Origin: Methanobacteriota archaeon
Lineage (GTDB): Archaea > Thermoplasmatota > Poseidoniia > Poseidoniales > Poseidoniaceae
NCBI GenBank assembly: GCA_002694585.1
Contig: NZMM01000094.1
Coordinates: 1 to 42,081 of the forward strand
DNA length: 42,081 nucleotides
Direction of reading: 5' to 3'
The notes beneath the pieces were generated by a model, which was not told where the DNA came from, did not search any database, and saw only the letters and a list, made by a program, of their open reading frames with translations. The translations under genes and the position numbers were made by a program. This document shows positions 1 to 42,081 of this stretch, in pieces. How positions within the stretch are numbered: position 1 is the stretch's first letter; every line of letters starts with the position of its first letter.

Positions 1-124
1 CCGATGCAAAGAGGCCGTATTGGGGTGGCATCCCGGCGATCTCGGCATAGGCCAGCGACTGCGGAAGAGCGACAAGAGCGACCGAGATGCCCGCCACCAG
101 GTCCCCGGTGGACGGTTTCGGCAT
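1..124 (-). CDS. SulP/SLC26-family anion permease, N-terminal fragment running off the window edge
   Basis: Absent from the ORF track because it is too short. The reverse complement of 1-124 reads MPKPSTGDLVAGISVALVALPQSLAYAEIAGMPPQYGLFAS, the conserved N-terminal block of SulP permeases. The ATG is the complement of 122-124. Confidence 0.7.
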   Translation of the reverse strand, partial: MPKPSTGDLVAGISVALVALPQSLAYAEIAGMPPQYGLFAS

Positions 125-168
125 GGTGGTCAGGCCCGTCATCGCTGTTCAGCGTAGAGGATGCGGCG

Positions 169-1422
169 ATGGGCCAACGGCTAACTTTCTCCTACACTGC
201 CGACGTGACCTCGCCCGCCAACCCCGAGCTGGTCGTCCTCCAGGAGACGTGTCGGGCCCTCACCCGCCTTCGCGACGAGGCCGCTGCGCGCAGCCTCGCC
301 GAACTGATCGTGCGGCGCTACGCGAACCTCACCCGAGCCCGCGACGACGAGGCGAAACGGTCGTTTTTCGACTTTCTCGTCCGAGCGTTCGCACCCGACC
401 CCTCCGCCGTGACCGCCGCGATCGATGCGTACCAACGCGCCCCCGACGCCACAACCGCTCACGACCTCTGGGCAGCGTCGGAGGCTCCCCGGCTCGACCT
501 CTTCCGTTCGATCAACCTGGCCAACGACGGCATTCACACGCTGCTCACGATGCGGGCCGATGCCCTGCGGCTGAACGACGACACCATCGCCCCCGTCGAG
601 CGCGATCTCGCCTATCTGCTGTCGTCGTGGTTCAACCGGGGATTCCTCGAGCTGCGAGCGATCGATTGGCAGACCCCGGCGGAGACCCTTGAGAAGCTGA
701 TCGAGTACGAAGCGGTCCATGAGATCCGGGGCTGGGACGATCTCCGACGGCGACTCGAGCACGACCGCCGTTGCTACGGCTTCTTCCATCCGAGCCTGCC
801 GGCCGAGCCACTGATCTTCGTCGAGATCGCACTCGTCCACGGCTTGGCCACCCACATCGAGGCGGTCATCGACGCGCCCGTGCCGAACGAGGCCCTAGCC
901 GATCCCGAAGGCGCTCACCCTGCAGACACAGCGATCTTCTACTCGATCACCAACTGCCAAACCGGCTTGCGAGGCATCCCGCTCGGCGACTTCCTGCTGA
1001 AGCAGGTCACTGACGAACTGCAACGCACGGTGCCGAGCCTTCGCCAGTTCTCGACCCTGTCGCCCGTCCCGGGATTGCGCCGGTGGGTCGACGACGAAGG
1101 GATGCACGTCGATCCGAGCGCCGACGGTCTCCGACGACTCACCGCCGAGTACCTGCTGCACGCCAAGCGCGGCGACGAGCCTTGCGATTCGGTCGCCCGA
1201 TTCCACCTGCGCAACGGCGCACGGCTCGAGCAGATCAATGTCGGTGGCGATCCGTCACCAAAGGGCGAGGCCGAGTCGTTCGGCGTCTTGGTCAACTATC
1301 TATACGACCCCGACCAACTCGCCGAAAACCACGAGGCGTACATCAACGAGTTCCGGGTCGCCCACGCCCCCGCCGTCGGAGCCCTGCTCGACGACGAACG
1401 GCCGGACCCGATCGACAGCTGA
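169..1422 (+). CDS. malonyl-CoA decarboxylase (MCD family)
   Basis: ORF 4..1422, trimmed to the ATG at 169 (MGQRLTFSY) with GAGGA 7 nt upstream. Contains the MCD signature block AIFYSITNCQTGLRGIPLGDFLLKQV ... FSTLSPVPGLRRW. The residues upstream of 169 are Arg/Pro-rich junk. Confidence 0.85.
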   Translation: MGQRLTFSYTADVTSPANPELVVLQETCRALTRLRDEAAARSLAELIVRRYANLTRARDDEAKRSFFDFLVRAFAPDPSAVTAAIDAYQRAPDATTAHDLWAASEAPRLDLFRSINLANDGIHTLLTMRADALRLNDDTIAPVERDLAYLLSSWFNRGFLELRAIDWQTPAETLEKLIEYEAVHEIRGWDDLRRRLEHDRRCYGFFHPSLPAEPLIFVEIALVHGLATHIEAVIDAPVPNEALADPEGAHPADTAIFYSITNCQTGLRGIPLGDFLLKQVTDELQRTVPSLRQFSTLSPVPGLRRWVDDEGMHVDPSADGLRRLTAEYLLHAKRGDEPCDSVARFHLRNGARLEQINVGGDPSPKGEAESFGVLVNYLYDPDQLAENHEAYINEFRVAHAPAVGALLDDERPDPIDS

Positions 1423-1455
1423 GCAGACCGTCGGCCGGCGCCGGCCGCTACGGTC

Positions 1456-2454
1456 GTGGGCATGGCGAACCTCGTCCGTCCACCCAAGGCCCCGATCGTG
1501 CTCGACCAAGTGGTCGACGATCCCGACACAATCCGGCAGATGGCTCGCGACAACGGGCCGTACTGGCAGCCCGGCCGCACGATCGCCTCCTCGAAAGCGG
1601 CCGTCGACGTTGCTGACAACGACGGCGATGACGACGACACCGACTTCACCAACGCCATGGTCGGCCCGACCTTCCGTGGGCAGTGGGCCTTCGGTGAGCC
1701 GCAGGTCGATGGCGCGGAGGCGCTGCTCCACCACGAGGGTTTCCACGATGCTGCCCGGCGAATGTACGGCTGGGACGTGATCGTCCCCGAACAGGTCTAC
1801 GTCAACCTCACGACACCGATCGGACGCCAGGGCTTCAGCCACACCGACATCCCCGAGTTCCGGGGTGTCGATCGCCGCAACGCGCCAGCCTGGCTCCTCA
1901 CCGCGATGGGGATCAGTCGCCTGTTCGAGGCGGAACGCATCCATATCGTCACGGCGGTGGCCTGGTTCTACCGGGGCGAGGCGGGCGGCTTCCGCTACTG
2001 GCCCGAGGGAGTCGACGGGCCCTCGGTCCTGCACGACGACACCTGGAATACGGCGATCGTCGGCGACAATGACTTCATGCCGCATGAGGTGCAGCGGGTC
2101 GGGCCGAAGGGTTCGATGAAGCCGGGCGGTATGACCCTTTCGTCCGAACTCGACTACGACGGCACCGACTGGCACATCACCGATCGTGGCTCCGTGCTTG
2201 CGACCTACCCCGACGATGCCGTCCGCCTCTCGCTTTCGTGGAAAGCGAAGCTCTACCGCGACGACGCCGAGCGAGTCGACGCCGACGCAGGTATCGGTCT
2301 CACCATCGACGAGGCCATCGAACGACTGCGGATTGACCTTGCCGCCGGCGAACAGCCCGAGGAGCTCGCGGCTGACACGATCGAATCCCAGGATCTGCAG
2401 GCCCAGTTGATGCGTCGCTATTCGGCCTACGCAATCAGTGCCCCGCAGGCCTAG
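1456..2454 (+). CDS. hypothetical protein; possible cupin/Fe(II) oxygenase-like fold, family not recognised
   Basis: 332-aa ORF with good G/C third-position bias, 33 nt downstream of the MCD gene. Start is GTG 1456 or ATG 1462. The only suggestive motifs are FSHTDIPEF (H-x-D) and a later MPHEV. Confidence 0.6.
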   Translation: MGMANLVRPPKAPIVLDQVVDDPDTIRQMARDNGPYWQPGRTIASSKAAVDVADNDGDDDDTDFTNAMVGPTFRGQWAFGEPQVDGAEALLHHEGFHDAARRMYGWDVIVPEQVYVNLTTPIGRQGFSHTDIPEFRGVDRRNAPAWLLTAMGISRLFEAERIHIVTAVAWFYRGEAGGFRYWPEGVDGPSVLHDDTWNTAIVGDNDFMPHEVQRVGPKGSMKPGGMTLSSELDYDGTDWHITDRGSVLATYPDDAVRLSLSWKAKLYRDDAERVDADAGIGLTIDEAIERLRIDLAAGEQPEELAADTIESQDLQAQLMRRYSAYAISAPQA

Positions 2455-3647
2455 GCGAACTCTTCGCGCACGGCGTAGGTGATCGCTGCGCCGATCGCCA
2501 TGCACGTGGCGACCACGGCCCACATCCACGAATACCCGAACTCGTCGATCGTCCAGCCGGTCACGAGCGGGCCGAGGAACACGCCGAGGTAGATCCCCAT
2601 CTGGGTCACCCCGCTGGCGGCACCTGCTGCGTCGCCATTGGCCCGCATGATCCCGAAATTCGTGAAGACCGGCCACGACCAACCGGCGCCGAACGCAAGG
2701 AAGGTGACGACGACGTGCAGCGCGGTGATCCGGGGAGCGAGACCCAGCATCCCGAAGGCACCGACGCCGGCCATGAGTGCCGCCATGGAGTACGGGAGAG
2801 CCCGCATGGCGTCCATCCGGAGCCCCCAGAACAGACGGACACCGACACCGAACGCAGCGCCGATGCTCAGGAGCCAGCCCGACATGCCCTCACCGAGTCC
2901 GGCGTCGACGCCGGATGCGACAAGCCATGACGTGAGGCCGCCGGCTGAGAACGAGAGGAAGGCGCCACCGATCATCGACCAGTAGAGCGCTCGCCGGGTC
3001 GACACCGGTCTCGCGGTGCGGAGCGTCTCGACCCCACCTGGTTCGATCACGCGAAGGACGAGGACGAGGGCAGCACCGGCGATGCCGACCCCGAGAACGA
3101 ACGCCGACCGCCAGCCGAGCGTGAGTGCGAGGAGCGGCACCGTCGCGCCACTGATCATCGCGGCGGTGGGCATGCCGGACTGCTTGAGCGCGATCGCAAG
3201 ACCCAGACGCAGTAGACGGGCCCGGGTGAGGGCCAAATTCACGGCCGTCTGGTTCGCGGCATTGACCACGCCACACACGGCAAGCAGCGCGACGATCACA
3301 CCGAACGACTCGCCGATCGCAGCAATCAACCCCTGAGCGACCATGGTCGTGATGAGGCATCCGATCAGCTGTCGGCGCGGTCCCACGCGTTGGACCAGTC
3401 GCCCACCCAGGATCGAGGCGAAGGTCGCCGCGAGGAAGTAGGTACCCATCGCCCACCCGTAAGTGGCGGCGCTGACGCCGAACTCGTTGCGCACCTGCAC
3501 GGTGACCGCCCCGATGAGAAAGCCGGGGTACACGCAGCCGACGGTCGCCACGACCGTCGTGACGACGATCAGACGGTCCGAGATGTCGGCGGTTCGGTCG
3601 GCACTAGTCACGGTCGGCAAGATCCTCGCCGACGAGGATCGCAGCAT
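2451..3647 (-). CDS. MFS transporter
   Basis: ORF 2451..3845 shows the repeated hydrophobic helices and loop motifs (GGRLVQRVGPRR, LKQSGMP) typical of 12-TM MFS proteins. The start is uncertain: ATG 3647, or the GTG about 36 nt downstream. The first roughly 66 ORF residues are Arg-rich and non-membrane. Confidence 0.75.
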   Translation of the reverse strand: MLRSSSARILPTVTSADRTADISDRLIVVTTVVATVGCVYPGFLIGAVTVQVRNEFGVSAATYGWAMGTYFLAATFASILGGRLVQRVGPRRQLIGCLITTMVAQGLIAAIGESFGVIVALLAVCGVVNAANQTAVNLALTRARLLRLGLAIALKQSGMPTAAMISGATVPLLALTLGWRSAFVLGVGIAGAALVLVLRVIEPGGVETLRTARPVSTRRALYWSMIGGAFLSFSAGGLTSWLVASGVDAGLGEGMSGWLLSIGAAFGVGVRLFWGLRMDAMRALPYSMAALMAGVGAFGMLGLAPRITALHVVVTFLAFGAGWSWPVFTNFGIMRANGDAAGAASGVTQMGIYLGVFLGPLVTGWTIDEFGYSWMWAVVATCMAIGAAITYAVREEFA

Positions 3648-3714
3648 TCGACCCCAACCACACCAACGGACCCTCGCTTGCGCTCGTGGACGTCGAACAC
3701 CATCACGCACCACA

Positions 3715-4464
3715 ATGGCGGTCATGGACAGCCTCACCGTCGCCCGCAGCCTCCGAGGATCGATCGGCATGCTCGCCATGGCCTGGCTCCTCGACGAGTC
3801 GACCATGCGGCGAGGTGCCGAACTCGGCCTCACCGCTGAAGGCATGGGTGGTTACGCCGTCGGGCGCCTCGGTGTTCTCGGCGACTGCCCGATCGACAAT
3901 GTCGTCGGCGCTGCCTACTTCTGGGAGCCGGCGACCATGACGGCCATGGTCGAGGCGGGCCGCGCCGCAATGAGCCCGGCCGAGGGTGCGGCGGTCTACA
4001 CCCAGATCTGTCAGGAATGGGGAGCGGAGAAGCTCGCCGCCATGGAGGGGGTCGAGCGGCTCGGCGAGATCCTCGAGAAGGTCGTTGCGTCCGCGTCGCC
4101 ACTCGGCGCTCCCCTCTTCGTTGGCTGGCGCGACATGCCACGACCCGCCGATCCCGGCCCGGCCCGCACGTTCCAACTCGCACAGGTGATGCGGGAGCTC
4201 CGGTTCAGCCGTCATGCCGTCGCGATCCAGGCGGCGGGGATCGGTCCGCTTGAAGCGATCCTGTCGGGGCCGGCCGGTGCGTGGAACGCTAAGATGTTCG
4301 GTTGGCCCGAGCCCTACCCCGATGTCACCGACCTCGTCGAGGCCCGCGAGGCGGCCGAAGCCGCCACAGATCAGATGCACGCCGTCGACCTCGACGTGCT
4401 CACCGACGACGAACGCGCCGACCTTCGGGACTTGGCCAAGGCCGCCCGCGCCCACCAGGGCTGA
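3715..4464 (+). CDS. conserved helical protein of unknown function, distant paralog of 34043..34882; resembles actinobacterial SCO6745-like/SalK-like proteins, family name uncertain
   Basis: ORF 3463..4464 trimmed to ATG 3715 (MAVMDSLTVARSL). Shares architecture and blocks with the second copy: LGL..Y..GR.G.LG, FY/YFW..P, PL..GWR, and ..REL/WR..H..A......P.EA.L. Confidence 0.6.
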   Translation: MAVMDSLTVARSLRGSIGMLAMAWLLDESTMRRGAELGLTAEGMGGYAVGRLGVLGDCPIDNVVGAAYFWEPATMTAMVEAGRAAMSPAEGAAVYTQICQEWGAEKLAAMEGVERLGEILEKVVASASPLGAPLFVGWRDMPRPADPGPARTFQLAQVMRELRFSRHAVAIQAAGIGPLEAILSGPAGAWNAKMFGWPEPYPDVTDLVEAREAAEAATDQMHAVDLDVLTDDERADLRDLAKAARAHQG

Positions 4465-4481
4465 TCCAGAATCGAGTCCCT

Positions 4482-5645
4482 ATGACCTCCGACAGCCACA
4501 ACGACGCCGGTTTCGATCTCGACCAGGTCGACCGCCTCCTCACCACGACCCGCTCGGTACGCAAGCGACTCGACTTCGATCGCGACGTACCCGACCGCGT
4601 GATCTTCGATTGCATCGACCTGGCCGAGCAGGCACCGAGTGGCGGCAACGACGCAAGTCGCCGGTGGATCGTGATCAAGGACGAGGCCACCAAGCGCAAG
4701 CTCGGCGAGATCTACGCCCGCAACGGCGAGTTCATGATCAATGTGGCCGATCGCCTTGAGGGCAGTGGCCACGGCAAGGAGAAGGTCTTCAGCTCGAGCG
4801 CCTACCTGGTGGAGAATTTCGCCAAGGCGCCGGCGCTCGTCATCGCGGCGATCTGGGGCATCCACGACAACTCGGGCCGTCCCGGCCTGTTCGACTCGGT
4901 GATCCAGTCCGCGTGGAGCTTCAACCTCGCACTACGTTCGCGCGGCCTCGGCAGCACGTGGACAACCCTGCTCAACGCGAGTGTCGACGAGCTCGCCGGC
5001 ATCCTTGGCATCCCCGACGGCATCACCACGATCGTGACCTTTCCGGTCGCCTACACGAAGGGCACCGAATTCAAGCCCGCCGCCCGACGTCAGGCCGAGC
5101 AGATCACCTACTTCGATCGATGGGGTTTCACGAAGGCCCGCGCGTCCGAGGACGGGGGCGTCAACTTCGAGGACGGGCTCGGTGTGGTGGCCGAGGTCGA
5201 CATCGAGGCGACCCCTCGGAAGGTCTGGCCCTTCATCAGCGACATCGAGTTCCCGGTGGACGCCAGCGAGGAGTTGCAAGGCGCAGCGTGGAACGGTGAG
5301 GCGCGGGGCCTCGGCGCCACGTTCACAGGCCACAACAAGCTCGGAGACATGGAGTGGTCGATCGAAAACCACGTCACCGACTATGTGGAAGGCCGCGTCT
5401 TCGAGTGGGGCACAGTCGACCCGGCGAATCCGGGTGGACGTTGGCGGTTCGAGATCATGGACCAGGGCGTCGGAAGTCGGCTGCGGTTCTCGATGGAGAT
5501 CGGTACTGAGAACAACCTGACGATCGGGTTCGCCGAGGCATCGGAGAATCCGGTCGCGGTGATCAATGGGCGGCGCAAACAGATCCGCAGCAACATGCAA
5601 CGGACCTGCGACGCCATCAAGGCCGCCGTCGAAGCAGCGAACTGA
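4482..5645 (+). CDS. nitroreductase-family domain fused to a C-terminal SRPBCC (START/polyketide-cyclase-like) ligand-binding domain
   Basis: ORF 4302..5645 trimmed to ATG 4482 (MTSDSHNDAGF). The N-terminal ~230 aa are nitroreductase-like (TTRSVRKRLDFDRDVP ... APSGGNDASRRWIVI ... LALRSRGLGSTWTT). The C-terminal ~150 aa are SRPBCC-like (VVAEVDIEATPRKVWPFISDIE ... RWRFEI ... SRLRFSMEI). Confidence 0.75.
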   Translation: MTSDSHNDAGFDLDQVDRLLTTTRSVRKRLDFDRDVPDRVIFDCIDLAEQAPSGGNDASRRWIVIKDEATKRKLGEIYARNGEFMINVADRLEGSGHGKEKVFSSSAYLVENFAKAPALVIAAIWGIHDNSGRPGLFDSVIQSAWSFNLALRSRGLGSTWTTLLNASVDELAGILGIPDGITTIVTFPVAYTKGTEFKPAARRQAEQITYFDRWGFTKARASEDGGVNFEDGLGVVAEVDIEATPRKVWPFISDIEFPVDASEELQGAAWNGEARGLGATFTGHNKLGDMEWSIENHVTDYVEGRVFEWGTVDPANPGGRWRFEIMDQGVGSRLRFSMEIGTENNLTIGFAEASENPVAVINGRRKQIRSNMQRTCDAIKAAVEAAN

Positions 5646-5705
5646 CCGGGTTTCGACTGCGGCGAATGCGGTCGCCCAGGTCGAGAACTCGCGGCGAGGA
5701 AGCCG

Positions 5706-6950
5706 TCAGCTGTTGTGGGGCACGTAGCGGTTGCCGGCGTCAGGGTTGTCCGATGCGGCGATCCGCTCCTGAACGTCGGTCAGCTCGCTGCGGGCTTCCC
5801 GGCTGTAACGCGGGTTTGCCGCGACTTCGTCGCCGGGCAGCGGCGGCAGCGTGAAGCTCGTGTAGACGACCTTGCGCGGATGCGCCGACGGTGGATACGC
5901 CCGGTGCAGCGTGTCGCTGCAGTGGATGGTGAGATCCCCGGTGGTCGTCTCAAGCAGCTTCGCCGGCAGGTCGAGTCGCTTGTCGCGCACCGATGCGGTG
6001 GTGTTCGCCCGATGGGACCCTGCGACGACGCCGAGTGCACCACTGACCCGATCGGCGCCCGTGACCGAGATGCCGACGGTGAGGCTGTTGCACATATAGC
6101 TGTGCAGCCCCTGACCGCAGTCCTTGTGCCAGGGCAGGTCGGAGAGACCGGCGACGATATCGAGCGGCTTCACCAGCCCTTCGCATTTGGTCGGGGCCCG
6201 ATGGCCGTCTCCGGTGAGATCGGCGAGGCGAGTGAGCCGTTCGTCGGCGAGCGTGGCTCGAACAGCTGCCGACTTCTCCTGGAAGTTCAGCGAGCGGACC
6301 GCAACCTGCGTGCCGTCGGCGTCGGTGCACCACCAGTACTCCGGATCGGCATCGCGCGCCGCAGCGATCGACTGGTCGATGTCGGCTTCGATCGCTGCCA
6401 TCTCCGACGGGTCGAACACGTCGTGGAGATGGAGGAACCCGGCCTCGGCGAGAAAGTGGGCGAGTTCCTCCGGGTCGTCGTCAAGGCCGAATCGACGGTC
6501 GAGGTCGAGCGGTTCGCCGTCGAGATCGCGCATGACAACCGCACCGGGCTCATGCACCGGCCGGCCTTCGCAGAGCGCACGCAACGCCGGCTCCCAATGG
6601 ATCCATTCGTCGAGTGACCCAGCGGTGATCTGCACCCGGGAGGTCATCGCCAGGCCCATCGTCGACTGTCGATCCTGGAGGAGATCGGAGAGGGCGTCAG
6701 CCTCCAACTCGGCGACGATCCCGGCCCGATCGACACCGTCGACGACCGACAGCGTGTCCCCCTCCGCCATGAGGGTGACGGCCCGGTCACCGACTCGAAG
6801 GCCGAGCGCTGGGAGCTTCTTGAACCGCACGCCTCGCGCGGCGAGAGGACCGTGGTCGGCGAGCAACGCCGGCACCATCTCATCGAGCGCCTGGTCGGCA
6901 TCGAGTGCGACCTCGTCGACGTGGAGCCGACACCGGTGATCGACCGTCAT
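5706..6950 (-). CDS. phytanoyl-CoA dioxygenase (PhyH) family Fe(II)/2OG oxygenase with an N-terminal SCP2-like extension
   Basis: ORF 5706..7004 trimmed to ATG 6950 (MTVDHRC) with GAAGGGAGA upstream. The PhyH core shows GFLHLHDVFDP, LPWHKDCG (H-x-D) and TIHCSDTLHRA (distal His). The first ~130 aa (..QSTMGLAMTSRVQITAGSLDEWIHWEPALRAL) look like an SCP2 sterol-carrier fold; that part is low confidence. Confidence 0.7.
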   Translation of the reverse strand: MTVDHRCRLHVDEVALDADQALDEMVPALLADHGPLAARGVRFKKLPALGLRVGDRAVTLMAEGDTLSVVDGVDRAGIVAELEADALSDLLQDRQSTMGLAMTSRVQITAGSLDEWIHWEPALRALCEGRPVHEPGAVVMRDLDGEPLDLDRRFGLDDDPEELAHFLAEAGFLHLHDVFDPSEMAAIEADIDQSIAAARDADPEYWWCTDADGTQVAVRSLNFQEKSAAVRATLADERLTRLADLTGDGHRAPTKCEGLVKPLDIVAGLSDLPWHKDCGQGLHSYMCNSLTVGISVTGADRVSGALGVVAGSHRANTTASVRDKRLDLPAKLLETTTGDLTIHCSDTLHRAYPPSAHPRKVVYTSFTLPPLPGDEVAANPRYSREARSELTDVQERIAASDNPDAGNRYVPHNS

Positions 6951-7048
6951 GCGAGTCTCCCTTCGACGATGGCGGTGAGATGACGGTACGCCGCGGCAGG
7001 GCACACCTCAAGCGAGCAGCGACCGGGCCACCGATCCGAACACCGTAA

Positions 7049-9133
7049 TCAGGGACAGAGATGTTCCAGGAGAAAGGCGTAGATGTCCGCCGACTCCTCG
7101 ATGAGCTTGGCGGTCGGCTTGCCCATGCCGTGACCGGCACGGGTCTCGACCCGCTCGAGTAGGGGCTGCTCAGAGCCGCCGCCGGCCTGATGTTGGATCT
7201 CGGCGGCAAACTTGTGGGCGTGCATCGGCACGACACGGTCGTCGGACTCGGCCGTCATGATCAGCAGCGGCGGGTACTCGACGCCCGACTCGACGTTGTG
7301 GAGCGGTGAGTACTCGATGAGCCACTCGAACGCCTCGGGGTCGGCAGCATCGCCGTACTCCACGGTCCAGAAGCGACCGGCAGTGAAGTGCTGGAAGCGC
7401 AGCATGTCGATCACCGGCACCTGCGAGATCACGGCGCCGAACAGGTCGGGCCGCTGCAACATCGTCGCCGCCGTGAGCAGGCCGCCGTTCGAACCACCTC
7501 GGATCCCAAGCGTCTCGGCGGTGGCGATGCCCTCGGCGAGCAGGTGCTCACCGCAGGCGATCAGATCGTCGAACACCTGCTGCTTGTTGCCGAGCGAACC
7601 CTGCTCGTGCCACGGCTCACCGTGCTCGGAGCCGCCCCGAAGGTTGGCGACGACGACGATGCCGCCCGCCTCGAGAAACGCAAGTCGGGCCGGGCTGTAG
7701 GTCGGGGTGAGGTTGATCGTGAAACCGCCGTAGCCGTACAGCTCGACCGGTCCCGGGAGTTCGGCATCAGCGCGACGGACGACGAACATGCCGACCTCGG
7801 CGCCGTCGGTCGACACGGCGTGCATGCGTTCCACGACCAGATCAGACGGATCGATCGGCGGCTTGCTCCCCGCCCACACCTCGGTGACACCGTCCTGTGC
7901 TCGCAAGACGGTGGGGGGCTCGACGAACGACTGATAGCCGAGGAAGACGGCCGGTTCGACGAAGCGACCGGCGAGCCCAGTAATCGTGCCGAGCCCCGGC
8001 AGCGGAAGGGAACCGAGCTCGGTGCCGTCGGCCGAGTAGCGGGTGAGTCGAGCGGAGGCCTCGACGAGGTGGTTGACAAGCAGCTCACCCGCGAGAGCCG
8101 CCGACCACTCGAGCGCATGCTCGGTCTCCGCCACCAGCGTGACCCACGAGTCGGGATCAGGCGACGCAAGATCGACGGCGACGATTCGCCCGTTCGGGGC
8201 GTCGCGGTCGGTCTGAACGAGAAGGCGGCTGTCGTCGCCGTCGGCAACATGGAGCACGACGTCGTGGGCGGCGACACCCCGTTCGACCAGCCGAACCCAT
8301 ACAGCCGGATCGACGGTGCCGCCGGACGAGATCGTGTCACCGTGGACGGCCAGGTCGAGATACAGCAGGCCATTGCGCCGATCGGTGCCGAGCACGTCGG
8401 CGAGCACCAGGTAGCGCAGATCTTCGGTGAGTTCGACCATGTAGATGGGCTCGGGGTCGTCGTCGTTGTGGAAGACGAGCGGATCGTCGGCTTGCTCGGT
8501 GCCGATGCGGTGGTAGTGCACCGAAGGGTCCTTCACCGGCGCCGTCGACCCGGGTTTGGTCTCGGGCCAGCGCACATAGAAGAAGCCATCGCCCATCCAG
8601 GCGATGCTCGTGAACCGCAGATGATCGAGCCGGTCGGCGAGATCCTCCCCGTTGTCGGTGCGGCGAATGGCGAGTTGCTGACGGTCACTGCCCGCCTCGG
8701 CGAGCAGGTACGCGAAGAGACGGCCATCATCGGACAGTGCCGAACCGACGACCGCCACGGCACCGTCGTCGGACAGCGTGTTCGGATCAAGCAAGACGAC
8801 CGGTTCGGCAGCACCGTGCTGCACCCAGTAGGTCGGCTGGTCGGCGAGGCCGTCGTTGTGGCTCCACACCATCACCCGGTCGGCGCCTTCTCCGCGCACC
8901 TGTGGCGGTTCCGTGCGGGGGATGTCCCACAGTTCGGTCATGCGCTCGATGAGACCGACCCGGTCGGGAAGCCCGGCGAGATACGGACCGGACACGGCGT
9001 TCTGGGCGGCGACGAAGGCGGCGGTCTCGTTCGAGTCGAGGTCCTCAAGCCACCGGTAGGGGTCGGCGATCTCGCGCCCATGGTGGAGATCGACCACATC
9101 ACCTCGACGTGCGGGGGGATAGGTGAAGGTCAT
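7049..9133 (-). CDS. prolyl oligopeptidase (S9A serine peptidase)
   Basis: 694 aa. N-terminus is YPPARRGDVVDLHHGREIADPYRWLEDLDS. The catalytic Ser lies in GIRGGSNGGLL, the Asp in ESDDRVVP and the His in RAGHGMGKP. Confidence 0.92.
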   Translation of the reverse strand: MTFTYPPARRGDVVDLHHGREIADPYRWLEDLDSNETAAFVAAQNAVSGPYLAGLPDRVGLIERMTELWDIPRTEPPQVRGEGADRVMVWSHNDGLADQPTYWVQHGAAEPVVLLDPNTLSDDGAVAVVGSALSDDGRLFAYLLAEAGSDRQQLAIRRTDNGEDLADRLDHLRFTSIAWMGDGFFYVRWPETKPGSTAPVKDPSVHYHRIGTEQADDPLVFHNDDDPEPIYMVELTEDLRYLVLADVLGTDRRNGLLYLDLAVHGDTISSGGTVDPAVWVRLVERGVAAHDVVLHVADGDDSRLLVQTDRDAPNGRIVAVDLASPDPDSWVTLVAETEHALEWSAALAGELLVNHLVEASARLTRYSADGTELGSLPLPGLGTITGLAGRFVEPAVFLGYQSFVEPPTVLRAQDGVTEVWAGSKPPIDPSDLVVERMHAVSTDGAEVGMFVVRRADAELPGPVELYGYGGFTINLTPTYSPARLAFLEAGGIVVVANLRGGSEHGEPWHEQGSLGNKQQVFDDLIACGEHLLAEGIATAETLGIRGGSNGGLLTAATMLQRPDLFGAVISQVPVIDMLRFQHFTAGRFWTVEYGDAADPEAFEWLIEYSPLHNVESGVEYPPLLIMTAESDDRVVPMHAHKFAAEIQHQAGGGSEQPLLERVETRAGHGMGKPTAKLIEESADIYAFLLEHLCP

Positions 9134-9146
9134 CTCCGAAGGCTAG

Positions 9147-10297
9147 TCAGGGGTGCTCGGCGGCCCATCGTGCGGCGGCGACTCCCGCCCGGTGACCCGT
9201 GCTGAGACACGCCTGGATCAGGTAACCGCCGGTCGGGGCGTCCCATGCGACCATCTCGCCGGCCACCCAGGTGCCGGGCCGGTCGAGGAGCATGCCGGTG
9301 TCGTCGATGGCATCAAGGGCGACGCCGCCGGCGGTCGAGATGGCGCGATCGATCGGGGCCAGACCTTCGACCGGAATCGGCACAGCCTTGGCGAGGTCGG
9401 CGACCGCCGTCGCCTCGGTCGGCAGCCGGTTGCCGGTGGTGTCGCGAAGGAGGGCGACATCGACCGGACTGAGTCCGCCTTTCCGGAGCCAGGTCGACAC
9501 GGAGTCCTTCGGCCGGCGGCGATCGACGAGACGGGCCGCCAGTGCGTCGGCGTCGAGGTCGGGTTGCAGGTCGATCTCAAGCCCATGTCCGCTTCGAAGT
9601 TCGGGACCCAGCGCGTAGATCGGGCCGCCTTCCAGGCCGGTTGCGGTGATCGTCGGTTCGCCTCGAACGGTGCGAACTCCGGCGGTGAGGGCGGCGTTCT
9701 TGATCGGCACCCTTCGAAACGTTCGAGCAGCGGGGCCGACCAGGTGACGAGCACGCCGGCGTTCGATGCGACAAACGGCACCACCGGAATTCCTGCCGTC
9801 TCGACGTGCGCGCACCACGAACCATCACCGCCGACCGACGGCCAGCTTGCGCCACCGAGGGCAAGCACGGTGGCACTGTCGTCGGCGAAGCCCGCCCACG
9901 TCTCCCCCGTTCGCATCGCGACGCCGAGACCGGCGAGCCGGGCCGTCCAGGCCCGAAGCAGACCGGTGGCTCGCATCGCCGCGGGAAACACCCGGCCCGA
10001 CGAGCCGACGAACGTGTCGGCGCCGAGTTCATCAGCCCACGCGCGCACGGCGTCGGGCGGAAACGCCCGGATCGCGGGCTCGAGCATCGCTCGCCCGTCG
10101 CCGTAGCGGCCGAGGAACACCTCAAGCGGCTCCGCGTGCGTGAGGTTGAGTCCGCTGCGGCCGGCGAGCAGCAGCGTGCGCCCGAACGACCGGCGCTGAT
10201 CGACGATCGTCACCTCGGCACCGGCGCCGGCAGCCGCCTCCGCCGCCATGAGCCCGGCGGGACCGGCTCCGACCACCGTCACCGTCGGCTGCACCAC
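9147..10297 (-). pseudogene. HI0933/BaiN-like (TIGR03862-type) FAD flavoprotein, split by a 1-nt frameshift
   Basis: The N-terminal half is in ORF 9218..10297 (VTVVGAGPAGLMAAEAAAGAG ... SAPLLERFEG). The homologous C-terminal half is in ORF 9147..9818 (VPIKNAALTAGV ... RAISTAGGVALD ... GEMVAWDAPTGGYLIQAC). The frames switch at the CCC/GGG run 9710-9712. Confidence 0.75.
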
Positions 10298-10313
10298 GTG
10301 CGCACCCTACGCC

Positions 10314-10327
10314 CCGGTGGCCACCGG
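10314..10327. promoter_or_regulatory. perfect 14-bp palindrome CCGGTGGCCACCGG in a divergent intergenic region
   Basis: Read directly from the sequence. Lies in the 56-bp gap between the start of the flavoprotein pseudogene and the fatty-acid hydroxylase gene. Confidence 0.25.
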
Positions 10328-10353
10328 CCGAGGGAAGAGGCCAGACTACCGAC

Positions 10354-11286
10354 ATGGACAAGAGGGCGCTTCCTCTCGACAAGGTCGACCTCGCATCGGG
10401 CCCCATCTTCATCGCGACGATGTTGTGGGAGGCCCAGGTACTGAAGAAGCGGCAGCGGCGCGACGTGGGTGATCTCGATCATGCAACCCCCGACGAGCTC
10501 TCGGAACCATCGCTGCCGGCCGATCCCCTCGTGCCGATCGGCTATCAGCGTGACGACACCCGCACGAGCCTGCTGATGCTGGCCGGCAACGTGGCGGTCA
10601 GCCTGGCGTTCGCCGGCGCCTACGGCACCCTCACGAAGAAGCTCTACGACAAACGGCGCGTCACCTTCGCCAACCCGAAGGTGTCCTTCGCCGCCACGTT
10701 CATCGCCTGGGACTTCCTCTACTACTGGTCCCACCGGCTCCAGCACGAGCGACGGCTGCTGTGGGCCAACCATGTCACCCACCACTCGAGCCGGTACTAC
10801 AACCTCTCGACCGCACTGCGACAGCCGTGGCAGGGCTATCTCACCTTCGGGATCTTTGCGCCGATGCCGCTCCTCGGCATGCCCGCTCACCACATCGCCA
10901 AGGCCGGTCAACTGAATCTGCTGTACCAGTACTGGATCCACACCGAGACGATCGACAAGCTGCCGGCGCCGATCGAGGCCGTGTTCAACACACCGTCACA
11001 TCACCGGGTCCACCACGGCGCCAACCCCCAGTACCTCGACAAGAACTACGGCGGGATCCTCATCCTCTGGGACAAACTCTTCGGCACGTTCGAACCCGAA
11101 CTGCGCCGGGTGAAGTACGGCCTCACCACGAACATCGAGACGTTCAACCCCGTGAAGGTCGGCTACCACGAGACGGTCGACATCGTGAAGGACGTCGTCC
11201 GCCGCAAGGGCCTCAAGAACAAGGTGAAATCCGTGCTCGGAAGGACCGGCTGGCGCCCCGTCGACGAGCTCGGCACCGCCGCCTAG
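10354..11286 (+). CDS. fatty acid hydroxylase / sterol desaturase superfamily membrane di-iron oxygenase
   Basis: Three histidine boxes: HRLQHE, HVTHHS and HHRVHHG. Hydrophobic N-terminal helices are present. Confidence 0.85.
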   Translation: MDKRALPLDKVDLASGPIFIATMLWEAQVLKKRQRRDVGDLDHATPDELSEPSLPADPLVPIGYQRDDTRTSLLMLAGNVAVSLAFAGAYGTLTKKLYDKRRVTFANPKVSFAATFIAWDFLYYWSHRLQHERRLLWANHVTHHSSRYYNLSTALRQPWQGYLTFGIFAPMPLLGMPAHHIAKAGQLNLLYQYWIHTETIDKLPAPIEAVFNTPSHHRVHHGANPQYLDKNYGGILILWDKLFGTFEPELRRVKYGLTTNIETFNPVKVGYHETVDIVKDVVRRKGLKNKVKSVLGRTGWRPVDELGTAA

Positions 11287-11337
11287 CCGCAACGAGCATC
11301 AGGATTCGAGGGCTCGCCCTCACCGTCGACCGGGGCG

Positions 11338-12351
11338 TCACTCACCCTGGGCCGCTGCCTGGGACTGGCGGTAGCTCACCGCCGGGTAGCGAGGCGGATG
11401 TGCCTCATCGGTGCAGGTGGGCAGCACGCGCATGGGCCAGTCGGCGTTGGCGTTGAAGAAGAACGGGATCGAGTAGCGGTCGGCGGGCCCCTGGTGGGGT
11501 GGCACGAAGTGCTTCACCGACACGAACCGGTCGTTCGACCACTGTTTGAGAAGTTCACCGGTGTTGACGACGAGTGCGTCGGCCACCACTGGCGCAGCGA
11601 CCCACTCCCCGCGTCGCTCAGAACGGATGGTGAGCCCCTCGGTGTCCTGGGCGAGCAGGGTAAAGAAGGTCGTGTCGACGTGGGGCGCAATGCCGAACTC
11701 GTCGGCCGGGACGTCACCCACCGGGTGATAGCGGGTCATGCGCAAGCGCCAGAAAGGATCACGCATGGCGCCGGCGAAAAAGTCGGCCGGTAGCTGGAGC
11801 GCCCGGGCGTAGACCGGTACGAGCTCGAGCGCGACCCGCTCGATCTCTGCGGCGTAGACCTCGATCGCTCGCCGGAAGTCGGGCACGAGCGCCGGGTCGG
11901 GCCACGCCGCATCGGCGAGCGACAGCCCCACATCGCGCTTGAAGATGATCGCCTCGTTGAGGTTGCCCTTCGCCCGCCGGGGAAGCTTGCGCTCACCCAC
12001 CGGCAGGTAGCCGGCACCGGGCACGACCGTGTCGGGAGTGTCCATCCGAATCGGCAATTTGGCGTCGTCAGGCAAGGTAAGAAACGCCTTGGCGGCGGCA
12101 AACGCGTCAGCGATCACCGAGGCGTCGATGCCGTGGCCGGTCAGAAAGTGGAAGCCGACCTCCTCACCGATCACTCGAACCTGGTCACCGAGCGCGTCGA
12201 GCTCGGCCGGATCACCCGAAGCGCGCCATGCGGAAACGTCGACGATCGGAATGTCGTCGTGCGTGGCGGGAGCGATCGTGCTGACGTCCCATAACTCGGC
12301 CTCCGCGACGAGCTCTCGCTCTCGAGCCTCAGCGAAGTCGTCGGTGGCCAC
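11338..12351 (-). CDS. 2OG-Fe(II) oxygenase (isopenicillin N synthase-like family)
   Basis: 337 aa. Shows IPIVDVS (the DIOX_N-type N-terminus), IAPHVDTTFFTLLAQD (H-x-D) and NDRFVSVKHFV (distal His). Confidence 0.85.
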   Translation of the reverse strand: MATDDFAEARERELVAEAELWDVSTIAPATHDDIPIVDVSAWRASGDPAELDALGDQVRVIGEEVGFHFLTGHGIDASVIADAFAAAKAFLTLPDDAKLPIRMDTPDTVVPGAGYLPVGERKLPRRAKGNLNEAIIFKRDVGLSLADAAWPDPALVPDFRRAIEVYAAEIERVALELVPVYARALQLPADFFAGAMRDPFWRLRMTRYHPVGDVPADEFGIAPHVDTTFFTLLAQDTEGLTIRSERRGEWVAAPVVADALVVNTGELLKQWSNDRFVSVKHFVPPHQGPADRYSIPFFFNANADWPMRVLPTCTDEAHPPRYPAVSYRQSQAAAQGE

Positions 12352-12365
12352 GACGGACGTTGGGA

Positions 12366-13253
12366 TCAGGTTGCGCTGGCGGTGGCGATCGACGCGATGG
12401 TGGCGTCGAGCGTCGTGTTGAACTCATCGTCGGTCTGCTTGGCGCTCAGACCCTCGGCGAGTGCCCGAGAGAAGCTCGCGATCATGCCGTTCTGGCGGGC
12501 CAAGATCTCGTTCGATTCGTCACGGCTGTACCCGCCCGACAGGGCCACGACCTTGAGCACCTTCGGGTGGTCGATGAGGTCGGCGTAGAAGTTGTCGATG
12601 CTCGGCAACGACAGCTTCAGCATCACTTCGGTGCCGTCGTCGAGCGCATCGAGATTGCGATGGATCGCCGCCTTGAGCATCTCCTCGCACTCGACCTTGG
12701 TCGGGCTGTGGATGTCGACCTCGGGTTCGATGATCGGCATCAGGCCATGACCGAGAATCTGAAGTCCGATCTCGAATTGCTGGTCGACGACTGCGTCGAT
12801 ACCGGCGGTGTTTGCGTGCTTGACGACCGAACGCATCTTGGTGCCGAACATGCCCTTTTCGACCCCACGCTCGAGCAGGGCGTCGAGATCCGGCATCGCC
12901 TTCATCACCTGCGCACCGTCGATCTCATCGGCGAGGCCTTGGTCGCACTTCAGGAACGGGACAACACCCTTGCTGTTCCACAAGAACGCCGCCGAGCCCT
13001 GACCTTCGATCTCGCGATCCATGGTCATCTCGAAGAGGATCGCACCGAGGACCCGGTCACCGTCGAAGGCGGGGCTCGTGATGATGCGGCTCCGCATGGC
13101 GTGGACCATGTCGAACATCTCATCGTCGCCGTCGTACTCGGATTCCTCGATGCCGTAGGCGAGCAGCGCCTTCGGAGTCGAGCCTCCGCTCTGATCGAGC
13201 GCCGCCAGGAAGCCGGTGCTGGAACGGACCTTGTCGAGCATGTCCTCGTGCAT
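12366..13253 (-). CDS. class I fructose-bisphosphate aldolase
   Basis: 295 aa. The N-terminus STGFLAALDQSGGSTPKALLAYGI and overall length match bacterial class I (Fda-type) aldolases. AGGAGAA lies upstream of the ATG. The stop is 14 nt from the 2OG oxygenase start. Confidence 0.8.
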   Translation of the reverse strand: MHEDMLDKVRSSTGFLAALDQSGGSTPKALLAYGIEESEYDGDDEMFDMVHAMRSRIITSPAFDGDRVLGAILFEMTMDREIEGQGSAAFLWNSKGVVPFLKCDQGLADEIDGAQVMKAMPDLDALLERGVEKGMFGTKMRSVVKHANTAGIDAVVDQQFEIGLQILGHGLMPIIEPEVDIHSPTKVECEEMLKAAIHRNLDALDDGTEVMLKLSLPSIDNFYADLIDHPKVLKVVALSGGYSRDESNEILARQNGMIASFSRALAEGLSAKQTDDEFNTTLDATIASIATASAT

Positions 13254-13335
13254 GTGGGGGGTTCTCCTGAGATTTCTCGGACCTCGATCACCCTACCGTT
13301 CGGTCGAGCGACGGCGAGGGTGAAAGAATCCGTCG

Positions 13336-14184
13336 GTGACCTCCCCCACCAACGACATCGAGATCCTCCGCACCTGGGTCGGCCGCGAGCAGGTCATCGT
13401 CCATCCGATCGAGCCAGGCGTCGTGCGTCGCTTCGAACTCGCCCTCGATCACGAGCCCGTCTTGGGCGTCGGCGACCCACTCCCTCCGATGTGGCATGTT
13501 GCCTTCTTCCTCGAGGTCGCCCCGACCACTGGTCTCGGCATCGACGGCCATCCACAGCGCGGCGGTTTCCTGCCTCCGGTCGCCCTCCCCCGCCGTATGT
13601 GGGCCGGCAGCCGCCTCGAGTTCCACGCCCCAATACCAATCGGGGCCGACGCGGTCACGACTTCCACCGTCGATGACGTCGTGATCAAGGAGGGCAAGAC
13701 GGGGACCCTCTGTTTCGTCACGGTGTCGCATCGCACCGAGGTCGACGGAACGCGCTGCATCGTCGAGCAGCAGGACCTCGTCTACCGCGACGACCCCGGC
13801 GTCGACGCGCCGAAGCGACAGCCCGAACCTGCGCCGACCGACGCCGATGTCAGCGAGACGGTCACCCCGAGCGAGGTCCTGCTCTTCCGCTATTCGGCGC
13901 TCACCTTCAACGGCCACCGGATCCACTACGACCGTCGCTACGCGAGCGATGTCGAGGGCTATGACGGGCTCGTCGTGCACGGCCCCCTCACCGCCACCCT
14001 GCTCGCCAAACTCGCAGCAGACACCGGCGGTGAACTTGCGACCTTTTCGTTCCGTGGCGTCTCGCCGCTGCTCGACACGGCGCCGTTTTCGATCCACGGT
14101 CGCCGCTCCGAGTCCGGCATGGATCTCTGGGCGGCCAACCCCAGCGGTGGCCTCGCCATGACGGCGAACGCCACCTTTCGTTGA
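13336..14184 (+). CDS. double hot-dog MaoC-family (R)-hydratase (itaconyl-/mesaconyl-C4-CoA hydratase-like)
   Basis: GTG start at 13336. Contains the block FRYSALTFNGHRIHYDRRYASDVEGYDGLVVHGPL, typical of the HTD2/MaoC N-terminal-plus-C-terminal domain proteins. Confidence 0.8.
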   Translation: MTSPTNDIEILRTWVGREQVIVHPIEPGVVRRFELALDHEPVLGVGDPLPPMWHVAFFLEVAPTTGLGIDGHPQRGGFLPPVALPRRMWAGSRLEFHAPIPIGADAVTTSTVDDVVIKEGKTGTLCFVTVSHRTEVDGTRCIVEQQDLVYRDDPGVDAPKRQPEPAPTDADVSETVTPSEVLLFRYSALTFNGHRIHYDRRYASDVEGYDGLVVHGPLTATLLAKLAADTGGELATFSFRGVSPLLDTAPFSIHGRRSESGMDLWAANPSGGLAMTANATFR

Positions 14185-14237
14185 TCGTTCACGACCAAGC
14201 AGGCCCGAGCAGTTCTCGATCGTGCCACCCGGCGCGA

Positions 14238-14251
14238 TGTAATCGCTTACA
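14238..14251 (+). promoter_or_regulatory. LacI/GalR-type operator-like palindrome TGTAATCGCTTACA
   Basis: 12 of 14 positions are palindromic around a central CG, lying 69 nt upstream of the msiK-type start codon. Confidence 0.35.
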
Positions 14252-14319
14252 CCGTGACAAACAGCGGCTTCTCATGGAATAGTTGCAGCTCGAACTGCGG
14301 TTTCTGAGGGGGACCACCG

Positions 14320-15468
14320 ATGGCAACCGTCACGCTGGACAAAATCAACAAGGTGTACCCGAACGGCTTCCACGCCATTCACGATCTCGACCTCGAGATC
14401 GCCGATACCGAATTCCTCGTGCTCGTCGGTCCGTCAGGCTGCGGCAAGTCCACCGCACTCCGCATGATCGCCGGCCTGGAGGAGATCTCCGGCGGCGAGA
14501 TGCGCATCGGCGACAACGTCGTCAACGATGTCGAGCCCAAGGATCGCGACATCGCGATGGTGTTCCAGAACTATGCGCTCTACCCCCACATGACCGTGCG
14601 GGACAACATCGGTTTCGCCCTCAAGCTCGCCAAGACACCGAAGGCCGAAATCGACGCACGGGTTGAGGAAGCGGCACGCATCCTCGAACTCACCGAGCAA
14701 CTCGGAAAGCGGCCCGGCCAACTCTCCGGTGGTCAGCGCCAGCGGGTCGCCATGGGAAGAGCGATCGTGCGCGAGCCGTCCGCCTTCCTCATGGACGAGC
14801 CGCTCTCCAACCTCGACGCCAAGCTCCGCGTGCAGATGCGAGCCGAGATCGCCCGCCTCCAACGCGACCTCGGCGTCACGACCGTGTACGTCACCCACGA
14901 CCAGGTGGAAGCCATGACCATGGGCGATCGCGTCTGTGTCCTCAAGGACGGCCACCTCCAGCAGATCGACACTCCCCAGAATCTCTACGACAAGCCCGAC
15001 AATGTGTTCGTCGCCGCCTTCATCGGCTCGCCCTCTATGAACCTCAACGAGGGCACCCTTGCAGGCACGACCCTCACCTTGGGATCGCACACCATCGAAC
15101 TTTCGGCCGACGTCTTCGAGAAGCGCCCTGGCCTGAAGGAGTTTGACGGCAGAGACATCATCGTCGGCATCCGACCCGAAGATCTCGAAGACGCAAGCCT
15201 TGCCCCCGAGGAGAAGAAGGGCGCCACCATCGCCACCACCTGCACACTCACCGAGGCGCTCGGCTCGGAGATCATCGTGCACTTCGAACTCGACGCTCCC
15301 CGCGTCGATGCCGGTGACCCCGACGCGGTCGACGACCTCGGCGAGCACGCAGCGGTCGGCCGCTTCGATCCGCGAAGCAGGGTGACCATCGGCGACGCCA
15401 TGGAGATCGCGATCAACACCGGCAATCTGCACTTCTTCGATCCGCAGAGCCGGACCGCCATCTGGTAG
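14320..15468 (+). CDS. msiK: sugar ABC transporter ATP-binding protein of the MalK/UgpC/MsiK type, with no adjacent permease or binding-protein genes
   Basis: Walker [10 protein letters not shown], signature [14 protein letters not shown] and Walker [14 protein letters not shown]-terminal regulatory (TOBE-like) domain is present. The N-terminus [14 protein letters not shown] closely resembles Streptomyces MsiK as I remember it. GAGGGGG lies upstream. Confidence 0.88.
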
Positions 15469-15516
15469 TCGGTCGGCGGCAGCCGGCATCCCACCGCCAA
15501 CGGATTCACCCTGACG

Positions 15517-15972
15517 TCAGTGGTCAGAGGTGACAGCCATTCGGTGTTCGCCGTCGCCGACGTGCTGATCCGATTGCTGCTGGCGTTCGCGTAGGTGGAG
15601 TCCGAGGAAGATGCCCGGGATGGCGACCAGGCCGAGCATCGCACCGGACGACACCATGACGAGCGCCGGTGCCGGGCACGTGCCGGCGAGCGCCCAACCG
15701 ATGCCGAACAATGCGCCGCCCTGAACGTGGTGCTTCTCGGGCATCGAGCGCGAAAGCGAGAGTTCGCCACCGAACGGCGTGTTCATGCCGCGCCGCTCAA
15801 GAAGGTCGAGCAGCGGCGCCGACACTGCGATCGCCGAGGCCATGAACCAGAAGACGTCGAACTCGTCGAGGCGCAGCATCGCATGGATGGTGTCGTACTC
15901 GTGGAGGTTGGAGGCGGCGAGCACGCCGCCGAAGGCGATGCCGAAGAGCATGCCGATGACGTTGAGCCTCAC
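15517..15972 (-). CDS. YeeE/YedE-family (DUF395) sulfur-compound transport membrane protein, second half-size subunit
   Basis: 151 aa and hydrophobic, with a GTCPAP motif. The GTG start overlaps the upstream stop (GTGA). Confidence 0.8.
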   Translation of the reverse strand: MRLNVIGMLFGIAFGGVLAASNLHEYDTIHAMLRLDEFDVFWFMASAIAVSAPLLDLLERRGMNTPFGGELSLSRSMPEKHHVQGGALFGIGWALAGTCPAPALVMVSSGAMLGLVAIPGIFLGLHLRERQQQSDQHVGDGEHRMAVTSDH

Positions 15973-16448
15973 AGGTCACCCCCGGTCGCAATACGCAGGA
16001 CAAAGGTGGTGAGGATCGCCGTCGCCATGAAGGTGACGGTGACAGCCACGCTCGCAGGCGAGCGCTGGGCGGTGCCGCACATGCCGTGGCCGGAGGTGCA
16101 GCCACCGGCCACCGCTGCGCCGTAGCCCAACAGCGTTGCACCGCCGAACACGAGAGGGATCGTCGCCCACAACGGGAACACATCGCGCATGGCGTCGTAC
16201 CCCGACCGGATCTCAGCGCCCTCGCGAAACACCTGAGTAACGAGCAGACCACCGGCGAACAGACCGACGAAGTACCAGACCCGCCAGACGACGACGTCGC
16301 TTCGGCGACGGATGAGTCCGGAGGTCTGGACATAGGCGCCGCTGGCACCGAGCGGCTGGTTGGCCACGACGAAGAGACCGACAATCAACAAACCGAGGAT
16401 CGGACCACCGACGAACCACGCCAGCCGGTCCGGAAGGGCATCGAACAT
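15969..16448 (-). CDS. YeeE/YedE-family (DUF395) sulfur-compound transport membrane protein, first half-size subunit
   Basis: 159 aa, with ANQPLGASGAY and the conserved Cys motif GGCTSGHGMCG. Confidence 0.8.
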   Translation of the reverse strand: MFDALPDRLAWFVGGPILGLLIVGLFVVANQPLGASGAYVQTSGLIRRRSDVVVWRVWYFVGLFAGGLLVTQVFREGAEIRSGYDAMRDVFPLWATIPLVFGGATLLGYGAAVAGGCTSGHGMCGTAQRSPASVAVTVTFMATAILTTFVLRIATGGDL

Positions 16449-16484
16449 GTGCAGTGCCTTTCGAGCGGAGAGAGGGGGGAGAGA

Positions 16485-17870
16485 TCAGGCCGACTGCGCT
16501 TCGTGGACGGCGGTCCAGGCGCCGTAGCCGCCGAGCAGATCGGAGACGTCGGCGAATCCGGCCGAGACGAGGCGGCTGGCACCGATCGACGAGCGGTAGC
16601 CGCCGGCGCAATAGACGACCGTGGGCTTCGAGGCGTCGAGCGAGGCCAGCATGCTGTTGAGCTGCGGTAGCGGGGCGAGGATCGCGCCCTCGATCATCCC
16701 ACCCTCGGCTTCGCCGGGGCCTCGAACGTCGACGAGCTGTAGCTCGGGCGAGGACGCTATGGCGTCACGCAGCGCAGCGACGTCGAGACGGCTGCCGCGG
16801 GCGACTTCGTCGGGATTGTCGAGGAACGCCTGCTCGGCGTGACGCAGACAACCGACGACGTTGTCGAAGCCGATGCGGGCGAGACGGTTCTTGGCTTCGC
16901 GCTGCTGGCCTTCCTCGGCAACGATCACGATCGGTGCACCCGGCTGGACGACACCACCGGCGAACTCGGCGTAACGACCGGCCATGCCGATGTTGATCGA
17001 GCCGATCAGGTGTCCGAGAGCGAACTCGACGGGATCGCGGGTGTCGACGACGGCGGCACCGCGGCGCTGCCAGCGAGCGACCTCCTCGACCGAGAGTGCT
17101 ACCGGCTCGGCGTGCTCGTCGAGCAGCGCACGATTCTCGCGATTGAGCATGGCATCGAAGGCGAAATACGCCGGCGGCGTCGGCTGACCCTCGGTGACGG
17201 CGAGCACGAAGTTGTCCTTGCTCATCGGCTGCAGGGCGTAGTTGCCGGCACGCTGCTCACCGATGGTCGACGACGTATCGGTCGAGAGGTTCTTGCCGCA
17301 GGCGGAACCGGCACCGTGCGCAGGGAAGACACGGGTTGCGTCAGGCAGGGTGAGCAGCTGCTCGTGCAGCGAGTCGTAGAGCTGACCGGCGAGTTCGTCG
17401 GCGGTGACGCCGATCGATGAAAGCAGATCGGGACGGCCGACGTCGCCGATGAACATGGTGTCGCCGGTGAGCACGGCGTACGGCGTCTCGTCGTCGGCGT
17501 GCTCGTAGACCACGATCGAAATCGATTCGGGCGTGTGGCCCGGGGTGTGACGGATTTCGAGGGTGACGTCACCGAGGCTGTATCGCTCGCCGTCGGCAAA
17601 GCCCCGGGATTCGAACTCGGTGACGGCGACATCGCCATACCCGATCTCCGCTCCGGTGGCAGCAGCCAGCTCGAGGTGGCCCGAGAGAAAGTCGGCGTGG
17701 AAGTGCGTCTCGAGCACCAGCTCGATCGTGAGCCCGTGCTCCTCGGCCGTCTCGAGATAGGGCGACACGTCGCGACGGGGGTCGACGACGACGGCACGCT
17801 TCGTGCTCTCGTCGGCGATGACATAGGAGGCCTGCGAGAGACAATCGAGATAGTGCTGTTCGAAGAGCAT
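16485..17870 (-). CDS. persulfide dioxygenase (ETHE1-like MBL fold) fused to two rhodanese domains; CstB/Blh type
   Basis: 461 aa. The MBL motif is ETHFHADFLSG ... HTPGHTPES. The first rhodanese domain has no active-site Cys. The second carries the catalytic loop CAGGYRS. Confidence 0.88.
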   Translation of the reverse strand: MLFEQHYLDCLSQASYVIADESTKRAVVVDPRRDVSPYLETAEEHGLTIELVLETHFHADFLSGHLELAAATGAEIGYGDVAVTEFESRGFADGERYSLGDVTLEIRHTPGHTPESISIVVYEHADDETPYAVLTGDTMFIGDVGRPDLLSSIGVTADELAGQLYDSLHEQLLTLPDATRVFPAHGAGSACGKNLSTDTSSTIGEQRAGNYALQPMSKDNFVLAVTEGQPTPPAYFAFDAMLNRENRALLDEHAEPVALSVEEVARWQRRGAAVVDTRDPVEFALGHLIGSINIGMAGRYAEFAGGVVQPGAPIVIVAEEGQQREAKNRLARIGFDNVVGCLRHAEQAFLDNPDEVARGSRLDVAALRDAIASSPELQLVDVRGPGEAEGGMIEGAILAPLPQLNSMLASLDASKPTVVYCAGGYRSSIGASRLVSAGFADVSDLLGGYGAWTAVHEAQSA

Positions 17871-17942
17871 CCGGTTCGTCCTTTCACCGTGAGCTTCCCG
17901 ATGATGCGAGGGCAGCTGTTGGCGGTCGACAACGTCGACATG

Positions 17943-17971
17943 AGTAGAACTAATGTCCGTACATTTGTCAA
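17943..17971 (-). promoter_or_regulatory. candidate promoter/operator of the dioxygenase-yeeE genes: TTGACA followed by the palindrome AATGTACGGACATT
   Basis: On the minus strand, TTGACA (17971-17966) abuts the 5-4-5 inverted repeat AATGT-ACGG-ACATT (17965-17952). This is a locally AT-rich patch. I found no convincing TAnnnT -10 at 16-19 nt spacing. Confidence 0.3.
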
Positions 17972-18008
17972 GGACGGGCCTTGCCCCCGCCCCCGTCGAC
18001 CGGTGGGA

Positions 18009-20852
18009 TCAGTCGTCGAGCAGGTAGGCGCTGGGGTTCGGCTTGAGCGGACGGGCGTACCAGAGCGGACGACGCAGACCGGAATCGTTGGTACCGGCCG
18101 GGCGGGTCTTGCTCATCCAGTCGAGGTAGGCCTCACGAGACTTCGCCGTGTCGACCACGACGTCGCCGTACTCGTCGCCGGGCTGAGCCGGCGTGACATG
18201 CACCCGCTGATGCCAGCACTGCATGCCCGAGATCGGGTCGGGCTGCACACAGAACGTCGCGTTCTGATGCACGCCGGTGTCCTTCCACCAGATGCGGGAG
18301 GTGTCGTCATCGTCGGAGTCGTAGGCCTCGATGCCCTGCTCGCGCTGGAGCTTCCACGTGGTGCCACCCCCGTCGTTCTGCTGGGCGGTGATCGACGCCT
18401 TGCCGGCGCCCCATGAACGGGCCTTATCGTCCTCGAGCCGCCAGCGGCCCATGTGATGCGAGGCAGCGACGACACCCGGTCGGATGCCCTCGGTGCGCCA
18501 GGCCTGGATCACGAAGTGGCCGATGCGGGTCGTGATCCGCACGAGGCCACTCTCCTCGATCTCGAGCTTCTCGGCATCTTCCGGGTGGATCCACAACGGG
18601 TGCCGGTGGCTGATCTCGTTGAGCCACTTGGAGTTGGCCGAACGCGTATGGATCAGGGTCGGAATGCGGAAGGTCGGGAGCAGGATGCGTTCCGTACCCG
18701 CCATGTCGAGGTCTTCCCAGTGCACATGGCTCGGAATCCATTTCGGCGTGGCGTATTCGGGCCAGCCCCATTCCTTGAGGGTGGTGGAGAACAGTTCGAG
18801 CTTCTTGGACGGCGTCGGGAAGCCCTCCTTCGCCTCACCGTCGATCTCAACCGCAGGTGAACCGTCGCCGAGCGGGGCGAGCTTCAGGTCGGCAAGGGTC
18901 GACAGGTCGCCGTCCCACGAACCTGGAGTGCCGGCTTTGCGGTACACGCCATCGGCGTCGACCTCGCAACCGGCAAGGGCATCGGCCGAAACCGAGCGCT
19001 CGTAGGGCTCGTAGGGGACCGTCGGCACGGCGAACGACGAGCGGTTGCGCATGTATTCGAGCGGGGTCTCCCCCACCTCGGCGGCCGCTTCGGCGAGGCC
19101 GGGGACCTCGTTCTCGAACATCTTGCCGTAGTACTCGTCGACGCTGAGGGGCTTCTCGACGTCGTCGGGCGACTGGAACCACTCGCGGATACCGAGCGAA
19201 CCGTCAGGGTCGATCTTCCAGGAGAGATCGATCCAGAACTCGTTCTCCTCCCAGACCTCACCTGGGTTGTACTCGAACGTACGAGTGCCTTCGGGCAGGT
19301 CGCCCCCGGCCTGGATCTCGGCGAAACGGCGGAAGGTGGGCTGGCGGAAACTCACCCAGCGACCGGCATGGGTCTCGTAGGAGGTGATGTCGTGCCGTTC
19401 GGCACCCACCCCCATCGGTAGGACGTAGTCGGCGAACCACGACGTCTCGGACCAGGTCGGGGTGAGCGCCACGTGACACTTCACCTTCGTTTCGTCCTTC
19501 AACGCCTCCATCCAGGTGAAGCCGTCGGGATTGGTCCAGATCGGGTTGTAGACCCGGCTGAAGTAGACGTCGAGCGTGCCGCGGCCCTCGTTGAGGAAGT
19601 GCGGCAGCAGGATCGACATCTCGTGGTAAGCGAGCGGGAACTCCTTGGGCCACTCGAGGTGGTTCCACTCGTGGGTGTTCGGCGCACCGATCGGGTCGTG
19701 CGGCTTGAACTTGTTCATGCCGTTGCCGGCGGTACCGCCCTTGGTGGCGACCGAACCGGTGAGCACGTTCAGGAAGAAGAGACAGCGGGCGACCTGCCAA
19801 CCGCCCATGTTGCCGGCGCCGGCGGCCCGCCAGTTGTGGCTGGCGAACTTCGTCGGGTTGGCGCCGATCACTGCAGCGATCTCGCGGATGGTGTCGGCGT
19901 CGATGCCGGTCTTTTGCTCGGCGGCTTCGGGGGTGTACTCGGCGTACTCCTCGAGCAGCGCGGCCCGGAGCTGCGAGAACTCGACCGGTTTTCCGGGGAC
20001 CCGCTCCTTCAGGTAGGTCTCCCAGTTGACCCATCGCTCGACGAACTCGGCGTTCCACTCCTCGGACTCGATCAGCAGGCGAGCGATCGAGAGCAGAAGG
20101 AACGGCTCGGTGCCGGGCCACGTGGGCAGCCAGTAGTCGGCTTTGGCGCCGGTGTTCGAGAGGCGAGGATCGCAGGCGATGACCTTGGCACCGTTGGCCT
20201 GCGCCTCGATGATGCGCTGCGCGTGCGGGTTGAAGTAGTGCCCTGACTCGAGGTGGGAGGAGATCAAGAAGATCACCTTGGCGTTGGCGAAGTCGGAGCT
20301 GGGCCGGTCGTGGCCCATCCAACTCTGGTAGCCGATCCGGGCGTTGCTCGAGCAGATGTTGGTGTGGCTGTTGTGGCCATCGACGCCCCACGCCTTGAGC
20401 ACACGGTCGGTGTACCCCTCTTCGCCGGGTCGACCGACGTGGTACATCACACCGTTCTTGCGACCCTCGACGAAGGCGGTGCGGATCTTCTCGCCGACCT
20501 CGGTGAGCGCCTCCTCCCACGAGATGCGCTCCCACTGGCCCGAGCCGCGCTCACCGACGCGGCGCAGCGGGAACATGACCCGCTCCGTGTCGTAGATCTG
20601 GTTGAGCGTGGCAGGCCCCTTGGCGCAGTTGCGGCCGCGGCTGCCCGGATGATGCGGGTTGCCCTCGATCTTGCGGATTTCGCCGGTCTCTTTGTCGTGG
20701 TAAGCGACGAGGCCGCACCCGGCTTCACAGTTGAAGCAGGTGGTGGGGACAAGGGTGTAGTTCTTCTCGACCTTGTCGGGCCACGCCTTGGCGTCGAGTT
20801 CGGTCCAGTCGTGCCACTGCTCGGCCGGCGGGTACTTGTTGAGATCAGTCAT
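18009..20852 (-). CDS. molybdopterin (bis-MGD, DMSO-reductase/MopB superfamily) oxidoreductase catalytic subunit without a Tat or Sec signal; SoeA-like by inference
   Basis: 947 aa. An N-terminal 4Fe-4S motif CFNCEAGCG ... C (RGRNCAKG) follows a signal-less, RR-less N-terminus MTDLNKYPPAEQWHDW. The candidate Mo-ligand region is HTNICSSNAR. The C-terminal barrel block is WIHPEDAEKLEIEESGLVRITTRIGHFV. Confidence 0.85.
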   Translation of the reverse strand: MTDLNKYPPAEQWHDWTELDAKAWPDKVEKNYTLVPTTCFNCEAGCGLVAYHDKETGEIRKIEGNPHHPGSRGRNCAKGPATLNQIYDTERVMFPLRRVGERGSGQWERISWEEALTEVGEKIRTAFVEGRKNGVMYHVGRPGEEGYTDRVLKAWGVDGHNSHTNICSSNARIGYQSWMGHDRPSSDFANAKVIFLISSHLESGHYFNPHAQRIIEAQANGAKVIACDPRLSNTGAKADYWLPTWPGTEPFLLLSIARLLIESEEWNAEFVERWVNWETYLKERVPGKPVEFSQLRAALLEEYAEYTPEAAEQKTGIDADTIREIAAVIGANPTKFASHNWRAAGAGNMGGWQVARCLFFLNVLTGSVATKGGTAGNGMNKFKPHDPIGAPNTHEWNHLEWPKEFPLAYHEMSILLPHFLNEGRGTLDVYFSRVYNPIWTNPDGFTWMEALKDETKVKCHVALTPTWSETSWFADYVLPMGVGAERHDITSYETHAGRWVSFRQPTFRRFAEIQAGGDLPEGTRTFEYNPGEVWEENEFWIDLSWKIDPDGSLGIREWFQSPDDVEKPLSVDEYYGKMFENEVPGLAEAAAEVGETPLEYMRNRSSFAVPTVPYEPYERSVSADALAGCEVDADGVYRKAGTPGSWDGDLSTLADLKLAPLGDGSPAVEIDGEAKEGFPTPSKKLELFSTTLKEWGWPEYATPKWIPSHVHWEDLDMAGTERILLPTFRIPTLIHTRSANSKWLNEISHRHPLWIHPEDAEKLEIEESGLVRITTRIGHFVIQAWRTEGIRPGVVAASHHMGRWRLEDDKARSWGAGKASITAQQNDGGGTTWKLQREQGIEAYDSDDDDTSRIWWKDTGVHQNATFCVQPDPISGMQCWHQRVHVTPAQPGDEYGDVVVDTAKSREAYLDWMSKTRPAGTNDSGLRRPLWYARPLKPNPSAYLLDD

Positions 20853-20879
20853 CGGTTTCAGCTTTCGGCGAGCAGACGA

Positions 20880-22454
20880 TCAGGAGAGAGGGACGGACTG
20901 GCCGGCCCGGACGAAGGCGTCTTCGTAGGCGAAGAGGCCGGCGACCGCGGCGATGCCGGCGGCGGCGAGCGGGGCGGGGCTCGAGATGTCGGTGGCGAGC
21001 ACGAGGATCGCGATCGCGGCCGGCACGACCAACCCGACCGTGATCCCACCGACCCAGAACTGTCGGGCGTACCGGCCGCGGGTCATCGTCTCAACGGCGA
21101 GTTCGACATGGCGGCTGCCGTGACTGGCGAGCTCCATCCAGACGAAGGCGCCGGTGGCCACGACACCACCGAGCAGCACCCACGCGATGGCGTCCTGCTC
21201 AGGCAGATCCATGAACACATCGAGCACGGCATAGGTGGCACCGCCGGCGGTGACGGCCTGGGCGAGCAGCACGGGTAGCAGCAGCGGGGTCTGCCACAGA
21301 TCGCGGCCTTCACACTGGGCGAAGAGGTACGCGGTGTAGCCGGCCGTCCCGAGGGCGCCCAGTGCAGCAGGGACGGCGACGATCTCGATCAGGCCATCGT
21401 TCTCGGTGAGGCCACCGACCCACCACAGGCCGCACATCGCAGCGAAGAACATCAAGACGTAGGCGCCCTTCACCAGCCACGAGTCGGTGTTGCCCCTGGT
21501 GAGCAGATAGTGGAATCGGGTCGGCTGCTTGAGGTCGGCGATCAACAACACGCCGGTGATCCCGAGGAAGACGCCAGCGACCATTGGCGGCACGACACCG
21601 ACCGCAGCCTGCTCGGCGGCGTGCCCCAGCAACACGAGCAGCGCAGCGACCAGTATCACGCCGGCCGCGATCGCTTTGGTGACCAGGTAGCCCGACACCT
21701 TTTCCTTCCACGTCATCATGTGCGTGGTGGTGTACGCCGTGCGGGCGACAACACCGTCGAGATCGGCCGGCTTCTGACCGATCGAGACCGGAACCGTCGG
21801 GTGGTTCTTGTCGTGGGTGCCGGTGATCGTGTCGGCCCAGATCATGCCGTCGTTCGCGATCGCGGTGCGGGTCGGGTCAAGCGATGCCTGGTCAGCGCCC
21901 CGGTAGTAGACCTTCGGCTTGGTGTTTTGTTCCGGGGCCCGGACGGCGACGTCGTCCCGAGCGATGATCCTGGAGATCTCCGAGTTGGGGTCGTCGAGAT
22001 CACCGATCTTGATCGCCTCGGTCGGACACACGATCTGGCACGACGGCTCGAGGTTCATCTCGATGCGGTGGTTGCACATGTTGCACTTGTGCGCCGTGTT
22101 GGTCTCGGGGTTGATGTACAGCGCGTCGTACGGGCAGGCGTTCATGCACGACTTGCACCCGATGCAGTTGTCGTCCTGGAAGTCGACGACGCCGTTCTCG
22201 GCTCGATAGAGCGCCGAGGTTGGGCAGATCTTCATGCACGGCGCGTCGTCGCACTGGTTGCATCGCATCACCGAGAACTTGCGGGCGACGTCGGGGAACG
22301 TGCCGGTCTCGATGTATTTCACCCAGGTGCGGTTCACCCCGAGGGGGACGTCGTGCTCGCTTTTACAGGCGACGGTGCAGGCGTGACAGCCGATGCAACT
22401 GTCGCTGTCGAGGAGGAAACCCAGTCGTGTCACCCTCACAGTGTCGGTCGACAT
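20880..22454 (-). CDS. fusion of a 4x[4Fe-4S] ferredoxin subunit (DmsB/PsrB/SoeB-like) to an NrfD/PsrC-type 8-helix quinone-interacting membrane anchor
   Basis: ORF 20880..22823 trimmed to ATG 22454 (MSTDTVRVTRLGF). Four Cys clusters are present: CIGCHACTVAC, CNQCDDAPCMKIC, CIGCKSCMNAC and CNMCNHRIEMNLEPSCQIVC. About 8 hydrophobic helices follow. The longer ORF would overlap the LysR gene with junk sequence. Confidence 0.85.
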   Translation of the reverse strand: MSTDTVRVTRLGFLLDSDSCIGCHACTVACKSEHDVPLGVNRTWVKYIETGTFPDVARKFSVMRCNQCDDAPCMKICPTSALYRAENGVVDFQDDNCIGCKSCMNACPYDALYINPETNTAHKCNMCNHRIEMNLEPSCQIVCPTEAIKIGDLDDPNSEISRIIARDDVAVRAPEQNTKPKVYYRGADQASLDPTRTAIANDGMIWADTITGTHDKNHPTVPVSIGQKPADLDGVVARTAYTTTHMMTWKEKVSGYLVTKAIAAGVILVAALLVLLGHAAEQAAVGVVPPMVAGVFLGITGVLLIADLKQPTRFHYLLTRGNTDSWLVKGAYVLMFFAAMCGLWWVGGLTENDGLIEIVAVPAALGALGTAGYTAYLFAQCEGRDLWQTPLLLPVLLAQAVTAGGATYAVLDVFMDLPEQDAIAWVLLGGVVATGAFVWMELASHGSRHVELAVETMTRGRYARQFWVGGITVGLVVPAAIAILVLATDISSPAPLAAAGIAAVAGLFAYEDAFVRAGQSVPLS

Positions 22455-22463
22455 CGGGTCCAG

Positions 22464-22486
22464 CGATAGAGGGTCGTGCTCTATCG
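22464..22486. promoter_or_regulatory. perfect inverted repeat CGATAGAG-N7-CTCTATCG (candidate LysR recognition site)
   Basis: Read directly from the sequence. Lies in the 49-bp divergent gap between the FeS-NrfD gene (ATG 22454) and the LysR gene (ATG 22504). Confidence 0.5.
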
Positions 22487-22490
22487 CGCC

Positions 22491-22505
22491 ATAGAATGTC
22501 TCTAT
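22491..22505 (+). promoter_or_regulatory. second dyad ATAGA-N5-TCTAT containing a TAGAAT -10-like hexamer 6 nt before the LysR ATG
   Basis: ATAGAATGTCTCTAT shares the ATAGA/TCTAT half-sites of the first dyad. TAGAAT at 22492-22497, then 6 nt, then ATG 22504 implies a leaderless LysR mRNA. Confidence 0.4.
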
Positions 22506-23400
22506 GCCTTTGCCGGCGTCGTTCCCCGAACTCGCATCGCTCGACCTCTTCGTTTCGGTGGTCGAGCTCGGCAGTGTGTCGCGGGCGGCGGCTGCCCATG
22601 GGGTCAGCCAGCCGTCGGCGAGCAGCCGAATCAAGCATCTCGAACGCCAGCTCGGGATGCGACTCCTCGACCGAGGACCCAGCGGATCGCTCCCGACCGA
22701 CGCCGGGGTGGTCGTCGCTGGCTGGGCCGAGACGATCCTGCGCGCCGCCCATGAGCTCGAGGCCGGCCTCTCCGCCTTCCAGGCCGCCCAGGCGGGACGT
22801 CTCCGGATCGTCGCCAGCTTCACGATCGCCGAGTACCTCCTCCCCCAATGGCTCGACCGTTTCTCACGCGATCACCCCCGGGATTCGATCGCTCTCGAAG
22901 TGGCGAACTCCACCACCGTGATCGACCGGCTGCGCCACGGCGCCGCCGACCTCGGCTTCATCGAGACCCCGTCGGAGCTCGACGGCCTCGATGAGGCCAC
23001 CGTCGGCAACGACGAACTCGTCACCGTTGTCGCACCCAGCCATCCGTGGGCGACACCTCGCACGGTGCCGGTCGAGGCGCTCGCTGCCACCCCTCTGGTC
23101 ATGCGCGAGGCGGGCTCCGGCACCCGAGCTGCACTGGCGGCGGCCTTGCGGGATCTCGGCCTCGGCGAACCGAGCGCCGTGCTCGAACTCGGCTCGACAT
23201 CAGCCGTTCGGGCCGCCGTCGTTCACGGCAACTCCCCCACCGTGATCAGCCGGCTTGCGGTCGCGGCGGAGGTCGCCGCCGGACAGCTGGTGGAGATCGA
23301 CGTGCCTGGCCTGTCGGTCGCCCGTCACCTCCGGGCCGTGTGGCCAGCGGGCACGGCGCTGCCGTCACTCGCCCGCGAACTTCTCGACGACATCCGGTGA
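22504..23400 (+). CDS. LysR-family transcriptional regulator
   Basis: 298 aa. N-terminal wHTH is LFVSVVELGSVSRAAAAHGVSQPSASSRIKHLERQLG, followed by a C-terminal substrate-binding domain. Confidence 0.9.
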   Translation: MPLPASFPELASLDLFVSVVELGSVSRAAAAHGVSQPSASSRIKHLERQLGMRLLDRGPSGSLPTDAGVVVAGWAETILRAAHELEAGLSAFQAAQAGRLRIVASFTIAEYLLPQWLDRFSRDHPRDSIALEVANSTTVIDRLRHGAADLGFIETPSELDGLDEATVGNDELVTVVAPSHPWATPRTVPVEALAATPLVMREAGSGTRAALAAALRDLGLGEPSAVLELGSTSAVRAAVVHGNSPTVISRLAVAAEVAAGQLVEIDVPGLSVARHLRAVWPAGTALPSLARELLDDIR

Positions 23401-23445
23401 CCGCCCTGCTTGCTTGCACGCCGGGCCACCCGCGAGGCTGCTTCC

Positions 23446-24480
23446 GTGAGTGAACCGACCACCCGAGGACTCGACCCTGCCTGGGTCGCCGATCAGATCG
23501 GCGCCGAGCGCGCCACGTTCGACGGCTTCATCGGCACCGGCCAGATTGGGCGCAACGCCCGGTTCTCGATCACCGGCCACGAGGCGACCTCGGTCGTGGT
23601 GAAGGTGCCCGCCGACGATCCGGGTGTCCGTCAGATCGGCTTCGATCAGGGGCTCTACCCCAAGGAGTGCCTCTTCTACCGTGAGATCGTCGACCTCGTC
23701 GAGGTTCGCACACCTCGTCCGCTGGCCGTCGACATCGATCCGGCAGCGGTCGACTTCGCGCTCGTCCTTGAGGACATGGCCCAGTCGGAGGCGGGCGACC
23801 AGTTCACCGAGGCGACCGACGACGAACTCTCGCTCGCCGTTGAGCAGGCCGCCCGGTTGCACGGGCCAACATGGGGGGCCGAACACGCCGCCCTACAGGA
23901 TCTCCGTGGTGGCGACGAAGGCCGGACGGCAATGGCAGGAATCCTCGAGATGTTCCTTCCGATGTGTCTCGATCGCCTCGACGGTCGCCTCGACGACGAC
24001 ACCATCCCGGTCCTGCACCGTTTCGTCGAGCTCGCCTCGCTCTGGCTCCACCGCAAGATCGCGACCGAAGGGCTCGTCCACGCCGACTTCCGGCCCGACA
24101 ACTTCCTCTTCGGTCGCACCGACGACGCACCGCCACTCGCCGTCGTCGACTGGCAGACCCTGACCATCGGCGCCTCGGTCTCCGATGTCGCCTACCTGCT
24201 CGGCGCCGCCATCGACCCGGCTCGTCGCCGTGAAGTCGAGCACGATCAGCTCGCCACCTATCGCGACCTGCTCGCCGGTTACGGCGTCGAGTACGACACC
24301 GAGACCTGTTGGGACGAGTACGCGCTTGCGTCGCTGCACGGCATCGTCGTCGGGATCACGGCGACGATCATGGCCACCGAGACCGAACGCGGAAACAACC
24401 TGTTCGCGTTAATGCTCAACCGGCACGCACGACACGCCATCGATGTCGACGCACTCGACCGTCTGGCGGCCCTCGCCTGA
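23446..24480 (+). CDS. phosphotransferase-fold (APH/ChoK/EcKL-like) kinase family protein
   Basis: Catalytic loop VHADFRPDNFLF, the metal-binding motif VVDWQT, and a Lys in VVVKVP. The start is uncertain: GTG 23446 (GAGG upstream) or TTG 23410. Confidence 0.75.
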   Translation: MSEPTTRGLDPAWVADQIGAERATFDGFIGTGQIGRNARFSITGHEATSVVVKVPADDPGVRQIGFDQGLYPKECLFYREIVDLVEVRTPRPLAVDIDPAAVDFALVLEDMAQSEAGDQFTEATDDELSLAVEQAARLHGPTWGAEHAALQDLRGGDEGRTAMAGILEMFLPMCLDRLDGRLDDDTIPVLHRFVELASLWLHRKIATEGLVHADFRPDNFLFGRTDDAPPLAVVDWQTLTIGASVSDVAYLLGAAIDPARRREVEHDQLATYRDLLAGYGVEYDTETCWDEYALASLHGIVVGITATIMATETERGNNLFALMLNRHARHAIDVDALDRLAALA

Positions 24481-24481
24481 A

Positions 24482-25037
24482 TCACCGCCGAAGGCGCGCG
24501 GCGACTTCGGCGATCACCTCGAGCTCGGTCTCAGGATCCGGGCCGCACGCCTTGAGGCTCAGCGTCTTGGCTCCTGCTTCGACGAAGGGTTCGAGAAAGG
24601 CGACGATGTCGTCGGCGGTGCCGACCGGCGTGTACTTCTCGAACGGCTCAAACGGCATGCCGTAGAACCGCTGCATCCCGGCGGCGACGTGGGTGCGTCC
24701 CTCGGCTGCGTCGTTGCCGACCCCGGCCCAGATCTGGAGGCCGTGGTGCCAGTCGACATCTCGATCGATACCGACCTGCTCGACAAGCGCCGTGCCCTCG
24801 GCGAAGCGCCAGGAGCATCACGCCCAGGCGGAGACCCGGGCGGGGCTCCAATGCGCCCAGCGCAGCGAGCCGGACCGGACCGTCGATCCCGCTGCCGTCG
24901 ATGAAACTGACATGATCCGCCGTGAAGACTTGATCGATGCCAGCGTCGGCGATCGCGGCAAGGGCGGCCCGCTGGGCATCCGGATCGAACCGGCCGAGAT
25001 CGTCCGGCGCGCTGAGGCCGATCTGCAGATCGCTCAT
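24482..25037 (-). pseudogene. luciferase-like monooxygenase (LLM, F420-dependent type) remnant with an internal deletion plus frameshift
   Basis: The N-terminal ~75 aa (MSDLQIGLS ... IDQVFTADHVSF ... LRLGVMLLAL) are in one frame. The C-terminal ~110 aa (RFAEGTALVEQ ... LQIWAGVGNDAAEG ... MQRFYGMPFEPFEKYTPVGTADDIVAFLEPFVEAGAKTL) are in another. The frames join near 24800-24810. About 185 codons total is too short for an LLM TIM barrel. Confidence 0.6.
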
Positions 25038-25453
25038 CCGAACGGATTGCTGACGGTCTCGATGTTGAGTTGGCCGGCGAGCCCGGCGGCGCGATGCACG
25101 GCCGCCTCGTTCCACTCCGGCGATGTCGACATCGCCCACAGCGCCGCACGATTCGGGTACTTGGCGATGGCGACCTCGTCCCAGAGTTCCTCGACCTGAC
25201 CGAGCGAGAGGAAGGTGACGTCCCCGACGAAGATCACCTCACCGTCGTACTGCCGGATGATCTGGCTTACGGCCTGGCCGTAGAGGCCGTACGCCTCGCG
25301 CCCGCTGAGGTCGGTCTCGCGTCCGTCCGCGTACTCGGCGCGCTCTTTGAACTTCAAGAGGTTGACCATGAAGATCGGCCCCTCAGGCCCCTCGGCCATC
25401 ATCTCGGTGATGCGGTCGGGGTCGGTCGGCAGGACCTCGTTGATCACGTCCAT
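25034..25453 (-). CDS. DUF1330 domain protein
   Basis: ORF 25034..26137 trimmed to ATG 25453 with AGGAGGAG upstream. The 139 aa include PIFMVNLLKFKERAEY ... VAIAKYPNRAALWAMSTSPEW. The stop overlaps the LLM remnant start (ATGA). Confidence 0.75.
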   Translation of the reverse strand: MDVINEVLPTDPDRITEMMAEGPEGPIFMVNLLKFKERAEYADGRETDLSGREAYGLYGQAVSQIIRQYDGEVIFVGDVTFLSLGQVEELWDEVAIAKYPNRAALWAMSTSPEWNEAAVHRAAGLAGQLNIETVSNPFG

Positions 25454-25470
25454 TGTGTGCTCCTCCTGGA

Positions 25471-26022
25471 TCAACCGAAGGCGGCGTCGGCGGTGGGCAC
25501 GGTGCCCGTCTCCCGACCTTCCACCGCGTGCAGGCTCCACATCAAGTTCGCGTGCGAGATCACCGAAGCAGGATCGGTGCCGCCCCACTCGCTGAGGTCC
25601 TCGGTGGTGTGGGCATCGCTGACCAGGACGGCGCCGTAGCCGCGGGCGACCGCTCCATGAAGGGTCGATGTGATGCAGGCATCGGTCTGCGCGCCAGCGA
25701 CCACCAACGACCCGACGTCGAGCCCGGCGAGTACGGCATCGAGTTCGGTGGCCTCGAAGGCGTCGCCATAGGTCTTGTCCACGACCGGTTCGGCGTCGGC
25801 GACCGCAAGCTCGGGAACGAGCTGCCAGGCCGCAGAGCCGTGTTCGAGCTCGTCGTCGCCGTGCATGACCCACACGACCGGCGTATTGGCAGCACGCGCC
25901 CGATCCACAAGCGTCGAGATGTTGGCGACGACCTCGTCGCGGCGAATCGATGGCTCCATCACCCCGACCTGCACGTCGACGATGAGCAGAGCGGTTCCCG
26001 GTCGGTCGGTGGGGATCGTCAT
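25471..26022 (-). CDS. isochorismatase-family cysteine hydrolase
   Basis: 183 aa, with ALLIVDVQ, DKTYGDAF and a nucleophile Cys in VVAGAQTDACI. Confidence 0.88.
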   Translation of the reverse strand: MTIPTDRPGTALLIVDVQVGVMEPSIRRDEVVANISTLVDRARAANTPVVWVMHGDDELEHGSAAWQLVPELAVADAEPVVDKTYGDAFEATELDAVLAGLDVGSLVVAGAQTDACITSTLHGAVARGYGAVLVSDAHTTEDLSEWGGTDPASVISHANLMWSLHAVEGRETGTVPTADAAFG

Positions 26023-26043
26023 GGCCGGATCCTACGAGGGCGG

Positions 26044-26805
26044 TTAGTCGGCTGCAGGGCGTAGATCGGACCGGCCGCTCGGCGACCACTCCGAGACGAA
26101 GCGATAGCGATCGCCGCGAATCAGGGTCGTTCGCCACTCGACCGGTGTTCCGTTGTGGATACCGAGCCGCTCAAGTCCGAAGACGGCGGCCCCCGACGGG
26201 AGGTCGAGAAGCGCACGGTCCGCTGGCGGCGGTACAAGCGGGGAAAGCCGTTCCCAACCGGCGGTCGGGGGCGGGGCGCCGATCCGGCTCATCTCGTCGT
26301 AGAGCGCCGTGTGGGTCCAATCGACCGAAAGCAACGGCTCGACAACGGCCAACGGCAGCCACGCCCGGTCGACGGCGAGCGGCTCTCCACCGGCCCGCCG
26401 GAGCCGGGCGAGATGGAACAACTCGGTGTCCTCGTCAATCTGCAGCCGGGCCGCAGCGATCGAGTCGGTGACCACCGCAAGCTCCAACACCTCGCTGGCC
26501 TGTTCGGTTCCGGTCGACTCGATCGACTGGAACAGCGAGTACAGGGTGCCGAGCGGTTGTTCGAACTCGCTGCGGTTGATGACCGTGCCCCGGCCCCGTT
26601 CGCGCTTGAGGATCCCGGTCTTGTTGAGATGACGGATCGCTTCGCGCACGGTGTGGCGGCTGACCTCGTAGCCCTCGGTCAGCTCGAGATCGGTCGGGAA
26701 CCGACCGTCGCTGAACTCTCCCGCATCGATGCGGCGACGCAGCTCAGCCTCGAGCTGCGCCCACAACGGCACCGGGTCGGCGCGGTCGAGCGGCACAAGC
26801 GGCAT
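26044..26805 (-). CDS. GntR-family (HutC subfamily, UTRA effector domain) transcriptional regulator
   Basis: ORF 26044..26841 trimmed to ATG 26805. wHTH is PLWAQLEAELRRRI ... PTDLELTEGYEVSRHTVREAIRHLNKTGILKRERGRGT, followed by a C-terminal UTRA-like region. Confidence 0.88.
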   Translation of the reverse strand: MPLVPLDRADPVPLWAQLEAELRRRIDAGEFSDGRFPTDLELTEGYEVSRHTVREAIRHLNKTGILKRERGRGTVINRSEFEQPLGTLYSLFQSIESTGTEQASEVLELAVVTDSIAAARLQIDEDTELFHLARLRRAGGEPLAVDRAWLPLAVVEPLLSVDWTHTALYDEMSRIGAPPPTAGWERLSPLVPPPADRALLDLPSGAAVFGLERLGIHNGTPVEWRTTLIRGDRYRFVSEWSPSGRSDLRPAAD

Positions 26806-26825
26806 GACCTGCAATCTGCCCTCGC

Positions 26826-26850
26826 TGTCCGGACAATGCAAACAATTGTC
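26826..26850. promoter_or_regulatory. cluster of palindromes upstream of the GntR gene: TGTCCGGACA, GACAAT-N7-ATTGTC and ACAATTGT
   Basis: Read directly from the sequence. TGTCCGGACA is at 26826-26835, the inverted pair GACAAT/ATTGTC at 26832-26837 and 26845-26850, and ACAATTGT at 26842-26849. All lie 21-45 nt upstream of the GntR ATG. Confidence 0.4.
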
Positions 26851-26878
26851 TGGATTCGTCCGGCCCGGCGACCGAGAG

Positions 26879-27202
26879 TCAGTCGTGATCCTTGCCGGTG
26901 TCGGTCGCCAGGTCGTCTCGACCGATCGGTACCGGTTCGGTGCGATGCACGGCCCGGAACAGGAGATGCACGGCGACCGGCAGGGTCAACACGAGAGCCA
27001 CCGCCACGACGAGGAACTCGGCCCGACCGGCCCAGCCGGTCTCGAGCGACGCGCCGATCGCGACAAGCAGGAAGGCGATCGGGCTGGCCTTGCCGGCTGC
27101 GTGGAATCGGGCGTAGGGGGTGCGGAACCGCAGCATGCCGATGCCGGACAGCAACGACACGAAACTGCCGAGCAGGACGAAGGCGGCGGCGACTGGACTC
27201 AT
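26879..27202 (-). CDS. mrpG: Na+(K+)/H+ antiporter subunit G
   Basis: 107 aa and 3 helices, with GMLRFRTPYARFHAAGKAS typical of MnhG/MrpG. It is the last gene of a seven-gene overlapping operon. Confidence 0.88.
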   Translation of the reverse strand: MSPVAAAFVLLGSFVSLLSGIGMLRFRTPYARFHAAGKASPIAFLLVAIGASLETGWAGRAEFLVVAVALVLTLPVAVHLLFRAVHRTEPVPIGRDDLATDTGKDHD

Positions 27203-27459
27203 GTCGCACGCTCCTCATACTCGATGAAGCGGCTCGCAGCGACGGTGGCCGTGAACCCGACAATCGCCATGACGGCGAGCACCGGAACGAGGCGGGTCGA
27301 GCCGGTGTCGGCCGCATCCACGGCGACCGCACTCATGATCGACACGACGCCGACATCCAGGGCGACAACACGATCAGCGAGCGTCGGGCCGATGGCCGCA
27401 CGGATACCGGCAGTGACGAACGTGAGCCCGAAAACGATGAGCGCAATGCTGGCGATCAC
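27199..27459 (-). CDS. mrpF: Na+(K+)/H+ antiporter subunit F
   Basis: 86 aa, with GPTLADRVVALD typical of MrpF. Shows 4-nt overlaps on both sides. Confidence 0.88.
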   Translation of the reverse strand: MIASIALIVFGLTFVTAGIRAAIGPTLADRVVALDVGVVSIMSAVAVDAADTGSTRLVPVLAVMAIVGFTATVAASRFIEYEERAT

Positions 27460-27974
27460 GACGGCACCTCGGAATCGGTGGGCATCGGGAGGGCCCGACA
27501 GGCAAGGTCGGCGAGTTCCTGCACATGCTCCGCAGTAGCTTCGGCCCGCTCGGCATGGAGAATGTGGAGATAGATCCGGCTGGTGTCGGGGTCGACGTCG
27601 ATCACGGCGGTGCCCGGCGTGACGGTGACCGCAACCGCGATCAACATCATGTGGGCCCGAGCGTTGCTGGGCAGATCGACACCGATGATCGCTTCCTCGG
27701 TGTAGTCGGTCGGGGTGATGACCTCATAGGCAACGTTGAACGTCGACATGACGAGGTCCTGGCCGACGATCGCACCAAGTTTCAGAAGGGGGCGCAGGCG
27801 GACCCCACCGATACCGGCGGGACCGACGCTTCGGTGGCTCACGACGACCGCGACCAGCAGGCCCGACACGATGTTGGCGATCGACAACCGATTCCAGAGC
27901 GCACACCACGCAGCGACGAGGCCGACGATGAGGATCACCCGACGGCTCGGGAAGTGACGCCGCAGGAGCCTCAC
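27456..27974 (-). CDS. mrpE: Na+(K+)/H+ antiporter subunit E
   Basis: 172 aa. Position in the operon, N-terminal helices and the ITLTPGT-like block (VTVTPGTAVIDVD) support the call. Confidence 0.85.
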   Translation of the reverse strand: MRLLRRHFPSRRVILIVGLVAAWCALWNRLSIANIVSGLLVAVVVSHRSVGPAGIGGVRLRPLLKLGAIVGQDLVMSTFNVAYEVITPTDYTEEAIIGVDLPSNARAHMMLIAVAVTVTPGTAVIDVDPDTSRIYLHILHAERAEATAEHVQELADLACRALPMPTDSEVPS

Positions 27975-29455
27975 GACACCACCGCCTCGATGTAGGCACT
28001 CGGGTTGAGCAAGTCGGCAGCAGCACGCTCGCCCAGATCCCAGAGCGGACCAAAGGACGCAGCAATCGCAAGCGAAGCGACCAGCGCAACCGCCGTGGCA
28101 CCGACCATCAGGCGGTGACCGGGACGAAGGATCCGGATGGGGGTCGCTGATTCGTCGTCGCCAGATCCCCAGAACACCCCGGTCCAGATCTTCACCATCG
28201 ACACGAGGGTAAGGACGCTGTTGGCGAGGGCGATGACGACGATCGGCACCACCACCTTCTCGATGCCGGCATCGACGAGCGCGAGCTTGGCGACGAAGCC
28301 CGAGAACGGCGGGATACCGGCGAGGCTGAGCGCCGGCAACGCGAACAACACGGCGAGCAGCGGCTGACGCTGAGCAAGCCCACCGATCTTGTCAAGCGCC
28401 GAGGTTCCTTCTCGCTCCTCGATGAGCCCGCCGACGAGGAACAGCACCGTCTTCACCGGGATGTGGTGCACGAGGAAGACGATGGCACCGGCGACGCCGG
28501 CAAGGGTGAACAGGCCGAGGCCCATCAGCATGTAGCCGATCTGGCTGATGATGTGGAACGACAGGATGCGCTTGACGTCGTCTTGGGCGAGCGCACCGGC
28601 AACGCCGATCACCATCGTCAGAGCCGCCAGGGTGAGGATGAGCGGCCCGAGGTCGTCCATGCCGGTCAACACATGGAACCGAATCAGGACGTACACCCCG
28701 ATCTTGGTCAGCAAGCCGGCGAACACGGCGGTGATCGTGGTGGGCGCCGTCGGGTAGCTGTCGGGAAGCCACGAGAACAGCGGGAAGATGGCGGCCTTGG
28801 TGCCGAACACGACGAGGAACCACAGGCCGATGCCCCATCGCAGCGGATCGTCGAGTTCGGGGATGCGCTCGGCCAGCAGGGCCAGATTGACCGTGCCGGT
28901 CGAGGCGTAGACGACGGCGAGGCCGACGAGGAAGAGGGTTGAGGCGAAAAGGTTCATCGCCACGTAGGTCATGCCCGAACGGATCTGGCCGCGACGGCCC
29001 TGGTGGGTCAGCAGCACATAGCTGGAGACGAGGATCAGCTCGAAGGCGACGAAGAGCGTGAAGAGGTCGCCGGTGAGGAAGGCGAGCACCACCCCGGAGG
29101 TCAGCACCAGCAGCAGTGGCCCGGACAGTTGGGGGTCGGCGCCCCACGCAGTGCGCCGCTGTCCGATGGCGAAGAGCTGTACCACCAGGATCGTGGCCAT
29201 CGCGACCAGCAGGACGAGCGCCGCCATCAGATCGACGACGAGGACGATGCCGAGTTCGGGATCCCAGTCGCCGACGCGGAGCACGACCGTTCCCTCGGAC
29301 TCGACGTGAGCGAGCAGGATGCCGGCGATCGCCGTTGCGCCTGCGAGCGAGCCGACGGTGAGGATGTCGCGGACCCACTGCCGTTCGCCGGCGACGAAGC
29401 CGATTGCGGCGGCGAGCATCGGGACGACGACAAGGAGGCCGATGAGCGAGGTCAT
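27971..29455 (-). CDS. mrpD: Na+(K+)/H+ antiporter subunit D (NuoN/NuoL-like proton-pumping module)
   Basis: 494 aa and polytopic, with the blocks FELILVSSYVL, KAAIFPLFSWLPDSYP and LAQDDVKRILSFHIISQIGYM. Confidence 0.92.
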   Translation of the reverse strand: MTSLIGLLVVVPMLAAAIGFVAGERQWVRDILTVGSLAGATAIAGILLAHVESEGTVVLRVGDWDPELGIVLVVDLMAALVLLVAMATILVVQLFAIGQRRTAWGADPQLSGPLLLVLTSGVVLAFLTGDLFTLFVAFELILVSSYVLLTHQGRRGQIRSGMTYVAMNLFASTLFLVGLAVVYASTGTVNLALLAERIPELDDPLRWGIGLWFLVVFGTKAAIFPLFSWLPDSYPTAPTTITAVFAGLLTKIGVYVLIRFHVLTGMDDLGPLILTLAALTMVIGVAGALAQDDVKRILSFHIISQIGYMLMGLGLFTLAGVAGAIVFLVHHIPVKTVLFLVGGLIEEREGTSALDKIGGLAQRQPLLAVLFALPALSLAGIPPFSGFVAKLALVDAGIEKVVVPIVVIALANSVLTLVSMVKIWTGVFWGSGDDESATPIRILRPGHRLMVGATAVALVASLAIAASFGPLWDLGERAAADLLNPSAYIEAVVS

Positions 29456-29823
29456 GCGTCGTCCCCTTCGGCTTCGGTCTCGAGGGCGATGCGGCGATCT
29501 TCGAGATCGTCCTCGACAAGGTCGTCGCCCGTGAGCTGGGCCTGCCGGCGAGCAAGGGCCAACAGGAAGAGCGTCAGGCCGAACGAGATCACGATTGCGG
29601 TGAGGGCGAACGCCTGGGGAAGCGGGTCGGACAGTTCGTCCACCGGAGCGTCACCCGAAATGGGGCGCTCGCCGGCCTCCCCGCCGGCGGCGAGCAGCGC
29701 CACCACGGCCGCGTGGCCGAGCAGGGCGAACCCGAGCAGCATGCGGGTGAGCGACCGGGAGGTGATCAGATAGACGCCGACCGAGGTCAGGCCACCGACG
29801 ACGAGGGCGAGGGTGACACTCAT
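29452..29823 (-). CDS. mrpC: Na+(K+)/H+ antiporter subunit C (NuoK-like)
   Basis: 123 aa. Starts MSVTLALVVGGLTSVGVYLITSRSLTRMLLG and includes PLPQAFALTAIVISF. Confidence 0.9.
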   Translation of the reverse strand: MSVTLALVVGGLTSVGVYLITSRSLTRMLLGFALLGHAAVVALLAAGGEAGERPISGDAPVDELSDPLPQAFALTAIVISFGLTLFLLALARRQAQLTGDDLVEDDLEDRRIALETEAEGDDA

Positions 29824-30251
29824 ACCTGCACCTCGTCACGGCCGAGTTCGTCGGCGTCGAGGCCGTCGAAGACAGCGACGAAGAGGCCGACGACGATCGC
29901 CGTGACCCCCGCGTCGAACACCAACGCACTCCCGGACTTGACCTTGCCGAGCAGCGGCAGGGTCTCGGAGACGATGACCTGGTCGAGCAGCGGCTCGCCG
30001 CCGAGCAGCGGAGCGAGGGCGACCGCCGAAACCAATGCGGTACCGACGGCGAACCAACGGGCGGCGTCCTGAGGCCGGCCGATACCGGCGACGGTGCGCA
30101 GCGCGACAACTGCGCCGATCACGAGGCCGGCCGCGAAACCACCACCGGGCTGGTTGTGGCCGGCGAAGAAAAGAAAGGCGGCAACGAGCAGCGCAAGCGG
30201 ACTTGCGGCACGGATCGCGCTGCGGACAACGGGCGAACGACCGCGAATCAT
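29820..30251 (-). CDS. mrpB: Na+(K+)/H+ antiporter subunit B
   Basis: 143 aa, with the MnhB-domain motif AGHNQPGGGFAAGL. Confidence 0.88.
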   Translation of the reverse strand: MIRGRSPVVRSAIRAASPLALLVAAFLFFAGHNQPGGGFAAGLVIGAVVALRTVAGIGRPQDAARWFAVGTALVSAVALAPLLGGEPLLDQVIVSETLPLLGKVKSGSALVFDAGVTAIVVGLFVAVFDGLDADELGRDEVQV

Positions 30252-32518
30252 CGGCGCACCTTCCGCACATCGTCCGAAAGCGGGGCACCGCCACCACGTG
30301 CGGTGTCGGCCCGGCTCAGGGCCAGCACACCCATCGCAGCGACGACCAACACGACGACCTCCCCGAGGGTGTCGAGTGCACGCAGGTCGGTGAGGATCAC
30401 GTTGACGAGATTGTTGCCGCCGCCCTCATCGACCGCCGCAGCGGTGAGTGCCTCACGGTTGGACGGTATGTCCTCGGCCGAGGCGAGAAGCGCAGCAGTG
30501 ACGGCGGCGCCGGCGAGCACGGCCGTGCCGATGCGAACGCTGCGCCACACGAAACCGTTGGCGGGGAACTGGGTGGTGAGACCGCCGAGGCCGATCACGA
30601 AGCCGACGACGATGACGGTCTCGACCAACAACTGGGTGAGGGCCAGGTCGGGCGCACCCTGTATGAGGAAGAGGGCAGATACGCCGAGGCCGACCACGCC
30701 GAGCGCGAGTGCGGCCCCGATCCGAGAGCGGATGACGGCAACAGCGATCGCAGCCGCAACGACCGTTGTCCCCATGCCAGCCTGCAACGGACGATCCCAG
30801 GCGTGGAGCTGATCGGTATCGATCGAACCGAGGAACGGGATGACGGCAAGCGAGGCCACGAGGGCCATCACGACGAGATAGATCGGCAGTGAGCCGTGCT
30901 GGACACGGCCGGTGGTCCACTTCGCGAGATCGAGGGTGCGGTCGACGAGCCGGTCGACATTGTTGGCACCGACCGGTTCGGGCGGCGACGAATGGCGAGC
31001 GGCTGCCGCCCCGATGATCGCGCCACCGGCGACGATGCCCATCGAGATCCAGAAGGCCGTGCTGTCGAGGCCTGGCCACCGAAGCAACGCGTACCCCGCC
31101 GACGCGGTTTCGAGCGTGGCGGCGGCCGGCACGACCCAGTCGGTGACGCTGGGCGCCAGGACGTACCCGACAATACCGAGTGCGGAGAGCAGCACCGACG
31201 GCGCTGCCGCCGCCCACCGGAACGGTGCCACCTCGGTGGACTCGCCGCCCTTGTCAGAGAAGAGCGCAAGCACGAGGCGGGTGGTGTAGGCGACGGTGAG
31301 CACCGAGCCGATCGTGACGCCGGCGAGGATGAGATCCCCGGAGGCACCGGACTCCTTGAGCGACGCCTCAATGGCCGCTTCCTTCGCAGGGAAGCCGAGC
31401 AGCGGTGGCACACCGGCCATCGACAGCCCGGCGAAGACCATGACCCAGAACGCAACCGGCATAGAGGTACGGAGCCCCGACAGGGAGCGGAGATCACGGC
31501 TGCCGGTTCGGATGTCGATCTCGCCGACGGCCATGAAAAGGGCCGCCTTGAACACGGCGTGGGCCACGACGAGCGAGACGGCTGCGAAGATGGCCTTCCC
31601 GCTGCCGAGCGACATCATGGCGGTCATCAGGCCGAGCTGGCTGACCGTGCCCCAGGCGAGCACGAGCTTGGCGTCGGCGTGGCGCAGGGCGCCGATCGCG
31701 CCCCAGAACATCGTGAGCAGGCCGACGGTGACGCCGAGACCGGACCAGATGTCGACCGCCCCGAGCACCGGGTGCATCACCCCGATCAAGACGATGCCCG
31801 CCTTCACCATGGTGGCGGAGTGCAGGTAGGCGCTCACCGGGGTCGGTGCGGCCATGGCGCCCGGCAACCAGACATGGAAGGGAAGCTGGGCGGACTTGGT
31901 GAACGCGCCAACCAGGATGAGCACGGCGGCGACGGTCGCCTGATCGCCGGTGACGGGGCCCATCTCGCTGAGAGTCGCCGTGCCTGCGACATCGACGAGA
32001 ACAAGGAGGCCGGCGAGCAGGACGAGGCCACCTGCGACGGTGACCAGCAACGCCCGACGAGCTGCGGTCACCGCCGTGCTGTCGGTGGACTTCGTGCCGA
32101 CGAGCAGGAACGAGGTGACCGACGTGGCCTCCCAGAACAAGAAGAGCGTCCAGACATCGTCGGCCCAGACGAGGCCGAGCATGGAGCCGCTGAACGCGAG
32201 CAAGGTTGCGGCGAAGCCTCGGCGATCGCCACCGCCGAAATAGCCCTGGCCGTAGACGAAGATGAGGACGCCGATACCGGAGACGAGGACGGCGAGCAGG
32301 GCGCCGAGCGGCCCGACCCGGAAGCTGACGGCGAGATCGAGGCCCTCGACCCAGTCGAGGCGGGCGGTGTCGATCTCACCAGCGCCGAGCCTGGAAGCAG
32401 CCCACACCGCACTCGCCAACGGCGCCGTAAGCGCGACAGCGAAGGCAGGGCGGGGGTTCGGAAGTGAGAGAACGGCGACCACCCCGACGAGGTGGGCCAC
32501 CAGCAGAATCCAGATCAA
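30248..32518 (-). CDS. mrpA: Na+(K+)/H+ antiporter subunit A (NuoL-like)
   Basis: Polytopic, with WEATSVTSFLLV, KSAQLPFHVWLPGAMAAPTPVSAYLHSATMVKAG and a C-terminal MbhB-like region. The preferred start is TTG 32518 (M/LIWILLVAHL, AAGGG 6 nt upstream). The ORF-track ATG at 32650 lies inside the sodN terminator and would add 44 Arg/Pro-rich non-membrane residues. Confidence 0.9.
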   Translation of the reverse strand: MIWILLVAHLVGVVAVLSLPNPRPAFAVALTAPLASAVWAASRLGAGEIDTARLDWVEGLDLAVSFRVGPLGALLAVLVSGIGVLIFVYGQGYFGGGDRRGFAATLLAFSGSMLGLVWADDVWTLFLFWEATSVTSFLLVGTKSTDSTAVTAARRALLVTVAGGLVLLAGLLVLVDVAGTATLSEMGPVTGDQATVAAVLILVGAFTKSAQLPFHVWLPGAMAAPTPVSAYLHSATMVKAGIVLIGVMHPVLGAVDIWSGLGVTVGLLTMFWGAIGALRHADAKLVLAWGTVSQLGLMTAMMSLGSGKAIFAAVSLVVAHAVFKAALFMAVGEIDIRTGSRDLRSLSGLRTSMPVAFWVMVFAGLSMAGVPPLLGFPAKEAAIEASLKESGASGDLILAGVTIGSVLTVAYTTRLVLALFSDKGGESTEVAPFRWAAAAPSVLLSALGIVGYVLAPSVTDWVVPAAATLETASAGYALLRWPGLDSTAFWISMGIVAGGAIIGAAAARHSSPPEPVGANNVDRLVDRTLDLAKWTTGRVQHGSLPIYLVVMALVASLAVIPFLGSIDTDQLHAWDRPLQAGMGTTVVAAAIAVAVIRSRIGAALALGVVGLGVSALFLIQGAPDLALTQLLVETVIVVGFVIGLGGLTTQFPANGFVWRSVRIGTAVLAGAAVTAALLASAEDIPSNREALTAAAVDEGGGNNLVNVILTDLRALDTLGEVVVLVVAAMGVLALSRADTARGGGAPLSDDVRKVRR

Positions 32519-32641
32519 CGTGACCCTTGGGGGAGGCCGGTACGCCCCGATGCTAGCGGATCGGGCCGGGTTGAATACGGGCCGATTGGCCTCTGACCGC
32601 CACCCGTTCCTGTGGCCTCGAGCAACGCCGCGCCGGTACGG

Positions 32642-32680
32642 ACAAAACATCGATGGCGAGGCCCGGAGGCCTCGCCATCG
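32642..32680 (-). terminator. intrinsic terminator downstream of sodN
   Basis: A perfect 13-bp GC-rich stem (CGATGGCGAGGCC / GGCCTCGCCATCG, 32651-32663 and 32668-32680) closes a 4-nt loop. On the minus strand it is followed by ATGTTTTGT. It begins 24 nt after the sodN stop. Confidence 0.8.
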
Positions 32681-32703
32681 TCGAGATCAGGTGATCGCCA
32701 GGA

Positions 32704-33126
32704 TCAGGCGGGCGGGTAGACGCCCATGTCCTTGCCCTTGTCGGTCTGCCAGAACACGTCGGCAATCTCATCGATGTAGGTGAGGAGCTGCTCGCAGACG
32801 GCGGCGTCGGTGGACTTCTTCACCTCGCCGGCCTGGTGGACTGCGTCCCAGAAGAGCTGGTGGAGGTTCGGGAACGCCTCGAAGTGGGCGGGGGCGAAGA
32901 AGTCGGCCCACAGGACCATCAGGTGATGCTTCACCTCTTCGGCACGCTGCTCCTTGACGATGATGCAACGGGCACGGAAGTGCTCATCGTCGGAGCCGTG
33001 GTACTTGGCGATGGTCTTGAGGCACGACAGGGCCTCAATCTTTGCCTGGGCGGGGTCGTAGACGCCGCAGTAGAGGTCGCAGTGGGCCTGAGCCTTCTCG
33101 GCGCCGTCGAAGAGACGGTTCATCAT
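32704..33126 (-). CDS. sodN: nickel superoxide dismutase precursor (NiSOD)
   Basis: ORF 32704..33504 trimmed to ATG 33126. The 14-aa propeptide MMNRLFDGAEKAQA is followed by the Ni-hook HCDLYCGVYDPAQAKIEA, then VKEQRAEEVKHHLMVLWADFF..HFE. Adjacent to the sodX maturation protease. Confidence 0.93.
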   Translation of the reverse strand: MMNRLFDGAEKAQAHCDLYCGVYDPAQAKIEALSCLKTIAKYHGSDDEHFRARCIIVKEQRAEEVKHHLMVLWADFFAPAHFEAFPNLHQLFWDAVHQAGEVKKSTDAAVCEQLLTYIDEIADVFWQTDKGKDMGVYPPA

Positions 33127-33159
33127 GGGTGGGGTCACCTTCTGTTCGGGATCGGGCCT

Positions 33160-33474
33160 ATGTTGCCCGCTATGGCTTTCGCACCGATTCGCCGATTCGT
33201 TGTGGAGGGCGACTCGATGCTCCCACGCTACGCGAACGGCGACCTGGTTTTCGCCTCGAGGAGCAAAAGAGCGCGCGTCGGGCAGGTCCGCGTGCTCCGC
33301 CACCCCTACAACCCGGGCATGTGGATGGTGAAACGAGTTGCGTCGGTGCGGGGCGACGACATGACGATCAGCAGCGACAACCCTGATGCCACGCGAGCGG
33401 ATTCGCGAGAGTTCGGCCATGTTCCGGTCGCCGGCAGCCTCCGGGTGATCGGGCGGCTTCGGGCCCGTTCCTGA
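33160..33474 (+). CDS. sodX: NiSOD maturation protease (S26 signal-peptidase-like)
   Basis: ORF 32836..33474 trimmed to ATG 33160. Shows RRFVVEGDSMLPRYANGDLV (catalytic Ser), VLRHP and MVKRVASV (catalytic Lys). Divergent from sodN with only a 33-bp gap. Confidence 0.85.
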   Translation: MLPAMAFAPIRRFVVEGDSMLPRYANGDLVFASRSKRARVGQVRVLRHPYNPGMWMVKRVASVRGDDMTISSDNPDATRADSREFGHVPVAGSLRVIGRLRARS

Positions 33475-33529
33475 GCTCGGCCTCGGCGCCGGTCTCGGCA
33501 CCACACAAGTCCGGCCGCCGCCAGACCAC

Positions 33530-33535
33530 TAGGTT
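33530..33535 (+). promoter_or_regulatory. -10-like hexamer TAGGTT, 8 nt before the GTG start (leaderless-type arrangement)
   Basis: The context is CCACTAGGTTCGCGTCCCGTG, with no Shine-Dalgarno between the hexamer and the start. Confidence 0.3.
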
Positions 33536-33543
33536 CGCGTCCC

Positions 33544-33969
33544 GTGACCGCGCATCGCACAACCATCCGGGTCCGGTTCTACGAACTCGACCCGTACAAC
33601 CACGTCAACCACTCCGTGTACGTCTCGTACTTCGAGTCGGCTCGGGTCGAGTTGCTGGCGGAAGCGGGCTACTCGCTGGCGAGTATGCGAGCGAACGGCC
33701 GCTCGATCGTCGTCTCGGAGATCCAGACAAAGTTCCACGCCAGCGCCGAGGAACTCGACGAGTTGACGATCGAGACCGAAGTGCTGGAGTTCAAGCGGGT
33801 CACCACGACCTGGCGCCAACGGATCCTGCGAGGCGATGAGCTGATCTGCAGCCAGGACCTCCGAGCGGCGCTGATCGACGAGCGGGGGCGCCCGGTGCGG
33901 TTCGACGACGCGATGCTCGACGCGCTGTCGGTCTACGCCGCTGCACCGTCGGACCCTAAACCGACGTAA
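33544..33969 (+). CDS. acyl-CoA thioesterase, 4HBT/YbgC hot-dog family
   Basis: 141 aa, with the typical N-terminal catalytic block IRVRFYELDPYNHVNHSVYVSYFESARVELL. Confidence 0.85.
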   Translation: MTAHRTTIRVRFYELDPYNHVNHSVYVSYFESARVELLAEAGYSLASMRANGRSIVVSEIQTKFHASAEELDELTIETEVLEFKRVTTTWRQRILRGDELICSQDLRAALIDERGRPVRFDDAMLDALSVYAAAPSDPKPT

Positions 33970-34030
33970 GCCGCTGGTGGTCACCCCATGACCGAGCCGC
34001 TGAAACTCGCGGCGGTGTGACCCGGGCACC

Positions 34031-34036
34031 TAGGTT
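34031..34036 (+). promoter_or_regulatory. -10-like hexamer TAGGTT, 6 nt before the ATG (leaderless-type arrangement)
   Basis: The context is GCACCTAGGTTGCGGGCATG, the same CAC(C)TAGGTT context as at 33527-33535. Confidence 0.35.
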
Positions 34037-34042
34037 GCGGGC

Positions 34043-34882
34043 ATGAGCGATCTCCTCGAACTCTCCGGCCGGCTCGGTTCGATGACCAACCTCGTGCACG
34101 GCTTCATCTACTTCGCGCCGGAAGCGAGTAAGGAGTTCGACACCCTCGGCCTGCCCGCCGACCATCACTACTTTGCGAGCCGCGGGGCGGCACTCGGGCC
34201 GGTCTCCGCCGAGGTCATCGTGGCCACCTTCTACAACTTCAACCCGGCCCTCGTGGCTGCCGTGATCCCGGCGGCGTGGTCGTTCGCCGATCCGACCAAG
34301 ATCCAGCAGGCACGGATCCGGGCGGCGGGGCGAGCTCTCCGCCGGGTCGAGCCGGATCTCGATGCCGAACTCCTCACCGAGGCCACGGACATCGCAGGTC
34401 AGATGATCGCCGGTGTCGGTGACGCTGGAAGACCGCTGGCCGCCGGTAACCGGGCCACGCCCGAACCTGACGAACCGTGGGAACGGCTCTGGCAGCGGAT
34501 CACGATCCTGCGCGAGTGGCGGGGGGACGCCCACGTCGCTGCGCTGGTCGCCGCGCCGGCCGACCCGATCGAGGCGCTGATCCTGCACGCTGCGACCGGC
34601 ATCGTCCCGAAGGTTGCGCTCACGGCGACCCGCCAGTGGCCCGATGAGCAGTGGGATGCCGGCGTTGCTCGGCTTGTCGCTCGCGGCCTCGTGCAGGAGG
34701 ACGAATCGTTCACCGAGATGGGCGAAGCCTTCCGCGCCGACATCGAGCGACGGACCAATCAGGCCGCACTCCCACTGGTTGAGGCGGTCGGCCCCGACCG
34801 GACCGCCCGCCTGATCGATCTTCTCAAGCCGGTTCGCCGAGCCCTGCTCGACGGGGGCGCCTTCGCCGCCTTCGGGCGGTAG
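34043..34882 (+). CDS. conserved helical protein of unknown function, distant paralog of 3715..4464 (SCO6745-like/SalK-like, name uncertain)
   Basis: 279 aa. Shows GFIYFAPEASKEFDTLGLP..HYFASRGAALGPVS, FYNFNP and ILREWRGDAHVAALVAA..DPIEALIL. Confidence 0.65.
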   Translation: MSDLLELSGRLGSMTNLVHGFIYFAPEASKEFDTLGLPADHHYFASRGAALGPVSAEVIVATFYNFNPALVAAVIPAAWSFADPTKIQQARIRAAGRALRRVEPDLDAELLTEATDIAGQMIAGVGDAGRPLAAGNRATPEPDEPWERLWQRITILREWRGDAHVAALVAAPADPIEALILHAATGIVPKVALTATRQWPDEQWDAGVARLVARGLVQEDESFTEMGEAFRADIERRTNQAALPLVEAVGPDRTARLIDLLKPVRRALLDGGAFAAFGR

Positions 34883-34892
34883 GGAGACAATC

Positions 34893-35246
34893 GTGTCGAT
34901 GGAGATCAATGCGATCACGTTCGTGGTCACCGACATGGCGGCGTCGGTCGGCTTCTACACCGACCTCGGCGGCGAGATCGTCTACGGCGGCGCCGATGCG
35001 CCGTTCACCTCGCTGTCGTTCGGTTCGAACTTCGTCAACCTTCAGCAGACCGGGGAGGCACCCGGACTTCGGTGGGGTCGGGTGATCTTCCACGTCGACT
35101 CCCCCGATGCGATCCACGACACGGCGATTGCGGCCGGCCATACGCCGGAGTTCGCCCCGTCAGATGCTCCCTGGGGTGAGCGCTACTTCCACATCCGCGA
35201 CCCCGACGGTCACGAACTCAGCTTCGCCCGACGACTCGATCAGTGA
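34893..35246 (+). CDS. VOC (glyoxalase/bleomycin-resistance/dioxygenase) family protein
   Basis: 117 aa. GTG 34893 is preceded by AGGGAG; the alternative start is ATG 34899. Shows INAITFVVTDMAASVGFY ... ERYFHIRDPDGHELSF. Confidence 0.82.
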   Translation: MSMEINAITFVVTDMAASVGFYTDLGGEIVYGGADAPFTSLSFGSNFVNLQQTGEAPGLRWGRVIFHVDSPDAIHDTAIAAGHTPEFAPSDAPWGERYFHIRDPDGHELSFARRLDQ

Positions 35247-36202
35247 TGACCGGCGGGGGCGTCATCCAGCTCAGCAGGATGGCTGCCCTTTGGCAGTGAC
35301 GCCACCGCTCCCACCACGATCAGCCCCCAGAAGAAGCCAACGACCGCCGAGATCAGGGTGTTGACGCTCCAGCCGACGAGTCCGCCAAGCGGAAGATCCG
35401 CCACGGCGTATTCGGCATCGTGCACGGCGTCGTAGGGGAAGTGCCAGCCAAGTTCCTCGGCGCCGACAAGAAGGATGTGGCCGCCGACCCACAGCATCGC
35501 GGCAGTACCGACCACCGAGAGCGTCTTCAGCACCTTCGGCATGGCGGCGACCAGGCTGCGACCCGTGCGCTGTGAACTCTCCGAATCGCTCTGTGCCATC
35601 CGGAGGCCGACATCGTCCATTTTCACGATGAGCGCGACGGCGCCGTAGACGACCACGGTGATCAGCACGGCGACAATGGCGAGAATGATGCCGCGGGTCA
35701 CCAACGGCTCTTCGATGACCTCCTTAAGCGAGATCACCATGATCTCGGCCGACAAGATGAAGTCGGTGCGGACGGCGCCCGTGACGGTGGCCGCTTCGGC
35801 TTCGGGGCCGACCATAGCGACCGGCACGTCATGGTCATGATCGTCGCCAGCGAGAGCGTGGAGGATCTTGTGGGCACCCTCGTAGGCGAGGAACGAACCG
35901 CCGCAGATCAGGATGATCTCAACTAGGGTCGGGGCGATTTCGCTGAGCAGGATCGCCGCCGGGAGGATGAACGCAAGCTTGTTAAGCAGCGAGCCACGGG
36001 CGATCTTCTTGATGATCGGGAGTTCACGCTCGGCAGCAAGGCCCTGGACGTACTGCGGGGTGACCGCAGCATCATCGACGACGACACCGGCCGCCTTCAT
36101 TGAGGCGCGACCCGCCGCCGCGCCGACATCGTCAATCGACGACGCTGCGAGTTTCGCCAGCGCAGCGACATCGTCGAACAGACCTACGAGACCACCAGCC
36201 AT
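35240..36202 (-). CDS. DUF808 (YedI-like) inner-membrane protein
   Basis: 320 aa. The N-terminus LFDDVAALAKLAASSIDDVGAAAGRASMKAAGVVVDDAAVTPQYV is characteristic of DUF808. Confidence 0.82.
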   Translation of the reverse strand: MAGGLVGLFDDVAALAKLAASSIDDVGAAAGRASMKAAGVVVDDAAVTPQYVQGLAAERELPIIKKIARGSLLNKLAFILPAAILLSEIAPTLVEIILICGGSFLAYEGAHKILHALAGDDHDHDVPVAMVGPEAEAATVTGAVRTDFILSAEIMVISLKEVIEEPLVTRGIILAIVAVLITVVVYGAVALIVKMDDVGLRMAQSDSESSQRTGRSLVAAMPKVLKTLSVVGTAAMLWVGGHILLVGAEELGWHFPYDAVHDAEYAVADLPLGGLVGWSVNTLISAVVGFFWGLIVVGAVASLPKGSHPAELDDAPAGHH

Positions 36203-36209
36203 GGCTCCG

Positions 36210-36237
36210 AAAACTAGCGGACCGGCCGGATGGTCCG
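36210..36237 (-). terminator. weak hairpin plus short U-tract after the MBL hydrolase gene
   Basis: On the minus strand, CGGACC-N8-GGTCCG (36218-36237) is followed by CTAGTTTTCGG. The stem is only 6 bp, and the element sits 8 nt upstream of the DUF808 start codon. Confidence 0.3.
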
Positions 36238-36244
36238 ACGACGA

Positions 36245-37066
36245 TCAGATGCTGACGGTTGTCAGGTCGTCGCCCAGAATGATCTCGCCGTCGAAATGCT
36301 CGGCGGCGAGGGCAACCCAGGTGTCGTACTGCTCTGCGGGTGGCGCCGGGACCATGTGGGTCAGCATCAGCCGCTTGGCCCCGACCCGGGCTGCGGTCTG
36401 AGCGGCCTCGACGACATCAGAGTGGTAGTCGAGGATGTCCTGGATCATCTCCATGGGGATCTGCCGGACAAGGTCCTTGCGGATGACCGACTGCAGGTAG
36501 GCATCGGCACCGGCTGCGAGGACATCGACGCCGTCACACGGGTTGGTGTCTCCCACCAAGGCGACGGAGACCCCGTCGTGTTCGAGCCGGTACCCGATGG
36601 TCGGGGAGACGGGCGGGTGCTCCGTTGCCGCCGTCGTGACCATGACGTCGTTGATCATGAACGAGTCGCCGGGCTTGAGTTCAGTGACATCGAGCTGGGG
36701 GCCCTTCGTCATCTCGTCGTGGTGGGCGATGCGATAGCCGATGTCGAACTCGAGCATCGCCAACGTGCGGTCGACGAGTTCGACGATGCCCTCGGGGCCG
36801 AAGATCTTCAGCGTGGCGTTCTCTTGTGTCATCACCCAGTGGGTGGTGATGACATCGTTGAGTGCAGCAATGTGATCGCTGTGGAAGTGCGTGATCAGCA
36901 CGCCCCCAAGCATTCCGGGCAACGAGCCGGCCGCCGTCATCCTCATGACAACACCGCGCCCAGCGTCGAGGAGAATGTGGGTGTCGCCCGCTTTCACAAG
37001 AGCGGCCGGGGCGGCCCGGTTGGCGTCGGGAATCGGTGATCCTGTGCCGAGCATCGTGATTTCCAT
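36245..37066 (-). CDS. MBL-fold metallo-hydrolase (RNase Z/ElaC-like subgroup)
   Basis: 273 aa. Shows MEITMLGTGSPIP, the metal motif THFHSDHI and a later THM. Confidence 0.82.
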   Translation of the reverse strand: MEITMLGTGSPIPDANRAAPAALVKAGDTHILLDAGRGVVMRMTAAGSLPGMLGGVLITHFHSDHIAALNDVITTHWVMTQENATLKIFGPEGIVELVDRTLAMLEFDIGYRIAHHDEMTKGPQLDVTELKPGDSFMINDVMVTTAATEHPPVSPTIGYRLEHDGVSVALVGDTNPCDGVDVLAAGADAYLQSVIRKDLVRQIPMEMIQDILDYHSDVVEAAQTAARVGAKRLMLTHMVPAPPAEQYDTWVALAAEHFDGEIILGDDLTTVSI

Positions 37067-37084
37067 GCAGCCATCGTAGAACTT

Positions 37085-37113
37085 TTGTCGTCGAGACTGT
37101 CAATTGTTACGGT
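37085..37113 (+). promoter_or_regulatory. candidate promoter TTGTCG-N17-TACGGT, 6 nt before the ATG (leaderless-type)
   Basis: Read directly from the sequence. The -35-like hexamer is at 37085-37090 and the -10-like TAnnnT at 37108-37113, with ATG at 37120 and no SD. Confidence 0.35.
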
Positions 37114-37119
37114 CGCCGT

Positions 37120-38148
37120 ATGAGCGGCCACCCAATCGTGCTTGCGGGCCAGTACGGCTCGCCCTATTCCCTCAAGATGCGGGCGGTCCTGCGCTACCGC
37201 CACATCCCGTTTCGCTGGGTGCTGCGCGACTCGAAGTGGGACGACCTTCCTGAGCCACCGGTCCGGCTAATCCCCATGATCGTGTACCCCAACGGTGATG
37301 GCAGCCACGGTGAGGTCACAATCGACTCGTCGCCACAGATCATGCGACTCGAGCGCGAGCACACCGGCCGCAGCATCGTCCCCACCGATCCGGCACTTGC
37401 GCTGATCGACGCCATCATCGAGGACTTCGGCGACGAGTGGGTCACCAAGGCGATGTACCACTATCGCTGGGCGTATCAGGACGGCATCGACAAGGCCGGC
37501 ACGCTCCTCCCCCTGTCGGGCAACCTGCAGCTCGATTCCGACGGCGCCCAGATGTCCTACGACTTCTTCACCCAACGACAGATTGGGCGCCGTGAACTCG
37601 TCGGCTCCACCGACATCACCCAGCCGATCATCGAGTCCTCCTATGAGCGGCTGCTCGATCTGATGACTGCCGGGTTCGCCGAACGAGATTTCTTCCTCGG
37701 CGACCGACCGGGGCGTGGCGACTTCGGCATCTTCGGACAGCTGACACAGCTGGTGAAGTGGGATCCGACCTCGGTCCGGATTGCGGAGCAGCGAGCCCCG
37801 AAGGTGATCAACTGGGTTGACCGCACCGACGATCTGTCGTGGCTTCCCGTCGAAGGCAACGACGGTTGGGTGTCGTTGGAGTCGCTCCCCTCCGCCACCC
37901 GCCGCCTCCTCCACGAGATCGGGGCCACCTATGTCCCGTTCCTGCTCGCCAACGCCGATGCGCTGGGAGCAGGGAAGGACGAGGTCGTGTGCGAAATCCT
38001 CGGCGATACCTACCGCCAGGGGCCGTTCGCCTACCAGGGCAAGTGTCTCGAGTGGCTCCGGCGGGATCATGCAGCACTGTCCGACACCGACCGCGAACGA
38101 GTCGATGCCGTGCTTGCCGGCACGGGCTGCGAGGCGATGTTCGTCTGA
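37120..38148 (+). CDS. glutathione S-transferase-like protein (thioredoxin-like N-domain plus extended helical C-domain)
   Basis: 342 aa. The N-terminus GSPYSLKMRAVLRYRHIPFRWV is typical of the GST_N_3/Grx-like fold. The C-terminus is helical, with GDFGIFGQL. Confidence 0.6.
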   Translation: MSGHPIVLAGQYGSPYSLKMRAVLRYRHIPFRWVLRDSKWDDLPEPPVRLIPMIVYPNGDGSHGEVTIDSSPQIMRLEREHTGRSIVPTDPALALIDAIIEDFGDEWVTKAMYHYRWAYQDGIDKAGTLLPLSGNLQLDSDGAQMSYDFFTQRQIGRRELVGSTDITQPIIESSYERLLDLMTAGFAERDFFLGDRPGRGDFGIFGQLTQLVKWDPTSVRIAEQRAPKVINWVDRTDDLSWLPVEGNDGWVSLESLPSATRRLLHEIGATYVPFLLANADALGAGKDEVVCEILGDTYRQGPFAYQGKCLEWLRRDHAALSDTDRERVDAVLAGTGCEAMFV

Positions 38149-38162
38149 GCCGACGGTTCGGG

Positions 38163-38350
38163 TTAGGCGACGTCGAAGCCGGCGTCGTCGATGGCCGCGA
38201 GAACTGCATCGCGTTCGCCACCGACGACCGTGACGATCTTGGTGTCGAGATCGATCCGGACATCGCTGACACCCTCGACCTTGCCGACCTCGCCGGTGAT
38301 CGCCTCGACACAGTGCCCACAGCTCATACCGGGCACGGAGTAGGTACTGG

Positions 38351-38354
<4 letters not shown>
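38163..38354 (-). CDS. copZ: heavy-metal-associated copper chaperone
   Basis: 63 aa with the GMSCGHC metal-binding motif. Shows a 4-nt overlap with the upstream ATPase gene. Confidence 0.9.
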
Positions 38355-40516
<2,162 letters not shown>

Positions 40517-40603
40517 GGCATCAGGCTACGGCGTCACGGGGACGACCACCGGTGCGAGGTGACAAGCAACGCGGAGAGGTCGTTGTCTTCGTAGCCTCGA
40601 CTC

Positions 40604-41842
40604 ATGACGTCACGCTCTGATCGCCCGTACGACATCGTTGTCTTCGGCGCCACCAGCTTCGTTGGCGAGATCCTCTGCCGGTACCTCGTCGAGCGCCACG
40701 GCACCGACGGCGACCTCGCCTGGGCCATCGCCGGCCGGAACGAAGCGAAACTTGCCGCAGTCGCAGAGGCCACCGGTGCCGATGTGGTCCGGATCGTGGC
40801 CGACGCAGGCGACGCTGACGCCATGGCCGAGCTTGCCGAGTCGACCCGTCTCGTCATCTCGACCGTCGGCCCCTACGCGCTCTATGGCTCCGAACTCGTC
40901 GCTGCGGTCGCTGCCGCCGGCACCGACTCCGTCGACCTGACCGGCGAGCCCCAGTGGATGCAGCGCATGATCGACACGCACTCGGCCACGGCCGAGACGA
41001 GCGGCGCGCGCATCGTGCACACCTGCGGCTTCGACTCGATCCCATCGGATCTCGGTGTGTGGTTCACGCAAGGGCAGGCATCAGCACGATTCGACGAGCC
41101 ATGCACCACGATCGCCATGCGGGTGAAGGCCATGAAGGGTGGGGCGAGCGGCGGCACGATCGCCTCGATGATCAATGTGGTCGACGAAACAAAAGCCGAC
41201 CCGGAACTGCGCACGACACTGGCGAACCCCTATGCGCTCGCCCCGGAGGGCATGCGTTCGGGACCCCGCCAGCCCAGCGTGATGCGACCGACGAAGGACC
41301 CCGTCTCCGGCGAGTGGGTCGCCCCGTTCGTGATGGCCGGCATCAATACCAAGGTGGTGCACCGCAGCCACGCCGTGCTCGACCGGCCATGGGGCGCTGG
41401 GTTCACCTACGACGAGGCGATGCTCATGGGCGACAGCCCGTTGGGTGCGGCGAAGGCTGCGGCCCTCGTCGGCGGGTTAGGAGGGCTCATGGGCCTTGCT
41501 GCACTTGGTCCAGCCCGCGGCCTGCTCAACAAAATGCTGCCCAAACCGGGCGAGGGCCCGAGCCCTGAGCAGCAGGAGTCCGGCTTCTTCGACCTTCGCT
41601 TCTTCGGCACCACCGCCGGCGGCGGCACGATCACCGCCAAGGTCACCGGTGATCGTGATCCCGGCTATGGGTCCACTGCCAAGATGCTTGCCGAGAGCGC
41701 TACGACGCTCCTCGCCACCGACCGGGACGAAACGACCGGGACCCCTGGCGGCTTCTGGACGCCGGCGACGGCGATGGGTGACCGGCTGATCGAGGCGCTC
41801 GTCGCGCATGCTGGCCTGACCTTCGAGGTGCTCGAGAGCTGA
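40604..41842 (+). CDS. saccharopine dehydrogenase-like NAD(P)-binding protein (trans-acting enoyl reductase family)
   Basis: 412 aa with the Rossmann N-terminus YDIVVFGATSFVGEILCRYL. TAGCCT (40592-40597) lies 6 nt before the ATG, suggesting a leaderless start. Confidence 0.8.
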   Translation: MTSRSDRPYDIVVFGATSFVGEILCRYLVERHGTDGDLAWAIAGRNEAKLAAVAEATGADVVRIVADAGDADAMAELAESTRLVISTVGPYALYGSELVAAVAAAGTDSVDLTGEPQWMQRMIDTHSATAETSGARIVHTCGFDSIPSDLGVWFTQGQASARFDEPCTTIAMRVKAMKGGASGGTIASMINVVDETKADPELRTTLANPYALAPEGMRSGPRQPSVMRPTKDPVSGEWVAPFVMAGINTKVVHRSHAVLDRPWGAGFTYDEAMLMGDSPLGAAKAAALVGGLGGLMGLAALGPARGLLNKMLPKPGEGPSPEQQESGFFDLRFFGTTAGGGTITAKVTGDRDPGYGSTAKMLAESATTLLATDRDETTGTPGGFWTPATAMGDRLIEALVAHAGLTFEVLES

Positions 41843-41844
41843 GA

Positions 41845-41988
41845 GTTGCTGCCCGGTGTCGCAACAACATGATCCGTGGTGTCTCAGAAGACCAAGGCGA
41901 TCAAGAGCCACGGATCATTCCGGTGTGCAGGGATTTGCTGCGACACTGACCACAGGGTAAACGAGACCCATTCTTATTTCGCAGCAAC
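41845..41988. other. structured intergenic element with three nested inverted repeats; candidate cis-regulatory RNA or small repeat element
   Basis: The outer stem GTTGCTGC (41845-41852) / GCAGCAAC (41981-41988) is 8 of 8. The middle stem GGTGTCGCAACA (41855-41866) / TGCTGCGACACT (41936-41947) has 10 Watson-Crick pairs, 1 G-U and 1 mismatch. The inner stem ATGATCCGTGG (41869-41879) / CCACGGATCAT (41908-41918) is 11 of 11 with a 28-nt loop. Confidence 0.5.
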
Positions 41989-41998
41989 GGGGGTAGCG

Positions 41999-42081
41999 AT
42001 GTTCGACTACAGCAACAAGAAGGTTGTGCTTACGGGCGGCTCTTCGGGAGTGGGGGCGGCAGCGGTGGAAATGATCGCCAA
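41999..42081 (+). CDS. short-chain dehydrogenase/reductase (SDR), N-terminal fragment running off the window edge
   Basis: The manual translation MFDYSNKKVVLTGGSSGVGAAAVEMIA contains the TGxxxGxG cofactor motif. GGGGG lies 5-10 nt upstream of the ATG. Confidence 0.7.
   Translation, partial: MFDYSNKKVVLTGGSSGVGAAAVEMIA

Follow-up and report, generated by a model that had tools for sequence, protein, structure and literature searches.

A six-gene cluster in the window (the whole 42,081-nucleotide stretch of DNA analysed here, which is of marine actinobacterial type) appears to encode a LysR-controlled cytoplasmic module that would convert reduced sulfur to sulfate, and in our best reading, which we judge reasonably probable, its molybdenum (Mo) enzyme is a non-orthologous, topology-inverted sulfite:quinone oxidoreductase. 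By analogy, oxidation of sulfite to sulfate is its most likely role, as in SoeABC, the sulfite:quinone oxidoreductase of Allochromatium vinosum, Aquifex aeolicus and Ruegeria pomeroyi, without a relationship to SoeA. Because the enzyme is unrelated to SoeA beyond the superfamily, the functional assignment is argued solely from context and topology. The five co-directional minus-strand genes (22454 to 15517) and the divergent LysR gene listed in an earlier note on this DNA were all found in place, with agreement from independent gene calls, and the 27-nt and 138-nt gaps that it gave are correct. The features are as follows.

15517-15972, minus strand: Sulf_transp/DUF6691 protein, 151 aa (Pfam PF20398 and PF04143, profile positions 13-101)
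15969-16448, minus strand: Sulf_transp protein, 159 aa (Pfam PF04143, profile positions 176-309)
16485-17870, minus strand: predicted CstB-type dioxygenase, 461 aa (Lactamase_B and two rhodanese stretches, Pfam)
18009-20852, minus strand: predicted Mo/W-bisPGD catalytic subunit, 947 aa (Molybdop_Fe4S4, Molybdopterin and Molydop_binding)
20880-22454, minus strand: fused FeS and NrfD protein, 524 aa, a single polypeptide (Fer4_11 and NrfD)
22463-22506, no strand: putative LysR operator sites, perfect inverted repeats in the 49-bp divergent intergenic region
22504-23400, plus strand: LysR-family regulator (Pfam HTH_1 and LysR_substrate)

The intergenic gaps of the cluster contain no terminator-like sites. 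The cluster is not a chance arrangement, because in every relative whose contig reaches far enough the FeS-NrfD gene lies directly upstream of the Mo gene, and sulfur genes recur around the pair in several orders.

Between the start codon of the Mo subunit and the in-frame stop that precedes it there is no other possible start, which excludes a longer N-terminus; the existing N-terminus lacks an RR (Tat) motif, and a Tat or Sec signal is not possible. Its FS0 cysteines (C39, C42, C46 and C76) are conserved, as is Cys167 (NICSS), which lines up with Cys173 of PsrA and a cysteine in ArrA; the protein is an intact Mo-bisPGD catalytic subunit that has both an FS0 cluster and a Cys ligand. No NCBIfam model reached its cutoff on this subunit: the top score came from PhsA, every Phs, Ttr and Arr score was far under its own cutoff, and the ArrA model gave 119 bits against a cutoff of 1600. 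The nearest solved relatives, by both sequence and fold, are ArrA (6cz7) and PsrA (2vpw). Among characterised enzymes, the closest relatives are reductases of polysulfide, thiosulfate or arsenate, which counts against reading the enzyme as a sulfite oxidase. The subunit belongs to an uncharacterised clade and is predicted to be cytoplasmic.

The partner of the Mo subunit is a four-cluster ferredoxin (PsrB/TtrB-like) fused to an 8-helix NrfD/PsrC-type quinone-interacting anchor; the enzyme therefore has two subunits and not three, FeS and NrfD being fused. Fer4_11 spans residues 60-152 and NrfD residues 248-518 (Pfam), the FeS part scores best, below cutoff, against TtrB and ArrB (NCBIfam), the AF2 model of the membrane domain has 8 helices at a pLDDT of about 90, and Foldseek matched the anchor to ActC and PsrC. 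All of the 120 best anchor homologues are likewise fused, lack a signal peptide and measure 493-540 aa. A longer ORF, reaching 22823, is possible only by running into the LysR gene; 36 aligned homologues start at or near window residue 8, and translation may in fact begin with the GTG at 22433 (residue 8). Over 37 sequences, the loops carry a mean of 11.3 K+R on the FeS side versus 0.43 on the opposite side. Side A:side B ratios are 8:0, 9:3, 9:0 and 8:0 for family members and 11:2 for SoeC, versus 2:7 and 3:9 for the Tat-type anchors of Azoarcus and Sulfurovum; at homologous loops the bias is thus the reverse of that in the Tat-bearing relatives and the same as in SoeC. The lack of an export signal on either protein, together with this charge bias, places both redox subunits on the predicted cytoplasmic side. 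The claim of a cytoplasm-facing, quinone-linked Mo enzyme is therefore borne out, and consideration of alternative starts for the Mo subunit leaves no room for a hidden Tat signal. Orientation can differ within the wider clade, since a 43% identical relative (P0367) has a Tat signal.

In a neighbour-joining tree with few named references, the Mo subunit falls in a clade of its own (100% bootstrap) next to Tat-type, Psr/Phs-like enzymes, a sister group that includes P0412, a thiosulfate/polysulfide reductase chain A by JGI naming. It does not cluster with the E. coli FdnG (formate), NapA (nitrate) or DmsA (DMSO) included there, in line with the earlier note. The kinship with SoeA that had been claimed does not extend beyond the superfamily: KO-named SoeA aligns with the Mo subunit at 26% identity over residues 37-491 only (134 bits, BLASTP), PhsA (188 bits) and a Tat-type Azoarcus enzyme (394 bits, full length) score higher, and a separate SoeA clade (100%) excludes the window clade, its sister group and PhsA. 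JGI labels SoeA homologues 'sulfite dehydrogenase (quinone) subunit SoeA', and every JGI-labelled window-family member in the list bears a generic COG name only. The low partial identity, the separate clade and the two-gene architecture rule out designating the Mo subunit SoeA. A published survey found no SoeC in Actinobacteria (PMC8076601).

We surveyed the neighbourhoods of 80 related GTDB loci, among which many contigs without a sulfur gene are short. The FeS-NrfD gene is directly upstream of the Mo gene in every one of these loci whose contig extends far enough, and family members are known from Actinomycetota, Thermomicrobia and haloarchaea. A CstB-type dioxygenase gene lies within 10 kb in 19/80 loci, that is, 24% versus the 1-2% expected by chance on a rough estimate; because its position varies between upstream and downstream, plain inheritance of synteny does not account for the linkage. 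The YeeE/YedE pair recurs beside the Mo genes in 8/80 loci and the sulfate permease SulP in 9/80, and one operon has the order Mo-SulP-rhodanese-dioxygenase; the Mo genes thus co-occur recurrently with dioxygenase and YeeE genes in relatives. A TetR-FeSNrfD-Mo order is found in 17 loci, 16 of them with pta and most with a class-III aminotransferase and a tauABC-like transporter as well. In 11 sponge-symbiont loci the pair is part of a taurine operon, flanked by pta and a bona fide xsc; these orthologues are 71% identical, with the Mo gene directly upstream of xsc, which in locus L066 begins 48 nt past the Mo gene; its TIGR03457 score there is 999 bits (cutoff 676). Such xsc/taurine operons yield sulfite as their sole inorganic sulfur product, and neither persulfide nor thiosulfate is formed. 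Two homologues fall in the 54-57% identity range: that of Rhodococcus jostii RHA1 lies beside DsrE2-like, TusA (which also matches YedF) and dioxygenase genes, and that of Thermomicrobium roseum (Thermomicrobiota) has an adjacent CsoR-family regulator as its sole sulfur link. In T. roseum and RHA1, CsoR- and ArsR-type regulators are found with the Mo enzyme. The dioxygenase, SulP and taurine/xsc links occur in Acidimicrobiales and the TusA/DsrE link in Rhodococcus, both Actinomycetota. About 35/80 loci have no recognisable sulfur gene within reach, and the smallest conserved set comprises just a regulator and the two Mo-enzyme genes.

The 461-aa protein, judged by its matches, is a persulfide dioxygenase of the CstB type that carries two fused rhodanese-like domains: it matches PDB 3tp9 (6.5e-84) and 3r2u (3.3e-53; which we take to be S. 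aureus CstB) over its full length, and its C-terminal rhodanese loop YCAGGYRS aligns with YCRTGGRS of 3tp9. The Pfam and PDB matches bear out the earlier note's CstB/Blh-type dioxygenase and split YeeE/YedE pair. The pair resembles PmpAB of blh/pmp operons; its genes overlap by 4 nt, which suggests translational coupling, and the first half-size protein (15969-16448) has a weak TsuA match (NCBIfam). That the dioxygenase releases sulfite, as had been assumed, is not certain here: in vitro, fusion enzymes of the CstB type make thiosulfate from persulfide.

No NCBIfam equivalog reached its cutoff for the LysR protein, whose best match, below cutoff, is a selenium-metabolism-associated LysR model. 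A divergent homologue (52-75% identity) occupies the same position in 10/80 related loci and is also present in L096/L097. The intergenic region holds two perfect inverted repeats, GCGATAGAG-N7-CTCTATCGC at 22463-22487 and CATAGA-N5-TCTATG at 22490-22506, the second overlapping the LysR start codon. A CATAG-N7-CTATG dyad of the T-N11-A type adjoins the LysR start in 7/10 LysR-linked loci examined (L004, L032, L037, L039, L043, L047 and L096); L028 and L031 have CTATG/CATAG half-sites arranged differently, and L030 has neither dyad nor half-site near the LysR start. These dyads are putative LysR operator sites.

We propose that LysR probably activates the operon from the conserved T-N11-A dyads, and that the Mo enzyme would oxidize sulfite to sulfate, with five FeS clusters relaying the electrons to menaquinone at a cytoplasm-facing quinone site of the anchor. 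In the window, the CstB-type dioxygenase-rhodanese would supply the sulfite from persulfides, whose source may be thiosulfate or sulfane sulfur that the split YeeE/YedE transporter carries; in the sponge-symbiont relatives, the same enzyme would receive sulfite from Xsc during taurine breakdown. The chemistry and topology would be those of SoeABC, reached independently in a lineage otherwise akin to Tat-exported Psr/Phs/Ttr-like enzymes, with the anchor topology inverted. Of the original sulfite-to-sulfate proposal, the Soe-like role stands, with strong independent backing from the taurine/xsc and SulP contexts (true soeABC adjoins xsc in Paraburkholderia phymatum), and SoeA kinship and the three-subunit build fall away. 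We found no description of such an enzyme in the literature. For Beggiatoa, persulfide dioxygenase-SoeABC coupling has been discussed before at the pathway level, though not as an operon (PMC11507549).

The enzyme might instead keep Psr/Phs/Ttr-type chemistry in the cytoplasm, as a quinol-dependent reductase or a thiosulfate-oxidising enzyme using thiosulfate, polysulfide or tetrathionate from the dioxygenase-rhodanese or from YeeE/YedE import. We consider this unlikely, although the top NCBIfam scores (the Mo subunit with PhsA, the FeS domain with TtrB and ArrB), the closest matches in sequence and fold (PsrA, ArrA), the Tat-type sister group with P0412, the thiosulfate yielded by CstB-type enzymes and the thiosulfate import by YeeE family members suggested by the weak TsuA match all agree with it. 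The RHA1 neighbours TusA and DsrE, which carry sulfane or thiosulfonate sulfur (see PMC4175335), agree with it too. However, the Phs, Ttr and Arr scores lie far under their cutoffs, the 11 pta/xsc taurine loci supply sulfite and not persulfide or thiosulfate, and SulP adjacency fits sulfate as the end product. It is more doubtful still that the enzyme is functionally unrelated to its neighbours, for instance an organic or other inorganic respiratory dehydrogenase brought there by operon shuffling; the loci without a nearby sulfur gene and the small conserved core fit this idea, but sulfur links recur in varied arrangements in Acidimicrobiales and Rhodococcus (in T. roseum through the CsoR-family regulator only), and the dioxygenase is near far more often than the rough chance estimate allows.

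The taurine/xsc, dioxygenase and SulP contexts are sulfur-specific, and with the low ArrA model score they make a module for selenium, tellurium or arsenic oxyanions very improbable. What speaks for such a module is the selenium-associated LysR match, the selenium link of YedE/YedF-type proteins and the YedF match of RHA1 TusA, the position of ArrA as best solved relative, and a 31%-identical Azoarcus enzyme that adjoins arsA and arsB; yet no ars gene was found among the annotated or Pfam-labelled neighbours of the seven family loci for which such labels exist. We give next to no credence to a genuine but divergent SoeABC member, a SoeA orthologue with soeB and soeC fused. The shared orientation and NrfD-type anchor bias, the similar sizes of the catalytic subunits (947 versus 978 aa), the similar xsc neighbourhood, and the Cys ligand and G-R at the ArrA (R/K)GRY motif position in both would suit it, but the partial BLASTP match scoring below PhsA and Azoarcus, the separate SoeA clade, the JGI naming, the Actinobacteria survey (PMC8076601) and the B-C-A order, as in Azoarcus and Sulfurovum versus A-B-C in P. 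phymatum, all oppose it.

Compared with SoeABC (reference, Paraburkholderia phymatum pBPHY01 soeABC), the sulfite:quinone oxidoreductase proposed here shares a Mo-bisPGD subunit of ~950 aa that has a Cys ligand and an FS0 cluster, the absence of signal peptides, the cytoplasm-facing charge bias of the NrfD-type anchor, and proximity to xsc/sulfonate pathways and TusA, the last being known next to soeABC (PMC11507549). It differs in matching only half of the catalytic subunit, in its separate clade outside the JGI-named SoeA group, in its gene set (two genes ordered B-C-A, the FeS protein and anchor being fused, versus three ordered A-B-C), and in occurring in Actinomycetota, Thermomicrobia and haloarchaea, where SoeC is unreported (PMC8076601). 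The Tat-exported Psr/Phs/Ttr/Arr enzymes (PsrABC 2vpw, ArrAB 6cz7, PhsABC) are closest in sequence and fold and have the same cofactors and Cys ligand, and the Azoarcus KH32C pAZKH (B-C-A-TorD) and Sulfurovum clusters share the gene order; in contrast to these exported enzymes, the window enzyme lacks a Tat signal and a TorD-type chaperone gene, its FeS subunit and anchor are fused, the anchor charge bias is inverted, and its context points to sulfite oxidation, not respiratory reduction. With the cst (S. aureus) and blh/pmp (Xylella, Serratia) operons the window shares the CstB-type MBL dioxygenase with two rhodanese domains. Unlike them, it has a LysR regulator in place of CstR or BigR, and neither sqr nor cstA lies in the cluster, but a quinone-linked Mo enzyme has been added.

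The gene cluster proposed in the earlier note, consisting of five consecutive minus-strand genes (22454 to 15517) and a divergent LysR gene, is present in the window as described, and the intergenic gaps of 27 nt and 138 nt are correct; neither contains a terminator-like site.

Genes of the cluster (window coordinates)
22504-23400: LysR gene, divergent from the operon across 49 bp
20880-22454, minus strand: FeS-NrfD, 524 aa, four-cluster ferredoxin (Fer4_11) fused to an NrfD/PsrC membrane domain
18009-20852, minus strand: Mo-bisPGD catalytic (Mo) subunit, 947 aa, with Molybdop_Fe4S4, Molybdopterin and Molydop_binding domains
minus strand: metallo-beta-lactamase (MBL) protein with two rhodanese stretches, 461 aa, predicted CstB-type
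minus strand, to the cluster end at 15517: two half-size Sulf_transp (YeeE/YedE) proteins, the ORFs overlapping by 4 nt

The picture needs one refinement, as the FeS part and the NrfD anchor of the Mo enzyme form one polypeptide. An Rfam scan of the window gave no match. A multi-subunit Mrp/Mnh-type cation:proton antiporter operon (26700-32650, minus strand) flanks the region, and at 38351-40516 there is a gene that, going by its N-terminal sequence alone, appears to encode a heavy-metal P-type ATPase; both are apparently unrelated to the cluster.

Along its whole length the 461-aa protein can be aligned with PDB entries 3tp9 (6.5e-84) and 3r2u (3.3e-53), and the aligned residues include the metal motif ETHFHADF and YCAGGYRS, the Cys loop of the C-terminal rhodanese. 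Its MBL dioxygenase domain is followed by two rhodanese-like domains, the last with the catalytic Cys loop; this is the CstB layout, and we assign the protein by sequence as a CstB-type enzyme. The half-size Sulf_transp proteins are encoded side by side and between them cover both halves of the PF04143 profile, and PF20398 also matches the second gene; the pair thus has the features of a split, PmpAB-like form of the YeeE/YedE (TsuA) sulfur-compound transporters, as predicted from these profiles.

For the Mo subunit, no curated NCBIfam model reaches its cutoff, the best being PhsA (197 bits, cutoff 694), followed by DmsA-YnfE (178/778), ArrA (119/1600) and TtrA (92/1750); the best solved relatives, both by sequence and by Foldseek, are ArrA and PsrA. 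The FS0 cysteines C39, C42, C46 and C76 are kept across the family, as is Cys167, which lies in an invariant HNSHTNICSS motif and aligns with the PsrA Mo ligand Cys173 and with a Cys of ArrA. Among metagenomic representative proteins that are more distant members of the clade, the Cys that would bind Mo is missing from P0364, P0365 and P0402 and falls in a gap in P0371; P0365 has lost FS0 cysteines as well. The AlphaFold2 (AF2) model of the Mo subunit is only moderate (pLDDT 66.6) and the FeS domain is poorly modelled; neither model is good enough near the cofactors to support active-site or pocket geometry.

The earlier note had proposed a partner like SoeABC, the three-subunit sulfite:quinone oxidoreductase. 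A SoeA model is absent among the NCBIfam matches and the PDB holds no SoeA structure; a reference was obtained by tblastn against plasmids. On Paraburkholderia phymatum pBPHY01, a signal-less 978-aa MopB protein is followed by an FeS protein and then an NrfD-like protein, adjoining xsc, and close homologues of this MopB protein carry the JGI name 'sulfite dehydrogenase (quinone) subunit SoeA'. A Phaeobacter match was rejected as a reference because it is a stand-alone 1142-aa MopB protein and not a Soe. In BLASTP, the Mo subunit aligns with P. phymatum SoeA only over residues 37-491, the N-terminal half (26% identity, 134 bits), as against 188 bits with PhsA and 394 bits (31% identity, full length) with a Tat-bearing enzyme of Azoarcus sp. 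KH32C. A neighbour-joining tree was built from 35 sequences over 742 columns, with few named references. The window protein falls there in a clade of 100% bootstrap that also includes proteins of Thermomicrobium, Rhodococcus, Natrinema and sponge symbionts, along with a few metagenomic representatives; the search for the latter returned mostly fragments, and the clusters supplied almost no names. The sister of this clade comprises Tat-type Psr/Phs-like proteins, SoeA lies outside both and beyond PhsA, and E. coli FdnG (formate), NapA (nitrate) and DmsA (DMSO) lie still further away. Within this tree the enzyme shows no robust grouping with a non-sulfur clade; such a grouping is what the earlier note had named as refuting its proposal. 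A SoeA identity does not survive: the low BLASTP score, the separate branch, and the JGI-labelled members of the window family among the matches listed, all of which bear only a generic COG name, indicate that by sequence the window enzyme is not a SoeA (SoeABC being K21307-K21309).

On the Azoarcus sp. KH32C plasmid pAZKH (locus L085, 6245-11405), a Tat-type FeS/NrfD/Mo/TorD cluster whose Mo protein is 31% identical to the window enzyme adjoins arsA, an ACR3 gene, a PhnD-like binding protein, a kinase and a sigma-54 regulator. This match was tried as ArxA and rejected; it scores far below the ArrA cutoff, has the gene order B-C-A-TorD, and is treated here as a Tat-type relative in an arsenic context. 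Because of that score it may be an undescribed arsenic-linked enzyme. On a Sulfurovum mangrovi plasmid (L090, ~8001-11130), a 39%-identical Mo gene between an NrfD gene and a TorD-family gene is matched in two pieces without an annotated CDS, for which a pseudogene, a frameshift or recoding could account.

Several features bear on the side of the membrane that the enzyme faces. The Mo ORF already opens at the earliest start codon that an upstream in-frame stop allows, which leaves no room for a hidden N-terminus. This upholds the earlier observation that the subunit has no signal, as an RR motif is absent at the N-terminus and an alternative start is impossible. The twin-arginine motif is also absent in the Thermomicrobium, Rhodococcus and Natrinema homologues and present in PhsA, DmsA, NapA and the Azoarcus relative. 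For FeS-NrfD, the mechanical ORF reaches 22823 (647 aa) and overlaps the LysR gene, and the 22455-22823 extension is spurious: the best 120 homologues measure 493-540 aa, all with both domains fused, and nearly all of 36 aligned homologues begin at window residue 8. The true start may be the GTG at 22433, this residue, giving 517 aa.

In the AF2 model, the membrane part of FeS-NrfD consists of eight helices with pLDDT near 90, and Foldseek matches it to ActC and PsrC. Helix boundaries were taken from this model, crude hydropathy prediction being too noisy. Over 37 aligned sequences, Lys+Arg residues average 11.3 in the loops on the FeS side versus 0.43 in the opposite loops. For homologous loops, four family members give ratios of 8:0, 9:3, 9:0 and 8:0; P. 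phymatum SoeC has 11:2, and the bias is reversed in the Tat-type anchors of Azoarcus and Sulfurovum (2:7 and 3:9). The lack of a Tat motif and of an alternative start, taken with this charge bias, argues strongly for a cytoplasm-facing enzyme whose predicted membrane topology is inverted relative to its exported relatives. The same topology has been predicted for SoeC (PMC8076601). Two proteins that belong to the 100%-bootstrap clade, P0367 (43% identity) and P0402, bear Tat signals before the family YPP-E-W motif; these signals and the cysteine losses indicate that orientation and catalytic competence vary in the wider clade.

To see what accompanies the enzyme elsewhere, we turned to GTDB species genomes, in which there are at least ~600 matching stretches; the best 80, at 70-97% identity, were screened by targeted tblastn for neighbours within 10 kb. 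The window is a scaffold of Acidimicrobiales from Tara Oceans, and the best relatives are Acidimicrobiales metagenome-assembled genomes; further members of the clade occur in Thermomicrobium, Rhodococcus and haloarchaea. Wherever the contig reaches far enough in the 80 loci, the FeS-NrfD gene is directly upstream of the Mo gene.

Neighbours of the Mo gene in the 80 loci
CstB-type dioxygenase within 10 kb: 19
YeeE/YedE pair within 10 kb: 8
SulP permease within 10 kb: 9
divergent LysR within 10 kb: 10
TetR upstream of FeS-NrfD-Mo: 17, of which 16 also have pta
bona fide xsc immediately following Mo: 11

The predicted co-occurrence of the Mo genes with the dioxygenase and YeeE/YedE genes is thus borne out in relatives. 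The dioxygenase lies upstream of the FeS-NrfD/Mo pair in some loci and downstream in others, which favours functional linkage over inherited synteny. About 35 of the loci are without a sulfur neighbour, many on short contigs. On a 1.09-Mb Acidimicrobiales contig (L095), the operon reads FeS-NrfD, Mo, SulP, rhodanese, dioxygenase, and its SulP passes the TIGR00815 cutoff; a heliorhodopsin gene (4120-4908) lies ~2.5 kb upstream.

The most revealing context comes from a clade of sponge-associated genomes, 'Candidatus Poriferisocius' among them, in which the Mo subunit shares 71% identity with that of the window. Here the genes of the operon encode, in order, a class-III aminotransferase, a TauA-like binding protein, TauB-like and TauC-like proteins, phosphotransacetylase, TetR, FeS-NrfD and Mo, and the 11 xsc (sulfoacetaldehyde acetyltransferase) genes following Mo belong to this clade. 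In one locus (L066), the xsc start lies 48 nt past Mo, and the TIGR03457 score of the product is 999 bits (cutoff 676); 'Xsc' matches at L006 and L013 (28-29% identity) are other TPP enzymes and were discarded. In L074, L075, L079 and L081 (~12.8-22 kb), xsc is replaced downstream of Mo by a conserved block of amidohydrolase-like, LysR and, judged by sequence, sarcosine-oxidase-type subunit genes, suggesting a link to methylated-amine catabolism.

Outside the class, pRHL3 of Rhodococcus jostii RHA1 encodes a 54%-identical homologue flanked by DsrE2-like and TusA genes on one side and by Mrp/NBP35 on the other, and opposite are two dioxygenase-type MBL genes together with DUF202 genes and an ArsR regulator. 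A CsoR-family regulator precedes the 57%-identical homologue on the Thermomicrobium roseum megaplasmid, and Natrinema has the FeS-NrfD/Mo pair with Mrp/NBP35. The locus tags of the pair are RHA1_RS43835 and RHA1_RS43840 in RHA1 and TRD_RS12030 and TRD_RS12035 in T. roseum. This ApbC-like Fe-S carrier gene sits directly 3' of Mo with an overlap of a few bases in RHA1 (L084, 10799-11968) and Natrinema halophilum (L089, 10897-12057); it may encode a dedicated maturation factor of the cytoplasmic enzyme, and is absent from the window.

The region between LysR and FeS-NrfD contains two perfect dyads 3 nt apart, the 9-nt inverted repeat GCGATAGAG-N7-CTCTATCGC (22463-22487) and CATAGA-N5-TCTATG (22490-22506), the latter located where LysR translation starts. 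The classical T-N11-A type is represented by a CATAG-N7-CTATG dyad at the LysR start in the window and in seven of ten other LysR-linked loci examined (L004, L032, L037, L039, L043, L047 and L096); L028 and L031 have half-sites in another arrangement and L030 has none. Because this dyad recurs next to the LysR start, it supports control of the divergent operon by LysR. Related loci elsewhere have regulators of the TetR, CsoR or ArsR families.

What does the enzyme oxidize or reduce? The contexts bearing on sulfite oxidation are the dioxygenase, xsc, SulP and TusA neighbours. Sulfite is the sole inorganic sulfur product of the Xsc pathway and the common denominator of the dioxygenase and Xsc contexts; a Soe-like function in sulfite oxidation is the best reading. 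We also keep alive the alternative of a thiosulfate-directed Mo enzyme, mainly because CstB-type fusions convert persulfides to thiosulfate in vitro. Under sulfite oxidation, the dioxygenase would convert persulfide sulfur, possibly made from imported thiosulfate by rhodanese domains, to sulfite, which the cytoplasmic Mo site would oxidize to sulfate. The electrons would travel by way of FS0 and then the fused ferredoxin, with its four clusters, and reach menaquinone where NrfD faces the cytoplasm. The sulfate would then leave the cell, through SulP where a locus carries it.

A broader and more novel reading is compatible with these data, and we give it an even chance of being right. An unnamed, widespread clade would have arisen from Tat-exported Psr/Ttr-like ancestors by fusion of FeS protein and anchor and by flipping of the complex inward. 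It would be the missing sulfite dehydrogenase of Actinomycetota, Chloroflexota and Halobacteria, convergent with SoeABC, and would feed the quinone pool both from taurine/sulfonate breakdown and from a cytoplasmic thiosulfate/persulfide-to-sulfate route (YeeE/YedE, rhodanese, dioxygenase, Mo enzyme, SulP). If there is such a second, independently evolved sulfite:quinone oxidoreductase, sulfite oxidation in Actinomycetota, Chloroflexota and haloarchaea would systematically escape KO-based metagenome surveys, an extra energy-yielding step would join the heterotrophic oxidation of sulfide and organosulfur compounds, and the enzyme would offer a clean natural case of membrane-topology inversion in a respiratory enzyme. 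The idea is directly testable in cultured T. roseum and in R. jostii RHA1, which is genetically tractable.

A full-text literature search found no paper assigning a function to the family or reporting Soe-type enzymes in Acidimicrobiia. Among the prominent consumers of taurine and other organosulfonates are marine Acidimicrobiia and sponge symbionts, and the fate of the toxic sulfite that these release has so far been attributed only to export: a North Sea study found strong taurine/sulfonate capacity in Acidimicrobiia and considered only TauE export for sulfite (bioRxiv 10.1101/2024.12.10.627767). In a survey of NrfD-type anchors, SoeC occurred only in Proteobacteria, three Clostridia and Aquificae (PMC8076601). 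The 'SoeABC' of Sulfobacillus is a three-gene system placed near SoeA and SreA, and for Beggiatoa a pathway that couples persulfide dioxygenase with SoeABC has been discussed, its genes being unclustered (PMC11507549). Against these systems, the window enzyme has the MopB fold, the FS0 4Fe-4S site and the predicted Cys ligand to Mo of the Psr/Phs/Arr/Ttr group, and departs from the Tat signal and periplasmic catalytic dimer of that group in having no Tat motif and an inverted anchor bias. With SoeABC it shares the absence of signal peptides and the predicted cytoplasmic placement of the Mo and FeS parts, although FeS and NrfD are fused here rather than being separate subunits. Finally, the xsc-linked Mo enzyme of the sponge clade occupies the same pathway position as soeABC in Paraburkholderia.
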